This document shows positions 1-64,000 of a DNA stretch of 64,000 nucleotides, piece by piece. Numbering within the stretch: the stretch's first letter is position 1; every line of letters starts with the position of its first letter. Source of the stretch: Ostrea edulis (Eukaryota). The translations under genes and the position numbers were made by a program. The stretch lies in contig NC_079165.1 of the NCBI RefSeq assembly GCF_947568905.1, forward strand, positions 89,156,001 to 89,220,000, in the 5' to 3' direction. The notes under the pieces are model-generated. The model ran no database searches. It was not told the origin of the DNA and worked only from the letters and a program-made list of their open reading frames with translations.

Positions 1-300
1 TACAGTTATAATCCCCTTGCTATTTTTTGATGTCCCCTGCTTTCAATTTCACATTAGCTTTCTTGTAGTGTAAGGTATATTTGAAGACAACTGGCTGAAA
101 CTACACAATACTCTAGCTATCTATGGCATTTCAATGGTTAACAACTTCAACGATCCATATCAAATTCTACTTACCAGTTAAAAGCAGAATTAACATTAAA
201 CATTCAGAATTCAAAATATATAATGGCTGAAAATATTTGATTCACGGTTGAAGGGTGCTAACACTCCACATCACAACAGTAGCTTTGCTAAGGTACCGAC

Positions 301-3300
301 CTTGACCTTCAGTCTTTTCCAGGTATTTCTGTAAAGCTTCCTGTCCCAGTTTTTGACCGACCTCTCTGATTTGTGTGACGACATTGTCAGCGTTGTCGTT
401 GTAGTGACGGTCGTAGGTTGTCCGCCCCTTTATATGATAAAAGCGGGAGGAGGCGGTGGGAACTGAAACACAAGATACGGGTACTTTGACACGAAGTTCT
501 GACATAAAACTATGTACGAGTAGATCCTCAACACGATCACGATAATTATCACGTGTACAATCACAGAAAAAGTGTACAACGGTGGGTTGCAATCTCCCTT
601 TGATTGAACTTGGTTATTTTAACAAAAAATGGTAATTAATTTTGCCATTTTTAGGTCTTCAATCCCCTTTTTGAAGCGGGAAATGTAAAAACTTGGGTCG
701 CAACTCGTCTTTGAAAATTTGCTAGATTCGTTTAGGTAAGAGTTAAGCTATGTAGAATGTATATTACACTAATTTGATTTAATTTAAACAGTATGCATTT
801 TGATAAATCATGACATGATAGGTCAGCAGGCACTACCAATTTAAGTCCTCTCCGTAGAAGGTACAAGGTCATACAATCATTAGAATATATACATACACAA
901 AGGATATAATAATTTGAAGATTGCAATAATGTAGGTAATCTATGTGATGGCAGCTTATAATTAATTCACAAATGTATTATATTAATTGTGTGAAATTATT
1001 AAATAGTTTACACTGTGGTGTGCAATTGGCAATCATTATAGGTATTTATAAATACTATAAACAGAAAAAAAGAAACATCAAAATAAAAGAAAACGGATAT
1101 TGGTTCTATGATAATAAAATGAAATTGGTTGGATTTTGAATGCTGAAGTTGACCTACTTGTGCCGGTGGCAGCCACCGGTTTCTTCCTGTTGCTCCCGTA
1201 TCTGTTGATGGGAACTTGGAGTTCCTCCTGGGGGTTGGGTTTCTGGTAGGAGTACCGGGTCACACTATCCAAGGTGTACGGCACGTTAGCTTTCCAGTCA
1301 GGGGGCAGGGTGTAAGCACTTTTTACCTGAAAGCCTTTGCGAAAGAGAAACGAAGTAGAATGAAAGATAACTCTCAGAAAGAAACAGTTTAGTTTTCAAT
1401 AATTGAATTATTTCCCTTTATTTGATAAAACCTTGTACGTTGAGTTTTTACAGGATATTTTTATAGTGATTCGCGAGGGGAAAATAAAAGTAAATGCAAA
1501 AGTTTCCAATCGATGAAAAATAAAACACTTTATTTTTCGTAAGTCCATAATTGTATCCAAGAAATTTTGTCATCCAGAATTGTACCCAAAATTTATGATG
1601 TACATGTAGATCTATGTTCTTTATTTAGAATAGTTGTTAGTTGAGGGCAATGTTTTATAGTCAGCAGAAAGAAAATAAAACGACGACAAGTTACTTTCAT
1701 TTTTGTTTGTAAGTGAGTAAGTAATTTTGGAACTATTTACAATAAACAAGTAACATGAGCTAGAAAGCTCTGACTGTCTAATTATTGTTTTAACAAGAAG
1801 TTTGGGTAAGCTCTCTCATACCCCCTCCAATTAGCCACCATATATATATATCTAATAAAAATAAACTACTTATATTGATATTTAAATAGTTTATTCTAAT
1901 TTTCTAGTAAAATCAAGCATGACAGGCAGCAATAGCCTCGTGTATATGCAATAAAATGTTACTTTTTACATAAAATGTTCTGCATGTGAGTAATTTGCAT
2001 CTTAAGTTTGATCGAGAGGAGAAACATTTTTTGCACCCAATGTGTTTTACTTATGGAACGTACTGTGTATATAAACTTTATCAGAGGTTTTAGGGGAAAG
2101 TGGGATAAAAAGAATTACTGTATTCATTGATACATACGGTAACCTATCATTGTCAAATGTATTTCATTGATTTAGAATATTTATAAGCATTCTGGCCTGG
2201 AGACCCTATAACCGGAAATAGACTTTCAGTGAAACCTATATTTGGTATCTAGTATATTTGAACTTGATCAGTCACACATTCATGATTTAGTGACATTTTG
2301 AATCAAGATTGAAATACGGACTTGTTGTGAACTTTAAATACATATTATGAATTCCATTGAACTAAACTTGGACTGAAGTCTCTTCTCAATTTCTGGCCAC
2401 AGATCCATAGTATGATAGTTAATCAGTACATTAGGTATAGTATGATTGTTAATCAGTACATTAGGTATTTAGTAGTAGACTAAGATGATTTACCTTGTGG
2501 TATTCCTAAGTAGTCATTCTGGTACGTGGACTGACACAGACGTTTGTGGACCTGTCCAATCATATCGTCCGTTAGCTGCTCGGACCACGGACTGGGGTCC
2601 TGTTCCGCTTTCGCCTTGGACGGAAATTTCCAGACTAGAAAAGACTGTAAGGAAAATTCATAGCTTTCTTAAGACAGTCTTATCTCTGGGGATTACAGGT
2701 AATGCAATACATTAAAATTCACATCTGTAAAACTATTTTACTATGGAAAGTTGCACGGTACAGAAAAATCAATTTGTTTGAGATATTTAAATTTATTAGT
2801 GTCCTTCATTTTACAATGCGGAGGTCCAGAATTCAGATTTAATCTTCTTAAACATACATCTTTTTAATTATTGTTCAATGCTTTTAAATATATCTGTTGA
2901 TAGAAAGTTTAGGATATAGGTAAATGATTTACACGCAGACATGAGGGTTTCTCAGGTGATTTAACATTACATTAGTATTTTTACTACACATTTCTCCAAT
3001 GTTTTTACATCAATGCAAAGGACAAAGTGATATTGAAATAAAGAATTTAGTACAAGAAACAAATTCTTGATCAATCAAGGACCCCGGAAAACATTTTGGC
3101 ATACAAAAGCATATTTTTAAACAACCATTCAAAATATTAAATATGAAATTGTCATAATCATTGATTTATACACCCAGTAAAAGTACAACTTTTAAAAAAA
3201 TATCATCAACATTCATGCATAGTAAAAAATAGTCCGGTTCTCTTCTAAAGTTATTATTGAATGTATACATATGTAACATGTAGGTTCTTAATTTGTTGAC

Positions 3301-4943
3301 TTTCTTCATGACATATAAAATGAATTGAATTGAAATTGAACACATGGTGTTTTTTTTGTTTTTGTTTTTTGTTTTTTGTTTTTTTATAGAGTAAGGACTT
3401 AATTTTCATAAGTCAATTATTTAGAGATGCATAGCACTGAATTGAATATATATATAAATAATTTCTTCATATTATTAAAATGACAAATCGTTGACTTTGA
3501 CTTCACGGACACTTAAATTACAGTAACTAGGCCTACATTTTAAAAAATGAATAGGGGGGATGTGGTGGTGGAGGGGTATCCTACACCAATCGTGTGAGCT
3601 CAAATGAAAAATAATGTCACAATATTTGCATTTTTTCTCGAATATTTTCAGCCTCGCTCCTCTGCCTTTGTGAACTTCTCCTACAGCTAACACGATTTTA
3701 TAGAATAAGGCTTATGAAATTGTAATTTAGTGAACTAGGCCTTTTATACCATTGACGTTCAATAAAGATTATAGATTACCTGTACAGGTAACGTTATTTA
3801 AACTACCTACACACCTATATGTTCACATTTAAAAGATCANNNNNNNNNNNNNNNNNNNNNNNNNNNNNNNNNNNNNNNNNNNNNNNNNNNNNNNNNNNNN
3901 NNNNNNNNNNNNNNNNNNNNNNNNNNNNNNNNNNNNNNNNNNNNNNNNNNNNNNNNNNNNNNNNNNNNNNNNNNNNNNATTATTGATCGTGTACATAAAA
4001 TTCTTAAAATGTATTTTTAATTTTTAAAAGCAGTACACCTTATATGGCATAATGGTATACGACGAGACAGGGCGTTAAAAATTAAATTGTATTTGTTTTG
4101 TACAATTATTTATTCATGCATCACAATAGTGGACACATGCCACACTCTTGGATTCCATGTATTAAGAAAATATAAGACATGTGTGGGTTCTCTAGTACCT
4201 GGTCTGAACAAAATAATGTAAATGTAAAATGGATTCCAGCCGTTGTAAAACAAATGTTACCAGACAAATTTATTCAAACATGGTTCAGTGATATAAGCGA
4301 CTCATCAAAAAGCCAGATATACAGAATATTAACGACCAACTTTAGTTATGAAAATTATATCAACATATTGCCACACAAACTTAGAAAGATTTTTCTGAAA
4401 TTCCGAACATGAAATTATCTATCATCTCTCGGTGGAAACTGGGAGATGGTGCAATATCCCTCTCAATGAAAGAATTTGTAAAGTATGTAACTGACATGCT
4501 GCTGATGAATTTCATTTTATTCTTGAATGTCAAGAACTAACGAATTTAAGAAAGAAATATTCAAATGTTAGATACTGTACACTGTACATCACCAAATGTC
4601 ATCAGTGTTGCGAACTCGTCGACTACATTTACTAACTTTACAACATTAAACAATCTATTTAAGTTTATTCTAAAAATATGAGATAGTCGGATAGTCTGTC
4701 CTCCATGTCTCTTTCCATTATAACATACTTTGTATATATTGTATATTTAAGTCTACAGAGCATCTCTTATATAACCTCTGACAAGTGTATAGTTGTAATG
4801 ATAATATAAATATGCATGCTCCTCGCGTACCATTATATGCTTTGAGTGAATAAACTGAAGTTGAACTTGAAAAAACCACACAATATCAATATTGAAATAG
4901 ATGTGTGCAATCATCGCATCAATTTTTATTGCCTTGACATTAA

Positions 4944-4985
<42 letters not shown>

Positions 4986-5327
4986 ATATATATATATCTT
5001 ACTTCTAATGGGTGTGGTTTGTTACTCCGAGACCCCGAGGCTGTTCCACTCCTGATGGGAGTGGCAGGTCTGTTGGGCTTTTCATGAAACTCCTCAGTGT
5101 AGTGTGTGTCACCAATGGGGCCTTCGAGGGGGTGTGAGGCTGTAAACCCTTGCGAACTCTGCGGCCTGTCATGGTAAAAATGCATCTCATGAATATCTAT
5201 CACGACATTTACTACCCAATATCCTAACACAAGTTATCATTTACCACTTTGTCTATCTAAAAATAATCAAATGAATAAAAATAAAATAATACCCCCTAAA
5301 AAACACAATCACCCCCCCCCCCCCCCA

Positions 5328-5365
<38 letters not shown>

Positions 5366-8300
5366 AACATTTTCGCGTTTTGTATGTACATGCACTATGA
5401 TTAGATATGGGTACGGTACCATATTTACATAATAAAATACATGGAGAAGTTTCCGTAATAAGGGAAATCAACCGGCGTAACCTGATAATATCCATGATCA
5501 GGGCCTAAATAGTGACAGATTGTTTATTTCAACACACTCTGAATAAACACACCCAATTCTTGGTTTGGTATACAGTACGGAATCATTTTCCACTTTCTAA
5601 AGCTTGGTTTAGCAATTTGCTCAACGACTAAAAATAGGTCCCTCCTACTTACTTATCTTCCTGCCTACCTTCCCTACCTACCTACAAATCATCCTACCTT
5701 TCTATTAATCTACATACCCGCCTCTAATCTTACCTATTATCTTACCTATCTATACTTATGTAAAAATGATGGGTCACGAAGAAGAGACGAACTGTACTTT
5801 GATTTTAACCAAAATACAAAAACAAAACTACACCCGCACCGCAAGTCATTAAATTAATTGGATTTTTTTTTATATCAGCGAGTGGAAAGTCTTCCTGTAT
5901 TGCGTTTCTTTTCAAAATTAGATTTCAGACAATATGTAATGAATAAGGTTGATGACCGGTTGAAGTACGGAAGTGGGTTTACCATCCCTTCATAGGACGG
6001 TTACCGTACAGGTTAGGAGGTTAGGGTGAGTATTTTCGTCACTTATACATGACAGCTACAGTTTTGGGGTGGGGTAGACATTCAGTCAATTCACAGGATA
6101 TTGCCATGTTGCAAAGACAACGACATCGTGGTGTTGCTTTTAAAAAGTCATTCCTCTAACTTTTTTTTTTTATTTATTTCTTACAAAATGAAAGTGTTCA
6201 CGAACTTTTATACACAATTTTCTTTGTATTTAGCTGTTTCTTAATCAAAGGGACTGACTAATAATTTTTCGCCATATTTTGTTTTTCATTTTTAATTATC
6301 GAAATCTACTGTCTAATGTATTTGAAAGGGCTCACAAAAACATTATGCTTATACATCATCACAGAAGCTCAATTTAGAGAGTTTATTATTTGTTTTGTAA
6401 ACAAAGACTGCAGTATGTTATTGTTTACGAGGTTTTCAAAAGAAATGAATATCGATCCAAGTTTATTATATCACATTTCAAGCATTCTTTAGGGAAAATG
6501 TGTCGTAACTGTACAAAATTAAGATGCTTTAAATGACAAAATTAACATCTCACAGGTTGTTTGTAAATATAAAAAGACTCGAGTCTTTCTTTACATAATA
6601 CAGAGTTAAGACTAAAATATTGCTCTTATCCTTGCATTCAGAAGGTCAAAGTTTTGGCTGTCAACATTAAATGGGTTATATTTTTTATATTAAACATAAA
6701 AAAATGAAAAATATTTTGTTCAAAAAACGTGAACCAGTCCCTTTAAAGCATGGTTGCGGACGTATATTTACAGTAAAAACTGAGTCTCAATATGAAGAAT
6801 GATGTCCCAGAAAAAAAAAAGAAAATCCCCCCCCCCCCCAAAAAAAACCTCAAAAATAACTAATCCGCGGAACAAGTTGTAAAAACACGGAACGATGCGG
6901 TTTAAAAATCGTCAACAGAATAAGGCAAGGCAATTAATACTAGAGGGAAAAACATGCGACATCCCTCATAGAAAACAGTTCTAATATCGGAATGAAAACA
7001 GAACACCTGAGAAAAAGTGCCAGAAATAAAGGTGAATATATATTTATGAGATAAGGGAAACGCGGAATGAAATAGTTAAATATATATTCATGAGATAAGG
7101 AATACGTAGAATTGAATATAAGTAAAAACATGTTTATATTTATGAGATAAGGAAAATACGGAATGAAATAAAAATAAATATATGAGATAAGGAAAAACGC
7201 GTAATGAAATAAAGGTGAATATATTCATGAGATAAAAAAATCACAGAATGAAATAAAAGTAAATATATATTTATGAGATAAGAAAAACACGGAATGATAT
7301 AAAGGTTAATATATATTCATGAGATAAGAAAAACATGAAATTGAATGAAAGTGAATACATAATTATGAGATAATAACAAGAGGCCCACAGGCCTTATCGG
7401 TCACCTGAGTACTAGTGAAAAGGTATCGCTACTCCCAAGGGCTATGAAATCTAGAAAAAAAAATCCCTGTTCTGAATATCTGAGCTAAATTCTAATGTTC
7501 AGCATAAAACAAGATATGTTCTTAAAACTTCAATGCCCTCAAAAGTGCATACACTGATGAAAGGCTTTACATAATATAATAGGTGTAGTACATCAAAAGA
7601 TATGACTAATTTGGACCAATCCTAAAGTCAAAACCCTGGGTTGTGAAATTCATCATTTTTTGTACATCCTTTTCTGCTATTCCTAAGTATGCATTTAGAT
7701 TTTATACAGTATCAGCAAACTTACACATAAATACTATATACAAAGTTTGACCCCACTCTGCGGTCAGAACCACTAATCTGGGGATCATCAAATACAATTT
7801 TGGTAAAGGACTACCTGCTCTTTCTAAATATCCATTTGGTTTCAATTTAGTATCAATAGCACTAAAGAAGATGTTATTTAGGTGTGTTACACATAGACAC
7901 TATATAGTAAGTTTGGCCCCGCCCTGGGGTCAAAACCCTTACCCCTGGGGTCATGAAATTTACAATTTTGGTAGAGGTCTTCCTCCTCTACATCACTATG
8001 TTTTTACATGTTTCTTAAACATGTGCAGTTCTAGAAAAGAAGATTGTTTAGAAACTGTCAATTCTGGGCAGTTTTTACCCAGCCCATAAGGCCCCAGGGG
8101 TGCAGGAATCTTGAAATTTACAATTTATGTTCCCCTTGTTCCAAAGATGCTTCATACCAAATGGAATGATAGTTATCAAGAAGAAGTTAAATGTACCAAG
8201 TTTGGGCCCGCCCGTTTTTTAAAGATAAATATATACACTGTAAATGTATATTCATAGGGGGGGGGGGGGGGTTAGTTACTTAACTTTGTAATATGTGTGT

Positions 8301-10384
8301 GGGCCTTACGATACCAGTGTTGAACAATAACGGTATATATATTTAGGTCTATTGATAATTCTTTTTCTTTATGTTTTATAACCATGGTGTGCATCTATTA
8401 CAAAAACAAATAAATTAGAATACATGAGTGCTTCCTGCTTAATTTGAGGTGACTCAACAATTAATATGCCCAAAATATTTTTCGGATGAAAGATATATCA
8501 ATATTGAAATGATGGATGAACTAATGAATAGAACTGAAAAATTAAAATTCATCGAACATAAATAAAAATACATGTATAATAATAAAATTATGCGACAATA
8601 AAATTAAACAAAAAATCCCGCCGAACAGATCTACGGATGATACATAACTATACAAAGGTACGGAATCCGGAACACATTAAAACCTGATGTTGACAAGCCT
8701 TGAACACATACTGAGACCATTTATCTAATGTTGGTTTTAATGAGCCGTCTTTCTTTCTTGAACACTGATGTCTTGAAAACGATACAAAACAGCCTTTCTA
8801 CGTAATTAGGCACAAAACCAGCAGCAACAACAACAAAACCTTATATAAGTTATCATTATTCTGGAATCGTCACTTTACTAGTTGTTCCACCTCATTCGAT
8901 ATCATATAGGAATTTTACAGGAACTATGTTATGATTTATTAATGAAGATTAACATTAGATCTAACTACTGCCTTACTAGATTTGTTTTAGGAATCTAATT
9001 TGAATCGTCTACTATCATATCTTTACCCCCCCCCCCCACCCCCCAAAGAAGTTGCAACATACCTGTGGGCTGTTGTTTCCTTGGGTTCCTTCACGGGATA
9101 GTCCCTGGAATACGTAGTCTGGTAGGGATTCATCGTATAATAGCTTTCTTTCCTACCTGTAAAGATAGACTAGCATTATTGTGACGTCATAGAAGGACCG
9201 TTGCAATTGTGATGTCACGATATTGGATTGTTACGTCACAGTAATTAAAAAAAAAAAAGAATATTGACATAAAGTAGTTCGTGGATATTGGGGTTGTATA
9301 GCAAATAAAGGACCAATTAATCATAGGGAACAAAATGAAGGAGAAAACGGTTGACGGGCAAAGAATATTCGGATTAACATTCAACAAGGTCTTATAAGCA
9401 AGCTGAACATGTTTCTAAAGGCAAACGGGTTACAAAATAAAAACCACGCGTATTAGAGCAGTTCGTTTGTATGTACACAAGAACACAATAGAAATTTTCT
9501 TATCAATGTGGTTACGTTGAAGATAAAAAAGGGCTCTTATAGAAAACTTTCTAGATCCTTTATCGTGTGCATGTATTCGAATAAACCGAGCTATTTATTC
9601 TACTGATGTCAAGCCATCAAATTGCCATTTTTCAAATCATTTTTCTCTGCCTTCCTACACACTAACAACCTATGCACCGCACCCCAAGCACCGTTATTAA
9701 TCGGACATTTGTTAACACATGCCACAGTAATATATAAATTAGTAATACATGTATAGTCATATTAGATAGTCTGACTTTGCTTCCATGCAATCAGTACACA
9801 CTGAGTCATCAGAAAGCTATCTCGGCAACAGTTATATACATATACATACTGATTGGGCAATAAAACCGTTACCTTCGTTTTCGATTTCATCATCTGAGTC
9901 TGAAACAAAGGCCAATTACATTAATGAAGAAAAGATCGATGACTGGTTTTGACCTAGAGTGATTTCGGTATTGATAATTGGTAACCTGCTTTTGAGAGTT
10001 GGGACCCTCTATAAGTGCAGTGTGGTAGCTTACCGTACGCCGGGAGGGCGGTGGCTGGTCGCAGGGATGGGGGAGCGGAGGATGGGCCTAGTTGTAATGA
10101 CGCCAACAGTTCTAAAGCTTTGGCTCGGTCAGCCTCCGAATCAGTCTTGTCATAGAACGCCTGGAGATCTCTTTGCAACCCTGGGACAACAAGTTCGTCC
10201 CCAACCTATTGAATACAAATTAAAAACGTTCATTCTTCGCTATACGCCATGTAACCCGCGACAGGGTGGAGTAGTTAGGGGGTGGGGGTCAGGGCGGACT
10301 TACCCGTGTGTCTGTGTTAACATACTCCACTCGGGGTGCAGGGATTGAATCCACTGGTTTTCGATAGTATGCCAGAGTCGCCAT
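301..10384 (-). CDS. TEX26: Testis-expressed protein 26-like, multi-exon; 3' end not resolved
   Basis: GT-AG exons with consistent phases: 10304-10384 (ATG), 10034-10205, 9063-9156, 5003-5165, 2494-2644, 1158-1334, 301-462. Peptides STYQNDYLGIPQG, LDSVTRYSYQKP...YGSNRKKPVAATG and GRTTYDRHY resemble the recalled human TEX26 (DTEFRRNYQIP...YGCYSSLPVASQG...QTTYQSDY). Confidence 0.8.
3840..3978. other. Assembly gap (N run)
   Basis: Run of n characters. Confidence 0.99.
4100..4871 (+). mobile_element. 5'-truncated, decayed LINE 3' end
   Basis: Broken frames give ...LKFRT*...VETGRWCNIPLNERICKVCN*HAADEFHFILEC, the same C-terminal motif as the LINE at 38.6-41.9 kb; followed by AATAAA and a TGAAG/TTGAAC-type tail. 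Confidence 0.75.
4945..4997. repeat. (TA)n microsatellite just downstream of a TEX26 donor
   Basis: Direct reading. Confidence 0.9.
5641..5757. repeat. Degenerate (CCTA)n simple repeat
   Basis: Repeated cctac/cctat motifs. Confidence 0.6.
6245..6752. mobile_element. Short-TIR non-autonomous element (AAAGGGACTG...CAGTCCCTTT)
   Basis: Inverted termini; TTAA at the right end. Confidence 0.45.
7020..7375. repeat. Minisatellite, about 8 copies of a 40-52 bp unit with ATGAGATAAG core
   Basis: Core at about 7046, 7090, 7142, 7182, 7227, 7273, 7319 and 7365. Confidence 0.85.
7376..8205. mobile_element. Bivalve HINE-like (Helentron-associated) interspersed repeat
   Basis: AACAAGAGGCCCAC...GGTCACCTGAG terminus; internal segments shared with the copy at 46.9-47.4 kb. 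Confidence 0.6.
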
Positions 10385-11414
10385 TTTCACATTGTAAACG
10401 AGAATTGTACAACTGAACCATATGATTTGCTGTCGTTAAAGCCCCGAGTCTCGTTGTCAAGCAAGTCGATTTAAACATAACAGTGCCGCATGTCTCAATG
10501 AACAAACCCCCACTAGTATTGCCTGATTTCCTGACTATGCATTATATATGCCGTAGAACATGCCTTATAAGCGTCTATTTAAATTTCATTTTTCAAAGAG
10601 CAGAAATTAAATGTGTTTGTTTATCAAATACAGGACGGGTAATTCAGTGGAAGAAAGCTAGTTATTGACGTATTTGGGAAAAGAAATTAAAGGAACACGT
10701 ATTTAAAGTTTGATCTAGTTCCGTCCATTGATCGAAGTCTCGATGTAAATCTACTTAGGACTCATGTGCATTGGATTGTAAGACGACCAACACTGTCATC
10801 TCAAATTCAAACAATTCTAGATCAAAACAAATAGAGAGGAAAAAAAAAGATCAATCAGTCTGCTGAAATATCAAATTTATGACTGCACTTATACACGTAA
10901 CCAGATAGAGCAAACAATCGCGATGTTTCACGCAAGTTTCCCCCACGACTGATAAAATTGCTTATGTTTATTATATTTCAAGTACATTTTTTTTCCTTCA
11001 CAATCATAGAATAGAGAAATTGCTGTGCAACCGTTCTCCTCGTCCCAGTAATTTGAATGTTTCTTAGGGGAAAAAAACCCATTGGGATTTATCCGAAACC
11101 CACTAAAACTGGTCTATATTACAATTTTGTAAGTTTTCTTACTCTCAATAATTACAACGAAAGAAAAATCCCCCAAATTAAGATTTTATTCAAGACTATA
11201 ATCATATACATGTATAAGAATGTTGAGTTCACGCCCACCCAAGGTCTTGCCAAAGTACATGTGTCCTCAAAAAACGTACAAACCGAAAAATTCGCGCACA
11301 TTTCATAGCGTCTATTACATATACAATGTAAAACATAAAACAAAACAAAAAATCCAAAATCAAAGCAAAACATTTCTGGTAAGATTATAAGTAAAACTGC
11401 GACACAGTACTCAC

Positions 11415-11492
11415 CGTTACAAAGCGCGGCTCCAAGTGAGATGGTTGTGAAGGTAACGACGCGCCATTATTTATTAATTCGTTTCTAAGCAT
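11415..11492 (-). CDS. Candidate alternative first coding exon of TEX26-like (MLRNELINNGASLPSQPSHLEPRFVT)
   Basis: ATG at 11492, 26 open codons, ends at a consensus GTGAGT donor in phase 0, the phase required by the exon at 10034-10205. Confidence 0.45.
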
Positions 11493-11896
11493 TCATCGTT
11501 AATAAGATATGAAAGTAATCAATTACGATCGAAAACACTGGTCACGCAAGACTGCAAGACGGTTTGTACTCCGGAAATATCACAGCACCTGACTACAGCA
11601 ATGATTCTGTGTGGGTGATGAGGAGCCTGAATTATTTAAAAAGGTGATAAGGTTTTGTATACGTTTATGATATACAAGTATTTCATTTTACGAGAGAAAT
11701 TGGTAATTTAAGGTAATTAATTTTACCTGTAACATAGAGTAGAAGTTATAAACGCGAGGGTGAGGAAAGTCATTAAAAAGTATCAGTGGATTTCATGGAA
11801 TTAAGGATAACACGCCGTCACGAATTTTTCAAGCGGAAGTGGACCATATATATATACAAAAGTAAAGTCGAAAATATATTAATCTTGTCCTTCTAA

Positions 11897-13040
11897 GGTA
11901 GCTCCATCCTCGTGTGACTTATCAAAATTAATGGTTGAAAGTGGAAAAACTGTATTAATTCCCACTTAATATTGTTTAATTTAAATTATCAATAACCAAA
12001 GAAACTGTTTATTCAATGGCTCATTAAAAACCTCTTATGAAGTATGATTTAACCATCGAAAAAGTGATACAAGCTCTCAATTAATTGAGATGATTTTTTG
12101 TGATTTTCCCTGGAATGATAAAAATGGTGTTTTGTTGGCAAATAAGAGATTCTTGAGTCCAAAATTCGCTGTGATTTGGTGCATGATATGAATATCTAAT
12201 AATACATGCCTAAAAGATTCAGATATAAACGCTCTAACTTTTTAGAAAAAAATATTTAAGAAAATTGAAAACGTCATGTTAATATTTTTTTTTAATTTAC
12301 GGATAAAATCTTCAAAAACTAAGTCAGTTAGAAAGAGATATATCGAAGAGATATATTATAAAAAGAAATTTAAACGAAATGACAAAATTTCAGATATATT
12401 TATAATCATTATATTCAAACAAGAGAAAAAAGTACCGATCCCGATCAAAATTGGATACAAATTACTAAAAATAATCATATTGTTGAGAATTGTATGCACT
12501 GAACATTAAGAAATTAGTTTCCTTTATAAATTCGTTTAATTTGTGAACCATTTTACATCAAGGGAATGTAGTTTTCTGATTACAATGTTCTCTATGACTT
12601 TCCGATAGGGCTTGGTTCAAATTTGAGAAATCGTAATATTTCTGAATTTTGACCATTTCATTTTAAATTTCTTTTAAAAATATATTTTCCTGATATATCT
12701 TTTTTCTAATTGACATGTTTTTTGGGGGAAGATTTTTCCGTAGATTTAAAAATTATTAGCAAATAACGTTTTAAATTTTCACAAATATTTTTTATTTAAA
12801 AAATCAGAACGTCTATCCGAGTCGTTTAGGCATGTTTTCTTAGATATTCCTATTATGCATCAAATCATTGTAAAATTTTTTACTCTAGAGTATCTTATTT
12901 GCAAACAAAGTACCTTTATTATCACAAAAACATCATATAAAATACTTGAGAGCTCGTATCACTCTTTCGATGGTGAAATCATACTTCATCAGAGGTGTTT
13001 TAACGAGCCATTAAATAAAAATTTAGTGTAATGCACTACC
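11897..13040. mobile_element. Foldback element, GGTAG...CTACC ends flanked by (C/T)TAA (Kolobok-like)
   Basis: About 150 bp subterminal inverted repeats (about 12008-12165 versus 12870-13020); related fragment at about 44870-45030. Confidence 0.6.
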
Positions 13041-13109
13041 TTAAAAGTTTTCATCTATCGTGTTAGCTCAGTGGTTAAGGCAAACGTTTCTCAATAATGT
13101 ATATGTATG

Positions 13110-13305
13110 AAAGGCGAAGATAACGAACAGTGATCATTCTCATAACTCCTATAAGCAATGCAAAATAGAGAGTTAGTCAAGCACGAACCCCTGGACATAC
13201 CAGAGGTGGGATCAGGTGCCTAGGAGGAGTAACCATCCCCTATCGATCGGTCACATCCGCCGTGAACCCTATATCTCGATGGGTAAACGGAGTAATCCGT
13301 AGTCA
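13110..13305 (-). mobile_element. 3' remnant of an abundant retroelement (Penelope-like, from recollection)
   Basis: Inverted homolog at 28090-28322 within this window. Confidence 0.5.
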
Positions 13306-13365
13306 GAAGTGTATATAATTTCTCATGACATTGGCATTTTATTTTGTTCCTGGCTATATACACTG

Positions 13366-13367
<2 letters not shown>

Positions 13368-13432
<65 letters not shown>
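13368..13432. repeat. (AG)n microsatellite
   Basis: Direct reading. Confidence 0.95.
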
Positions 13433-13435
<3 letters not shown>

Positions 13436-13768
13436 ATGTATAGTGGGGACAATTTTTAACCATTTGACAAAAGTTGTGAGGACAGAAAGTACATTATGAG
13501 GACAAAATCACGTCCCCATAAACATGATCCACAACATGTGAAAAATGTAGGTACAAAATATTAGATTAATGAGGACAAGTGGTGTGAAGACATGTTCCAA
13601 TATTCTCTCTCAAAACCCTTTTTTCACAATTCGAAAGAGTATTAGATAAACTTTTATAGGTGTCCCTATAGCTATACATAACAGCACATTTTTGCCTTTA
13701 CAATAACATATCCGTGTATTCTCTTCTAGACATTATGAGGACGTCCTCACTAAACAGGTTTCATCAGT

Positions 13769-13770
<2 letters not shown>

Positions 13771-13815
<45 letters not shown>
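13771..13815. repeat. (AG)n microsatellite
   Basis: Direct reading. Confidence 0.95.
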
Positions 13816-13821
<6 letters not shown>

Positions 13822-15070
13822 TTACTTAGTTACTGTTGCAAAGAAGGGGAGGAAAATCTTCCGATCAATCAGAGATCACATTCGGGACCTTACAATACCA
13901 TACACATGATGTTAGGTGATCTAAACACGAATCCAGCCGATATACGAAGTATAGTTAATATTACTAAAATATAAAATACAACCCTTCATGAGAAGATGAA
14001 AAAAAAAACCGGTCACTATGATCATTAAGCTAACAATCTGTGGAAGTTCCACCACAGGATTTTAATATTTTTTCTTGACAACTTTACACTAAAATTCTAT
14101 TCTTTTGCTACGTGAGGCAAAATTTTAAAAAATAATGACATAAATTCATTACAAATATTTTTGACAAGTGTGTTGTTCAAATCAAAACCCTGGTCTGATC
14201 TAGACTGTTACGGAGGTTGCAATCCACTTTGGACGAACATTCTCCCCCCAGACCTTGTGAAGATTTTCTGAAACCTCCAAAAACCCGACCATGCATTTCA
14301 TTCAATAGCTAACCAAGTCCCGTGAAATGGTCAGGATAATTACCATAAATCCTGACCACTCCCTCTGTGTATATAACTCAAAGAATGCACACTGTGTATT
14401 TCAAAGCATTTTACTGGACGTGTATAAAAATAAGAGAAAACACAAAGATTAATGAAGATAACAGGACTGTTTCTGATGGACGAGAAGTGCACACATTCTG
14501 TTATGAAGATTATGATGATGAACTCTCTTATGATAATTAATAACAATGATGACTCCTTTACGACAATGGACTCGAATGACGATGACCTTTCTTATGATAA
14601 CGACAATGAACTCTGTTATTTGGCAGGTACTGTAAATCACTTGTATTTCACGAGACTTCACTCCCATGATTAAATCAATGAAACACAATTTCATGAATGT
14701 TCTTGTTCATCAATATTGTACTAAATATAAAATTTCATGTCAGTTCCACCCCATGAATTCTGTGTGAAAATGAAGTTCTCATGAATTTAAAGTGATTTAA
14801 AATAAACACTACGCATGTATATGAAAATCATTAATTACGCATACCTTCATCCCTAAATGAACACCATAACAACACAAAATTATTAAATTCAATACCCAAA
14901 TGCAGATTGTAGATTCCTGAGTATTTTTTTGGACAAGAATACTATAGTTATGGACATATTTATAGAATAATATAACAGCTTTCACTCTTTGCACAGACAC
15001 ACAAGCAAATAGGTTGTAAAAATGGCTGTCGGAATCACAGGAAGTTGAGAATGGCAAGCTTTGAAGAAGT

Positions 15071-15410
15071 CTATGGCAGAAAGTACTTGGGTGTGCTCAT
15101 GTGGAATTTATGGTCGGAGAAATAGCCATGGCCACGGTGAAAAGATCCAAACCTGGAACAGAAGACGCAACAAATTAGTCAGTATTTACTATTTACAGAA
15201 TCTTTACACAGATCCTGTGGGGATCTGGGTTAGAATAGGTCCTCAGTACCCTTGCTTGTCATAAGAGGTGACTAAATGGGGCAGTCCTTCGGATGAGACC
15301 GCAAGAACTGAGGTCCCGTGTTACAGCAGGTGTGACAGGACAAAGATCCCTCCCAGCTCAAAAGCTGTAAGCGCTGAGCATAGGCCTAAATTCTGTAGCA
15401 CTTCACCGGC

Positions 15411-15443
<33 letters not shown>

Positions 15444-18400
15444 TGACACCCCCCCCCCCCCACCACCACCACCACCACAACCAAAACTATAATTCTACCA
15501 CTGTTACTTCTAAAACTACATTGGAATCTAAAAATATCAAAAATCAATAAATGTAATACTGTACCTCTTGTTAAAATGTACACTGGGGTCCACTCTAGAG
15601 GGGTCAGTGGTCAGTCTAGTGTTGTCTTTGTAATCACTGGACTTTTCAGGAATCTGGAATTTGGCTATCTGTACCTCTGTGTCACTCAAACCACCATGTG
15701 TTATACGGGCATAGCCCCGTCTGATTAATAAAATCAATTATTTCAATCATAAACTAGTCTCTTCAAATAGATGTGTCAGAATAAAAAAATTCCTCGTGAA
15801 TTCCATTTGTTCATTCATTCATTGTTAAATGATCAGGAATTTTGATGCTCCCTGATTGGTCCAAACAATCTTTTGTGGTGTGTACCTCAAAGTGAGTTCA
15901 CCTCAATATTAACGTTGGGAGGTTTATTCAGGAATTTCCCTCTTGACCAACCGTAGCTTTGCTGACATTGTTATCGACCAATCAAATTGCGTAATTTTTA
16001 GCATTTATCGATAAATAAAATTCGATGCAGTTAGCTTTACCAAACACCACCACGTAAATATGTGAGAATAAATTTTATCACTGTTATAGTTCCTAGATAA
16101 CTGTTGAAAAATTCCTGTCAGATCATTTAATAAAGGAATTATTGACTTTTGATTCCATCCACTCACAGCTATACAGACCTCATCAAAAGCCAATAATAGT
16201 ATATTGGTAGTATCATTCATGTAACACTAAAATGAAATCTATGTATACTGTACCAAAAACAGAACATTAGGGGCTGTGAAGAACATTATCATCATTTGAT
16301 TTTCTCCAACACTTAGCACTTACTTCTTGAGTCCTCTGTACATAATGTATTCACACCATCTGTCTCGGTCTGTCTCATCAATGTCCTTGACATTGCCATT
16401 TGTCAGGAGTTCATGGTAGTCACGACTACCGGGGGCAGAGGTCACATAGCCAAGGAAAACTACTGGATTTTTACTAAAAAACGAAAATAAATTTTAAGAA
16501 TGATTAGGTATAAGGAAAACAAGGTTTTCCTTTAGAAATGAAATAGTGTGTCTTTCATCACAATGTTTTACTAGGCACAAAATTTTATCTTTAAAGTTTA
16601 CCAATTTGATATCATATGATACTTGTGTTTTGATTTTGACCTAAATATACACATACTTGACCTAATTATACACCTGAATGAGTATTGACTTGAAAATAGC
16701 TCTGTTTGAGTCATGACATGTAGATATAGAATTCTCACATTGCTGCCACTTGATTCATCACTATACCACCATGCTTTGTCACAAACATTTAAATGCATAT
16801 TATCAAACTATCCATCAATAAGCTATACATTCTCTTTATGCCTTTGTCATATGGCCACATTTTCCAAATCAAAAAAAAAACATGGCGCTTTGACTGCACC
16901 TCTCTTCTTCCCTTTGTCTGAGTAATGACATGGATTTCACTCTGTCTGAGTAATGCAGGGCTTGAACCTAACTTTTTTTGTCACTAGTCCAGCCAGACTG
17001 ATCGGGGTATAATTTCAACCAGTCCGCAGAAAATTTACCAGTCCAACAGAGTTTTCCAGAAATAATTAAACATATTTAATTTCGTTAATGTTATTAAAAT
17101 GAAATTTAGCTCAATATGTCTCAGACAATATTGTAACACTTAAATGTGGGATTTATTTTTATACCCCCCCTCCCCCCCCCCCCCCCCCCCCCCCCCCGAA
17201 CAAAGTTCTGGGGGGTATATAGGAATCACTCTGTCTGTCCGTCTGTCTATGCAGATTCGTGTCCGGGCCATAACTTCTTTGTTCTTTGACTTAGGCATAC
17301 CATATTTGGCACACAGGTGGATCACCATTAGACGATGTGTCGAGTACTTTCATGACCTTTATATGACCTTGACCCCAAGGTCAAAATTAAAGGGTTTTTT
17401 TTTACAGTGGATTCGTGTCCGGGCCTTAACTTTTTTGTTCTTTGACATAGGGATACCATATTTGACACATGAGTGTATCACCATGAGACGATGTGTCATG
17501 TACCTTTATGACCTCCATATGACCTTGACCTCAAGGTCAAAATTAAAGGTTCTTACAATGGATTCATGTCAGGGCTATGACTTCTTTGTTCTTTGACATA
17601 GGCATATCATATTTGAGACATGAGTGTATCACCATGAAACGATGTGTCCAGTACCTTCATGACCTTTATATGACCTTGAACTTTTACCTCAAGGTCAAAA
17701 TTGATTATAGGATTTTGACATAGTCATACCATAAAACATGAGTGTATCACCATGAGACTATGTGACATGTACATTCATGACCTCTTTATGACCTTGACCT
17801 TTGATCTCTAGGTCAACATTATAGGTTTATGCCATGGATTTGTGTTCGGACTATATCTTCCATTTTCTTCTACAAAAGCATACCATATTTTTACACTCAG
17901 GAAAGAGGTAATTTATACCTATTAACAACACTCTTTGGGAGATTGGGGTAAGCAGGGGGTATTCTTAGTTAGCATTGCTCACAGTACCTCTACAGATCGA
18001 AGCATGCCAAATGTGTGTATAAGATTTCATAAGTATATGCTTTAGAAAATTAACCAGTCCCACTGGACTTACTAAAACAAATGTATGTCAGTCCGCCAGA
18101 TTTTTAACCAGTCATAGACTGACGGGCATATGTTAATTTCGAGCCCTGTAATGACATAGATATCACTCTGTCTGAGTAATGACATAGATATCTCTCTGTC
18201 TGAGTAATGACATAAATATCACCCTGTCTGAGTAATGACATAAATATCACCCTGTCTGAGTAATGACATAGATATCTCTCTGTCTGAGTAATGACATAAA
18301 TATCTCTCTGTCTGAGTAATGACATAGATATCACTCTGAGTAATGACATAGATATTGCTCTGTCTGAGTAATGACATAGATATCGCTGTCTGAGTAATGA

Positions 18401-21400
18401 CATAGATAACACTCTGTCTGAGTAATGACATAGATATCACTCTGTCTGAGTAATGACATAGATATCACTCTGTCTGTGTAATGACATAGATATCGCTGTC
18501 TGAGTAATGACATAGATAACACTGTCTGAGTAATGACATAGATATCACTCTGTCTGAGTAATGACATAGATAACACTCTGAGTAATGACATAGATATCAC
18601 TCTGTCTGAGTAATGACATAGATATCACTATGTCTGAGTAATGACATAGATATCTCTCTGTCTCAGTAATGACAGATATCACTCTGTCTGAATAATGACA
18701 TAGATATCACTCTGTCTGAGTAATGACATAGATATCACTCTGTCTGAGTAATGATATAGATATCGCTCTGTCTGAGTAATGACATAGATATTGCTCTGTC
18801 TGAGTAATGACATAGATATCACTCTGTCTGAGTAATGACATAGATATAACTCTGTCTGAGTAATGACATAGATATCTCTCTGTCTGAGTAATGACATAGA
18901 TATCGCTCTGTCTGAGTAATGACATAAATATCACTCTGTCTGTGTAATGACATAGATATCGCTCTGTCTAAGTAATGACATAGATATCACTGTCTGAATA
19001 ATGACATAGATATCACTCTGTCTGAGTAATGACATAGATATCACTCTGTCTGAGTAATGACATAGATATCATTTTGTCTCAGTAATGATATAGATATCGC
19101 TTTGTCTGAGTAATGACATAAATATCTCTCTGTCTGAGTAATGACATAGATATCACTCTGTCTCAGTAATGACATAGATAACACTCTGTCTGAGTAATGA
19201 CATAGATAACACTCTGTCTGAGTAATGACATAGATATCACTCTGTCTGAGTAATGACATAGATATCACTCTGTCTGAGTAATGACATAAATATCTCTCTG
19301 TCTCAGTAATGACATAAATATCGCTTTGTCTGAGTAATGACATAGATATCACTCTGTCTAAGGAATGACATAGATATCACTCTGTCTCAGTAATGACATA
19401 AATATCACTCTGTCTGAGTAATGACATAGATATAACTCTGTCTGAGTAATGACATAGATAACACTCTGTCTGAGTAATGACATAGATATCACTCTGTCTG
19501 AGTAATGACATAGATATCACTCTGTCTGAGTAATGACATAGATATCTCTCTGTCTGTGTAATGACATAAATATCACTCTGTCTGAGTAATGACATAGATA
19601 TCACTCTGTCTGAGTAATGACATAGATATCTCTCTGTCTGAGTAATGACATAGATATCACTCTGTCTGAGTAATGACATAGATATGTCTCTGTCTGAGTA
19701 ATGACATAGATATCACTCTGTCTGAGTAATGACATAAATATCACTCTGTCTGAGTAATGACATAGATATCACTCTGTCTGAGTAATGACATAAATATCAC
19801 TCTGTCTGAGTAATGACATAAATATCACTCTGTCTGAGTAATGACATAGATATCACTCTGTCTGAGTAATGACATAAATATCTCTCTGTCTGAGTAATGA
19901 TATAGATATCACTCTGTCTCAGTAATGACATAGATAACACTCTGTCTGAGTAATGACATAGATATCACTCTGTCTGAGTAATGACATAGATATCACTCTG
20001 AGTAATGACATAGATATCACTCTGTCTCAGTAATGACATAGATAACACTCTGTCTGAGTAATGACATAGATATCACTCTGTCTGAGTAATGACATATATA
20101 GACATCTGAGTGTAATATTGATCTAGATATTGACCTCTCTCTTAGCTCCTTAGCGAGGAATTTGGCTTGTAGTTTTCGGTCCAGCACATCTCTATCATTC
20201 CCCATGTGAGTCACCACAAAGTCGACATGCTTCCCTCCATAGTTCACAGTGGCGGTGATGGCTGGGGCGAGTTCCCCTGTAGAATTAACAAAGGTACTAA
20301 TGTCTTACAGAATCTCCACAAACATACCAACAATATGTCATTGTTGCACCCGGAGGCACTGATGATACAATATTAAGTTTTTAGATACTTCTGACTTGAC
20401 TTACTGTGTGGTGAGGGCAGCAGATGGTGGGTGGACTTGATTTACCGTGTGGTGAGGGCAGCAGATGGTGGGTGGACTTGACTTACCGTGAGGTGAGGGC
20501 AGCAGATGGTGGGTGGACTTGACTTACCGTGAGGTGAGGGCAGCAGATGGTGGGTGGACTTGACTTACCGTGAGGTGAGGGCAGCAGATGGTGGGTGGAC
20601 TTGACTTACCGTGAGGTGAGGGCAGCAGATGGTGGGTGGACTTGACTTACCGTGAGGTGAGGGCGGCAGATGGTGGGTGGACTTGACTTACCGTGTGGTG
20701 AGGGCAGCAGATGGTGGGTGGACTTGACTTACCGTGTGGTGAGGGTAGCAGATGGTGGATGGACTTGACAATTGGATACTTCGATAAAATTAGGTTCCTG
20801 TCAAAAATACAACACTTCATATACATGTAGCTAGCTCATTTATTAATTTTTTTTTCAATGTTATTTTATAAAGATACATGTTTGTGCAGATGTGTAAATT
20901 ATTTATATCCTAGTGTGTGTTTTGTTTTATACAGAATAAAGCTGTTCATCTCCTCCATGTGTGTTTTGTTTACAGAATTAAGTTGTTTACTTCCTCATTG
21001 TGTGTTTTCTTTACAGAACTAAGTGTGCATTTTGGTTGCAGGTCCAATAAACTAAATGAGTCATTTACCCCCAGGTGTGCGTTTTGGTTGCAGGTCCAAT
21101 AAACTAAATGAGTCATTTACCCCCAGGTGTGCGTTTTGGTTGCAGGTCCAAAGTCCACATACATTCCTAGCTTCTCTCCTAGCCACATCCCAAGGTCATT
21201 GTTGCCGAGGAACGGTTTGGAGGCATCGCTTTCCAAGAGGGTCACAAAATCTGCCCCTTAATTATTCATCAACAAACTTTAAAGTCTTAGTGCATGACAT
21301 GTATGTATTAGAACAGTGAAATTGTCTGAATGTGTCAATTACTGTACATGAAAAAAAAAATCACCATTTTAATCCTTAACAACACAAATGTGATAGAATT

Positions 21401-24400
21401 CAGACAAAAATCAATGGTGAGCTTTATAACTTCATGACAGATGCATCTTAAAAAATTAAGTTTGAATAAATTCATGCATTAAAAATTCTTTTCAAGAAAT
21501 CAACTTTGGAGCATTATGGATGTGTTGCTTTTCGTGTTGTAATCTCAGTTTCAAATTTCATCTTTAAAATATACATGAGGGTATGAATAGCGACACTTCA
21601 CACCTGCATATTTTATGAATGTCGATTTTGGTGGGCAAATGAATCCCTTATCGTAAACAGTCCTTTCACTTTATTACAGTTGTACCTGTTTCATTGATAA
21701 GTTTAGCTGAACGCTCCAGACTTGGCCAGCCTCTATTGTCATAACCAAAGTGATATGTCCATATCATAGCTGAAAATTCACGAGGCTCTACCTGCAAAAA
21801 GAATTAATGTCAATTTCATTGCTCTAATTGAAAAGTAGAAAGAAAAAAATATGAACAACATTTTAAAGTATTTTTCAGAATAATGATTCAGTTTCTATGT
21901 AATATTAAAGCTGTCCAATTCTACAGGGCAAATAGCACCTTCTTACTCTAAGATTTCTTCCTAGCTGCTCAAATCTTGAAAGTTTTGAAAACAAATTTTG
22001 GCTGGTACATAAATATTGTAAACAAAAACCTTAATTGTTCCATCATTATTATCAGTGATAGCAATTGCATGTCAAAGTTTGCAAACTGATTACACAAAGT
22101 CCACTATCTTAGAATGTTTAGTCATTTATCATCCAGGGGGCAATTACATGTCAAGCTCTCACTAGTGATTTGAGGAGACAATTCTTATACCTTTGCTGGA
22201 TGTGAGAATTCTTGTCGACGGTATCTTGAAGAAAACCCGGCCAAGCCAGAACACAGAATTGGCCCCAACACTGTCAAAACAGATTCCTTATTGTCCTTAT
22301 TTAAATAAGTTTAATAGTTGTAATACAAAAGTACAAAGTGAAAATGCATTATGTTTTTTTTAAAATGTGAAACATTGCCAGTTTCTAGACAAAAAATGAC
22401 GAGACACATTCATGCACTTCTAGTAAACTTACAAACATTGACTTTTAAAAGGGAAAACCTCTTCTTCTCAATAACGGGTAGAACTGTATGAGTCACATCA
22501 AAGGATTTACCTGAAAATATCAAGATATTTAAAACTCATTTTGATCTGATTTATTTCATACAATACTTCATACATACAAAGAATATTCACACTAAGTTAA
22601 TTCTTTAATTTAAAAAAAAAACTTCATTTTTACTGGCTTTTCCAGACTTTGAAATTAGCCACTTGTCTGAAGACTGAGTCCAGTAAAATTGGAGTTGAGC
22701 TTGTAAAAATATTAAAATACAAGACCATTAGGCCTGTGCTTTTTATCAATATTACTGTCATTCTGTTAAAATTATATAACCATACATCTAAATGGAGTGA
22801 TGATTGTATTCAGAATAAATAGTAAATATTGTGTTTATATCATAATCCTACAGTACTCTTGAATTCTCTATATTCAAAGTTCTTTTCATAACTGAAAATA
22901 TATATATATTGTGTATATAATTTAGACCAGTGAATTTTTTGTTGGTCTAGTAAACAGTTCAGATATAGAGGTCCAAATGGCTCCAAAAAAAATTTCATTA
23001 GCTTTTCAGATTAATCATATTTGAAATTAAATAACAGATAAATAGTAAAATCAATGTACAGTGCTCCCTCGATATAGTGACAACTTTCATTTAAAACGAA
23101 TTTGGGCAATAAAGCTGGGGTGGCATTATAATGAATTCACCATTATGGACAATTCACTGAGCAGTCAAAAGAAATTCAACACCATCAAGTTATTTGGACA
23201 CCATTCTGTATAAACATTTAGATTATCTTGAGTTTAGTTCTGCAATTATTAGTAATTAACCTGGCCACCTGAATACTTCCTCCAAACTGTCACACTTCAC
23301 CACACCACTATCAAAGTACAAGTGTGATTACTGATGGACAGTAGGTAATTGGCATTATTATCTAGGGTAAACCCTATAAAACTTGATCATTTGTTTGTGA
23401 AAATCAAAGGCATGACATTATGCTGGGTTGGCATTATAACGAGGGTGTTAACATGGGAGGAAACTGTTCTTTAGGATTTTCAGGCAATAAGAAGGGGTGG
23501 CATAACTGGCATTATAACGGGGTGCAATATATCAAGGGCGCACTGTATTTGTTTCATACCGATGAAGAGTCCTATATATATCCCCAACATCACAGCTGCA
23601 ATTAGATAATCTGTATGCTCTCTTGTGTAAACACCACCCGGCACAAAATTATACGCCACAGTCCACACAAAAAAGAAGATCTCCACCAGATAGGTTACCA
23701 CAGCAACCACCAGTGACCTTGATGGGGGGCATCGACTGACTCTGTCTGTCATTTCTGGCCAGATGGACATGGTATACACAGCTAATATTAGGCCACCTGT
23801 TGAAATAAATATGCTGCCATGTAAACACAAAATTTTCCATATGACTTATTATGACCCACATAATCAAAACATAACGTAATTCCAAAGCAAAATTAACACA
23901 AGTACTAGAAACAGCCCTCTCTGAATTTTCTTTTTGGGACCTCCCAAAAACAACAGAATAAAAAATATCAGAGAGGGCTACATTATTGCAGCTAGTATAC
24001 AAAATTGAGTACCAGAAAGGATACACGATATGCTCATCACAAGCTTATGTAGGGTGTTTGTATTAAGGTGTTTGTTTTCTAAGACATTGATTACCAAACA
24101 TGGCAAAAATCCCACGAATTGTAGAACTTTACTTAAGTTAGTATCAGCCATCATAAAGCTGTGACATACACCCTATGTAATATTTCCTCAAAATTGATTA
24201 AGTCCAACAACCTGTAATTTTTTTTAAAAATTCAAGAAAATAAAATTCTTGCCATATGCACATCTTCAATACTAATACAAACACTCTGTGAAACAAGGAG
24301 GTCCTAAGTTGATAACTGCTGCCCTACATGCCTAAGGTGTAACGGATTGTAAGTAAGTTGAAAACGGTCATCATCGATGGAAAACGGTGGGAGGAGTTAA

Positions 24401-26936
24401 GTACAGATGTACCCATGAAATAAAGGAATATCAAACATTCTCCATTGCATAAGACCTGACACACACGACACATGTTTCTTGGATATTGTGCATTTCATAT
24501 TACATGATTGCTCCTCATGGCCCCTAACCTGCATATCCCTGATAGGTCGGTAGGTAATACAGCCCAGCCAATGAAAAGACACCGATCAGCCACCAAATCT
24601 TGCTCTGTGCTACATGACGACAAGCTGACATGTAAAATCCCAGCACGAGACACAAAAATACCCCAACTCTGGAAATATACACAGCAAACAATTACAAAAT
24701 GTCAGATCTCTAAAGCAATGGGTTTATATGCATTGTTTCAAGTATACACTATTTACACATGTTAAAAATCAAATTTCTGTGCCATGTCTTCAGAAATAAA
24801 TTACCCCCAAGGATATGGCATTGGTCCATGCTCAGGAAATCCTGTCACCACCCATCTGGTAATCAAAGACACCTCCCCAAAACACCAATGTGTCACATAG
24901 ATAAGACTGCCGAATCCAATGGCTGTTGGGAGCCAGTAGGGCTGCTCCGGCCTGTCTTTGTCTCTCTTGTTTATAGAGTCTGATCCTGTTGTCAGATGTT
25001 AGAAGTATAATGTAACACTGGAAAGCTCATAGGTATGTTTCATATTTGTTGCTCTCATAGATGACAGTGCATATTTATATCTCTCTCAGAGTGTCACAAA
25101 GTCAAAGTTACACAAAAAATAAAATGTACTCCAATCAGAAATAAATTCCCTTGTATAAGAAATCAATAGCTCTTAATAGTTATTGATAATGGTGTTTCTA
25201 AAAAAAAATTTAGAATTCAAAGATTTACCTGACAGTATCTGATCTATGGTGGAAATGGTGGCTAATGCAATGACCGCAGAATTTGTCTGTTTGCTCCACC
25301 ATGTGGGTATGAAAGAGACAAACCACACTCTGCTGGTGACCAGGGACAGAAGTCCCAGGAAAAGCCCCCAGAATGTAGAAGACCTGGTTAAAAGTTTTCA
25401 ATAGTCATGTGATAATACTAAATAGGTATTTCATAAACTATCCATTTTGAAAAACAAAGTACTGAACATTGTTCCTATATTTGACCCTAAAAAAGGGCAA
25501 GTCAAATATAAGCATTTTCCCCATTACTGTATGGGTACTTATTTGGCACAGTCATAACTAATACATTATTTGGCTTAATCATGATTAAGAACTTTTACTA
25601 TGCATGATAAACAGATAAATAGAAATTTTCATATTTTAGTGATACATGTACCATAAATTGTGTAAATGCTTCTTGTCAAAGCCACTAAAATTTTAATCCA
25701 TTAAAATATGTACAAGCATGGTATGTAAAAGAAAAGAGACTGCCATGTGTCTGATGAATAATCATGAATTAAATACCAGCATCCTGTAATGATGCATTTT
25801 ATGTGTATGATGTCATCATTCAGGAGGACTTTCCAATATATTTGTCGAAAAAATGAGAAATTGTTGCAGCATCAATATGCAAGCAGCAACTCTGTTGCAA
25901 GAGAATAATAAAAATGGCAGGTACAGTACTTGTTTGGAGAACCTTTAGAATTAGTCATTATCAGACATAAGTATCCATATCTAACCTTATTTTGACATCT
26001 GGACTCCAAAGTGTGGCTGCTATTACTAACATTGACACACCAGCTCCCCCTGCAAGAATCATCAGTCTGGTCAGAGTTGTGGGCGCCTGAAACGAGGCCA
26101 AAGATCCCACCATCAGAAGCCGTAGCAGCCCAAGGACCCAGCGGTTCTGAACCAGTGACATCATGCCTGGTATACCCAGGAGAATAGGGCTGAACCATGT
26201 GGCAGCAAATGCCTCATACCCAGATATGTCAAGTTCGTTCAATGGATAGAACCATATCATAGGCCCCATACCTTGGAACAGTGACCAGAAAACATAACCT
26301 ACAAAAAAGATCTTTGGATTATTATCAACAAACAACAATTTGTTCCCCAATATGACTGTCATGCATATTTTCTGTATCAGCTATATATACACCATTATAA
26401 AGAACTATCCAAAGTCTATGTACAACACTTTTATCAGTGTTAGGTATTAATGCCTGTTCGTCAGCCTAAGACAGACAAATAACTGTGAGTATCTACATAC
26501 TCAAAGCATAGTCTGACCATTGTGCCAGTAAAAAGCAAACTCATGCTTGCTTTAAATCAATGTGAAAAAAATTTCTCTGAAAATCAGATTATGACTGTCA
26601 TTTATCACTGTCTGATATTTCTGAATTTTCCAAATGAATGGTAAAAATTAAACAATACATTTACATTTTATCTTGAGTCACCCAGACTGTCACCAGAACT
26701 TGGCTGAAGGACAAAAAAATCATGTACTCTACATGTTACTGGCCCTTTGAACAAGCGAGTTCTAATGCCAAGTTATGAAGATTGACTGCCTGCATATAGC
26801 CAATGACGTACATTACATGCAAGAAAATAGCCAATGTGCAATAGGTACTATATAATGTCAGGTCAGGAAAACACGAGATATTCACCGGCATACCCTTATT
26901 CCGCATTTTCTCAAAGGAGGAACCGGTAGTGGCCAT
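15071..26936 (-). CDS. CWH43: PGAP2-interacting protein / CWH43 (GPI lipid remodelling), 15 exons, 687 aa
   Basis: Exons: 26894-26936 (least certain), 25986-26298, 25229-25383, 24805-24985, 24529-24668, 23560-23796, 22433-22510, 22191-22270, 21686-21791, 21121-21256, 20733-20797, 20135-20276, 16324-16473, 15565-15720, 15071-15152 (TAG). Total 2064 nt, phases consistent. Hallmark peptides: [77 protein letters not shown]. Confidence 0.95.
15213..15445. mobile_element. Abundant SINE-like interspersed repeat
   Basis: Inverted homolog at 29150-29405 (TTTCACTCATATGGAGAC...TTCTAACCC core). Confidence 0.65.
16956..18148. mobile_element. TIR element (CAGGGCTTGAA...TTCGAGCCCTG) with 5-bp TSD TAATG, inserted into the 27-bp satellite
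   Basis: TAATG at 16951-16955 and 18149-18153; satellite units on both sides; second copy starts at 28787. Confidence 0.8.
17155..17990. mobile_element. HINE-like element nested in the TIR element
   Basis: TTTTTATACCCC start, internal GACCTTGACC/AAGGTCAA tandem units, GGGGGTATTCTTAG...CACAGTACCTCT end; absent from the homologous position in the 28.8 kb copy. Confidence 0.7.
18149..20105. repeat. 27-bp satellite, about 72 copies (GTAATGACATAGATATCACTCTGTCTGA), in a CWH43 intron
   Basis: Direct reading; two orphan units at about 16905-16955. Confidence 0.97.
20394..20768. repeat. 41-bp tandem array, about 9 copies, made of a CWH43 exon end plus splice donor
   Basis: Donor G at 20404, 20445, 20486, 20527, 20568, 20609, 20650, 20691 and 20732. 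Confidence 0.97.
21023..21150. repeat. 52-bp tandem duplication (about 2.4 copies) of a CWH43 exon end plus donor
   Basis: CATTTAC at 21062-21068 and 21114-21120. Confidence 0.93.
23059..23545. mobile_element. Tc1/mariner-type (pogo/Tigger-like) MITE
   Basis: TIRs CAGTGCTCCCTCGATATA / TATATCAAGGGCGCACTG, flanked by TA on both sides. Confidence 0.75.
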
Positions 26937-27421
26937 ACAAATCAATATATATTATTTGACATTCGTCACATCTCACCATTTATAGTCTCGCGGACAAGTG
27001 TCCGATAGGAATGTAACTGGTTTTGTTCCACCATGTTCTATGCCTATGAATTATGCATTTAATCCATCGGGGGCCTGACCAAAGAAGAAATGTAAACAAC
27101 GAAATCACTCAGACGCTTAAAAAAGAAAACGATCGGAATGAATTTCCCCGGTGTGTCCCATCCCCTTTTTTTCATTTCATTTCATTTCAGGAGTTAAATT
27201 ACAATATGTTATCATGATTTTTTTAAACAATGAACTTAAAAAGTAACTCTCACGTTCACTGATTGAAATTTTGCGATTTATTTAATCTTTATGAAAAGTT
27301 CTGCAGTTTATCGTCAAACATTTCGTTCACCGAGATTTTTCCAACGACTTCCGGCATTATTTTGGGTTCTCTAACATCGGCTGCGCAGGATGATGAAATA
27401 GTAACAGTTCAAATAACGCAG
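26937..27421. promoter_or_regulatory. Putative bidirectional promoter between CWH43 and ALG5
   Basis: 485 bp between divergent predicted start codons; locally CpG-richer than flanks. Depends on the CWH43 first-exon call. Confidence 0.55.
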
Positions 27422-30400
27422 ATGGATGTTTTATTGATGCTGCTGTCCCTTGTGGGCGTGGCAGTTACTTTAGCAATTTGTGTAAGTACATACCACACTT
27501 TAAGGATTTGTTTTACAATTAACCTGTAGCTTATCAGATGTCATCATCTAATGCATGATGACATTAGAACCGAATCTTGCAACTGCAAGCGTAACATATG
27601 TAAGAGACTGTTGTCAGTTTACATACTTTCAACAACTCTATAGCATAGTCTTATCAGGCTGTGCGTATGGAACAATTTGAAATGGGCTAAATGTTTTAAT
27701 TGTGGCGGTCAGCCGGGTTCGATCGCCGGTGGCCAGTTAGCTCGGTAGAACGCCTGGATGGGGATTCGGGTTCGAATCCCGGTCTGGTCCGTTGCATTTT
27801 CTCCCTTCGTGTTACATTTGGTGCCGTATACCAGCCCCTGGAACTAACAGGTGAAAATGCCTGCTTGGGGATTTAAGATCCTGGGTTGATGTGATTATTG
27901 TCTTTTGGTGTGAAGACATTTAAGGAGGGAGGAATGTGGCGGTCAGCCAGGCTCGATCGTCGGTGGCCAGTTAGTTCAGTTGGTAGAGCACCTGGCTGGG
28001 GATTCGGGGGGGGGTTGAATCCCGGTCTGGCCCATTGCATTTTCTCCCTTCCTGTTACATAGTCAAACGCACTCTTAGTTAGAACATTTCGACGGGATGC
28101 TTACTCATCTTAGGCACAGGGTTTTGACACAATCTGAGCAAACTGGTATACATGTACATAGTGCTCACTATATATACCAGTTTGCTCAGATTGTGTCAAA
28201 ACCCTCTGATCCCATCTCTGGTTTGTCCAGGCCAGGGGTCCTTGTTTACCCTACTCTTAATTTTGTATCCTAAATATAGGAGCTATTAGATTGATCTCTG
28301 TTCGTTTTCGTCACCTTTTCATTATCTAGGTACTTTTTAAGAAATCAAATTAAAAGAAAAAAAGAAAGAAAACAACCAGGAGGAAGGGCTATCTAATTGA
28401 TGTACATATGGTGTGTACATTGTGAGATTGTGTTCAAATCAGTGATTTTCAAAACATTTTATGGAAAATACAAGCAATAGAACAATATGTAGTTATTGAT
28501 AAAGACATTTTAAAATATTTCAATTTAATTTATTACATAAAACTGTCAAGTGAGGTAATTATTTTATATTGATTGTTGAAACACTCTTCAAAAAATATTC
28601 TAGTCTGAGGCAAGAAAACATAGAAATGAAATTTAGATATAAGTATTTGAAATCAGTGTGCACATGTTCATGAGATCGATCTGTGTACTGGACGTGCAGA
28701 TTGTCTTTGGAAATTACTGGTGTGTGGGTACGTATTGCTTTTTGTATCACTTGCCCCCTCCCCAAATAGATTGATTGATTGGTTATCAGGGCTTGAAGGT
28801 AACTTTTTATATCACCAGTCCAGCCGGACTGATGGGGTATAATTTCAACCAGTCCACAGAAAAATTTACCAGTCCAACAGAGTTTTCCAGAAATAATTAA
28901 ACATATTTCATTAATGTTCTTGAAATGAAATTTAACTCAATATGCCTCAGAAAATATTGTAACACTAATGTGAGATTTATGTTTATTAATCGGGTTCGTC
29001 TAATAACAGAAGCATGCCAAATATGTGGATAAGATTTCATAAGTATATTTTCCAAAATGATGCTTTAAAAATTTAAACAGTTCTATCGGACCGACTAAAA
29101 CAAATGTTGGTCAGTCCGCCAGACTTTTAACCAGTCACAGACTGACAGGATATTGTTTAATGTCCCTCTTGAGAATATTTCACTCATATGGAGACGTCAC
29201 CACTGTTGGTGAAGGGCTGCAAAATTTAGGCCTATGCTCGGTGCTTGCGGTCTTTGAGCAGGGAGGGATCTTTATTGTGCCACACCTGCTGTGACACAGG
29301 ACCTCGGTTTTTGTGGTCTCATCCAAAGGACCGCCCCATATAGTCGCCTCTTACGACAAGCAAGGGGTACTGAGGACCTATTCTAACCCGGATCACCAAA
29401 GGACCCCCAAATAGAAGTGGTTTTCATACAGCATGAACTTAGGTAATGCTATTTGTCTAGCCCTAAAAAGTAATCCCATTTCATATTGCAGGCGTTAATT
29501 ATTGTGGCCATGTCAACGAAGCCATATCCAGATTTAGGAAGGTATGAGACTGAGAAATATTTTTTAAATGAGAAACACGAGAAGTGTCTGTTCCCATCAA
29601 TCAACGACCCAGCCAGTGTGGAGCTTTCGGTGATTGTACCAGCATACAACGAGGAGGAGAGATGTACGTATATTATATTGAAAACTTCATTCAGACTAAT
29701 TCATTAACATGATTAATGGATAAATTAGTAAATAGCCGATTTCTTTGTAGTACCAGTTATGATGGATGAAGCATTAGGATTTTTGGAGGATAGAAAGGTA
29801 TGTTTGTTATAGATCCAAAGATAATCATATCTTGGAAGTTAGTCAAACTTTGTCAAATTATCTTTTTGGTCCAAAGTGAAATTTGGGTACATTTGAATAT
29901 TGGTTTACAGTAATGTGAGAGAGTATGTCTTTCATTTTGTTATTAAGGTGTTTTTCTTTGTACTTAGAAAAAATCCAGATCCTTTAGTTATGAGGTGATT
30001 GTTGTCGATGATGGAAGCAAAGATAAAACTACACAAGTAAGTCACATTGTTTTATTCTGCTTGAATTTGATGGATTTATAATTTTTCAGATTTAAGTTCA
30101 TTTTTAGTTGTTTTCCCCCCTAAACAATAAAGATAAGTGTTTAGAACATTAAAAAGACTTTTGCATTTTTTGGAAAAAGAATTAAATTGATTTTCATATT
30201 TTCCAGACAGCACAAAGTTATTGCAATAAATATGGATCTGAAAAAGTGCGTGTGTTGACTCTAGCAAAGAATCGTGGGAAAGGTGGTGCCATAAGATTGG
30301 TCAGTAAACATTACTAAATCGCTGTTACACAGTAATTAATATACAGAAAGATCTTTCTTTGTTCAGATAGGACAGTGTAATGATATTTCCGTGTATGAAT

Positions 30401-33400
30401 GAATGTAACCAATGTCTCTGTGTCTTCCCAACAACTTCTCATAATTTTCACTCTGATTAAAATCAAACCTCTCACTCAATATACGGACATGCAGCGATTG
30501 TCTGTATATTGAGTGAAGTGAGAGGTTTGATTTTGATTAGACTGCATCATTTTATTTTATTTTGTTGATTGTTTTAAGTTTTGGCATTTCACAAGTGTAA
30601 TAATTTTTATCAGGGAATGTTTTCTGCTCGGGGACGATTCCTGTTGTTTGCAGATGCCGATGGTGCAAGTAAATTTAGTGACTTTACAAAGCTGGAGAGT
30701 GAAATGAAGAACGTAAATAAGAATAGTACTAACAGGGCAGTGGTGTGTGGTTCTCGGGCACACCTGGAGGAGGAGTCAATCGCACAGGTAAACACAGGAT
30801 AAATTCACTCAGTTACACAGGTAACACAGGTGATGTCAGTTACATAGGTAAACACAGGATGTCAATCCCACAGGTGAACACAGGATCCATGTCAATCACA
30901 CAGGTAACACAGGATACATGTCAATCACACAGGTAACACAGGATACATGTCAATCACACAGGTAACACAGGATACATGTCAATCACACAGGTAACACAGG
31001 ATACATGTCAATCACACAGGATACATGTCAATCACACAGGTAAACACAGGATACATGTCAATCACACAGGATCCATGTCAATCACACAGGTGAACACAGG
31101 ATACATGTCAATCACACAGGTAACACAGGATACATGTCAATCACACAGGTAACACAGGATACATGTCAATCACACAGGATACATGTCAATCACACAGGTA
31201 ACACAGGATACATGTCAATCACACAGGATACATGTCAATCACACAGGTAAACACAGGATACATGTCAATCACACAGGATACATGTCAATCACACAGGTAA
31301 CACAGGATACATGTCAATCACACAGGATACATGTCAATCACACAGGTAAACACAGGATACATGTCAATCACACAGGTAAACACAGGATACATGTCAATCA
31401 CACAGGATACATGTCAATCACACAGATAACACAGGATACATGTCAATCACACAGGATACATGTCAATCACACAGGATACATGTCAATCACACAGGTAACA
31501 CAGGATACATGTCAATCACACAGGATACATGTCAATCACACAGGTAAACACAGGATACATGTCAATCACACAGGTAAACACAGGATACATGTCAATCACA
31601 CAGGATACATGTCAATCACACAGATAACACAGGATACATGTCAATCACACAGGATACATGTCAATCACACAGGATACATGTCAATCACACAGGATACATG
31701 TCAATCACACAAATCACACAGGATACATGTCAATCACACAGATAACACAGGATACATGTCAATCACACAGGTAACACAGGATACATGTCAATCACACAGG
31801 ATACATGTCAATCACACAGATAACACAGGATACATGTCAATCACACAGGTAACACAGGATACATGTCAATCACACAGGTAACACAGGATACATGTCAATC
31901 ACACAGGATACATGTCAATCACACAGGATACATGTCAATCACACAGGTAACACAGGATACATGTCAATCACACAGGTAAACACAGGATACATGTCAATCA
32001 CACAGGATACATGTCAATCACACAGGATACATGTCAATCACACAGGTAACACAGGATACATGTCAATCACACAGGTAACACAGGATACATGTCAATCACA
32101 CAGGTAACACAGGATACATGTCAATCAAGGTAAGATGAAGTGTGGGTTCATCATAAGTCTTGCTAGATGCCTCGCCTCCTCATGGATTGTAATGTACATT
32201 TTCAATGTGGAGGATAATTGACAGAGAAAGACTAGATGAGGACTTTGAAATTGAAATTTGTAAATGACAGTCCTAAAATTTTGATAATCATTAGATGTGA
32301 GCAGTCTGGATATTCTTAAGGTGAAATACACTCTCACACAAATATATACACATACACACACATGAATATGCTATATAAATTCAGGAGTTGTCTTCCTTTA
32401 TGAAATGATGACTTGAAATTTGCATGAAGGAGTTACATTTCTTTATAAAGACAGTTGATCAAAATTAAAATTTTTAGTGCTTATATTTTATATTCTACAA
32501 TTACCCAAGGCTACATCTGGGAGACAGACCCAGGTCCTCCCCCCCCCCCCCCCTTAAGCTCATTATCCTAAACTCCTACTGCTTTTATTGAGGCCAAGCA
32601 CATCTGTTATTTGATGCACTAATAACTGTATGCAGAATGCCAATAAAAATTATGGATACAAAATATATGCTTGTGCAATTATCAATTGCTATCGTATATT
32701 AATACACAATATGACATAATAATTTATGCTTTTTGTTGTGTACAACGAAGTTTCAAATATTTCAGTGCAACCATAAATTTGCACTCTTGCTTCAGTGCCA
32801 AGGGTGCTCGAGTATAAAGCCCACTAGAATAAAAATACACACATTTAAATTAGTACATTTTATATGCAAAAATATTGGGGTTTTTTTTTTACAGCAGTTG
32901 ATTACAGTATCTATGACTGCGATTTTTATGGTTTGAATTTGCACTTTCTTTCCAGAGATCTATGTTTAGGACGTTCTTGATGAAAGGATTCCACTTTGTG
33001 GTGTGGTTTCTGTGTGTGCGAGGAATCAAGGATACACAATGTGGATTTAAACTCCTGACAAGAGAGGCAGCAATCCTTCTCTTCTCCAATCTACATGTAG
33101 AGAGATGGTAAGATTGATTTTAACTCCTAACAAGATAGACAGCAATATTTACATGTAGAGAGATGGTCAGATTGATTTTAACTTCTGACAAGAGAGGCGG
33201 TAATCCTCCTCTTCTCCAATCTACATCTTGAGAGATGGTAAGATTGATTTTAACTTCTGACAAGAGAGACGGCAATATTTACATCTAGAGAGATGGTCAG
33301 ATTGATTTTAACTCCTAACAAAATAGACAGCAATATTTACATCTAGAGAGATGGTAAGATTGATTTTAACTTCTGACAAGAGAGACGGCAATATTTACAT

Positions 33401-36400
33401 CTAGAGAGATGGTCAGATTGATTTTAACTTCTGACAAGAGAGGCGCAATCCTCCTCTTCTCCAATCTACATCTAGAGAGATGGTAAGATTGATTTTAACT
33501 TCTGACAAGAGAGACGGCAATATTTACATCTAGAGAGATGGTCAGATTGATTTTAACTTCTGACAAGAGAGACGTCAATATTTACATCTAGAGAGATGGT
33601 CAGATTGATTTTAACTTCTGACAAGAGAGACTGCAATATTTACATCTAGAGAGATGGTCAGATTGATTTTAACTCCTAACAAAATAGACAGCAATATTTA
33701 CATCTAGAGAGATGGTCAGATTGATTTTAACTCCTGACAAGAGAGGTGGCAATATTTACATCTAGAGAGATGTAAGATTGATTTTAACTTCTGACAAGAG
33801 AGGCAGCAAACCTTCTCTTCTCCAATCAACATTTAGAGAGATGGTAAGATTGGTTTTGATGATTTTGGTCTAGGGTGCAAGGATATTGAATCACAATACA
33901 AAGGTCTGGATTTTATATCTGCAATTTTTATTAATTAGAAAAAACTTAGCAAACAAGACAGGTAATGGAAAAGAAGCATACAAGTTACAAAGAAAATGTG
34001 TGCCAATGCAGAGCTACATGAATCATTATACATACACCCGAGTCTGTTGGTTTGATATGTTTGAAACTTTCCATCAGATAGAACAGACTGTAACTGGATA
34101 ATTGCCTGTGGTTCATCACGTAATTTATAACAGTGTGTTGTTTTTACAGGGCCTTTGATGTAGATAGGCTGTTCCTAGCTCAGTACTTTATAACCATGTG
34201 TTGTTTTTACAGGGCCTTTGATGTAGATATTCCCAGCTCAGTACTTTTAACCAATTGTTATTTTTACAGGGCTTTTAATGTAGATAGGCTGTTCCTAGCT
34301 CAGTACTTTATAACAGTGTGTTGTTTTTACAGGGCCTTTGATGTAGATAGGCTGTTCCTAGATCAGTACTTTATAACTGTGTGTTGTTTTTACAGGGCCT
34401 TTGATGTAGATAGGCTGTTCCTAGCTCAGTACTTTATAACAGTGTGTTATTTTTACAGGGCCTTTGATGTAGATAGGCTGTTCCTAGCTCAGTACTTTAT
34501 AACAGTGTGTTGTTTTTACAGGGCCTTTGATGTGGGTACCTGTAAAGTGCGAAACGAAACGAAACCCACCGAAATGAAACGAAGCAGATTGAACAACCGA
34601 ACTCTTTTAATTATAGTAATTAAAAATGGTATTTTAGGCCCCTGTGAAAGTTACCACATACAAATAAAATTTGCCTCCCTTTTGATGTAGGCTTTGGGCT
34701 TGACTGTTACAAAGTTTTAAAAATTGGAATGGGGGGGGGGGGGGGGTTGGGGGGTTGAGTAAGCAAAACGTACATATCCGAAGTTGATTAAATACCATGT
34801 ACAATTGGTTTCAGATCCATAAATTTCAGAACGGAGGGTTACAGTCTCACAGGTCAGAGGTCATAACGAGGGGTGGGGTCGCCGGCGCTGGATCCGCCTT
34901 TGGGCATAAATACATGTTTCAGTGTTTTTTGCTCTAAAGACAAATCTATGTATACATGTGGATATTGTGTATTTGTATGTAGTATATCAAACAGTGGATT
35001 CTGAGTATGTCCTCCCGTTCTCTTTGTAATTTATGCTTCCCTTGTTCATAAGCCTTTTGATTTTACAAAATAGCTGACTTCCTCCTGATATTATTGCATA
35101 AAACAATTTCCGTTTTCCGTCCCGTTTTCAATTTCACGTCTTAGCAACACCCCAAATGTATAGAGTTATCTTTAGACTCACTACATATCAATAATAATTT
35201 TTAATAATACATGTATATATATCTTACCGAATTGCATTCATATAATATGGTATACTATTTAATTTATTTCATTATTGAAAGTACTCGCACCTAAGCAGTT
35301 AGAGATAAAATGAGAGGTTAAGAGCTCTTCCTGCTTTCAACTTTCTCAGACACCAGCTTCTTCAAACAATGTATCTATACCCAAAGGCGGATCCAACGCC
35401 GGTGACCCCCACCCCCTCGTTTAGTGTGTTTCCCCAGACCTCTGAGACTGTAACCCTCCGTTCTGAAATTTACTGATCCGAAACTAATTTCACATGGTAT
35501 TTAATCAACTTCGGATATGTACTTTGTCCTTACTCACCCCCCCCCCCCTCCCCACTTCCAACTTTTAAAACTTTGTATCAGTCAAGCCCAAAGCCTACAT
35601 CAAAGGGGAGGCGAATTTTATTTATCTGTTGTAACTTTCACAGGGGCCTAAGATATCATTTTTAATTATTTTAATTTAAAAAGTTCAGTTATACAATCTG
35701 TTTCGTTTCGGTGGGTTTCATTTCGTTTTGGTAGATTTCGTTTCATTTCGGTAGATTTCGTTTCGTTTCGATCTTTACAGGTACCCCCTTTGATGTAGAT
35801 ATGCTGTTCCTTGCTCAGTACTTTAAAACTGTGTTGTTTTTACAGGGCCTTTGATGTAGATATTCCAGCTCAGTACTTTTTAACAGTGTGTTGTTTTTAC
35901 AGGGCCTTTGATGTAGATATGCTGTTCCTAGCTGAGTACTTTATAACTGTGTGTTGTTTTTACAGGGCCTTTGATGTAGATCTGCTGTTCACCTAGCTCA
36001 GTACTTTATAACAGTGTGTTGTTTTTACAGGGCCTTTGATGTAGATCTGCTGTTCACCTAGCTCAGTACTTTATAACAGTGTGTTGTTTTTACAGGCCTT
36101 TGATGTAGATCTGCTGTTCACCAAGCTCAGTACTTTATAACTGTGTGTTGTTTTTACAGGGCCTTTGATGTAGATATTCCCAGCTCAGTACTTTATAACA
36201 GTGTGTTGTTTTTACAGGACCTTTGATGTAGATATTCCCAGCTCAGTACTTTATAACAGTGTGTTGTTTTTACAGGGCCTTTGATGTAGATATTCCCAGC
36301 TCAGTACTTTATAACTGTGTGTTGTTTTTACAGGGCCTTTGATGTAGATATGCTGTTCCTAGCTCAGTACTTTATTACTGTGTGTTGTTTTTACAGGGCC

Positions 36401-36760
36401 TTTGATGTAGATATGCTGTTCCTAGCTCAGTACTTTAACATTCCAGTAGGAGAGGTAGCCATTACCTGGACAGAAATTGAAGGTCTGTAAACTGTTCATT
36501 ATATCTGTAATTTCTTTTGTCTGATTCCCAGTGTTTTGTCCGCAATACGCTGTATCAATGTATTTATATGCTACCATTGTTTCTATCTCCCCCATAATAC
36601 AAACAATCTATGCATATTTTATCAATTTCCATTTTTTATTTCAGGTTCAAAAATGGTTCCTGTTTTTTCCTGGATTCAGATGGGCAAGGACATTATTTTA
36701 ATACGACTGCGATATTTTCTAGGAGCATGGAAGATTAACCAGAAATCCAAAGTAGAATAA
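27422..36760 (+). CDS. ALG5: Dolichyl-phosphate beta-glucosyltransferase, 9 exons, 322 aa
   Basis: Exons: 27422-27481, 29492-29663, 29751-29797, 29968-30036, 30207-30299, 30614-30787, 32956-33107, 36397-36482, 36645-36760 (TAA); 969 nt. GT2 motifs: [66 protein letters not shown]. Confidence 0.97.
27701..28059 (+). mobile_element. TRIM with tRNA-like LTRs (Helenus-type)
   Basis: TGT..ACA LTRs at 27701-27816 and 27935-28059; PBS TGGTGCCGT; PPT TAAGGAGGGAGGAA; A/B-box-like motifs in LTRs; flanks TAAT/TAGT. Confidence 0.8.
28090..28322 (+). mobile_element. Retroelement 3' remnant homologous to 13110-13305, interrupted by a hairpin insertion
   Basis: Sequence correspondence with the 13.1 kb copy. 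Confidence 0.55.
28118..28205. mobile_element. 88-bp hairpin insertion with perfect 33-bp arms and a 22-nt loop
   Basis: AGGGTTTTGACACAATCTGAGCAAACTGGTATA and its exact reverse complement. Confidence 0.85.
28787..29150. mobile_element. Second, truncated copy of the CAGGGCTTGAA TIR family
   Basis: Colinear with 16956-17150 and 17995-18120. Confidence 0.75.
29150..29405. mobile_element. SINE-like interspersed repeat (homolog of 15213-15445)
   Basis: Shared sequence of about 230 bp. Confidence 0.65.
30788..32127. repeat. 20/29/30-bp satellite in ALG5 intron 6, derived from the exon 6 end plus donor
   Basis: Unit GTCAATCACACAG-GTAA(A)CACAG-GATACAT versus the true junction GTCAATCGCACAG|GTAAACACAGGATA. 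Confidence 0.95.
33108..33852. repeat. 58/72-bp tandem array (about 12 copies) of the ALG5 exon 7 end plus donor
   Basis: The long unit reproduces about 60 nt of the exon (CTCCTGACAAGAGAGGCAGCAATCC...GAGAGATG) plus GTAAGATTGATT. Confidence 0.95.
34128..36435. repeat. 58-66-bp tandem array (about 17 copies) of the ALG5 intron 7 acceptor plus exon 8 start
   Basis: Unit TGTGTTGTTTTTACAG|GGCCTTTGATGTAGAT...CTCAGTACTTT; the last unit is the real exon. Confidence 0.95.
34534..35786. mobile_element. Non-autonomous Mutator-like (MULE) foldback element
   Basis: About 390-bp imperfect TIRs starting GGGTACCTGTAAAG / CTTTACAGGTACCC; 10-bp TSD CCTTTGATGT at 34524-34533 and 35787-35796. Confidence 0.85.
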
Positions 36761-37315
36761 AAGATTTTAAAGTTTAGGTTGAAGACATTTTGTATGAATG
36801 AGCTTTCATCTAATCATTTATCATCATTATTGCTGCATATTTTTTACTATTGTACAATATTGCAAATAAATGTTCAAATAGTTTTATAGTTGTTGGGAAG
36901 GCATACACTTTGACACAGCAATATATACATAATCTTACAATAATTTCTGGATATTTATGTGTTTGAAAGTTTTTCCAGATCATCCGAGGCTGTGCTGACC
37001 TAATTAATTTCAAATTACATGAACATGTAGCAATGGAGGAGTGTGTGATCATGGAGCTTAGTTTCTGGAGAGGGTGAAAAAACAATGCTGACGTGTTGTA
37101 ATTCTTGTAGAGATCCTAGAAACCAGTATAGTGACAATATGTAACCAGGATATGTAAATTCTAGAGAATTTTAAGTCATTCAAAAGCCATTGCAAGCACA
37201 TTGAACAAAAGTTGAGGTTTAAGCTTGATGTACTGTCTACATGAATAATGATTGTTTCTTTGGCAACAAATGGTCTATTTTCTATGCATGCATTGGGGAC
37301 TTTAAGGGAGATAAT

Positions 37316-37692
37316 TGTAGTAATTAGGGCTATACAGACCATGGATATCGGCCTGGATAGCTCAGTGGTTAGAGCACCTGACTAGTAATGCAGGGGTCAC
37401 GGGTTCGATTCCCGGTCCAGTCAAAGATTTTCTCCTCTCCTATACTACATTTGGTGCCGTTGACCACCCCTGGTGGTGCAGGTTGGCCTGCCAGGGGCGA
37501 AATGAACCTGGGTTGATCTTGAAAGACAATTATAATTGATCTTAAGGAGGGAGGAATGTAGTAATTAGAGCTATACGGACTGTGGATATCGGCCTGGATA
37601 GCTCAGTGGTTAGAGCACCTGACTAGTAATGCAGGGGTCCCGGATTCGATTCCCGGTCCAGTCAAAGATTTTCTCCTCTCTCTTATACTACA
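37316..37692 (+). mobile_element. TRIM with tRNA-Thr(AGT)-like LTRs (Helenus-type)
   Basis: LTRs at 37316-37449 and 37557-37692 (TGT..ACA); PBS TGGTGCCGT; PPT TAAGGAGGGAGGAA; perfect 4-bp TSD TAAT. Confidence 0.9.
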
Positions 37693-37823
37693 TAATTATC
37701 TTTTAGGATTTGTGCAACTGCAAATTGAGAGTCGGTATTTTCATAGAGTGGAAATAATTATTTATAGAACAAGCAAATTTAGTGGTTCCATGCTTCAAAT
37801 TTGTGCATTTAAAAAATCAAATA

Positions 37824-37993
37824 GATCATGATTAATACGATGCTATCGCTGTTTAAACGGGCCTAACACCGACAAATGAAACACTTGAATTAAGTCGCCG
37901 CCACGCCATTCGAATTCTTTGCGCAAGACGTCAGCACATAAACACACAAAATTACAACGTTTAAACGGCAATAGCATCGTATTAATCATGATC
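37824..37993. mobile_element. 170-bp MITE, about 36-bp TIRs, TA-flanked
   Basis: GATCATGATTAATACGATGCTATCGCTGTTTAAACG versus the reverse complement of the right end (2 mismatches). Confidence 0.75.
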
Positions 37994-38114
37994 TATGTGT
38001 AGAATAATCTTCCGATAACTGAATCCTCGCGTCATGGAAGATAGATCCGCGAAATAAAGTTGTAAGAGGTAAGTAAAGCAGCTGGTGTCGGTGAATTTCC
38101 ACTTCAATATTGAG

Positions 38115-38145
<31 letters not shown>

Positions 38146-38637
38146 AGTGCATATGTCGTGCAAGATATCGAGGCCAACTCACTTACAAGGATAATTACTT
38201 ACGGTAAAAGTGTTTGTTGGAATGTAGTAAATATCAGTATTTTTGTATTTAAAAACCTTTCGTTTCTTGTAATTACATTGAATTCAACCTTAGAGTGCAT
38301 ATACTGATGAAAGAAAATAAAAAGGATATTTTCTCAGAAATTCGCAATATCACTCCTGTAGCTGAAATATGAACCTAAATGAAAAGCAGTTTTGTTCATG
38401 TTTTTTCTTCTTCAATATTTGCTGCTCAGATGAGAGGTTACTCTTCAATACAAATTTTTCACTAGTTGTTATCAGTTCAATACAAACGCAATAACATTGA
38501 AATATATTTAATAACTAGTAAGAATTAAGAACACTTCTGCTTCAATGAAATAACAAATCAACATGTGTAAAATGCAATGTAAAAGATTAGTAGTATCTCT
38601 GTAAAACAAAGCGTAATACCGTAAAAATAATCGTTTC

Positions 38638-41600
38638 ATAATGTACATAAACGGATATATAAAACGGCTACCAGTTAATGACGATGCCTATGATGTGGAT
38701 GTAGCAGTTGGGGAAAGACACAGTAGAGATAAGACTTTAGATAGTAGAGGAAAAGAATTATTAGAATTATGTATTGCAAACAAGCTTAGAATAGCCAACG
38801 GTAGAACATTTGGTGATATATATGGGAAATTTACATGTCATAATTATGCTGGTTCCAGTGTGGTAGACTACTTCATTGTATCTGAACAGTTGTTAGAAGA
38901 TGTCTTGTATGTACATGTATCTGATTTTTTACCTTTATCTGACTGCCATTGTAAAATCTCAATGAAACTTTTATCATCATTTGAAAGGGAGTATACATGT
39001 GACAACATGCAGGAGATGCCCAAACGATACAATTGGGATAGTTTATCTATAGGAAACTTTCAAAAAATTTTCATGCATCCAACCGTTCAGAATGATATAA
39101 AGCTTTATTTAAACACACCGATAGAGTATAATGAACAAAGTATAAACAAGGCCACCAACGACATTCACAAAATCCTAAACAAAGTAGCTAAACTATCTTT
39201 ACAAAGAAAAACACAACATAGAAACACAACCAATAAAAAAGAGAAAATACTTATTTGAGAAAGCAACTTTACTTTCAAGATTTCCCAATAACCCTTACTT
39301 ACGAAGTTCCTTTTTCAAATTAAATAAGGAATATGCCAAGCTGCGGAAACGTAAAAAGCGAGAATTCAGGCAGGGTATTCTAGATAAACTAGATCAAATG
39401 AATGAAACTAATCCTAAAGAATATTGGAAATTAGTTAAATCGCTTCGCGAAAATGAAGGGAAAAAAGATAATTTAGAGAAGTGTATTGATGGGGATACAT
39501 GGTTTGACTATTTTACTTCTCTGTCTAAATTACCAGATCATTACAAGGACAGAGTTAAGACTATAGAAGCCGGAATTAATAAACTTAAAAATAGCCAGAC
39601 CTGTAAGTCGTTTAGCAAATTGGATTTCAAGATATCTTTGTCTGAAATTCAAAAGGCCATATCTACTTTAAAGTCGGGTAAAAGTCCTGGTTTAGACAAC
39701 ATCTCAAATGAAATGATAAAAGCAGCTCAAATATATATAAATCCTTGTATCTCAAAACTATTCAATATGGTCTTAACATCAGGAATCTATCCAGAAAAAT
39801 GGTTAGAAGGTTATACAACACCCATCTTTAAATCGGATAATCCAAAGCTCCCCCAAAACTATAGAGGAATAACTATAACTAACAGCATAGCGAAACTTTT
39901 TAATATCATTTTTAACGGCAGGCTTGATACATTCTTAACTGAAAACAAAATAATACACGAGAGTCAAATAGGATTTTCAAAAAAACCAGGACATTTATTT
40001 GTAGTTAAATGTTTAATTGACAAATACATTAACACTGGCAATAAACGACTCTATGCATGTTTTGTAGACTTTCACAAGGCATTTGATACCGTCATTCATG
40101 AAGGCATTAAACTAAAACTCCTACAATTAAATATCAATGGTTTATTCTACAACATATTATGTAGTATGTATAGGCACAACAATATTTTCATAAAAGTAGG
40201 GAACAAGTTAACCCTTCCATATACACCAGAGATAGTTCGTCAAGGTGATGTCTTAAGCCCAAATATTTTTGAACGATTTTTCCAAATTACTGGATGAAGA
40301 AACCATTGGCTCTATCAATCTTTCTGGAAAGAAAATCACCTCTCTTCTATATGCGGACGATTTTGTACTGCTTTCAGAAAACCAAAATGGACTACAAAAC
40401 AAACTAAACTTACTTGAAAAATATTGCAACGATTGGTGCTTAGAAATTAATACCATTAAGACAAAAGTAGTCATTTTTAATAAAAGCGGACACCTAATTA
40501 AAGAAAATTTTGTGTTCGGTAACATACGTATTGAATGTACTAACAAATATTATCCTCCTGTGGTTCATTCAAGGAAGCAAAATCTGATCTATACAATAAA
40601 GCTCTTAAGGCCTCATTCAAACTTTATAAAGACATCAAATCTATCGATCCACCAATTAAAACATTTTTGCATCTTTTTGACCATATGGTAAAACCCATCG
40701 CCTTGTATGGCTGCGAGATATGGGGAACACTCTCAACACGCATGCTGGAAAAAGACAGAGATTTATATATCTTTAAAAATTGGGAGGTAGAAAACCTGAA
40801 TATTAAGTTTTGTAAACATCTACTGGGTGCCGGTAAAAGAAGTACTAATATTGCAATAATCTCTAAATTGGGTAGATATCCTATGTTCTGCTCTATAATC
40901 CAAAGTATTTTAAAATACTATATTGGCATAGACTTGAGAATTGCCCAGAATCATCCCTGTTATACAGTGCTTACATGTATATAGAGAATATCAATCTGAA
41001 TTCATATAATATAAATTGTTGGTACAAAAACATTAATTACTTTAAGGAAAAAATTGGCATTTTGGTACCCAATTGTAAAAATCTCAAATTCTCATTTTTC
41101 AAAAAACAAATGAAGAATCAGGTACGGAAACAATTTTTACTTTACTGGTCAAAACGACGTGAAGAGGGTCAGAAATCAGGAAAACTCACAACATATTTTT
41201 CGTATAAAGAAAACTTTACTATGGAAAGTTATATATTTTTAGAATCCCTAGAATTAAGAAAAACTCTATGTAGATTTCGAATTAGTGCACATGACCTTCG
41301 AATTGAAAGAGGAAGATATGAATTTACAAAAACCAATTCTGGCCAGAAGATTTCTTTAGAAAGAAACAAAAGAATATGTGAATTATGTAACCTTAATTGT
41401 GTTGAAGATGAATTTCATTTCCTTACTGATTGTCCATTCTATGTTGAAGAGAGAAATATGTTTTTTAATGGTATATACAAGCTCAACAAAATTTTTATCT
41501 ATCTAACAAATAAGGACAAATTTACTTGGTTGATGATTAATGAAGACAAACCAGTAATTGTCAAATTGAGTGAATATTTAGTGCAAACTTTCAGAAAAAG

Positions 41601-41869
41601 AAGTAATGCTTTAAAACTGCAAAAATAATTATAGTTTATTATTCATATATTGGTATGATACTGATACTGTCCATCTACTTGTATATATACATGATTATAG
41701 CAATTCATATATGTATGTACTTGTTTCCCCAACATGCTGCATCCACATGCAGTCTATGTAACCTGTAGTTAATGTTGTAAACTTTCTTTCTTTTTTGAAT
41801 TTCCTTCTTTATAAACTGTCTTACTGTTATGCCCTCTGGGACCAAAATTGGAATAAACTTATCTTATCT
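38638..41869 (+). mobile_element. 5'-truncated, frameshifted non-LTR retrotransposon (APE endonuclease C-terminus, RT, C-terminal Cys/His motif); clade not determined (RTE-X or L2/CR1-type candidates)
   Basis: GSSVVDYFIVS (APE); YRGITI, QIGF, FVDFHKAFD, RQGDVLSP, YADD (RT); RFRISAHDLRIERGRY...CELC...EDEFHFLTDC; AATAAA plus TTATC tail. ORF split into five pieces. Confidence 0.95.
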
Positions 41870-41884
41870 GTATGCACTTCGTGT

Positions 41885-42050
41885 ATTCAGAAAACAATTT
41901 TTTTTTACTTCATGTTTCTTTTATAATGTGCAAAAGCGTGTGTTGCACTGGTCACAAACGAAGACAGTTTCTCTGATTGATGTTTCCTTTTTACATGCCT
42001 ACGAAATTCAGAATTGGTCTTGAATTCCTCACCACCAATTTCGCACATTC
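41885..42050 (-). pseudogene. Decayed C2H2 zinc-finger fragment
   Basis: CEIGGEEFKTNSEFRRHVKRKH, then after a frameshift FVCDQCNTRFCTL*KKH. Confidence 0.45.
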
Positions 42051-43746
42051 GAAGTGTACTCATCTCATGGAATGAAGTTCTAGGGCTTGATACCATATGC
42101 CACTGATTTTCACAAACAAATGGTCAAATCATATAGAGTTTACCCTCCATAATAATGCCAACTACCTAACACCCAATGGTAGTCACACCTAGCTGTACTT
42201 CGAGAGCAGTGGAGTGAAGTGTGACAGGCTGGTCAAGATATCCCGGTGGTCAGATTAATTACAATAATTAAACTCAAGATTATCTAAATGTTTATACAGA
42301 AAGGAGCCCAAATAAATTTACAGAATTGAATTTCTTTTGACTGCTCAGTCAATTGTCAGTAATGAATTCGTTATATTGCCATCCCTGCCTTATATTGCTC
42401 AAATTGGTCTTGATCATTTTTCTCTTCCGCTGCGGTCACATGTAAAGATGCGCGCTCAGTACGATCATATGCAAATTTTACCTTCCGAAGAGTGCCGAGA
42501 ATTAACTGAGTTGTATTAATAGGTATTGAATTTGAGGACTTCACGATGTTTTGGGATTCACATGCTTAAAACATAGATATTATATAATCTAATCATATAA
42601 TTACAAGCAAAGTTATTACCGTAAATCAGACTTAATAATTTATGCTGAAGCGGTACATATGTATCTTTAAAGTTGCCAATATATAGATGGTGCACTGTAT
42701 AGCTGTATATGATTAAAATCACTATACAATACAGGACTTAAATAGAGAAAACACACATTTAGAACCTTAGTTTATCCATTGTTTGATTATACGAAGATAC
42801 TTGTGTAAGCAGTTTCAAATTTTATTTCGTGCACGTGTCGAGGTATATACCATCCCGGTTAATGGGATTTAACCGATCTCAATATGTCCCAGTAACTGGT
42901 TGGACACATCCGCACGGAATACAATATGTCTCTTTTATTGATTGAAACAGTCATTTATCATGTTTATTATACTGTGTTTGTGTTTATATATATAAATTAT
43001 CTACACCCACCTTATCATTAACGGTGTGTTCTACGTGAGAATTTTGTGATTATAATTCATATGAATAATTATATTAAATTTATATTCATAAAAAATATGA
43101 GTTGTCTTTCTTCACGATTTGAAATATGGTGGAATGATATCTACTCGATATAATGAATAAAGGTATGCCTATGACAAAATGAACCCGTGCGTATCACAGA
43201 CATCTTAAGTATGGGTACTACCCCCCCCCCCCCCCCCCCCCCCCCCTTAATTCAATTCAATTATTTATTGATTCACCAAGCATGTTGGCATACAATCATG
43301 TTACACAATATGAAATAGGGCCTATATAATGACAATAAACTAATTACTAACAGTTTATTTACATATCTGTAAATACAAGTATATACCGTGATATTAGACT
43401 ATGTGTGCAATTTAGTATTGCATATTACGTAACTGTAGTTATAGCACTCTACTTTTGGTGCGCAATTCAAAACATTCATGTAAAAATTCACAAAACCTTC
43501 TAGCATGAACTACATTGACAGGGTTGCTTAGTACTTTACAATGGTTTTCCTTTGATATATCATAGTCTGAATTGTAGATGTTCAAAGGGTAATATTTCTT
43601 TCTTATATCTTTCTACATGAAGCAGTCATATAAAAAATGTAACTCATCTTTAATGAACCCGTGTGTACCACAGGCATCTGGAGTATGGGTACTAATCCCC
43701 CCCCCCCTTTTGATGATTCCCTGTCTATCTCAACTCTTGATTTATG

Positions 43747-43950
43747 CAAGAGTTGGTCGGCCAATGTTATCTTGGAGAGAGCTGACGGAGAAAGATCGAA
43801 GAGTATGGAAGCTCTCAACTGCCAACCCTCATGACCGGAAAGAATGGAGATCTGAGGCGAGATCTGCCATGCATGCAGCCAGCCAGCCAGCCAGATACCT
43901 GGAAGGGGGCCCACTAGTATTGACACTACCCGTGATACTGCACGGAAATA
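43747..43950 (+). mobile_element. C-terminal fragment of an RTE-type LINE ORF
   Basis: GRPMLSWRELTEKDRRVWKLSTANPHDRKEWRS matches the recalled RTE C-terminal GRP..W...D......A.DR..WR motif. Confidence 0.6.
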
Positions 43951-44139
43951 AAAAGGAACCGACAACAATCGCTCCCCCCCCCCCCCCCCCCCCAGCTTTA
44001 AAGATTGGCCTTCTACCCGTATGATAAAATGTATTGAATGAATTCACATATCACATGATGATACCAATATGACAAACAAGATAATATACCTTTTATTATA
44101 CCAGTAGAAGGCCAATCTTAAAAATGAGCTGAAAAATTA

Positions 44140-44470
44140 AGATGCACGCTGCTGCTTTTCACGATACACATTGTGCACATCTTTTCATGATAAATACTGC
44201 TTTTCATGATGCAATGCTTTTCGGAAATACACATTGTGCACAGCTTTCAAGATACACATGCACTGCAGCTTTACATGATACAGTGAACAGCTTTTCACAA
44301 AACAATGAAGCTTTACATATGATACACACTAGCTATTTCATGATACACAGTGCAGCTTCTCACAATAGTGCACATCTTTTTGTGATACACAGTGCCTTTT
44401 ATGATACACATTGCTTTTCACAAGGCATTGTGCACAGCTTTTCATGATACACAATGCAGCTTTTTATTAT
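44140..44470. repeat. Degenerate minisatellite (GCTTTTCATGATACAC core)
   Basis: Repeated ttttcatgatacac/attgtgcaca motifs. Confidence 0.7.
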
Positions 44471-45574
44471 CCATACTCACATCACAATTAAAGATATCTT
44501 CTACAGAAGTCAAAACAAAAGACATGCATACTCAATAATTAATTTAATTTTCAATGGTCATGTTTCCAAGGATAAATTTTCCAACAAATCATTGACAATA
44601 AATTTCCTCTGAATATCTAACATACAAATAAATATTAAATAACAATAAAGTTAACCAAAAAGTATATATAGCCTCAATTACAGCTAGCCCCAAGCGAAAA
44701 AATTTTCAATTTTGAACCAAGCCCAATCGGAATTTAAAAAAAAAATTGTCATCGAGAACATTGTAATCAGAAAACTGCATTTTGTTGATGTAGGTTTACA
44801 AATTAAATGAATTTATAAAGAAAACTAATTTCTTGATGAAAAATGCAAACAATTAGCATCAAATCACTTAGAAATTTGGACTTTAGAACATCTTATTTGC
44901 AAACAAAACACCTTTTTTTATCATTCCGGGGGAAAATAAAAATTCATATAAAATAATTAGGATCTTGTGTCACTCTTTCGATGGTGAAATCATGCTTCAT
45001 ATGAAGTGCTTAAACAAGCCAGTAATTAATATTTTACTGTAATGAGCAAAGTGAAATTGGCAAAGTGGTTCTGAAGAAGATGTGAAAAGTGGATAAAGAG
45101 AAGACAACATACAAAATTCACTGAGGGCTTATGCAAGCTAAAAAACCCTGCCAACATTCAAAATTAAAATAATTGAAAGTCTAAGAATAAAAAAGTACTT
45201 TGGTTGCAAATAAAACAAATATTCACATAATATCCCAATACTTTTGTTTTCTGAATCATTTGTAAAGAGAATTGCATACATGTATGTCCTAAAAAGGACA
45301 TAAAAGTGCAAGGTGGATCTTATAATGAATTCGATACAATAATAATTCAATTACTAACCATATTGACAATAATGTTTAAATGAACTAATCAGAGATTTTA
45401 TATAAAATCCATCGCTTTTATGTAGTAGTGGCCAAGGTGAATATGAAATCAATTTATCTTGACGATATACATATATCTATACAACACAAATACACGTATC
45501 ATCTAAACCAAATAACAGTTAAGTCAAACAAATACAGCCTATTTTCTACAAACACACACAACAGCCTATACAAA

Positions 45575-45965
45575 ATATCGTTCACCTGAGCAGCAGTCCC
45601 TAGCAATAAACAAGCTTGAGCAAAACTACCATTATACAGTACAGGCAGCTTGGTTCAGGAATAACTTTTCAAACAACTGAAAATTCATTAATTATCAAAC
45701 TTAATTATTAAACCTGACAACAAATTCATTAATTAACATATGCCCAGTGGTTCTGGAGAAGATTTCCTCTATATTGGCATGTAAAACTTTGATCCCCTAT
45801 TGTTACACCACCTTACCCCCAAGGGGCCATGATCTGAACAAATTTTAATCTACTCTGCTTTCATATTCTAGCCCAGTGATTCTTGAGAAAAAGATTTTCT
45901 TTACATATTCGCATTGATCCCCAATTGTGGCTTCAACATACCTTCAGCTCAGGTGAACCAAAAAA
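45575..45965. mobile_element. HINE-like repeat with Cg170-like internal units
   Basis: CCCCAAGGGGCCATGATCTGAACAAA unit; TTCAGCTCAGGTGA..AAAAA end, also seen at about 57080-57100. Confidence 0.55.
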
Positions 45966-46058
45966 TGTACAGACTCTATATTAACCCAAGCATCCATATC
46001 TTTAAACAATTAACCTTCATTTCAACAAACATAAATTCCCTTCACCCACATATGTTAA

Positions 46059-46885
46059 TGGGGCATGGACACAATTTTAGATAAAAAATTACAAAATTTG
46101 TTTTTTCAGTTTTAATGTATAGAATGTTGCAATAAGTTATTTCTAATGGTCAGCAAATATTTGAATGTCAGTTCTCGAGGTACATGGGAGATACAGAGCT
46201 CACAATTCTTTGTTAAGTAAACCAGGCTCGTGCCATGTTTGTCTACATACATGTAGGTTAAATATACTAGTAAAAATTTCGTTTAAGGTGGCTCACTTCA
46301 GCCAGAAACAGTTTCTCAAATCAGTACGAATTGATTTAATTATAAGATATACAATAAGTATATATGCCAAAAAGACAAAAAATATACAAATTTGGATTAA
46401 AAAAAAAATTAAAAAAATTATTTCAACACATATGAACAAAAGACTGCAGGATTTGAACTTGAGATCTGCAGTTCACCAGCCCAATGCTTTAACTACTGAG
46501 CTACAATGATAGACAAACACATCAATCGATACAAATAATTTCACAAAACATTTAAATCGCCATCTTGTAACGTGGTGTTATACAGAGTATAAGCTTTAGT
46601 GTAGTGAGTTACCATATAGAAATTTTTCAAATTACAAGTCAATTCTAAATATAATTATAAAACAGTTTCTAGTGTTTGACACATCTCATTTTGTTTTAAA
46701 CATATTTTCTAGTGGGCAATTTCAATGTATACAAAAATTTGTAAATGCTGTATCTCACTTGTAACTCAACAACTGATATTCAAATCTTGGTTGACAATTA
46801 GACATACTTCAATTAAGCATTGTAAACAATACAAATGGGAAAATGACATTTGAAATTTTTCTGCTAACATCCTGTCCATGCCCCT
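46059..46885. mobile_element. TTAA-flanked MITE (GGGGCATGGACAC...GTCCATGCCCC) with a nested element at about 46285-46612
   Basis: TIRs and TTAA on both sides; related copy at 47751-48605. Confidence 0.7.
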
Positions 46886-46918
46886 TTAAAAACGGGTACA
46901 ATGATTGTTGGGAAGAAT

Positions 46919-47362
46919 GACAAGAGGCCCACGGGTTTAGTTTTCATACAGTATCGGCAAACTTATACATAAATACTATATACTAAGTTTGGCCCCATTT
47001 TACATTTTATATCCCCTTGTTCCAAAGATGCTTCATACCAAATTTGAATAGAATTGGAATGATAGTTATCATGAAGAAGTTAAAAATATATATTGCTCAC
47101 ATTTAATAACTGACCAAATTGGCCCCAAAACCCTTACACCTGGGATCATCAAATTTACAATTTTGGTATAGGAATACATGCTCTATCTAAATATCCATTT
47201 AGTTTCAATAGCAATAATTTCCGGTCTCCTTCACCTACAGATGCTACATACCAAATTTAGTCAAGATTGGCCCAGTAGTTTCTGGGATGAAGTTGTTAAC
47301 GGACGAAGCCAGACGCAGAGCAATAGCAATAGGTCACCTGAGTGAATCAGGTGACATAAAAA
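46919..47362. mobile_element. HINE-like repeat
   Basis: ACAAGAGGCCCAC start; terminal hairpin GTCACCTGAGTGAATCAGGTGAC. Confidence 0.6.
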
Positions 47363-47750
47363 ATATGATGTAGTCCACATGTGGACTAAAGTACCAAAAT
47401 TTTCAAATTTTTAATTAAATCTATTCTTTACAGCAAGTCCTTTATCAAAGGATGTTATATTAAACAATGAGAGTAAAGTGGACCTTTCTAAAATACCCAA
47501 ACTGAAAAGGAAAATCAGGGGAGTTCCACGGCAATGTATGTATTCCCATAAGAATTTCTGATGGAAACATTTTTTGAATTTAATTCATTACATGCTAAAA
47601 TGACATTCCCATCATACCTTTCTATACACTTATAGCCAAGAGAGAGTGCAAAAACAAGAATGAGGGGGATAACACCATGCACATCAATGCTGCAGCAGAT
47701 TGTCAACTTGAACAAATTGCAACAGTACCTAGCTCTTTTGAGGTTAGTAA

Positions 47751-48605
47751 ACGGGCATGGACACAATTCGAGCTGAAAATTTTCAAATTTTACTTTTTCA
47801 TTTTTAATGTTTACAATGCTTAACTAAGCTATTTCTAATTACTTTTTGTACATAATTACTTTAAAGCAGATTAATAAAATTTTAAAGTTATTAACTTTCC
47901 CTTAATGCTTGAAAACATTTGCATGCAAAAGAAAACAGTGAAAAGATTATTTAAAAAGTAAATGGTTGGGAATCCCAACATGAGGTATAAAAATATAATA
48001 AAGACAACTGTCTAAATGGCTGAAAAAGCATGAAATAATGAATTACTGAGGTATTTGATATTTCATTTGTCTTAAACTTATGGCACGGTACTGTTGTAAC
48101 CAAATACATAGCTTTACACAGATAAGATCACCGATGATCTAAAAGTCTGAACTGGTCACGTGACCAACTTAAATTGGCCGAGTGAATATTGTTTGTAAAC
48201 ACTGACTTAAAATCACATAATTCTAGTTAAAACAGGTGAAGTAACGTATGACATGCCGTAAAGCCTCATAAATAAGTACGTGCAATGATTTAACAATGTT
48301 TTTACAAGGCAGAAAAAAATTGTCGAAATTCAGACCATACAACTTTTAAAATACTAGAAATTTTTTTAAAGCTGATTTTTCAAATTACATGTTAATTCTG
48401 ATCACAATTAAACAGTTTCTAGTGTTTGTCATATCTCATTTTGCTTCAAACATATTTATGCAAACAATTTTTGTTCTGTTTCTTCTTATTTTTGCAGTAC
48501 TTTTACCTTTAATATACATGTATATATAGTTAAGCATTGTAAACAGTAAAACTAACTGGGAAAACAAATTGTAAAAAATTTAGAGCACACTGTGTCCATG
48601 CCCCT
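47751..48605. mobile_element. Second GGGCATGGACAC-TIR MITE
   Basis: Inverted termini; internal similarity to 46059-46885. Confidence 0.65.
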
Positions 48606-49133
48606 TTCAAATATGTACAATGGTACCTTTAAAGATCACCATCAAATGTACATTGCCAAATGGCTACGTACTCCTTTAAAATATATATTTGAAGATCCTT
48701 ATCTTATTCAGTTACAATCCTATCATGTTTGCAGAACATTCTGGCAAAACGGTTCCCTTTTCAAAAAACCTTTTCTAATCAATTTTTTTTCTATTTCACA
48801 GAGCTATTCAACACCACTTCAAAGCTACATGCAGCAGCTGCTGATATACAAAGGATTTACCCCTATTGGCAGCTATTTCAATAAATTTGTATTGAGAGAA
48901 TTTGCACAAGAAGATAAAAAACTTGAGGTACACAAGCTCTTTGAAACAGACAAAATTTAAAGATATGTACAAGCAAATACAAAATTCAACCAAACTTAAA
49001 ATCATTTACATGTAAGTATTTCAAGTTACTTTAATTTTTTTTTTTTTTACATTTACACAAAGCAAAAATTTTAACGAATGAGTATATATAATATATAGTG
49101 CTAACACAATATATAATGTGCTATGTATTACAG

Positions 49134-49919
49134 TTGGTGAAAGAAAATGCAGTAATGTAATGTGTACTGGTGTACTACGGTATGATGGACTGGAGCATTG
49201 CATATTCCATACAAGCCACACTCTCATCGCTTATGAAGTCCTATTTGGGTTTATGGACTTGTTCACCCGAAACAGGTGGTTATTTCTATGTCGACAGTCC
49301 ATATATAGTACATGAATGAATAAGAGTAGGAGTTACATGTAACTATGAGAGTATTTTTAGATAATATTCAGCACATTTGTCAATTACCTTAAGCAACACC
49401 ACCACCACCCACTCCCTGGAATTTTGGACAAAGAAATAAAAATGTCTGTAACTCTAGTGGATATCGAATGATAAACTGATGTACAATACTAGGACACTGG
49501 AAAATTGTGTATATGTCACGCATAACAACAATACTTTCCACATTTTTTTTATGTTTTAAATTCTACCATCCATTTCTAAATGTGAAAAAGTTTAACATGT
49601 TAACTTTTTTTTAACGTTTAAATAGAACAACTCTATACACATACTTCTTGTCACTGAAAGACAACCATGAGAGGGGAAATGACAAGAAGTTCCAGCAAAC
49701 CTTTTCATATGCACATTTCAAATTTGCATGGTATGGCTTCTTGGAGAAGCTCTGCTCCACCATCAATTTTGAGGAGGGATTCAGATGTATACAATGTGGG
49801 TCAGCACCAGATAGATTGATTATGGATGCCACCACATTAGCCCACAGAAAAAATTTAAAAACCTGGACCAACAACCTACAACAGATGGCATCTGATAATG
49901 TATTGCACATTCCGTACAG
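49134..49919 (+). pseudogene. Two in-phase exons of a cysteine-cluster protein resembling KDZ-transposon/HMGXB3-associated CxC proteins; truncated
   Basis: Exons 49134-49275 and 49626-49919: GERKCSNVMCTGVLRYDGLEHCIFHTSHTLIAYEVL...FRCIQCGSAPDRLIMDATTLAHRK. No intact downstream exon found. Confidence 0.55.
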
Positions 49920-50380
49920 GTATGTGACTTTGTATAGCAATAGATGATGATTCACTTACACATGATTTCATTCCGACAATACACAAACATCTACAACTGG
50001 CAATGAAGCATTGTATAAAGTTTCAAGTCTATCTGATATGTTATATTGGATGAGAAGCAATCACAAGACTTTGTGATAGACAAACGGTAAAATGGCCTTA
50101 CATACTAGTGTTGTGTTTTGAACTTCAAAATTATTTTTTTAATTTTCAAGGAAAGAGCGATTTCGCTCCAATAACAAAAACTTCCAAACACACGTTTTTG
50201 ACTGATTTCTAAATTATTTTTTCCTATCAACATTCCATTAATATCAATCATATAGCAGGTTTCTTAGAACCATGTCCAATACTTTTAAGCGATAAGGCTG
50301 TATAAATGTTTAAAACTATACAAATTTAAGACCCTCACATACTGTCATTGTTTTGCTATAAAGATTTGCATTTTACTTAC

Positions 50381-53300
50381 ACTTTCAATGATGCCCCCTC
50401 ATTTTCATATCGTCCATTCATGGAACAGAGAAAGTAAATGGACCGTGACTCTGCACATAACACAGCCAAATACCAATGAACCCTATAAATGTTTGACATA
50501 TTAAATATAACATTAAGGATAGACTGGGAAGTGGCATATGAAAAAGATATTTCTTCATCAAAATATGTGCACCTTTACTAACATAACTGCCTATTATGAA
50601 ACTACATACATCTACATACAATGATAATCAATATTATAGGGGTACGTGTTTGCCCTGTTCTTGACTTTGCATTCTTTATAGGATTTGTGAGATTGATCAA
50701 TTTACTTTTCACACATGTACATAAATAACCATATTTGATTTTCAGATTCACTATACACTGTACATTCAGCTGAAGAATTTTTCTAATATTTTCACTCAAA
50801 TGCTTTCATTTCCACGGACAACTCCTACTGTATAAAATTGTTACAAATACGAAATAACTGTAATACATGTTACTGATTGGTACAATGAGGATGGCTCCTT
50901 TCTCTAAATCCACATCTAAAGCAGCAAGGACATTTTCCACCCCCAAGTAATTACATCCTGTCATGTCCAGGGGTCTACGGTTGCTGTTATCAATAAAATC
51001 AGACTATGCATGTATTAAATTTTCTTTTCAATATTCAGAGAATAATATTTCTTAATAGCTATATGTGACATTAAAACATAGGCCCAAATATTAGTGCTAC
51101 CTGACAAAAGACTCAGGAGACCCTGATTAAAATCCCAAACTAGATTATCATATTTTGTCTTATCCTGCAGAGTTCATTCTCAAATATAATTCATATAATT
51201 ACAAAGTTTGAGATTATATTTTCTTATATCATTTGTACATGAGCAAACGTATTTGTGTAAAGTAATCCCCATTCTTAACGGGTAATCAAAAAAGTATATG
51301 TAAGACAAGAAGGCTTCTGGCACATGGTTTTCAATTTTGGGTATTCTTAGAATATGTGCTACATAATACTTATAACAACTTACAGCTTTCCTTTGACAAG
51401 CAATTTCTGTGCAAAGAATGTTTCTAAGATGTACACATTCTTTGAGGGGATTTGTTCTTTCATTCTTCTACAAATCAAACAATACAATAAGAGGAGTTCT
51501 ACAGATTTAAACTAGATGTCATCATAAGACAGTAATAATTACATGCAAGTCTTTGCTTTTTAATGAATATAGTTACCATATAATATACAGTACACTAAAC
51601 CATATATATTCCTGATGCATAAATCAAGATGCATTGAGTATTCTGTTGAGCAAGTGTCCAAGGGCCATCCCAACCCCCATAATTTTCTGATTAATGGTTC
51701 AGATTCCAACCCCTAAAGTAAATATATTCCTGTTGGATGTGACACAATGCAGTAAGTAGGACAACAGACACTATAAACTGCACTTTGTGCATTGAGAAAA
51801 AGATGGAGAAAAGATTCAACATTGATATGACCAACATCATTCTTGTACATACTGAAGTACCTGTAGGAAAGTGAAACATACCCTTGTACATGAAAAAAAG
51901 AAGCTATAAAACACTCCACTTTGATCCAAAGTAAAATATAGGAATATATCAGATCCCTGGATAAGAACAATGTCAAGATGATTAAATGATAATGAAGTAT
52001 TGTACAAAATTTTAAGTAAATCGGATAACCCATATAGGAGAAGTGTTCACAAGCTATTTTACACCATTCATCTTTCCTAGATCCACTAAAATTTAAGGAT
52101 AACAATGGAATAACCTTGTTCTGACAATATGCACATCTACAAATGTCAATGAAGCATTGTACAAAGTTTCATGTCTATCTGATAAACCATACAAGATAAG
52201 CGTTCACTAGATTTTGGACAGAAACAAAAAGTACTTTGGGAATCATTTTGAATGTCCAATAGATCCGTGACTCATATTATTACCTTGCTACAACATCTAT
52301 AACAGCATCTGTCAGCCACCTCATAGGGTTGAGTGACCGGATGTCAACTTCATATAAGTCAATCCCCATTTCTACTCTATGACTACAAGTAAAACAATCA
52401 TCTACATGTATATATTAAGTAATTTATCTATCATATAAAACTGATTCATTGTTTTGTGAAATGAGATGGTTTAGCATCTTATCTTTTATATATGTACATG
52501 CATACTCCACACATTTCATTTTGTATTTGTAGATCTTAGAGATGTAAAGATTACCCATGTCATCTGTTTAGTGTTGCAGTTGCATCCAATAACACTGGTT
52601 CTCAATGTTATGGCAGAGGATTTTCAAATCATTCCATAAAGTATTCCTTATTATGGAGTTTTTACTGAATCATCAACATGAATATTATGATACAGCAAAG
52701 CAATCAGAGAGAGATTTCAGTTAATCCAAATCTAACTTAGGAAAAAATAGGAATTCATAACCATCAAAATGAATTGAAAAAAAACCCAACAACAACAAAT
52801 AAATGTGAAGGAAGTATTTGAAAGCAACTAAAAAACTCAAAACAATATAGAAACACCCAGAAAGATCCTCACACTCTTTTCTCCATTCCTGGGAGTCTGT
52901 ATCTCTCCAACTCAATCACAGGTTTGCTGGCACTTTTATATCCTTTAATAAGTATATGATTTTTATCATTCAAACTGCATCTGAGTGAAGTGCATATCAT
53001 TAGAATAACACTTAGACATGTTAAAAGAGGTTAGTAAAAGCAGAGAGTAAGTATGCAGTCAATATGCATATTGTTTTTCCTTCCCTGTTCTACTTGGTTC
53101 TTCATCTGCTGTAGTACGGTAAACAAAAGAACTATTTCATTGCAAACATGTATGCATAACAAAAAATTTGCAAACGAAATGGCACTTTTGATAAAGAAAA
53201 CAATCACCTGCAATCGTGGAAACTGGCACAGACAAATTGAAATGACCATCTATGGAGAAAATGGTCAAAGTAGTTCTTGCAGAGTGCAGGCAAGGACAGG

Positions 53301-56300
53301 GTGGGAATTTTATTTCAGTTTCATTAACATGCAGGGAAATGTTGCACTCGAGACAGCCTGCTAATAACAGCATCCTGAAGTGTCCTAATATGAACCACAC
53401 AGAGCATAAAGAGCAGAAACAAACAAGACAAAAGGAAAGCATGCTAAATATAAAATAAAAATACATTACTTATGTATCAGAAATTTAACAGAAATCTGAA
53501 ACTCAGTATGAAATGAAGGAATTTTCAAGGACTAGATGGTGACACAAGCTATGTAAAAGACTTTAAAACTGAATTGGCACAATAACATTTCATTAACTTC
53601 ATTGTAATCTTTACCCTTAGGTTCCATCAAGGCTTCTTCAAAACTCTTATTGATGTCAGAATTTCCCCTTATATCTAAGAGTTTGTAAATCTCCTCAACT
53701 TCCCCCAGGCTATCACTCCGTATTATGCGCTCATACTATTTAAAAGTACAGAATTTGGATAAAAATTGACTTACCTTATAAAAAATTCAAAACTCAAATG
53801 GAACATTTTATGTTTCAAAATAAAAATTAATATTCCTAAAAAAAACAACCTGTTGCACATAATGGTCAATGTGGATCTGCCCATGGACCTTGCACAGAAG
53901 ATCCAGATGGGCTGGGCTGCATGGAGCATACATATTTACGCATTCTTCAATGGTACTGCACCCTATCAGGGTTGCCCACCCTTCTCTTTTGATAGTACTA
54001 TATTAAAACAGACATGTTTAATACATAATAAATGTGCAGCACACAACAAAATACAACAACCAGTATTAATGCACACTCAATAGCTGCATATAAAATTCAC
54101 TTGGTATATATACCTGGGTTGAACCAAAGTCAATGGAAAGGTTTTGGGGGATGAAAAGCCTTCCCTCACCATTTTAGTGGTGTAATGTGTTGTGACAATG
54201 GATGCAACTACATCAGGTGCATTGCTCTTTAACAATTTCGACTGAACGTCACTGAACTTCCCCTACAGTGTAGGTCAAAGACGTATATGCATATCAAACT
54301 TTTCATTTTAAATCTAACTTTATCATATAATTAATCAATCAAATCATATATTCAATATTAACAAATTGCATTCCCATAAATTCACTATAAATTATGAAAT
54401 TCAAATGTTACTTTGTTCAGAAGTCTTTCAATGGTGTATGTTGAAAGGTTCTCCTTAAGAAAAAAGACATGTAAAATTTAAATACAGAAGAAATTGTGTA
54501 TTGAAAATATCATGCATTTTTTTCTTTATCCGGGTACTTCTGCTGATTACAACTTATCCCTATACATGTACCTTTGAATCTTTACCAGACATGAGTTTGG
54601 TCTATCAGAGGCAAAAGTCATTACTTTCAAATTTTTGAACAGAGTTAACATTATGATATTTTCCATCAGTAATAATAGAGTAGAAGGAAAAGAAAGAGGT
54701 TACTGATATTTATTTTGCTGTTGATGTTTCAAAAGAAAGCTGGCTATTATAAAGGTGTGTTGTCCATCATTAATCTAATCTACAGTCTAGATAAAAGTAT
54801 ACTCATTTTTTAATACTACCTCTGCTGTCTAAGTAACACAGCATTATCCACTTAAGATAAAGGAAGATTTGTCAAATACTGAAGTACCTTTTCTAAGTAG
54901 ACAGAGGCATCCTCTGGATTCTCTCCATTCCCTTGCTCAATGTCCTTTTTTCATTCAGAAAAATATATGTGATTGACATAAATCATTATCCAAATCAAAT
55001 GATGTATATAAATGTATCTTTTTATTTCTTCATCAGAATTATTCTTTGAAAATTACTTACTATATTATGTGATGTCTGCAAACAAATGAACACCCGTCGC
55101 AATTCTTCTGCTGATATTTTGTGATTATTGACTATAAATCAAATAAAGAGACCCATCGGACCATAAATGTTAGAGTATTTTGCAACTAAATACATTATAA
55201 AGGATTTAAAAATAGATGCACTGGTTAAAATCAGTCCATTTATACCATTATGTCCTGATCAAGTTCTTATTAGTGTTTAACTATCGATAGACTATGTCAT
55301 TTATTTTCAGCACATACAATCCACAGAATTATGATCACTACCGGTACATAATAAACGAAAAATGTAGCTTCATCTTGATAGATTAATTGGTAACATTTAA
55401 TACGTTAATTCTTACTGGTTCTATTTGGGTCCTGGAAATTCACATCATCAGGCCAGCCCTCTGGTTTCTTACACTTCCAAATACATTTTGCTATGTAAGA
55501 ACAGACTGAGATAATAATTCATAAAGGAAACATATAAAACAGTCAAAACAGTAATAGCTAGCAAGCTTATATGAAAAACAATAAGTGATTTTCATCTCCC
55601 TCATAGATGAAAATAACTAATGATTCAAAAGAAATTTGAATTGTCTCCGACACTTCAATGTAAGCATGTTTTATATTAGTATTAGATCTGTGGATGAGTG
55701 TGCGTAACAGGCATTATTAAAAGAGTAAAAGAAAAAGGAGGATAGACCAAAATAACCCAAATATATTGTTTCCTCAGAGTAAGCTCATTGAAAGACAAAG
55801 TTTTATAATACATGTATATATTATAAGCAGGTTTGTTCACATACAATATTTTAAATACTTCATTTCTTGATCAACAAATTTCTAGCTATATACTGTACCT
55901 TTCAATATCCCTCTCAGAACAAGAGGCAGTAATCTCCGCAGCACTGACTCTGGAGTACTTTCTGCATTTACTGACAACAAAGCCCTCCAGTCTTCTTCTG
56001 GAGTTGGTGTTCGATACTCTATTGATCATTATAACCATATAAGCCTACTAATTCTACAGGTTGAGAAATAAAGAGGGAGGGAAAGAGAGAGTTGATATTC
56101 TTTAGTTAATATTCAAATTTCAAAAGTATTGTAGGTGTGAAAATGTAACATAATCAAATTTTTTTCAAATTCATATACAGCAAATTTCAAGAGAGAAAAA
56201 AAAGAAAACAGATCAAAGAAAATACAGACTACCAATCATTGGATTAAGATTTTGACATAGTCCACAATACTCAATGGAATCACCTTGCTAATACTAGAAT

Positions 56301-57721
56301 TGTGCAATCATGTGGACCCACCTTTACATTAAATTTCAAAAATATTTGATAATGTTTCACTAATTGCAGTAAAATTTATATAACTCAGAAAAACTTTGAT
56401 CATAAGAGTTAATTTGAGCCAGGTTAGCTAAACATTTATGTAAACTCCAGGTCAATATCGGTAAATAAATGATAGAAAAGAGAAATACCTTTAGAAGATA
56501 GCAACATTTCAGCATGGTGCTCCATGCTGGCAGAGGTCATTTGCTTCGCAACATCATGACATATGTCCCGCAACCATGGTGAGACTTAAAAATAAAATAT
56601 CAAATCTATTTAGCTAAGGACTCTATGACAGAATATTCCATTTTACTTCATAGAAGCAAGCACAGGAAACATATTAAGCAAAAGTGTGTTATGCAACAAT
56701 TAACAAAATTGAAATACAACACAAAGTAACATAAGCAACAGGCCCATGGGCCACATTGCTCACCTGAAGACTTAAAAGCAAGGAGTGAAATTTTTTTGAT
56801 ATTACAGTTTATGAGGTTGATCGCACATAAATTAAACAAAAAATACCCTAGTGTGTCTTGGAAATCTGTTACCTCAACATGCAACCAAGGGTTGGATCAT
56901 GCTATAAACAAATCTTTGATTAAAGTAAGTGAGGATACTTGCATACAGATTCAACAATCTGCACCCCTATGGTTCTTGAACACATTTTGGAAAGTTTCCC
57001 CAAACACAACTGATGTTAAAATCCCTACCATCATCCTTCCCAGCCATCAGAAGTCATGGTACAAAAAGAATACTGTGTGCTTCAGCTCAGGTGAGCAAAA
57101 AATTAATATCAAATTGGAAATAAAATTAATACTTTATTTTTAAGCAATGATAATGAACAGTTAATAGTAAAAACACTAAACAAGACAACATAGTACCCTG
57201 TCCCTCCGTCTTCCCATTCATTGTATACAAAAACATAATGGGAATGTCAGGTTCCTCCTCCATAATTTCCTTGATCTAAAAGTTAAAACTAAATTCTGAC
57301 AAAACATGTCCAAAATTTGAAACAAGTCTGAAAGAAATCTTGTTACTATCAACCTGTTCAAATGTAAGCAAAATTTTTTCTGTTTCTTTTTGACATTTTT
57401 CTTGACATCTATGAAATAACTGTCTCTTGTTTTGATGTGTGTCATAGGTACATTTCACATTTTGTTATGGACTATGGTTTGATCAGTTAGCATTTGTAAT
57501 TAACTTTCTTTGTTGATATCACATCAATATATTGTTCAAGCATAAATCATATTTCACTTCTTGAGAAAGAAACTGGCATTGTAATCATTGATGGCATTGA
57601 AAGTGAAACTATAAATTTCTTTTTAACATAATCAATAAATGGCTCATCAATTTACCTTATTTGAAAGTCTTTTCAATTTTTCTCTTCTTCTCCTCCTGAT
57701 TTTCTCTTCTTCTTTTCTAAC
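50381..57721 (-). CDS. Uncharacterised multi-exon gene: NRF1-like DNA-binding segment, Cys-rich linker and Ulp1/SENP-like (peptidase C48) domain; 3' half may be decayed
   Basis: Eleven phase-consistent exons, 378 open codons: 57656-57721, 57197-57275, 56489-56584, 55899-56018, 55416-55490, 55061-55131, 54888-54944, 54114-54262, 53850-53997, 53615-53735, 53208-53360. Ulp1-like exons: 52284-52382, about 51600-51860, 51384-51467, 50867-50983, 50381-50482. Start codon and the 52.4-52.95 kb splicing not resolved. Confidence 0.7.
56716..57102. mobile_element. HINE-like repeat in an intron of the minus-strand gene
   Basis: AACAGGCCCATGGGCCACATTGCTCACCTGA start; TTCAGCTCAGGTGAGCAAAAA end. Confidence 0.65.
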
Positions 57722-58624
57722 CTACATTCATTAAAAATAAAATAAATAAAGTGTTTGGAAAGTACCATTTATTATTTTGTCTTGTCTTTTTATATTATCT
57801 AATAAGAACTGGTTCTTGCTGATGTCAATGTACCAATAAAGCATGAAAGTTACTGCTTATTTTATTTTCCTCGCCTAGCCGCTCATTTAACTACATTATC
57901 AACATGGTGGTAGCGGTTGGATTGTTTCTAAATGTTTTATTTAGACAAGCTTTCTCAAAATAAGTTTTTGTATTATTGCTTATAATATATCTTGAAAGAA
58001 ACGTTCACACCGTAAAACGTTTTAAATAATTTAGCTTAGTATTCTACATATTTAGACTACTAGAAAGAACTTCTGCATGCTGTGACCAATCCACTGTTCA
58101 TTCAAGCTGACATACCAAACTTTTTATTTGTGACATCAAGTGTTTTGAGTACAAGAGATGACTAGCATAAATGCTGTATATTTCCAATCTTGACAATCAA
58201 TGTTCCATGGTCTTACCGAAGCACTAGCTTGTACTCCGAGCTCTAATTACTAAAGCGCGCGAAATTATCCGAGCTAAATCTAAACCTTTAACAAGAATAT
58301 TTTTCACGCCAATCCCAGAAGTCCCTTGTCAAAAATGGCCAACGAATGTGAACTTCCGTTGATCTGCGGCCTCCTACCTCGAAAATTCAGTGCACCATTA
58401 GGCGTAATGTTTAACGAAATGCAAAGTTTATGAAAGGCAGGCTAAGATGATGAAACGGGCTGTTTCAGCTACCTAATTTCATTCATACGCATGTACTGAG
58501 TATTTGGCAAATAGATATTATTTAAATTGAACCTGATCAAAGCATGAGCATTACAAAATATGTTCATATTTGATGTTACGCTTGCTCAAACGGTAGCACC
58601 GTCAACATATTATTGTTCCTGTGG

Positions 58625-58919
58625 GATAATGCATAAATTTTTACAGAAGAATAAACTAGTAGCCGGCACTTTCTAATCCGAATTTCCTAAAAATAAAAAC
58701 CTAGTAATAACTGGTTTAAATAGATCACATATGCTACCAAATACATGTGATTTCCAAAGGTATGATATATTCAAGTTACATGTATTCTTATCCATATACA
58801 ACTATGATAATGCATAAATTTTCAAAGAATAAACTAGTAGCCGGCACTTTCTAATCCGAATTTCCTAAAGACAATAACCTATTAATAACTGGTTTATATA
58901 GATCACATATGCTACCAAA
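58625..58919. repeat. Direct duplication of about 115 bp with 181-bp period
   Basis: GATAATGCATAAATTTT...CACATATGCTACCAAA at 58625 and 58806. Confidence 0.85.
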
Positions 58920-59639
58920 CGTTTCAAAATGAGAATTCATATCCAGTTTATAAGTGGACATTTGATAAAACTGGAAATATTTACTTGTCATCGATTACTT
59001 TACTTATTTAACGTACATATTTCTCTCGAGGCGCATCAACCACGTTACAATCCATCGCTGCCATATTGTTTTCTGCGGTCTTGATCTGGCGCATGCCTAT
59101 TGCATACTTACGACCAGTAACTGGGACTTTTTCAGTTCAGTTAAATCCCGTTAACTGGGACTATAAATACCTCACGTGTCGCATGTTTTGACAGTTCATA
59201 TTTTCGCGGATTTTTTTTCGGACTTTTTCAATGGAAATTGCATTCCGAAGGAAGTCGCCATTTTGATTGTTTATAAATATCTCGAGGGATTTTACTGTAT
59301 CCCGACGCTAGAGGTAAGATTCATAAGACGAATTATTAAAATGTATATTCATATTGATATTTTATGCATTATTGGGAGCAAACAGTTTAATTATCCCTTA
59401 TACTGTGGCGATGAAGCCGGGGGAATGTAAAGTAAAGTAAATTTTATTTAAAGTCGGCACTATATACATTCAACATGTCAAACCGACTATCACATTGTAC
59501 ACTACACTGTACTACTACCACCTGACTGCTGCTACTACTACTGTCCAACATGTTAACGTTATCATTGCACCTTTTCATTTTATTGCGGAGTGTTGAATTA
59601 CGAACGAATAGTCTAATAACCTTTCTCTACACTTTAAGG

Positions 59640-59870
59640 TCTTCTGAAACAAGTATCAGCTTAGTCTTGCAGTGTTACAACACTGCAGTCTTACAATTTT
59701 ATGATACAGTCCTACACTACTTACATTATACAGTCTTATTATATGATACAATCTTATAATATATTCTTACAACTGTATTTTTAATACAGTCTTATTATTT
59801 GATATAGTCTTACAATCTTATAATACATTTACATTACAATCTTATAATGCAGTCTTACACTGTTACAATA
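59640..59870. repeat. Degenerate AT-rich repeat (CAGTCTTA core)
   Basis: Repeated cagtctta/caatctta motifs. Confidence 0.6.
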
Positions 59871-59991
59871 TACATCATGATATCTAACAATTGCATCAGC
59901 ATGTGTATAGTAAGATATCATGACACATGAGCAGCAACTATTTTTCAAACCTGGCAGTCAAGTTTACTTGTATTTTTCTCTCTTGCTAAAG

Positions 59992-62659
59992 ATGAACATG
60001 GATCTGAACCACTTGGAGTCAATCTTCCCTTCCCTTGTGGAGTCAGGCATCTTACTGTCCTCTCTGGCCGTGATTTTTGTCTTTTGGAATCACAGTTGTC
60101 TGGACACTTCACTGCTGAGACTACTGAAGTGTCACCTTCCAAGATGCAGGAATTTCTGTTTGGTCCTAACAGCACTTGTAATGATGAACAATAACTTAAT
60201 GAAAAATTTTGCTCTCACCATGGACAGCTGTAGGATTGCTGTTGTTGCACTTGTTGTCCAAATATCATTCTGGCTGCAGAGTAAGCCTGTCTCCAATAAA
60301 TGTATTGGGACCCAAAATATTCAGATCGTCGACAAATCAGTCGGTGGATCCCCAGTAACACACAGGGATCAGGCGAGCAGTGCCTCCACCTGCTGTAGAG
60401 TCGGGGTACCTCGCTATCTCCTGTCCCCATCCTCCTCCTCAGGACCTCAGTCTGCAGTGAACATTGAAGAGGAGTTGAGAAAGCCTTATGTGGAGGCTTT
60501 CAGGTATCTTAACGACGAGAAAGATGTTACCAACAAGGATCTTGTGACTGCCATTCAGTACCTGGACACACTCAATGGAGGTAAGTTTAGTATATTCATT
60601 TTTATACACCCATCATCAGACAGGATGTATTATGTTATGGCGCTGTCCGTGCCTCCGTTCGTGTGTCCATAGGATGTCATGTTTTCATAACCTTTTTCCG
60701 TAACTGATGCATTTACAGCATTGAAATTTGGTCACAATTTTTCCCTCAAGAAGCGAAAGAGGGAGTTTGCATTTCAGCTGGATTGGTACATCATGACCTA
60801 CTTTAGGGCTAAAAGTAGGTCAACTGTTTGCCATACTTTTTTCATTACAGATACAGATATTGCCTTGAAATGTAGTCACAAGCTTTCTCTCGGAGGAATA
60901 TACAAATTCAATTTGCATTTCAGCTGAATTGGTGTATCATGACCTACTTTAGGGCTAAAACTAGGTCAAAGAGTTTTCAGATTTTTTTTTCATTATGGAT
61001 ACAGGTGTTGCCCTGAAATGTGGTCACAACGTTCTTCTCAGAGAAATACAGATTCAATATACATTTCTGAATCAGCTTAATTGGTGCACCATGACATACT
61101 TTAGGGCTTAAAGTAGGTCAAAAAGTTTTCTTGACTTTTTCTCACAATGGATACAGATATTGCACTGAAATTTTGTCATCACTGTCGGACAGGCGTATGA
61201 TGTACCGTTTACAGTGTTCGAAATTGGTTTAAAACATAGTATAGACCACTGGTCTATGCGAAAACAAGATGACGTAGACCTCATCGAAGTGGCATAGACC
61301 GCAATATTGGGGGGAAAAACCCACAAATTTAAAACATTTTCATTTATTTCTAATGTACTTAGAAAGCATATTTTCTTTCCATTTCAATATCCTCCTTTCC
61401 TCATAATGTTTATCAGGCAGCGGCTTACCATGCAGGGTCCTTTGGGATAACATTATTGCTTTAAATCAAGAAAATCGGCATAGACAATTTGGACCATCTC
61501 AATTACAATTGGCGTAGACCAGTGTCATTTGACACAGACTCTGTCTATCGGTCAATGGTTAATTTTGAACACTGCGTCTACAGTACTCTTGTTGTTTTAA
61601 TATGGTTTCCTTAATATCAAATAACTTCAAATTTAATGGTTTCACCATCGTCAGAAACCCACAGTTGATTACCCTTCATTCTTCTCTCCATCACCCGTGG
61701 GTCCATTCCTTCCTACTCGCTCGTTCTCATGAATTATTGATGAGTCAATTTGATTGGGCGCTCATGGTATACCCTGAGCGAATTTGTCCAATCAACAAGA
61801 CGCTTTCAGCCCAATTTCGGTATACAATTCTTGTTTTAGCAAAGTTAAGTTGGTGCTACCTTAAAAACAGAAGAGTTCCATTATCATAACGATTACTTTG
61901 AGTGGACGATATTTTTAAATATTTATTCCTAAAATGAACAAGTAGGAATGAATGGACCCACGGGTGATGGAGAGAGGAAGGAAGTATAATTAACTGTGGG
62001 TATCCGACAATGTGGTTTCACCAACAAATGCAATTTTGTTTGACAGTAAATTCCTGGACAGCTAATTTATATTTAATATTCCTCTTGAATGAAAACTATG
62101 TTGTTAAGCATTTGATTTTGAGGTCTTTTCCCACCACCAAAACAACGAAAACTGGTGGTCAGTGAATAGGGAAGAAACCGCAGTATATACGCAACACATC
62201 TCACAATAAATAATGCATACAATGTAGTTAAAAATATATTTTAAAAAACCAAACAAGAAACCTTAATTAAGTTGTTTTATGTTCATTCACCGGCAATTTT
62301 TTACAGAATCTCTGTTCTTCTGTTTAGTGTTTATGTATTGTATGCAGTAGTCTGACGTAATTATGAAAGATTTGCTGTAAAATTCAATGAATGCTATTTA
62401 TAGACCCTAGACATTATCAGATAAATTGACTGCTGTTCACATGTTTGGTCTTTAACAGGGATAGAGGTCCACAGAGGTGCTGCGAATTTGAATGATGCAG
62501 TGGATCACATCCAGTGGATGCGACAGAAGTCACGCCTGGATGACTCTGGACTTCCCCGGGAATACTCTTATGAGGAGCTCCGTGACATCGTGGTGGAGGG
62601 GAATGGTTATTCCCTAGAGGATTTTGAGAGAGTGCTGGAAAAATGCCTGGAAAACAATG
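59992..62659 (+). CDS. Uncharacterised protein, two exons visible, continues beyond 62659
   Basis: Exon 59992-60580 (ATG after TAAAG, ends G|GTAAGT, phase 1) joins exon 62459-62659 (phase 1 to 1) in frame: ...IQYLDTLNGGGIEVHRGAANLNDAVDHIQWM...; hydrophobic N-terminal part. Confidence 0.65.
60598..61200. mobile_element. HINE-like element with about 3 internal tandem units of about 150 bp
   Basis: TTTTTATACACCC...CTGTCCGT start; repeated CATGACCTACTTTAGGGCTAAAAGTAGGTCAA. Confidence 0.7.
61212..61574. mobile_element. Short-TIR element (CAGTGTTCGAAATT...AATTTTGAACACTG)
   Basis: 14-bp inverted termini with 1 mismatch; no TSD seen. Confidence 0.5.
61640..62030. mobile_element. Foldback element, about 80-bp inverted arms
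   Basis: CTCTCCATCACCCGTGGGTCCATTC at about 61684 and its reverse complement at about 61950. Confidence 0.65.
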
Positions 62660-62992
62660 GTTAGTCTTGTGATAGGCAGATGTCTTGTAAACCTTTTTAA
62701 AACATTCTGGATCCACCCCTGGGTTTGTAGCTCATTAGACAGAGGACTCATTCATTTGACCCAGCACAAGTATATTCAATACAAGCTACTTACTGAAAAA
62801 AATGTACAGGTCAGCCTATTTAACATGTAATTCAGTTTGCACTGTTTAGGTCTCTGATCTAAGAGTTATTCCTCTTTAATCATGTTCATTGCTGGACAAA
62901 TACACAACTTTGTGATGCATCAGTCATCACTAAGACTGCTGATGAAGAGTTTTGCCCCTTTGATTTCTGGACAATGTGATATTATGCTTTAA

Positions 62993-63310
62993 GGTAGTAC
63001 TCTACATCGTCATAATGGCTGACTTCCTTTAAAAACATGGATGAAAAAATCGATATCAGCAATATTTGTCTTTTCCTTTTCCATTAAAATACCTAGCCGA
63101 GTAGCTCAGTAGGTTTGAATACCGACTGCTGGACTGTAGGTCGCAGGTTCGAGTCCGGCAGGGGTTTTAAATTTTTTTCAGATTACCTTCTACTGAAACT
63201 GTATTTTTTGACAAAATAAAGTAAATTTGAAAATTTTCAACTTCAAAATATTGTTGTACATATCCTCCACTTTTCATCTACATCAAATTTCTCTGGTGTA
63301 GCATACCTCC
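62993..63310. mobile_element. TTAA-flanked element with an internal tRNA-like A/B-box segment
   Basis: TTAA at 62989-62992 and 63311-63314; imperfect GG-starting TIRs; TAGCTCAGTAGG and GGTTCGAGTCC at about 63100-63160. Confidence 0.6.
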
Positions 63311-64000
63311 TTAAGGAGATACCTAGGTATGCCCTTAATAACAGCATTGTTATTTAACATTAAATGGTATACTATGGGGACTGTCTTTCATTGTTTTTAA
63401 TAACCTGATTCAGATTTTTTGAATAAATCCTTTTTTTTGTATGTAAAGATATAGAAACAATGTCAACTCATATGGGCATTTTCATGACTATTCCATATGA
63501 TTTCAGTGATTTTTAAGACCCATTTTAGGTCTGAATATCAGCCCTTTCCCCTCCCCAAAATTACCAATTTTTTCCCAATTTAACTTGCACTTTCCTCAAT
63601 AATACAAACTGGTGAATAGTGTATTTGTAAAAAAATAAGTTCAATGTGAGTTGTTTATGACGACATGACAAAGACGCGCATCAATTCAAGATGATTTAGA
63701 AAGAATAGTCAAAACTTTTAAGAGCTTTTAAGAAGTTATATATGTAAATAAAAGAAGAATGGCATCAATTTGTGTTTGATTTCTTGTTTGATATGATATA
63801 TTTAGCATATTTACAATAATGACTAGGTTTTCCCAATTTGATTAAGTGTTGAAAAATCACTGGATTTTGAATAAAGAGAGGATGAATTAGTTTGTATGGA
63901 CATGTATACAGTGTGTAATTTTGTGTTCTAGGTTTTCTCCCCTCTCCCAAAGAGTTTGTTGAATTCCACGATGACATGAAAGGTATAGGTAAATAAAAGT

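Follow-up and report, generated by a model that had tools for sequence, protein, structure and literature searches.

Tandem arrays spanning exon-intron junctions in two neighbouring oyster genes resemble the mirages of amphioxus

Two neighbouring housekeeping genes in the window (the whole 64,000-nt stretch of DNA analysed here) carry five intronic tandem arrays, three in ALG5 (A to C) and two in PGAP2IP (D and E), in which the repeat unit consists of the edge of an exon together with its splice site. Each array began as a short local tandem duplication (29-72 bp) that included the exon edge and the splice site. The arrays later grew and shrank, as recorded by homogenised inner units, edges that remain like the original, differences in copy number and transposon landings. 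We confirmed that, in the window, arrays A to E are real and unstable. They are of a known kind, the "mirages" of amphioxus, in a new phylum and at an unusual density within the window. We propose that they are mirage-type, junction-spanning VNTR minisatellites, which local duplication and unequal exchange leave behind as by-products that evolve fast and are tolerated, and we give this reading a probability of about 0.65.

Two genes and the arrays at their exon borders

The two genes lie head-to-head, and both this arrangement and the exon lengths are conserved in Magallana gigas, Crassostrea virginica, Saccostrea echinata and S. cucullata. ALG5 (dolichyl-phosphate beta-glucosyltransferase; 27422..36757, + strand) was delineated with the ALG5 proteins of oysters as tblastn queries, which its exons match at 82-97% identity, and has nine coding exons, a CDS of 966 nt and canonical GT/AG sites throughout. 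Its identity is 82-83% to the proteins of M. gigas and Saccostrea and 78-79% to that of C. virginica, which places the window in another oyster lineage. The 13 coding exons of PGAP2IP (the CWH43 C-terminal homologue; 15540..26380, - strand) are supported by Pfam matches (PF23022, PF23021 and PF23226), a CDS of 682 codons that is open throughout, RNA joints and synteny. Exon borders were set by orthologous proteins, together with RNA joints and the conservation of exon lengths. The protein collection contains no full-length ALG5 protein from the window's own species, and the best matches there are from Saccostrea and Magallana. The exon 7 ORF of ALG5 had no exact match, and the exon 9 ORF matched that of another oyster species, which has no arrays.

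Using TRF, we located all five arrays at the places given in an earlier note on this DNA, which, from the sequence, had read each unit as the border of an exon joined to its splice site. Across arrays A to E, the copies match the authentic junction unit at 69-100% identity, and about 63 decoy sites keep their GT or AG. Array A (30775-32127, + strand) starts in exon 6 of ALG5 (30614-30787) and consists of ~51 units of 29, 30 or 20 bp, built from the last 13 nt of the exon and 16 nt of intron. Its first unit contains the authentic donor (30787/30788), 26 decoy GT donors are found in the array, and the 20-bp units are without GT. Array B (33044-33851, + strand; 33044-33857 in TRF) comprises 13 units of 72 or 58 bp, formed by the last 64 nt of exon 7 (32956-33107) and 8 nt of intron, with the authentic donor at 33107/33108 and 12 decoy donors (five GTAAGA and seven GTCAGA). 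The donor is lost or weakened in half of the array A units and in most of the array B units.

Array C lies on the acceptor side of ALG5 exon 8 (36397-36482), and its units combine the first 40 nt of this exon with 23 nt of the preceding intron. The distal half (34127-34533, + strand; 34120-34533 in TRF) has 6.2 units of 57-63 bp that cover the acceptor region and the exon start. The proximal half (35787-36436, + strand; 35787-36437 in TRF) has 10 units of 57-65 bp and terminates with exon 8 and its authentic acceptor (36396/36397). Together the halves hold 17 acceptors, of which 16 are decoys and one is authentic. They are split by a foldback/MITE-like DNA transposon (34534..35786, 1253 bp) with terminal inverted repeats, inverted arms of ~380 nt and a 9-bp target-site duplication, CTTTGATGT, and they have since diverged into different unit subfamilies. 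Intron 7 of ALG5 is affected at both ends, by array B on the donor side and by array C on the acceptor side.

In PGAP2IP, array D (20393-20764, - strand; 20393-20769 in TRF) has nine 41-bp units (x9.2 in TRF), each made of the final 32 nt of exon 10 (65 nt, 20733-20797) and 9 nt of intron, and carries eight decoy GT donors besides the authentic one (20733/20732). Array E (20914-21149, - strand; 20914-21151 and 52 bp x2.5 in TRF) is built from 29 nt of exon 9 (21121-21256) and 23 nt of intron, and has a single decoy donor. Beyond two identical 52-bp units and a partial third lie 41-bp copies of the exon 9 junction that are older and degenerate and align to the unit with a score matched by only 2 of 2000 shuffles. 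In every array the authentic exon is the end unit, as the earlier note had pointed out; an intact CDS makes this inevitable.

A sixth array, F (18149-20148, - strand), has ~70 units of 28 bp and begins next to the exon 11 donor of PGAP2IP (exon at 20135-20276, donor at 20135/20134). Two further 28-bp units are found at 16912-16955, beyond a terminal-inverted-repeat element (16956..18148; ~1.19 kb, CAGGGCT...AGCCCTG, flanked by TAATG) that splits the array and contains internal 156-bp repeats. The junction matches the unit at 22 of 30 positions and in register (P ~0.03 before the register constraint), and the copies nearest to the junction are degenerate, yet also in register. Given this marginal P, array F was retained on the register alone, and it is probably junction-derived like arrays A to E. 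A separate 30-bp x2 repeat (2407-2474), located 25 nt past the donor of another gene, was checked and is not junction-derived.

Turnover and lineage history

Contigs from five other short-read runs match the window over 1.5 kb at 98.5-99.9% identity and therefore belong to the same species. Among these contigs, the proximal edge of array A recurs as two haplotypes. In one contig (L001), exon 6 is followed by only ~4 array A units and then by the same unique intron sequence found in the window, so that array A, the array genotyped, varies in length from ~4 units to ~51 in the assembly. Contigs of the DNA-like runs reach both array edges, and word depth rises 2.5-5-fold there.

The arrangement of unit variants tells of turnover as well. 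The first and last units of array B are both of the 72-bp type and 93% alike, and the inner ones are mostly 58-bp deletion variants. Similarly, the edge units of array D have CACCACACG in common and its inner units carry CACCTCACG. Edge units that are most alike, around inner units that have been homogenised, are the usual mark of turnover by unequal exchange. Expansion and turnover within introns, next to CDSs that remain open, bear out the proposal that such duplications spare the coding sequence and can expand. The further proposal that microhomology drove them agrees with direct repeats of 7-9 nt at the array ends, but the last, incomplete unit of any array has the same appearance.

Four other oysters provided 160 orthologous junctions, among which we found no strong arrays except at the ALG5 exon 6 donor, and a weak echo of the junction at only three. 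Arrays B to E are absent in four or five other oysters and are specific to the window's lineage. At the exon 6 donor, S. echinata has ~7 units of ~33 bp, each with a CAG/GTAAAC-like junction, and M. gigas has a single decoy copy 22 bp downstream (1 of 5000 shuffles in each case). The M. gigas decoy retains bases that are exonic in other oysters and have since been altered in the M. gigas exon. Because the decoy keeps these former exon bases, the comparison suggests an old duplication at this donor, which some lineages kept and expanded. At the same donor, a 20-bp repeat in S. cucullata appears junction-like by eye but is without significance, and C. virginica has no junction-like repeat.

The earlier note had also raised intron gain and exon duplication as possible outcomes. 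We found that the positions of all 20 introns agree across five oysters, with conserved exon lengths and no new intron position. Intron gain is not supported, and neither is exon duplication; no unit contains a whole exon. NMD-coupled regulation, a third outcome named in that note, is likewise without support.

Splicing at the arrays and parallels in other animals

RNA contigs from two runs of a close relative (~2% divergent in exons and 4-5% in introns), which may or may not carry the arrays, join 20276 to 20733 and 20797 to 21121 in PGAP2IP. Both joints use the authentic, most upstream donors and remove arrays D and E whole. No decoy joints are listed for the PGAP2IP stretch in these contigs, which drop rare isoforms and whose evidence on splicing covers arrays D and E. 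From the reading frames, read-through from a decoy donor is predicted to meet a stop at once (arrays B and E) or within four codons (array A), and use of a decoy donor in array D would add 41 nt and shift the frame. Decoy donor use would hence be unproductive, by frameshift or immediate stop. The nearest decoy acceptor of array C, in contrast, precedes a 63-nt in-frame unit with no stop and is predicted to add 21 residues.

We hypothesize that the arrays grew by replication slippage or unequal exchange. The spliceosome would keep the copy attached to the exon, that is, the most upstream donor or the most downstream acceptor, as the RNA joints partly support. If the exon-attached copy is the one used, the remaining copies would leave as intron and the arrays would be tolerated. 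They would then have no dedicated function and would be by-products that lengthen ancestrally short introns several-fold. With up to 26 intact decoy donors or 16 intact decoy acceptors by one used site, the arrays offer a natural experiment on spliceosome choice. Array C on the acceptor side is the sharper case, as the authentic acceptor could not be picked there by simply taking the first AG past the branch point, and the need to choose the last acceptor over 16 identical ones upstream counts against the by-product reading. Junction arrays are also an annotation hazard, because they give rise to spurious exons and isoforms and to collapsed assemblies.

The earlier note left open whether such arrays had been described in bivalves, and in the literature searched we found no report of junction minisatellites in bivalves. 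The kind is, however, already on record in amphioxus and in human genes. Mirages, originally described by Canestro et al. 2002 (NAR, as cited in PMC3087553), are known in the amphioxus genes for Adh3, globins BflGb6/9, troponin C and PGBD5, and consist of an intron/exon border, on its 5' or 3' side, copied in tandem like a minisatellite, with units of 10-160 bp (PMC3087553, PMC3902484). They are polymorphic between haplotypes and undergo concerted evolution from which the edge units are exempt; their AG/GT are often kept, and splicing is undisturbed (PMC3087553, PMC3902484). Somatic instability is reported for the Adh3 mirage. The authors consider mirages possibly general in cephalochordates and have proposed them as a model of intron gain (PMC3087553, PMC3902484).

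Like mirages, the oyster units span the border, with the authentic exon at one end and the other copies intronic. Many GT/AG sites are likewise kept, at least one array is polymorphic in length (array A), and the edges have been spared homogenisation (arrays B and D). Unlike mirages, the oyster arrays occur in a mollusc, reach ~51 copies, number five or six in two adjacent genes, affect both ends of one intron and contain transposons.

In humans, the first monomer of a minisatellite spans the exon-intron boundary in F7 IVS7 (37 bp), IFI6/6-16, CBS IVS13, LMNB2 and PDGFA (PMC1557585). The authentic donor is located in the first unit and is followed by identical pseudo-donors in polymorphic VNTRs; F7, LMNB2 and PDGFA use the most upstream donor, F7 via a scanning-type process (PMC1557585). 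The oyster arrays share the position of the authentic splice site in the end unit, with decoys beyond it. In contrast to the human cases, which are isolated and on the donor side only, the oyster arrays are clustered and include one on the acceptor side. The RNA contigs of the close relative, for arrays D and E, also show no use of a proximal pseudo-site of the sort known from IFI6 and CBS.

A third comparison is with the Rogers model of intron gain, in which an exon segment containing AGGT is duplicated in tandem (PMC3265369, PMC4974935, PMC2891723). Here, too, local tandem duplication supplies extra splice signals. In that model both copies are exonic and an intron is born, whereas in the oyster the intron pre-exists and the copies lie inside it. 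Minisatellites of the mouse pseudoautosomal region (PMC13050634) were considered as a precedent and rejected, as they are not junction-based.

Chance, targeting or function

Whether uniformly placed local duplications suffice as an origin depends on how often they would span a junction by chance. For the null model, the arrays were collapsed to one unit, the two transposons were removed, and duplications of the observed unit lengths were placed uniformly along both genes, with placements entirely within exons dropped. In these collapsed gene models a random duplication spans a junction with a probability of 0.09-0.245, depending on unit length. Finding at least five of the six non-transposon arrays at junctions has P = 4e-4, and finding all six has P = 1e-5, both being post hoc values from a window picked for the pattern. 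The earlier claim of a non-random process thus holds locally, with the reservation that the test came after the fact. Orthologous introns in other oysters measure 82-1078 nt, and those of the window are ~115, 120, 306 and 830 nt once collapsed. Such short ancestral introns raise the chance baseline, but the junction excess persists. Uniform origin predicts 9-25% junction-spanning arrays against the five to six of six found, which leaves part of the bias unexplained and counts against the by-product reading.

This bias could be due to a mutational process aimed at junctions, with breaks or template switches that favour exon-intron borders and seed tandem duplications there far more than elsewhere. 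One possible cause is the sharp fall in homology between haplotypes from conserved exon to divergent intron in a hyper-polymorphic genome; another possibility is damage linked to transcription or splicing. Besides the local excess, the strong non-junction repeats in the introns of both genes point in this direction, being all transposon-borne or dispersed SINE-like copies, as does the fact that the ALG5 exon 6 donor has also been hit in S. echinata and M. gigas. Amphioxus is extremely polymorphic. It is also the sole other animal group in which such arrays have been suggested to be general (PMC3087553).

Set against targeting, unit ends are not anchored to the splice site, and the junction may fall anywhere within the unit. 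The echoes at the junctions of the four other oysters are both weak and rare, and the window was selected for the very pattern in question. A low-threshold ungapped echo scan (score >=12) gave no junction excess (8 of 200 junctions compared with 10.7% of intronic anchors), a class swamped by chance matches and by repeats from the 28-bp array and from transposons, such that only the class with score >=20 is informative. We regard targeted mutation as possible but doubtful. Comparably tentative is the specific proposal that the oyster, like amphioxus, may have border-specific seeding of duplications, for example by strand exchange that is aborted or re-aligned at a "homology cliff". If seeding were border-specific, junction minisatellites would form a class found throughout the genome and specific to the lineage, through which introns grow longer and gain decoys. 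Should the excess prove genome-wide, and common to oysters and amphioxus but not to most animals, it would point to a hitherto undescribed way in which introns grow and structural variants arise in marine invertebrates that are highly polymorphic.

A selected function is improbable. Under that explanation, the banks of decoys would recruit U1/U2AF to tune splicing, provide down-regulation coupled to NMD, or serve as raw material for exons or introns. GT or AG is intact in most decoys, the nearest decoy acceptor of array C would extend the protein in frame, and proximal pseudo-sites are used in human IFI6 and CBS (PMC1557585). However, the arrays are lineage-specific, and array A ranges from ~4 to ~51 units between individuals. 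The decay of donors in arrays A and B, the transposons within two arrays, the exclusively authentic joints in the RNA contigs of the close relative and the lack of any unit with a whole exon likewise argue against selection.

Finally, it is very hard to credit that the arrays are artefacts of assembly, produced by the collapse or inflation of repeats: copy numbers do rest on the assembly, as short-read contigs break within the arrays, but the units have structured variants and higher-order periods, two arrays contain transposons with target-site duplications, the edge of array A recurs, haplotype differences included, in contigs of the five other runs, and word depth is raised at the array edges.

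Lengthening of the PGAP2IP exon 11-12 intron

The intron between exons 11 and 12 of the minus-strand gene PGAP2IP spans 3661 nt in the window (16474-20134), compared to 82-313 nt in five other oysters (for example, positions 3676-3757 of L011, an oyster locus without arrays). Nearly all of the extra length is accounted for by the 28-bp array beside the exon 11 donor and one transposon. Located within this array is a 1.19-kb element (16956-18148) with terminal inverted repeats (CAGGGCT.../...AGCCCTG) and TAATG on its flanks, for which the four other oyster loci gave no match. A 156-bp repeat, present in 2.8 copies, and a C34 run are part of this element.

The ALG5 exon 6 donor in other genera

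Junction-like repeats at the ALG5 exon 6 donor are also found in two other oyster genera, represented by S. echinata (L009, 13516-13700) and M. gigas (L006, 12458-12490). Because the M. gigas decoy retains exon bases still present in other oysters, the duplication at this donor may be old.

Mobile elements in and around ALG5

Array C, the tandem array at the ALG5 exon 8 acceptor junction, contains a foldback/MITE-like DNA transposon (34534-35786) that is bordered by a 9-bp target-site duplication. Its terminal repeats begin GGGTACCTGTAAAG; it has inverted arms of ~380 nt and poly-G/C in its interior. A SINE-like dispersed repeat is present as two neighboring copies in ALG5 intron 1 (27700-28060) and as a related copy downstream of the gene (37400-37473); its GAATCCCGG motif suggests that it may be derived from a tRNA. 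Just downstream of ALG5, long plus-strand ORFs (38617-41625), whose translations resemble endonuclease and reverse transcriptase, probably represent a non-LTR retrotransposon.

Features near the start of the window

A 30-bp tandem repeat (2.1 copies, 2407-2474), located 25 nt past the donor of a minus-strand exon (about 2491-2646), is not junction-derived. Positions 3840-3978 are 139 consecutive Ns (gap or masked).

What the first reader, a model, noticed from the sequence alone, without database searches (positions are those of the whole stretch)
34128..36482. About 16 decoy acceptors before ALG5 exon 8; the nearest gives an in-frame +21 aa isoform
Each unit has a TATAAC-like putative branch motif, a T-rich tract and ACAG|G. 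The acceptor at 36333/36334 lies exactly 63 nt upstream of the real one (36396/36397) and the interval is stop-free. Its use would give [38 protein letters not shown], duplicating the conserved WAFDV segment of the glycosyltransferase. Distant decoys are probably disfavoured by exon definition (inference).
Basis: partly seen in the sequence, partly recalled or inferred. Interest (0 to 1): 0.75.

Follow-up and report, generated by a model that had tools for sequence, protein, structure and literature searches.

The report
Splice-junction minisatellite in oyster ALG5
In the flat oyster's ALG5 gene, a 63-base piece spanning the end of intron 7 and the start of exon 8 has been copied head-to-tail 16 times, leaving 16 spare splice acceptors; this kind of repeat ("mirage" minisatellite) is known from amphioxus and a human gene, and I found no evidence here for the proposed +21-residue protein.

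Summary
Exactly 16 array-borne acceptors (T5-ACAG|G) lie upstream of the real exon 8 acceptor of Ostrea edulis ALG5. The nearest (36333/36334) is 63 nt upstream, in frame and stop-free, and differs from the real unit at 1 of 63 bases.

This is a minisatellite whose unit is the gene's own intron 7/exon 8 junction (23 nt intron + 40 nt exon). A 1,253-bp foldback transposon later split it in two. The same intron starts with 12 copies of the exon 7 donor junction, and intron 6 starts with about 27 decoy donors. About 92% of intron 7 is junction copies plus the transposon. Magallana gigas, Crassostrea virginica and Saccostrea echinata share the intron position but have no acceptor array.

Fifteen of the 16 decoys give a premature stop. 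NCBI's isoform X2 (286 aa) uses decoy 35903. That is also the most upstream site matching real exon 8 for 31 nt, so X2 may be a read-alignment artefact. No model or protein fragment shows the +21 aa form, which would add a second copy of helix 258-268 in one of ALG5's most conserved stretches.

The scan noted the same kind of array elsewhere in this genome. This is a new member of a known kind.

The parts
32956..33107 (+). ALG5 exon 7; ends ...GAGAGATG and leaves the W256 codon split TG|G (phase 2)
   Evidence: 100% tblastn match to NCBI X1 residues 205-256; splice flanks ttccag| and |gtaaga
33044..33857 (+). Donor-side junction array: 58- and about 75-bp units copying the last part of exon 7 plus the first 8 nt of the intron; real donor at 33108 plus 12 decoy donors
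   Evidence: TRF rows; 13 GT[AC]AGATTG sites listed. Reading on past 33107 gives TGG TAA, an immediate stop
33858..34119 (+). Only non-repeated part of intron 7 (about 260 nt)
   Evidence: Lies between the TRF arrays
34120..34533 (+). Distal block of the acceptor-junction array: 7 decoy acceptors, mostly the ATAGG (Met to Arg) variant; the last unit is cut by the transposon
34534..35786 (.). 1,253-bp foldback transposon-like insert with terminal inverted repeats starting GGGTACCTGTAAAG and arms of about 380 nt at 83-92% complementarity. It is flanked by a 10-bp direct repeat CCTTTGATGT (34524-34533 and 35787-35796) taken from the array unit
   Evidence: RNA fold -613.5 kcal/mol; flanks read
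35787..36396 (+). Proximal block of the acceptor-junction array: 9 decoy acceptors in three unit variants (57/58, 63 and 64/65 nt)
35903..35996 (+). Decoy used in NCBI isoform X2: acceptor 35902/35903, 30 extra residues, then TAG at 35994-35996
   Evidence: The X2 tail (residues 257-286) equals the translation from 35904 and matches no other acceptor
36311..36373 (+). Nearest decoy unit (acceptor 36333/36334), 62/63 identical to the real unit; its use would add 63 nt / 21 aa in frame
36397..36482 (+). ALG5 exon 8 (real acceptor 36396/36397, donor 36482|gtctgt)
   Evidence: X1 residues 257-285
36645..36760 (+). ALG5 exon 9, coding part up to the stop codon

Best explanation
This is a 'mirage'-type minisatellite. 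A 63-bp stretch straddling the 3' splice site of ALG5 intron 7 (last 23 nt of the intron plus first 40 nt of exon 8) was duplicated in tandem and then amplified, presumably by replication slippage or unequal exchange. Every new copy lies upstream of the real junction, so it sits inside the intron. Only the last copy is continuous with the rest of exon 8 and its donor, and that copy makes the functional mRNA (X1, 322 aa). A foldback transposon later landed in one unit and split the array. The same process acted on the exon 7 donor and the exon 6 donor, so intron 7 grew from roughly 300 nt to 3.3 kb, mostly out of copies of its own borders. The spare acceptors have no assigned role. Use of 15 of them gives a premature stop and presumably a decayed or truncated product. 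Use of the nearest would give +21 aa inside a conserved helix and is at best a minor product. The anatomy, the lineage-specific origin and the coding consequences are shown. The amplification mechanism, the choice of the last acceptor through pairing with the exon 8 donor 86 nt downstream (exon definition), and the decay of mis-spliced RNA are inferred.
For: The unit is the junction itself: 16 aligned units have 91% mean column identity, and the last decoy differs from the real unit at 1 of 63 positions. The arrays score 693 and 961 in TRF. The motif count is 17 in the region against 0.39 expected in the window. The orthologous genes of M. gigas, C. virginica and S. echinata have the intron at the same codon and a single acceptor, with no array, and their intron 7 is 0.6-1.1 kb. 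The decoy 'exon' parts carry Met-to-Arg changes, 5-nt deletions and 2-nt insertions, while the real copy keeps the peptide conserved in all oysters, so the decoys show no coding constraint. The transposon has a 10-bp target duplication made of unit sequence, so the array predates it. Sister arrays sit on the exon 7 and exon 6 donors. NCBI's full-length product X1 uses the last acceptor. [quoted passage not shown]
Against: No reads could be laid, so I do not know what share of transcripts uses decoys. NCBI does model one decoy isoform (X2), so the decoys may not be silent. Old duplicated-site experiments quoted in PMC1557585 reported use of only the 'proximal' copy of duplicated sites; on a 5'-to-3' scanning reading that favours an upstream acceptor, which would not predict choice of the last copy. 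Arrays sit on junctions more often in this region than a naive random model suggests (6-7 arrays in two genes), and plain slippage does not by itself explain that.
Confidence: 0.8

Rival explanations
1. One reading: the nearest decoy (36334) is used at an appreciable level and yields a real ALG5 protein isoform with 21 extra residues.
For: The site is identical to the real one from -19 to +41, and its branch-like motif (ATAAC) is slightly closer to consensus than the real unit's ATTAC. The product is in frame, so it would escape nonsense-mediated decay. The resulting exon would be 149 nt, a normal size.
Against: NCBI models X1 and X2 but no +21 form, although an in-frame stable isoform should be the easiest to detect. 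No such protein or fragment was returned by the searches of the 5.8-billion-protein collection. The insertion falls in a block invariant across 29 ALG5 proteins from molluscs to fish and would add a second copy of helix 258-268 joined by a hydrophobic Cys-rich linker. Analogous repeats in amphioxus and human F7 do not disturb splicing (PMC3087553, PMC1557585).
Confidence: 0.08
2. The array is a regulatory device: unproductive splicing to decoys, followed by decay, tunes ALG5 output, or the decoys act as a sink for splicing factors.
For: Fifteen of the 16 decoys give premature stops. One such product is annotated as X2. All decoys keep intact AG and pyrimidine tracts.
Against: The array is absent from three other oyster genera with the same gene and intron. 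The intact signals are explained by the copies being young and homogenised, since their 'exon' parts decay freely. Similar arrays sit on unrelated junctions of neighbouring genes, which argues for a mutational habit of the genome and not gene-specific control. The X2 acceptor is exactly the one a shortest-intron tie-break would pick for reads with 19-31 nt of overhang.
Confidence: 0.05
3. The array, or its size, is an assembly artefact.
For: Short-read Logan contigs collapse the sister array in intron 6, so repeats here are hard to assemble.
Against: The units fall into four variant types arranged in blocks. A transposon with a clean target duplication interrupts one unit. The sequence lies on a 109-Mb chromosome-scale record that NCBI annotated through it. 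A mis-assembly would not create these features.
Confidence: 0.02

Closest known systems
[quoted passage not shown]
   Same: The repeat unit spans an exon-intron border and the real junction is the terminal unit. The copies keep AG/GT signals. Both 5' and 3' borders can be amplified. BflGb6 repeats the 3' end of an intron plus the 5' part of an exon, as here. Several genes of one genome are affected (PMC3087553, PMC3902484).
   Different: The phylum differs (mollusc, not cephalochordate). Here there are more copies (16 acceptors, 12 and about 27 donors), both borders of one intron are amplified, and a transposon splits the array. Normal splicing was shown by RT-PCR in amphioxus but is only inferred from annotation here. 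Length polymorphism, documented in amphioxus, is untested here.
Human F7 intron 7 37-bp VNTR, whose first unit spans the exon 7 donor
   Same: It is a minisatellite seeded on a splice junction. It gives 5-9 identical pseudo-sites that are functional in minigenes but silent in vivo, and the exon-adjacent copy is chosen (PMC1557585). This is the direct counterpart of the exon 7 and exon 6 donor arrays in this gene.
   Different: F7 concerns donors. The finding here concerns acceptors, for which the chosen copy is the last one transcribed, so 5'-to-3' scanning cannot be the explanation.
Intron gain or extension by internal tandem duplication containing splice signals (Rogers' model; Gao and Lynch 2009; Zhuo et al. 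2007), as cited in PMC3087553
   Same: Tandem duplication carries splice signals, and the extra copy is spliced out as intron, so the gene tolerates it.
   Different: No new intron is created here. An existing intron is lengthened about ten-fold.

Membership tests
Mirage-type (splice-junction-spanning) minisatellite | Head-to-tail tandem repeats of 10-160 bp | tested here: met
   TRF finds period 58-63 with 6.7 + 10.6 copies at 90-91% matches
Mirage-type (splice-junction-spanning) minisatellite | The unit contains an exon-intron border and the terminal unit is the authentic junction | tested here: met
   The unit is 23 nt of intron plus 40 nt of exon 8. The real unit aligns with the decoys over all 63 columns, and the exon is defined by the X1 match
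Mirage-type (splice-junction-spanning) minisatellite | The repeats retain splice signals | tested here: met
   AG is present in all 16, the pyrimidine tract columns are invariant or nearly so, and 15 of the 16 have AG|GG or AG|GA
Mirage-type (splice-junction-spanning) minisatellite | Regular splicing is not disturbed | not testable with these tools
The only evidence is that NCBI X1 uses the real site and X2 uses decoy 35903
Mirage-type (splice-junction-spanning) minisatellite | Copy-number instability or polymorphism between haplotypes | not testable with these tools
   No second O. edulis haplotype could be fetched. The ORF look-ups found nothing, and Logan contigs collapse such arrays
ALG5 (dolichyl-phosphate beta-glucosyltransferase, GT2) | Orthology to named ALG5 proteins over the full length | tested here: met
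   The window exons are 100% identical to NCBI O. edulis X1, 85-90% identical to other oysters and 60-68% to fish and starfish ALG5
ALG5 (dolichyl-phosphate beta-glucosyltransferase, GT2) | GT2 (GT-A) catalytic domain with a DxD motif and an N-terminal membrane helix | tested here: met
   Pfam PF00535 is precomputed on the protein. D161-A162-D163 is invariant. The model has helix 2-28 followed by an alpha/beta domain, pLDDT 81. The closest solved relatives are Dol-P-Man synthase 5mlz and GtrB 5ekp
ALG5 (dolichyl-phosphate beta-glucosyltransferase, GT2) | Glucosyl transfer to dolichyl phosphate | not testable with these tools
   This needs an enzyme assay or complementation experiment

The most novel reading that the evidence does not exclude
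Splice junctions in this oyster (and in amphioxus) may be preferred seeds for minisatellites because of a junction-linked mutational process, such as breaks or template switching tied to co-transcriptional splicing. Such arrays would then be a general engine of intron growth. At this locus, the near-perfect nearest decoy would additionally give a low-level +21 aa ALG5 variant. Neither idea is excluded by my data.
Probability: 0.08. Interest if true: 0.7.

Novelty: new member of a known kind. Interest (0 to 1): 0.38.

Why it matters
On its own this is a neutral-looking repeat in a housekeeping gene. Its value is as a natural test bed. One intron carries 12 copies of its donor and 16 copies of its acceptor, several of them identical to the real sites, yet the gene must still make a conserved enzyme. 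The human F7 repeat was used to work out how donors are chosen among identical copies, and this locus offers the acceptor-side equivalent. It also shows how an intron can grow ten-fold from copies of its own borders. It extends 'mirage' repeats from amphioxus to molluscs. And it warns that isoforms annotated inside such arrays (here X2) may be alignment artefacts.

Tried and rejected

2. Pfam and PDB scans of single exons gave nothing useful. Gene identity came from the word search, which returned the NCBI proteins.

3. I searched for O. edulis transcript-derived protein fragments across the exon 7/8/9 junctions. None were found; only other species appeared. The 90% cluster holds just X1, X2 and an exon 6 read-through ORF.

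4. Exact look-ups of two array ORFs in public contigs found nothing on record.

5. The Logan contigs L001 and L002 cover exon 6 and collapse the intron 6 array, so they cannot size arrays.

6. Two papers were not held: PMC117041 (original 'mirage' paper) and PMC1783408. They are cited only through PMC3087553.

7. I considered NAGNAG-type tandem acceptors and rejected them, because the spacing here is 57-65 nt, not 3.

8. I considered recursive splicing and rejected it, because joining exon 7 to a unit gives ATG|GGCC and regenerates no GT donor.

9. The joined +21 aa protein was neither folded nor searched. Exons were concatenated only inside scripts, to count frames and stops.

10. The large representative-protein search was not used because it was not needed.
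Full report
**What is there**

The window is Ostrea edulis DNA. Its + strand carries ALG5 (dolichyl-phosphate beta-glucosyltransferase). The nine coding exons (27422-27481, 29492-29663, 29751-29797, 29968-30036, 30207-30299, 30614-30787, 32956-33107, 36397-36482, 36645-36760) have canonical splice flanks. They match NCBI isoform X1 (P0121, 322 aa) at 100% identity. The protein carries Pfam GT2 (PF00535). It is 85-90% identical to other oyster ALG5 proteins and 60-68% identical to fish and starfish ALG5.

Between exon 7 and exon 8, TRF finds two arrays with one and the same 58-63-bp unit, at 34120-34533 and 35787-36437. The motif TTTTTACAGG occurs 17 times in this stretch, against 0.39 expected for the whole window.

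**What the unit is**

Sixteen units were aligned: the real junction unit and 15 decoys. The sixteenth decoy, at 34522, is cut by the transposon. Each unit is the last 23 nt of intron 7 plus the first 40 nt of exon 8. Mean column identity is 91%. The nearest decoy unit (36311-36373) differs from the real one (36374-36436) at one base, ATAAC versus ATTAC at -21.

There are four unit variants, and they sit in blocks:
- an ATAGG type (Met to Arg), which fills the distal block;
- a type with a 5-nt deletion;
- a type with a 2-nt insertion;
- the ATATG type, shared by 35903, 36334 and the real site.

So the decoys are not independent look-alikes. They are copies of the junction itself, that is, a minisatellite seeded on a splice site.

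**Interruption by a transposon**

Positions 34534-35786 are a 1,253-bp insert with inverted arms of about 380 nt at 83-92% complementarity. Its termini read GGGTACCTGTAAAG, and they occur nowhere else in the window. As RNA the insert folds into one long hairpin of -613.5 kcal/mol. It is flanked by a 10-bp direct repeat, CCTTTGATGT, which is unit sequence. The array therefore existed before the insertion. From the long inverted repeats and the 10-bp duplication I infer a Mutator-like or foldback non-autonomous element. No transposase was looked for. The right end of the insert supplies one more AG, at 35780/35781.

**The rest of the intron**

Exon 7's last part plus 8 nt of intron is itself repeated at 33044-33857. 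This gives the real donor at 33108 and 12 decoy donors. Intron 7 is 3,289 nt long:
- about 750 nt is donor-junction copies;
- about 1,017 nt is acceptor-junction copies;
- 1,253 nt is the transposon;
- only about 260-270 nt (33858 to about 34120) is unique.

Intron 6 also begins with a 1.35-kb array of 20/29-bp units copied from the exon 6 donor. It holds about 27 CAG|GTRA sites.

**Comparison with other oysters**

I fetched the orthologous loci of Magallana gigas (L003), Crassostrea virginica (L005) and Saccostrea echinata (L006). All three have the same intron between the codons for W256 and A257 and the same neighbouring gene on the other strand. Their intron 7 is about 1.1, 0.6 and 0.8 kb. 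Each has a single acceptor and no tandem repeat at that border. The acceptor array is therefore specific to the Ostrea lineage. The real exon 8 start keeps the peptide [16 protein letters not shown], which is conserved in all of these species, whereas the decoy copies carry replacements and frameshifts.

**Coding consequences**

I read on from exon 7 (TG|G) through each decoy to the exon 8 donor. Fifteen of the 16 hit a stop:
- the seven distal decoys stop at 34688, inside the transposon;
- the proximal ones stop within 4 to 50 codons;

Using any decoy donor gives TGG TAA, an immediate stop. Joining exon 7 to a unit creates no new GT, so a wrong choice cannot be repaired by a second splice (inference).

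**Evidence on usage**

The indirect evidence is as follows.

NCBI annotates two products. X1 uses the real acceptor. X2 (P0001, 286 aa) ends in 30 residues that match only the reading from decoy 35903, up to the TAG at 35994. This contradicts the strict statement that only 36397 is ever modelled.

However, X2 is weak evidence. 35903 is the most upstream acceptor whose downstream sequence matches real exon 8 for more than 18 nt (31 nt). An aligner that breaks ties in favour of the shorter intron would place true X1 reads with 19-31 nt of overhang exactly there. This is my inference, and which aligner NCBI used is from memory and was not checked.

No +21 aa model exists. The word searches found no O. 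edulis fragment carrying either junction form.

**Would +21 aa be tolerated?**

In an alignment of 29 ALG5 proteins, R255, W256, A257, F258, D259, V260, L263, A266 and Q267 are invariant. In an AlphaFold model of X1 (pLDDT 81, pTM 0.82), residues 258-268 form a helix that leads into strand 273-277. The insertion would add a second copy of this helix, joined by ITVCCFYR. I take this to be probably harmful, but the joined isoform was not folded or searched.

**Comparison with what is known**

[quoted passage not shown] They occur in Adh3, globins, troponin C and PGBD5. One globin gene repeats the 3' end of an intron plus the 5' part of an exon. RT-PCR showed normal splicing, and copy number differs between haplotypes (PMC3087553, PMC3902484).

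In human F7, a 37-bp VNTR whose first unit spans the exon 7 donor gives 5-9 identical pseudo-donors. These work in minigenes but are never used while the first one is intact (PMC1557585).

The ALG5 arrays meet the structural criteria of this kind. Splicing fidelity and polymorphism could not be tested. Full-text searches found no description of such repeats in bivalves.

Earlier notes of this scan report the same kind of array elsewhere in this genome and in the neighbouring gene. I checked only the neighbour. On the - strand, a 41-bp unit repeated 9 times holds CACG|GTAAGT behind a short exon, and a 52-bp unit repeated 2.5 times holds GGGG|GTAAAT.

**Mechanism**

The shown steps are that the unit equals the junction, that the array is lineage-specific, that it predates the transposon, and what each decoy would encode.

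The inferred steps are:
- origin by slippage or unequal exchange;
- selection of the last acceptor because it alone lies 86 nt from the exon 8 donor (exon definition), which is plausible but not proven, because the nearest decoy would still give a normal 149-nt exon;
- removal of mis-spliced RNA by nonsense-mediated decay.

On the origin, the array's upstream edge GTAATTTATAAC resembles the exon-derived GTACTTTA..AAC. This is either the seeding microhomology or simply a truncated first unit.

**Verdict**

The structure is a new member (new phylum, unusually large, on both borders of one intron) of a known kind of repeat. The +21 aa isoform is possible on paper and unsupported by any data available here.

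Noticed in passing
window 30775-32127: Intron 6 of ALG5 begins with a 1.35-kb array of 20/29-bp units copied from the exon 6 donor junction (CACAG|GTAA(A)CACAGGAT). About 27 decoy donors follow the real one at 30788.
   Followed up: partly
L006:4516-4660 (Saccostrea echinata ALG5): The orthologous exon 6 donor of S. echinata is also followed by about 5 copies of a 33-bp unit, each with (C/T)(A/T)G|GTAAAC. The unit length differs from that in O. edulis, so this is probably an independent expansion at the same junction. M. gigas and C. virginica show none.
   Followed up: partly
window 20393-20769 and 21023-21151, - strand: The neighbouring CWH43/PGAP2IP-like gene has a 41-bp x 9 array and a 52-bp x 2.5 array, each copying an exon end plus GTAAGT/GTAAAT. 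A 28-bp x 70 array (18148-20100) starts about 30 nt after another exon's donor.
   Followed up: partly
window 34534-35786: The foldback transposon-like insert has poly-G/poly-C cores and (CGAAA)n-like subterminal repeats. No other copy is in the window, and its family was not identified.
   Followed up: partly
window 38641-41628, + strand: A run of long ORFs lies downstream of ALG5, including one of 299 aa. By eye this resembles a degraded non-LTR retrotransposon, but no domain search was run.
   Followed up: no
L001 (Logan contig ERR13868516_366381): This short-read contig joins 29369-30898 directly to 32020-32531, collapsing the intron 6 array. This is an assembly effect, and it shows that such contigs cannot size these repeats.
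   Followed up: yes
   Followed up: no

What the first reader, a model, noticed from the sequence alone, without database searches (positions are those of the whole stretch)
49134..57721. Convergent CxC-type and NRF1-like/Ulp1-like genes: candidate large KDZ/Zisupton-type transposon with an internal deletion
Two intron-rich genes point at each other and both lose recognisable coding sequence in the same window (about 49.9-50.4 kb). The plus gene stops before any transposase core. The minus gene stops before the expected protease Cys motif. Established: KDZ-superfamily elements carry CxC cysteine clusters, and Zisupton encodes a SUMO-protease-like domain. Inference: both genes belong to one element that lost its middle. 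No catalytic KDZ motif, TIR or TSD was identified by eye.
Basis: inference. Interest (0 to 1): 0.75.

Follow-up and report, generated by a model that had tools for sequence, protein, structure and literature searches.

The report
Dead two-gene KDZ transposon in oyster
The two facing gene fragments are the remains of one 16.3-kb cut-and-paste transposon of the KDZ (Kyakuja/Dileera/Zisupton) kind in the flat oyster. Its inverted ends and 7-bp target duplication are still visible, its middle has been deleted, and its two-gene layout recurs in scallop, annelid and jellyfish genomes.

Summary

**Plus strand.** The exons at 49134-49275 and 49626-49917, plus two missed upstream blocks at 47430-47558 and 48801-48928, belong to a metazoan family whose full-length members carry Pfam CxC4 and KDZ transposase domains. 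No KDZ core is present anywhere in the window.

**Minus strand.** The gene carries an NRF1-like "KPxGWP" exon and Ulp1-like N-terminal and His-box exons with consistent splice phases. It has no catalytic-Cys exon.

**New here:**
- A 61-nt inverted repeat (42840-42900 and 59113-59173, 80% complementary) is flanked by an exact 7-bp direct repeat, ACGTGTC. It encloses both genes, so the element spans 42840-59173.
- A CxC4-KDZ gene faced by a convergent gene with Ulp1, PHD or NRF1-like modules recurs in Owenia, Argopecten (two loci) and Clytia.
- In Clytia, two loci are 97-98% identical over about 20 kb that includes both genes.

The copy is dead. It has lost at least 8 kb from its middle and about 1 kb of the CxC4 exon.

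**Caveats.** Ulp1 and NRF1 assignments for the window rest on weak exon-level profile hits. No RNA data were found and no second copy shares these ends. Exons were never joined.

The scan had noted this stretch before (s1-271534) and a paralogous gene elsewhere in this genome (s1-287570).

The parts
42833..42839 (.). Left target-site duplication, ACGTGTC
   Evidence: Exact 7-bp direct repeat of 59174-59180, directly outside the inverted repeat. Only 2 of the 53 inverted pairs in the window have flanking direct repeats of 5 bp or more.
42840..42900 (+). Left terminal inverted repeat (5'-GAGGTATATACC...)
   Evidence: 61 nt, 80% complementary to 59113-59173. blastn E=2e-10. The core motif occurs only at these two places in the window, with 0 expected by chance.
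47430..47558 (+).
   Evidence: tblastx gives 67% identity to L001 1-129, collinear with the other blocks.
48801..48928 (+). Upstream exon E0 of the KDZ-family gene (...LLIYKGFTPIG...KKLE)
   Evidence: 59% identical to L001 1767-1904. It has AG/GT borders, and its phase fits exon A.
49127..49275 (+). Exon A, the 3' remnant of the CxC4 exon; its 5' part with the first Cys clusters is deleted
   Evidence: 76% identical to P0009 residues 63-112, whose first 62 residues have no counterpart in the window. Homology to L007 starts at 49127. It maps to Pfam CxC4 through P0043.
49626..49917 (+). Exon B: end of CxC4 plus the 'C..CG..P..LIMDATT' motif that precedes the KDZ core; last surviving plus exon
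   Evidence: One search gave hits at E of about 1e-34. One search found 160 family members. Searches place it just after CxC4 and before KDZ in P0020, P0043 and P0097.
49918..50380 (.). Deletion junction between the two truncated genes, with a fragment of a high-copy interspersed repeat at about 49987-50090
   Evidence: No coding similarity. Summed contig word depth in the bin holding it (50000-50199) is about 25,000, against 50-90 in the neighbouring bins (X1), and assembled contigs break there. Related copies lie at 51976-52027 and 52133-52184.
50381..50482 (-). Exon U3, Ulp1-like His box (VHWYLAVL...IYFLCSMNG); last surviving minus exon, ending at a GTAAGT donor
   Evidence: Searches show the splice phases. 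The motif reading rests on established knowledge of C48 peptidases. There is no Pfam hit.
50867..50983 (-). Exon U2 (...GAILIVPISN), which joins U3 to give 'LIVPISNMVHW'
   Evidence: phases fit U1 to U2 to U3.
52284..52382 (-). Exon U1, N-terminal motif of the Ulp1 catalytic domain (DIRSLNPMRWLTDAVIDVV)
   Evidence: A profile built with the Argopecten and Owenia counterparts finds only yeast Ulp1 (1euv) and SENP2 (3zo5) in the PDB, at E=1.4 and 1.7.
52873..52980 (-). Candidate exon before U1 (...ELERYRLPGMEKR)
   Evidence: Open frame with AG/GT borders, and its phase fits U1. Identified by eye only.
55416..55490 (-). NRF1-like exon (KCIWKCKKPEGWPDDVNFQDPNRT)
   Evidence: Pfam PF11001 at E=0.012, hitting the same profile positions as the Owenia and Clytia partner-gene exons. 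The joint profile finds only human NRF1 in the PDB (8k3d at E=0.09, 8k4l at E=0.32).
55899..56018 (-). Exon preceding the NRF1-like exon (YRTPTPEEDWRALL...LVLRGILK)
   Evidence: Open frame with AG/GT borders, and its phase fits the next exon. Identified by eye only.
57656..57721 (-).
   Evidence: One search shows AG/GT borders in phase 0.
59017..59064 (-). Candidate first coding exon of the minus gene (MAAMDCNVVDAPREKY), about 50 bp inside the right TIR
   Evidence: an ATG, a GTACGT donor and phase 0, which fits N1. This is inference only.
59113..59173 (-). Right terminal inverted repeat
59174..59180 (.). Right target-site duplication, ACGTGTC

Best explanation
Window 42840-59173 is one fossil copy of a cut-and-paste DNA transposon of the KDZ superfamily, in the metazoan CxC4-KDZ clade, inserted in the flat-oyster genome.

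**Intact elements of this clade (shown by comparison).** They carry two multi-exon genes that point at each other.
- The first is a transposase with a zinc-chelating CxC4 module followed by the KDZ catalytic core.
- The second is an accessory gene that combines an NRF1-like DNA-binding-type module, often a PHD finger, and a Ulp1/SENP-type cysteine protease.

**Inferred mechanism.** The transposase binds the roughly 60-bp terminal inverted repeats, cuts the element out and reinserts it, duplicating 7 bp of target. The accessory protein is brought to chromatin or to the element by its DNA- and histone-binding modules and removes SUMO-type marks. This would counter SUMO-dependent silencing of the element, much as fungal KDZ elements carry TET/JBP enzymes thought to counter methylation-based silencing.

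**This copy (shown).** It cannot do any of this.
- One deletion of at least 8 kb removed the 3' parts of both genes: the KDZ core and the protease exon with the catalytic Cys. It left a 463-bp junction that holds a piece of a high-copy repeat.
- A second deletion of about 1.1 kb removed the first cysteine clusters of CxC4.

The copy is present in the contigs of every sequencing run laid on it.
For: **Family of the plus gene.**
- Exon B finds 160 relatives.
- The long relatives carry CxC4 and KDZ: P0020, P0097, P0104, P0138, P0151 and P0102.
- They come from scallops, amphioxus, Clytia and Owenia.
- Exon A and the start of exon B lie inside CxC4, as mapped through P0043.

**Ends of the element.**
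- The 61-nt TIR pair is 80% complementary and unique in the window.
- It is flanked by the exact 7-bp repeat ACGTGTC.
- Among 53 inverted pairs in the window, only this one and a small MITE have flanking repeats of 5 bp or more.
- A 7-bp TSD is reported for Kyakuja, and 8 bp with TIRs for Zisupton (PMC12730594).

**Pairing elsewhere.**
- Owenia L012: a KDZ gene on the plus strand. On the minus strand lie QQTNGTDCG (Pfam C48, E=0.025), a His box, a PHD finger (E=4e-7) and 'KPEWWPEGIVF'.
- Argopecten L010: a convergent gene 0.8 kb downstream with QQQINNTDCG (C48, E=3e-4, above the Pfam cut-off).
- Argopecten L008: a convergent C48+PHD gene.
- Clytia L013 and L014: two loci 97-98% identical over about 20 kb that includes the KDZ gene and a convergent gene. 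That gene has KPSWWP (PF11001, E=0.002) and a weak C48 hit (E=0.01). The two loci have unrelated left flanks and a sharp boundary.

**Deletions.**
- There is no KDZ core and no Cys box anywhere in the window.
- The 5' part of the CxC4 exon is missing.

Multi-exon genes are typical of Zisupton-type elements (PMC9297572).
Against: - No second copy with the same TIRs was available, and the TIR motifs are absent from the 12 loci held when they were searched (L001-L012; L013 and L014 were fetched later and not searched). The ends therefore rest on a single TIR/TSD pair at 80% identity.
- No empty site was seen.
- No window exon of the minus gene reaches Pfam significance. Single exons find nothing in the PDB. 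The profile hits to NRF1 and Ulp1 have E of 0.09 to 1.7.
- Direct sequence similarity between the window's minus gene and the partner genes of other taxa is limited to short motifs.
- The C. angulata paralogue L006 and the amphioxus locus L011 show no partner gene within 10 kb.
- The remaining minus exons keep open frames and consistent phases, which a long-dead gene need not do.
- The anti-silencing role of the accessory gene is inference only.
Confidence: 0.75

Rival explanations
1. The minus gene is a host gene, either a domesticated or an ordinary member of an oyster NRF1-like/Ulp1 family. It only happens to lie next to a decayed KDZ fragment, and the two were never part of one mobile unit.
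For: The minus exons keep open frames and matching splice phases. The C. angulata KDZ paralogue L006 has no such neighbour.
Against: The TIR pair with a 7-bp TSD encloses both genes. The same convergent pairing occurs in three other phyla or classes, and in Clytia it is copied as a unit. The catalytic Cys exon is missing from the whole window.
Confidence: 0.12
2. The inverted repeat and the 7-bp repeat are unrelated to the genes. They could be two fragments of some other repeat that lie in opposite orientation, with a chance flanking match. The true limits of the KDZ remnant would then be unknown.
For: Only one pair was observed, at 80% identity, and no other copy is available. The interior holds several other nested repeats.
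Against: The similarity ends exactly at the 7-bp direct repeat on both sides. In 51 other inverted pairs in the same window, no flanking repeat is longer than 2 bp. The candidate first exon of the minus gene starts about 50 bp inside the right arm. A 7-bp TSD fits KDZ relatives (PMC12730594).
Confidence: 0.08
3. The truncated minus gene is still expressed and has been co-opted. It would act as an NRF1-like DNA-binding protein with an inactive protease stub, so the locus would be functional rather than dead.
For: Open frames and consistent phases run over at least seven exons. The locus appears fixed in the individuals sampled.
Against: No RNA run holds the stretch. No stop or poly(A) context was identified after the 50381 donor. 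The choice of exons by open frame biases towards apparent intactness.
Confidence: 0.05

Closest known systems
Zisupton DNA transposons (Bohne et al. 2012, Mol Biol Evol 29:631; cited in PMC12730594 and PMC9297572)
   Same: Both belong to the KDZ transposase superfamily and have multi-exon genes that look like host genes, TIRs, a cysteine-cluster zinc module and an association with a SUMO-protease (Ulp1) type domain. That the name refers to zinc finger, SUMO protease and transposon is my own recollection, not a tool result.
   Different: Here the TSD is 7 bp, not 8. The cysteine cluster is CxC4 (PF18717), not the CxC7 defined on platyfish Zisupton (PMC12062965). The protease sits in a separate, convergent gene together with an NRF1-like module. 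This copy lacks the transposase core.
Kyakuja and Dileera elements of fungi (Iyer et al. 2014, PNAS 111:1676; Kojima 2025, PMC12730594)
   Same: Both belong to the KDZ superfamily. Kyakuja also makes 7-bp TSDs. Both carry a second gene that acts on chromatin marks (TET/JBP dioxygenase in fungi), thought to help the element escape silencing.
   Different: Fungal Kyakuja has CA..TG ends and no TIRs. Its passenger is TET/JBP, not Ulp1/PHD/NRF1-like. The hosts here are animals.
Ulp1-carrying Mutator-like elements
   Same: Both are DNA transposons that carry a Ulp1-type protease, sometimes with a PHD finger.
   Different: The transposase superfamily differs (MuDR/Mutator, with 9-10 bp TSDs), and there is no CxC4/KDZ gene.
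NRF1/EWG DNA-binding domain (PDB 8k3d and 8k4l; Pfam Nrf1_DNA-bind) and Pfam PF11001 (YDR124W-like helical bundle)
   Same: The exon motif W-x3-KP-x-[GW]WP-x-D-[VIL]-x-F aligns with NRF1 'KPGWGKESCKPIWWPEDIPW' and with PF11001 positions 43-87.
   Different: Only about 20-45 residues match, with E of 0.002 to 0.3. Pfam Nrf1_DNA-bind itself gave no hit. The rest of the domain could not be compared because exons were not joined.

Membership tests
KDZ transposon superfamily (Pfam PF18758 and relatives) | KDZ transposase catalytic core encoded in the element | tested here: not met
   No KDZ-core similarity is found anywhere in the window (tblastn with 152 family proteins; tblastx against L006, which holds a KDZ gene). 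The core is present in homologues of exon B. Its absence here is read as a deletion, so this copy is a remnant, not a coding member.
KDZ transposon superfamily (Pfam PF18758 and relatives) | N-terminal CxC cysteine-cluster module associated with KDZ transposases | tested here: met
   Exon A and the start of exon B align to P0043 residues 36-126, which lie inside its Pfam CxC4 hit (residues 9-126, E=3e-6, above the cut-off). Pfam did not hit the window exons directly. The first Cys clusters are deleted.
KDZ transposon superfamily (Pfam PF18758 and relatives) | Sequence homology of the surviving protein to proteins that carry the KDZ domain | tested here: met
   Exon B matches 36-72% over 60-95 residues to P0001-P0152. 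The KDZ-bearing P0020, P0097, P0138 and P0151 are among them.
KDZ transposon superfamily (Pfam PF18758 and relatives) | Terminal structure with a 7-8 bp target-site duplication | tested here: met
   A 61-nt TIR pair with an exact 7-bp TSD, ACGTGTC. The 7 bp for Kyakuja and 8 bp for Zisupton are from PMC12730594.
Zisupton in the strict sense | 8-bp TSD | tested here: not met
   The 7-bp repeat is exact, and the 8th positions differ.
Zisupton in the strict sense | CxC7-type cysteine cluster, as defined on platyfish Zisupton | tested here: not met
   The relatives hit CxC4 (PF18717) only. No CxC7 hit appeared.
Zisupton in the strict sense | Phylogenetic placement of the transposase core within the Zisupton clade | not testable with these tools
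   The core is absent from the window, and no reference set for Kyakuja, Dileera and Zisupton was at hand.
Peptidase C48 (Ulp1/SENP) | N-terminal 'L.P..WLND.vI' motif and 'PI...HW.L' His box in the right order | tested here: inconclusive
   The motifs are present with consistent splice phases. The U1 profile finds only Ulp1 and SENP2 in the PDB, but at E=1.4 and 1.7. No Pfam C48 hit was obtained on any window exon.
Peptidase C48 (Ulp1/SENP) | Catalytic Cys in a 'Q.N..DCG' box (full His-Asp-Cys triad) | tested here: not met
   No such motif occurs in any frame of the 64-kb window (minus strand downstream read through). It is present in the partner genes of Owenia and Argopecten.
NRF1/EWG DNA-binding domain | Significant match to Nrf1_DNA-bind or to the solved NRF1 DNA-binding domain | tested here: inconclusive
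The three-species exon profile finds only NRF1 chains in the PDB (E=0.09 and 0.32), over 21 residues. Pfam's best hit is PF11001 (E=0.002 to 0.012), not Nrf1_DNA-bind.

The most novel reading that the evidence does not exclude
Animal CxC4-KDZ transposons are, as a rule, two-gene elements. The transposase gene is faced by a conserved accessory gene that joins an NRF1/EWG-type DNA-binding module, a PHD finger and a Ulp1 desumoylase. This layout is shared by cnidarians, annelids and molluscs.

The accessory protein would be a transposon-borne anti-silencing factor aimed at SUMO-dependent heterochromatin. The NRF1/EWG DNA-binding fold would then have a large, unrecognised reservoir in mobile elements.
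Probability: 0.35. Interest if true: 0.65.

Novelty: new variant of a known kind. Interest (0 to 1): 0.45.

Why it matters
For this locus, the result turns two puzzling 'genes' into one dead transposon with defined ends. That is useful for annotation, because such multi-exon elements pass as host genes.

The comparative by-product is more interesting. A convergent accessory gene with NRF1-like, PHD and Ulp1 modules travels with CxC4-KDZ transposases in four distant animal lineages. Fungal KDZ elements similarly carry TET/JBP enzymes. If the accessory protein removes SUMO marks at the element, it would be a counter-silencing device of animal DNA transposons. This is testable with intact copies from Owenia, Argopecten or Clytia. 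It could also point to a source of the many Ulp1/PHD genes of molluscs and of NRF1-type DNA-binding domains.

Tried and rejected
- **Pfam on single window exons.** Nothing was significant for C48, Nrf1_DNA-bind, CxC or KDZ. One call failed on a frame error.
- **PDB phmmer on single exons.** Only noise was returned.
- **Word-indexed protein search on the U3 stretch.** There were no candidates. Short exons lie outside what that database and its length window can reach, so the third search was not spent.
- **RNA evidence.** No RNA run holds the stretch. Read laying gave only same-species DNA contigs (X5 is identical where it was laid). No splice joints, no divergence for a dN/dS test and no empty site were obtained.
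- **Exact look-up of the 250-aa ORF at 59920-60669**, tried in order to reach an annotated copy of the locus. It is not on record, and P0044 is not on record either.
- **Direct similarity between the window's minus gene and partner genes of other taxa.** tblastx gave only the KPxWWP exon at E=0.17, and blastp-short gave noise.
- **TIRs in other loci.** None are convincing, probably because the loci do not reach both ends.
- **PHD finger in the window's minus gene.** None was found.
- **His-box exon alignment across taxa.** It was too poor to use.
- **P0054's match at 39.6-40.3 kb.** It is a LINE reverse transcriptase in a chimeric gene model, not KDZ.
- **Iyer et al. 2014 (PMC3918813).** The paper is not held. 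Two paper searches gave nothing on Ulp1 in KDZ elements.

Full report
**What is there.**

The window is AT-rich (about 34% G+C), intron-rich animal DNA. Earlier notes of this scan place it in an oyster, specifically the flat oyster.

On the plus strand, two exons with AG/GT borders join in frame.
- Exon A is 49134-49275.
- Exon B is 49626-49917.

On the minus strand, three exons join in frame.
- U1 is 52382-52284.
- U2 is 50983-50867.
- U3 is 50482-50381.
- Read together they give '...NPMRWLTDAVIDVVA | S NRRPL...GAILIVPISN | M VHWYLAVLCAESRSIYFLCSMNG...'.

Further upstream on the minus strand lie three more exons.
- 'YRTPTPEEDWRALL...LVLRGILK' is at 56018-55899.
- 'KCIWKCKKPEGWPDDVNFQDPNRT' is at 55490-55416.
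- A basic exon is at 57721-57656.

Exon B ends at a GT donor and U3 ends at a GTAAGT donor, 463 bp apart. Nothing coding is recognisable between them.

**The plus gene.**

Exon B found three fragments at E of about 1e-34. A full HMMER scan with the closest of these (P0001) found 160 relatives. The long relatives carry Pfam CxC4 (PF18717) and KDZ (PF18758). They include P0020, P0097, P0104, P0138, P0151 and P0102. They come from scallops, amphioxus, the hydrozoan Clytia, the annelid Owenia and a jellyfish.

P0043 has a CxC4 hit at residues 9-126 (E=3e-6). It aligns with exon A at residues 36-88 and with exon B at residues 88-179. Exon A and the start of exon B are therefore the C-terminal part of CxC4. 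The rest of exon B ('GFRCIQCGSAPDRLIMDATTLAHRK') is the conserved stretch just before the KDZ core.

Both are collinear with a related copy, L001.

The '49134 acceptor' is probably not a real exon start. In relatives (P0009 on L007) the open frame runs on for at least 62 residues upstream, and homology to the window begins abruptly at 49127. About 1.1 kb has therefore been lost here, comprising part of an intron and the first Cys clusters. It sits next to a polymorphic TA-rich run.

No KDZ-core similarity exists anywhere in the window. Other copies in oysters (L001, L006 in Crassostrea angulata, L007) carry their own, different deletions. This is the usual pattern for an old DNA-transposon family.

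**The minus gene.**

No single exon reaches significance in Pfam or the PDB. The word-indexed protein search found nothing for U3.

Support came from profiles built with counterparts in other animals (described below).
- The profile of the KPxWWP exons (alignment A2) finds only two PDB sequences out of 177,635. Both are human NRF1 (8k3d at E=0.09, 8k4l at E=0.32), aligned at 'KPGWGKESCKPIWWPEDIPW'.
- The same exons from oyster, Owenia and Clytia each hit Pfam PF11001 at the same profile positions, with E of 0.012, 0.005 and 0.002.
- The profile of the U1-type exons (alignment A3) finds only yeast Ulp1 (1euv) and SENP2 (3zo5). They align at the canonical start of the catalytic domain, at E=1.4 and 1.7.

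These hits are weak but specific.

A catalytic 'Q.N..DCG' box is absent from every frame of the window. It was also not seen when reading the minus strand downstream to 42 kb. The protease is therefore truncated after the His box.

**One element: the ends.**

An inverted repeat of 61 nt lies at 42840-42900 and 59113-59173. It is 80% complementary (blastn E=2e-10) and encloses both genes. Its core motif occurs nowhere else in the window, and none is expected by chance.

The similarity stops exactly where an identical 7-bp direct repeat begins on each outer side.
- Left: ...TCGTGC ACGTGTC | GAGGTAT...
- Right: ...ATACCTC | ACGTGTC GCATG...

As a control, I scored all 53 inverted pairs of at least 20 nt in the window for flanking direct repeats.
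- 46 pairs have none.
- 5 pairs have 2 bp.
- Only two pairs have 5 bp or more: this one, and a small MITE at 61646-62012 with a 9-bp TSD.

A candidate first exon of the minus gene ('MAAMDCNVVDAPREKY', with its phase fitting the next exon) starts about 50 bp inside the right arm. The element is therefore 42840-59173, or 16,334 bp. KDZ relatives make 7-bp (Kyakuja) or 8-bp (Zisupton, Dileera) duplications (PMC12730594).

**One element: the pairing recurs.**

I looked up the genomic places of long family members.

- **Owenia (L012).** The CxC4-KDZ gene lies on the plus strand at 10001-19206. It is followed on the minus strand by four features.
  - 'QQTNGTDCGFAV' is at 23.5 kb (Pfam C48, E=0.025).
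  - 'SEHWILL' is at 24.5 kb.
  - A PHD finger is at 25.8 kb (E=4e-7).
  - 'KPEWWPEGIVF' is at 29.0 kb.
- **Argopecten (L010).** A convergent gene starts 0.8 kb after the KDZ-family gene. It holds 'QQQINNTDCG' (C48, E=3e-4, 21.0 bits against a cut-off of 20.7) and a U1-type exon.
- **Argopecten (L008).** A convergent gene with precomputed C48 and PHD hits lies 7.8 kb downstream.
- **Clytia (L013 and L014).** These two loci lie on different contigs.
  - They are 97-98% identical over about 20 kb that includes the KDZ gene and a convergent gene.
  - That gene has 'KPSWWP', a zinc finger and a weak C48 hit.
  - Their left flanks are unrelated and the homology starts sharply.
  - L013 also holds a third, internally deleted copy.
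  - The pair is therefore copied as a unit.
- **No partner seen.** There is none within 10 kb in the decayed C. angulata copy (L006) or in the amphioxus locus (L011). The Pecten locus has only 2 kb of downstream sequence.

**The deletion.**

In Owenia and Argopecten, the distance from the exon-B equivalent to the His-box or U1 exon of the partner is about 9-12 kb. That stretch holds the KDZ core and the Cys-box exon. In the window the same distance is 463 bp.

A single deletion with one breakpoint in each gene's intron is the simplest account. The junction holds a roughly 100-bp piece of a very high-copy interspersed repeat. Summed contig depth in the bin holding it (50000-50199) is about 25,000, against 50-90 in the neighbouring bins, and contigs break there. 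Further pieces of the same repeat lie in the U1-U2 intron. Whether recombination between such repeats caused the deletion is speculation.

**How it most likely works.**

Shown:
- the family membership of the plus gene;
- the ends of the element;
- the recurrent two-gene layout;
- the losses in this copy.

Inferred from knowledge of KDZ and other DDE-type elements:
- The transposase binds the inverted ends and cuts and pastes the element, duplicating 7 bp of target.

Inferred by analogy:
- The accessory protein is targeted by its NRF1-like and PHD modules.
- Its Ulp1 domain removes SUMO-type modifiers, which would counter silencing.
- Kojima proposes a comparable role for the TET/JBP genes of fungal KDZ elements (PMC12730594).

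This copy encodes neither a catalytic transposase nor a catalytic protease, so it is inert. If intact relatives exist in the genome it could at most be moved in trans. It is present, nearly without differences, in the contigs of all five runs from three studies.

**Limits.**

- There is no RNA evidence.
- There is no second copy of these ends and no empty site.
- The Ulp1 and NRF1 assignments for the window are motif-level plus weak profile hits.
- Several minus-strand exons are by-eye models chosen for open frames.
It could not show NRF1 kinship. My PDB profile result gives modest support for that kinship.
- I could not check Repbase or the original Zisupton and KDZ papers. Whether the convergent accessory gene is already described for animal KDZ elements therefore remains open.

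**Verdict.**

- Observation: confirmed.
- Interpretation: supported and sharpened.
- The locus itself is an ordinary dead transposon.
- The conserved two-gene architecture with an NRF1-like/PHD/Ulp1 partner is a moderately interesting variant of a known kind.

Noticed in passing
window 61646-62012: A small MITE-like element: 80-nt inverted arms (61646-61725 and 61933-62012, 85% complementary) flanked by an exact 9-bp direct repeat, TGGTTTCAC.
   Followed up: partly
window 39623-40270 (+): A fragment of a non-LTR retrotransposon reverse transcriptase. It is 30% identical over 215 residues to the RT part of the chimeric gene model P0054 (E=5e-17). It lies outside the KDZ element.
   Followed up: no
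window ~49987-50090, ~50666-50699, ~51620-52190: Pieces of very high-copy interspersed repeats inside the element's introns. Summed contig depth is 100 to 1000 times that of the flanks, and assembled contigs of all runs break there.
   Followed up: partly
window 43593-44021 (+): An open stretch ending '...NPHDRKEWRSEARS...' next to poly-G/poly-P runs. It looks like the tail of a LINE ORF2 nested in the left part of the element. This was read by eye only.
   Followed up: no
window 46055-46213, 46731-46889, 47743-47840, 48566-48607: Four copies, in both orientations, of a short repeat ('GGGGCATGGACACAATT...') around and between the upstream KDZ exons. They are probably nested MITEs.
   Followed up: no
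window 58625-58741 and 58806-58919; 43178-43233 and 43652-43707: Subterminal direct repeats inside both ends of the element (117 nt at 92% identity on the right, 56 nt at 87.5% on the left). They could be transposase-binding repeats.
   Followed up: no
L013 663-4247: The Clytia locus holds a third, internally deleted and truncated copy of the same KDZ element just upstream of the full one. The family therefore seems recently active in Clytia hemisphaerica.
   Followed up: partly
L010 30604-30822 (-): The first exon of the Argopecten partner gene reads '...SLQQGDCFFSSVSK...', which recalls an OTU-type cysteine protease motif. There was no Pfam support.
   Followed up: no
window 49083-49097: A TA-rich run is polymorphic between individuals, with 7-nt insertions and two substitutions. 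It lies right at the presumed breakpoint of the CxC4-exon deletion.
   Followed up: no

What the first reader, a model, noticed from the sequence alone, without database searches (positions are those of the whole stretch)
50381..57721. NRF1/EWG-like DNA-binding segment apparently fused to a Ulp1/SENP-like protease domain
The spliced N-terminus reads RRRRREKLKRLSNKIKEIM...ESVLRRLLPLVLRGILKAKCIWKCKKPEGWPDDVNFQDPN, paralleling the recalled NRF1 DBD pattern (LRAFIPEMLK...KPIWWPEDIPW). The C-terminal exons read IRSLNPMRWLTDAVID..., VYILETFFAQKLL, DLEKGAILIVPISNMVHWYLAVLCAESRSIYFLCSM, a peptidase C48 pattern. The usual catalytic Asp (Y.DS) is Cys here, so it may be a pseudo-protease. Two Ulp1-like N-terminal segments seem to be present. 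Eleven in-phase exons argue for recent coding constraint. I do not recognise this architecture.
Basis: partly seen in the sequence, partly recalled or inferred. Interest (0 to 1): 0.7.

Follow-up and report, generated by a model that had tools for sequence, protein, structure and literature searches.

The report
Transposon-borne NRF1-like/Ulp1 gene, truncated copy
The stretch is a real 17-exon oyster gene that joins an NRF1-like DNA-binding fold to a Ulp1/SENP-type protease, but it sits inside a multi-copy cut-and-paste transposon, and this copy has lost the exons that carry the protease's catalytic cysteine.

Summary
They belong to a 17-exon open frame (59094 to 50381) with AG/GT borders and consistent phases throughout.

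- **C-terminal half:** Ulp1/C48. The sister copies' annotated products hit PF02902. The catalytic-Cys exon alone hits it at E=2e-5.
- **N-terminal half:** no sequence-profile match. A confident sub-model (pLDDT 77) has the human NRF1 DNA-binding domain as its top PDB match by two aligners (Foldseek prob 0.84-0.97; VIA Z 7.0). This is moderate support.
- **Fusion:** supported by conserved linking exons, phases and selection (pN 0.2-0.3, pS about 0.75 against Magallana gigas). NCBI splits the locus into two genes in three places, and I found no RNA run.
the gene lies in a transposon-like unit (42840-59173) with 61-bp inverted ends and a 7-bp target duplication. It has about 6-7 copies per genome, and four copies in two genera share the same sharp end.
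- **This copy:** broken at 50090, so it lacks the Gln/Cys exons.

The closest parallel is the plant VANC-Ulp1 (Kaonashi) genes of VANDAL transposons. The scan had noted this transposon reading and a paralogue before.

The parts
42833..42839 (.). Target-site duplication, left copy (ACGTGTC)
   Evidence: Same 7 bases directly outside both inverted ends
42840..42900 (+). Terminal inverted repeat, far end of the element; holds two copies of the near-palindrome TCCCAGTTAMYGG
   Evidence: 80-83% identical to the reverse complement of 59113-59173; motif sites
47430..49925 (+). Remnant of a second, convergent gene ('K gene', Cys-cluster protein): exons about 47430-47558, 47629-47745, 48799-48936, 49645-49925. 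Its downstream part is missing
   Evidence: Colinear with Logan contig L004 and 58-72% identical to proteins P0013-P0015; no Pfam family
50090..50090 (.). Breakpoint: similarity to the complete sister copy L003 ends here, about 290 bp after exon E9
   Evidence: Window 59174-50090 matches L003 9921-19134 at 99.7-100%, nothing beyond
50381..50482 (-). Exon E9: C48 catalytic His ('VHWYL') and Cys in place of the triad Asp. Donor GTAAGT is kept but no next exon exists in this copy
   Evidence: identical in L003
50867..50983 (-). Exon E8 (C48 core)
51384..51467 (-). Exon E7 (C48)
52284..52382 (-). Exon E6 (start of C48 domain; the NCBI 199-aa model starts at its Met)
52873..54262 (-). Five 'middle' exons: M1 54262-54114, M2 53997-53850, E5 53735-53615, M3 53384-53208, M4 52942-52873. 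About 220 aa, no known family, not annotated in O. edulis
   Evidence: Conserved with M. gigas with the same splice phases; pN 0.31 vs pS 0.75; no Pfam hit
54385..54453 (-). Alternative last exon used by the NCBI 236-aa model (N-terminal module only)
   Evidence: P0011 ends with this exon's peptide
54888..54944 (-). Exon E4c, phase 0-0, could be a cassette exon
   Evidence: In P0011 and P0008
55061..56018 (-). Exons E3 56018-55899, E4 55490-55416, E4b 55131-55061: the NRF1-DBD-like three-helix domain
   Evidence: Model mb761241f8cc8 (pLDDT 77) has NRF1 as top PDB match by Foldseek and VIA-align
56489..59094 (-). Exons x0 59094-59017 (ATG), E1 57721-57656 (basic stretch), E2 57275-57197, E2b 56584-56489
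   Evidence: Match P0011 exactly; colinear with M. gigas
59113..59173 (-). Terminal inverted repeat at the gene's 5' end, two motif copies. The ATG lies 80 bp inside the end
   Evidence: Similarity to L001, L002 and L003 starts exactly here; assembly unitigs of three runs end at 59173
59174..59180 (.). Target-site duplication, right copy (ACGTGTC)

Best explanation
The stretch is most of a 17-exon gene carried by a large terminal-inverted-repeat DNA transposon of oysters (this copy: 42840-59173, 16.3 kb). In complete copies the gene can be read as one protein of roughly 630 aa. It has a basic N-terminal stretch and a three-helix domain with the fold of the NRF1 DNA-binding domain. A conserved middle region of about 220 aa of unknown fold follows, then a C-terminal Ulp1/SENP (C48) peptidase with His, Gln and Cys kept and Cys in place of the triad Asp. 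Shorter products holding only the N-terminal module are also annotated.

Inferred, not shown: the DNA-binding part recognises the near-palindromic 13-bp motif that marks the element's ends and internal arrays. It would bring a SUMO-type protease to the element's own chromatin, helping transposition or countering SUMO-dependent silencing. This is much like the VANC-Ulp1 (Kaonashi) proteins of plant VANDAL transposons.

The copy in this window is an internally deleted derivative. A break at 50090 removed the exons for the catalytic Gln/Cys and the downstream part of a convergent second gene. At most it can make the N-terminal module or a protease-dead protein.
For: **Gene structure**
- 17 exons have AG/GT borders and a consistent frame.
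- They match NCBI protein P0011 and are colinear with M. gigas loci.

**Selection**
- pS is about 0.75 (saturated) against pN 0.22-0.31 in all three parts.
- In exon M1, 10 of the 16 conserved residues before the first Met use different codons in the two species.

**C48 identity**
- Neighbouring or continuing products of 299, 399 and 199 aa all hit PF02902.
- Exon E11 of L003 alone hits PF02902 at E=2e-5, 25 bits, above the 20.7 cut-off.

**NRF1-like fold**
- Foldseek ranks 1-3 are 8k4l_B, 8k4l_A and 8k3d_A, with prob 0.84-0.97 and 20-22% identity.
- VIA-align ranks 1-2 are 8k3d_A (Z 7.0, rmsd 2.9, 79 of 105 residues) and 8k4l_B (Z 6.8).

**Transposon**
- The same sharp end (GAGGTATTTATAGTCCC...) occurs in two M. 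gigas copies that are 99% identical over more than 21 kb.
- It also occurs in a second O. edulis copy, 99.7% identical to the window but with different flanks.
- The window has an inverted copy of the end plus a 7-bp direct repeat.
- Unitigs end at 59173, and depth inside the element is about 6-7 times that of the flank.
- The motif occurs twice per end and in arrays after the gene in L001-L003.

**Truncation:**

**Analogue:** the VANC/KIU description in PMC13317346.
Against: - No transcript evidence: no RNA run held the stretch.
- NCBI models split the locus into an N-terminal gene and a C48 gene in all three annotated copies.
- No sequence profile links the N-terminal part to NRF1.
- Foldseek E-values are 0.2-0.6, and Z 7 is within the range that helical models reach by chance (note). 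The rank-3 hit has Z 6.0.
- The second gene has no recognisable transposase domain, so the superfamily is unknown.
- The right end of complete copies was not reached. Target duplication was seen for one insertion only.
- DNA binding, protease activity and the anti-silencing role are all untested.
Confidence: 0.6

Rival explanations
1. Two separate neighbouring genes, not a fusion. A small nuclear protein (N-terminal module, 150-258 aa) and an independent Ulp1 protease are transcribed apart.
For: - All three NCBI annotations split them: 189+299, 258+399 and 236+199 aa.
- N-only models end in different read-through or alternative last exons in both species.
Against: - Exons M1-M4 between the two O. 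edulis models are under purifying selection.
- M1 has a conserved AG acceptor in phase 0 and no Met in its first 30 conserved codons in O. edulis.
- The M. gigas 399-aa model starts 9 bp after the end of the 258-aa model. Its first exon has 3 codons ('MNK'), which looks like a model-building device.
- All 17 exons keep one frame.
Confidence: 0.25
2. An ordinary host gene family copied by segmental duplication, not a transposon gene.
For: - Intron-rich structure with 17 or more exons.
- Strong purifying selection between genera.
- Annotated as genes by NCBI.
- The two M. gigas copies share even a nested LINE fragment.
Against: - The identical end point of similarity appears in four copies of two genera.
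- The window has an inverted repeat of that end with a 7-bp flanking direct repeat.
- Depth is about 6-7 fold and unitigs break exactly at the end.
- Copies within a species differ by 0.2-1%, while synonymous sites between species are saturated.
Confidence: 0.12
3. The NRF1 resemblance is a chance likeness of a small helical domain. The N-terminal module has some other role, such as protein interaction.
For: - No Pfam or PDB sequence match.
- Foldseek E is 0.2-0.6. VIA Z 7.0 is only 1 above the next unrelated chain.
- The full-length module model was poor, pLDDT 48.
- An earlier follow-up on a paralogue could not show the kinship.
Against: - The match covers nearly all of the NRF1 DNA-binding domain at 18-22% identity.
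- Even the poor model listed 8k4l_A with the highest TM-score among its 30 rows.
Confidence: 0.35

Closest known systems
VANC-Ulp1 / Kaonashi (KIU) genes of plant VANDAL (Mutator-like) transposons
   Same: Both are transposon-borne accessory genes that join a DNA-motif-recognising part to a Ulp1 domain. In both, the element carries short repeated motifs in its non-coding DNA, and the Ulp1 part is conserved (PMC13317346).
   Different: This one is from an animal (bivalve). Its DNA-binding part has an NRF1-like fold, not VANC. The element has clear inverted ends, whereas VANDALs are non-TIR. No anti-silencing activity has been tested here.
Zisupton / KDZ transposons (Ulp1 domain on the transposase)
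   Same: Both are large animal cut-and-paste elements with a Ulp1-type protease and Cys-cluster proteins.
   Different: Zisupton makes 8-bp target duplications (PMC12730594), whereas here there are 7 bp. Here the Ulp1 domain is on a separate gene from the Cys-cluster gene. Pfam found no KDZ or CxC family.
NRF1 / Erect wing / P3A2 transcription factors (DNA-binding domain, PDB 8K3D, 8K4L)
   Same: A three-helix domain with a long loop between helices. It is the best structural match in the PDB.
   Different: There is no detectable sequence-profile similarity. The MADS-like dimerisation domain of NRF1 (PMC10810270) was not recognised. The loop is about 10 residues shorter. The base-contacting residues could not be aligned here.
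Cellular Ulp1/SENP SUMO proteases (Pfam PF02902)
   Same: The family carries the catalytic His, Gln and Cys motifs ('HW', 'QQ.N..DCG').
   Different: The triad Asp is replaced by Cys in both species. The gene is carried on a mobile element. In this copy the Gln/Cys exons are absent.

Membership tests
Peptidase C48 (Ulp1/SENP), PF02902 | Profile match above Pfam's gathering score | tested here: met
   For the family: E11 of sister copy L003 scores 25 bits against the 20.7 cut-off. The annotated products of L001, L002 and L003 carry PF02902. For the window's own exons singly there is no hit. The joined model was not searched, by rule.
Peptidase C48 (Ulp1/SENP), PF02902 | Catalytic His, Asp, Gln and Cys all present | tested here: not met
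   The window copy has His but no Gln/Cys exon. Complete copies have His, Gln and Cys, with Cys at the Asp position. I placed that position by spacing from the His, as an inference.
NRF1/EWG DNA-binding domain (PF10491) | Sequence-profile match to the family | tested here: not met
   No PF10491 hit at E up to 10 for P0004, P0008, P0011 or sub-ranges. No NRF1 chain appears in PDB sequence or profile searches.
NRF1/EWG DNA-binding domain (PF10491) | Fold of the DNA-binding domain (three helices plus a long loop, NRF1 201-284) | tested here: inconclusive
   NRF1 is the top hit by two methods, but with Foldseek E 0.2-0.6 and Z 7.0.
NRF1/EWG DNA-binding domain (PF10491) | Base-contacting residues (R206, N242, R244) and the MADS-like dimerisation domain | not testable with these tools
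   No residue-level structural alignment is given. The region before the domain is modelled at pLDDT about 50.
Terminal-inverted-repeat DNA transposon | Inverted ends, target-site duplication, several copies with the same ends in different places | tested here: met
   61-bp inverted ends and a 7-bp duplication in the window. The same end occurs in L001, L002 and L003 with unrelated flanks. Depth is about 6-7 fold. Target duplication was seen for one insertion only.
Terminal-inverted-repeat DNA transposon | A recognisable transposase | tested here: inconclusive
   The convergent Cys-cluster gene has relatives but no Pfam family. Its catalytic part is missing from this copy and lies outside the fetched loci.
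Zisupton/KDZ | 8-bp target duplication; KDZ transposase and CxC domains | tested here: not met
   7-bp duplication. No KDZ or CxC Pfam hits. The Zisupton figure is from PMC12730594.

The most novel reading that the evidence does not exclude
Oysters harbour an active family of large DNA transposons whose accessory protein uses an NRF1-type DNA-binding domain to recognise the element's own palindromic 13-bp motif arrays. It would deliver a SUMO protease there, as an animal counterpart of plant VANC-type anti-silencing factors. It would also be the first sign that the otherwise isolated NRF1/EWG DNA-binding fold has transposon-borne relatives, which bears on the fold's origin.
Probability: 0.2. 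Interest if true: 0.75.

Novelty: new variant of a known kind. Interest (0 to 1): 0.5.

Why it matters
Ulp1 proteases carried by transposons are known in plants and fish, but their role is unclear. Here one is joined to a domain whose best structural match is the NRF1 DNA-binding domain. The element also carries conserved arrays of a palindromic motif that could be its binding site.

That gives a testable model: a transposon brings a SUMO protease to its own DNA. It also offers a possible transposon relative for a transcription-factor fold that has had no known kin.

For annotation, it shows that the public oyster gene models split one probable gene in two and leave five conserved exons unannotated. 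It also shows that the copy in this window is a broken, protease-dead derivative.

Tried and rejected
- **Exon-by-exon Pfam scan of the window.** It gave only a weak hit of exon E4 to PF11001 (YDR124W-like helical bundle, E 0.012; 0.03-0.09 on P0011 sub-ranges, none on M. gigas). I treat this as unproven.
- **Big HMMER search with exon E3.** It found only 7 proteins, none full length.
- **Three word searches.** They never reached the annotated C48 proteins because of the length window. The attempt through the 122-aa ORF of L001 found only ORF fragments.
- **RNA evidence.** No RNA run holds the stretch, so splicing could not be observed.
- **Whole N-terminal module model (pLDDT 48).** Its Foldseek search was uninformative. 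Only the sub-domain model worked.
- **PDB sequence search with exon E9 alone.** Nothing relevant.
- **Search for the last two exons in the window.** I used low-stringency tblastn and a motif scan. They are absent.
- **The 49615-49944 plus-strand ORF as an antisense artefact of a missing exon.** Rejected, because it has 58-72% identical relatives and further colinear exons.
- **Zisupton/KDZ label.** Considered and not adopted (7-bp duplication, no KDZ/CxC hits).
Full report
**Observation.** The window is AT-rich animal DNA. Earlier notes of this scan identify it as flat oyster.

- The seventh spans a splice junction. It is reproduced by the NCBI protein P0011, 'uncharacterized protein LOC130054736 [Ostrea edulis]', 236 aa.
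- No exon has a paralogue elsewhere in the window. The 'two Ulp1-like N-terminal segments' were therefore not found.

**Gene structure.** A whole-library HMMER search with one exon found the M. gigas proteins P0004 and P0008. Their loci are L001 and L002.

- The window gene is colinear with L001 exon by exon.
- Nucleotide similarity is confined to the exons.
- Working out each border in both species gives 17 exons from 59094 to 50381. All have AG/GT borders, the same phases in both species and one continuous frame of 1709 nt.
- I read the split codons at the junctions by hand, and none is a stop.

**Selection.** Counted exon by exon against L001, synonymous sites are saturated (pS about 0.75). 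Non-synonymous differences are 0.22 in the N-terminal module, 0.31 in the middle exons and 0.22 in the C48 exons. All three parts have therefore been kept as coding sequence.

**C-terminal half.**
- The gene that follows or continues the N-terminal model is annotated with PF02902 Peptidase_C48 at all three loci, with products of 299, 399 and 199 aa.
- Window exons E6-E9 are base-for-base identical to those of L003.
- The exon with 'VPQQRNSFDCG' in L003 hits PF02902 by itself (E 2e-5, 25 bits, cut-off 20.7). Its M. gigas counterpart does too.
- The His exon reads 'VHWYL...CSM', with Cys 17 residues after His, where Ulp1/SENP enzymes have Asp. M. gigas also has Cys there. This placement rests on spacing and on my knowledge of the family, not on a profile alignment.

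**N-terminal half.**
- Pfam finds nothing for P0004, P0008 or P0011.
- PDB sequence and profile searches find no NRF1 chain.
- A model of the whole module was poor (pLDDT 48).
- A model of P0011 residues 76-198 reached pLDDT 77 and pTM 0.62, with residues 35-123 at 75-93.
- Foldseek against 350,542 PDB chains puts the three NRF1 chains first. 8k4l_B has E 0.23 and prob 0.84. 8k4l_A has E 0.31, prob 0.97, 81 columns and 21% identity. 8k3d_A has E 0.62 and prob 0.87.
- VIA-align against 48,161 representative chains, run independently of Foldseek, also puts NRF1 first. 8k3d_A has Z 7.0, rmsd 2.9 Å and 79 of 105 residues aligned (model 39-123 on NRF1 182-281). 8k4l_B has Z 6.8, and the next chain has Z 6.0.
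- The NRF1 paper describes the domain (201-284) as three helices with a long loop that holds base-contacting residues (PMC10810270). The model has the same layout.
- None of these scores is significant on its own. Still, the family named in advance came first in two whole-PDB searches. I count this as moderate support for a shared fold, not as membership.

**Is it one protein?** NCBI splits the locus in every copy. N-only models end in different read-through or alternative exons. No RNA run could be found.

Four points argue for a long product as well:
- The five exons between the two O. edulis models are conserved and constrained.
- M1 has a conserved phase-0 acceptor and no Met in its first 30 codons. 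In those codons, 10 of the 16 conserved residues use different codons in the two species.
- The M. gigas 399-aa model begins 9 bp after the 258-aa model ends, with a 3-codon first exon.
- The frame is continuous whether or not exon E4c is included.

I think a fused product is likely (about 0.7), alongside short N-only products.

**Transposon context.**
- L001 and L002 lie on different M. gigas chromosomes. They are 99% identical from one sharp point (L001 9879) for more than 21 kb.
- Similarity between the window and M. gigas starts at the same point, window 59173.
- P0011's own locus L003 turned out to be a second O. edulis copy. It is identical to the window from 59174 to 50090 (19 mismatches in 8546 bp), with unrelated flanks on both sides.
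- The window holds an inverted copy of the end at 42840-42900. The 7 bases ACGTGTC directly flank both ends.
- In three DNA runs of organism A, which I take to be the window's own species, assembly unitigs stop exactly at 59173. Depth inside the element is about 6-7 times that of the unique flank, for example 122-128 against 18-21 in X1.
- Each end has two copies of the near-palindrome TCCCAGTTAMYGG. Arrays of the same motif follow the gene in L001, L002 and L003, although the surrounding non-coding DNA cannot be aligned between the genera.

Together these show a multi-copy, recently active terminal-inverted-repeat element. Its superfamily is open. Zisupton makes 8-bp duplications (PMC12730594). 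The convergent second gene (exons 47430-49925) has relatives (P0013-15) but no Pfam family.

**This copy is broken.** L003 and L001 have two further exons after E9, and the second carries the catalytic Gln and Cys. Nothing in the window matches them. Identity with L003 stops at 50090.

The E9 donor GTAAGT is intact. Without splicing the frame reaches a stop one codon later. The second gene also ends abruptly near 49925-49944. An internal deletion that removed the 3' parts of both convergent genes explains the layout. An earlier first-stage note on 49134-57721 proposed the same.

**How it may work (inferred).** The product would be an element-encoded protein that binds the motif arrays through the NRF1-like domain. 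It would carry a Ulp1-type protease that acts on SUMO-modified chromatin or transposition proteins at the element. The closest described case is the VANC-Ulp1 (Kaonashi) group of plant VANDAL transposons. There VANC recognises short motifs in related elements and lifts silencing, and the role of the Ulp1 part is unknown (PMC13317346).

**Verdict.** The gene is real and the domain reading is largely right. The key context was missed: it is a transposon gene, and this copy is truncated and protease-dead. I rate it a new variant of a known kind (transposon-borne Ulp1 genes), of moderate interest.

Noticed in passing
window 58188-58778 (first intron of the gene): This stretch has 100-800 times the depth of the rest of the element in all runs, so a very high-copy repeat is nested here. 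The two O. edulis copies also differ by a 108-bp repeat unit at 58626-58735.
   Followed up: no
window 49971-50060, 52096-52203, 51840-52046: Copies of a short interspersed repeat lie in an intron and right at the deletion breakpoint. The breakpoint may lie in or next to such a repeat.
   Followed up: partly
window 60552-62127 and 62916-63300: Flanking DNA holds very high-copy repeats, including a 152-bp tandem repeat at 60770-1178 (2.7 copies). Many alternative joints appear in the run contigs.
   Followed up: no
L002 19142-19150: The M. gigas 399-aa Peptidase_C48 model starts with a 3-codon exon ('MNK') 9 bp after the previous gene model ends. This looks like an annotation split of one gene.
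   Followed up: partly
L003 23181-24319; L002 26506-26937: Fragments of reverse transcriptase of LINE type (FADD / YADE motifs) are nested downstream of the C48 gene. In L003 the fragment interrupts the 46-bp-period motif array.
   Followed up: no
window 43175-44021: Plus-strand ORFs with poly-proline runs are repeated at 43180-43233 and 43654-43707. The same repeats occur elsewhere in the window and in the M. gigas loci.
   Followed up: no
run X5 (organism B), laid on window 57715-59087: A second organism's contigs carry pieces of the element with 0-3 differences but none of the unique flank. At its low depth this does not show whether the insertion is absent there.
   Followed up: partly
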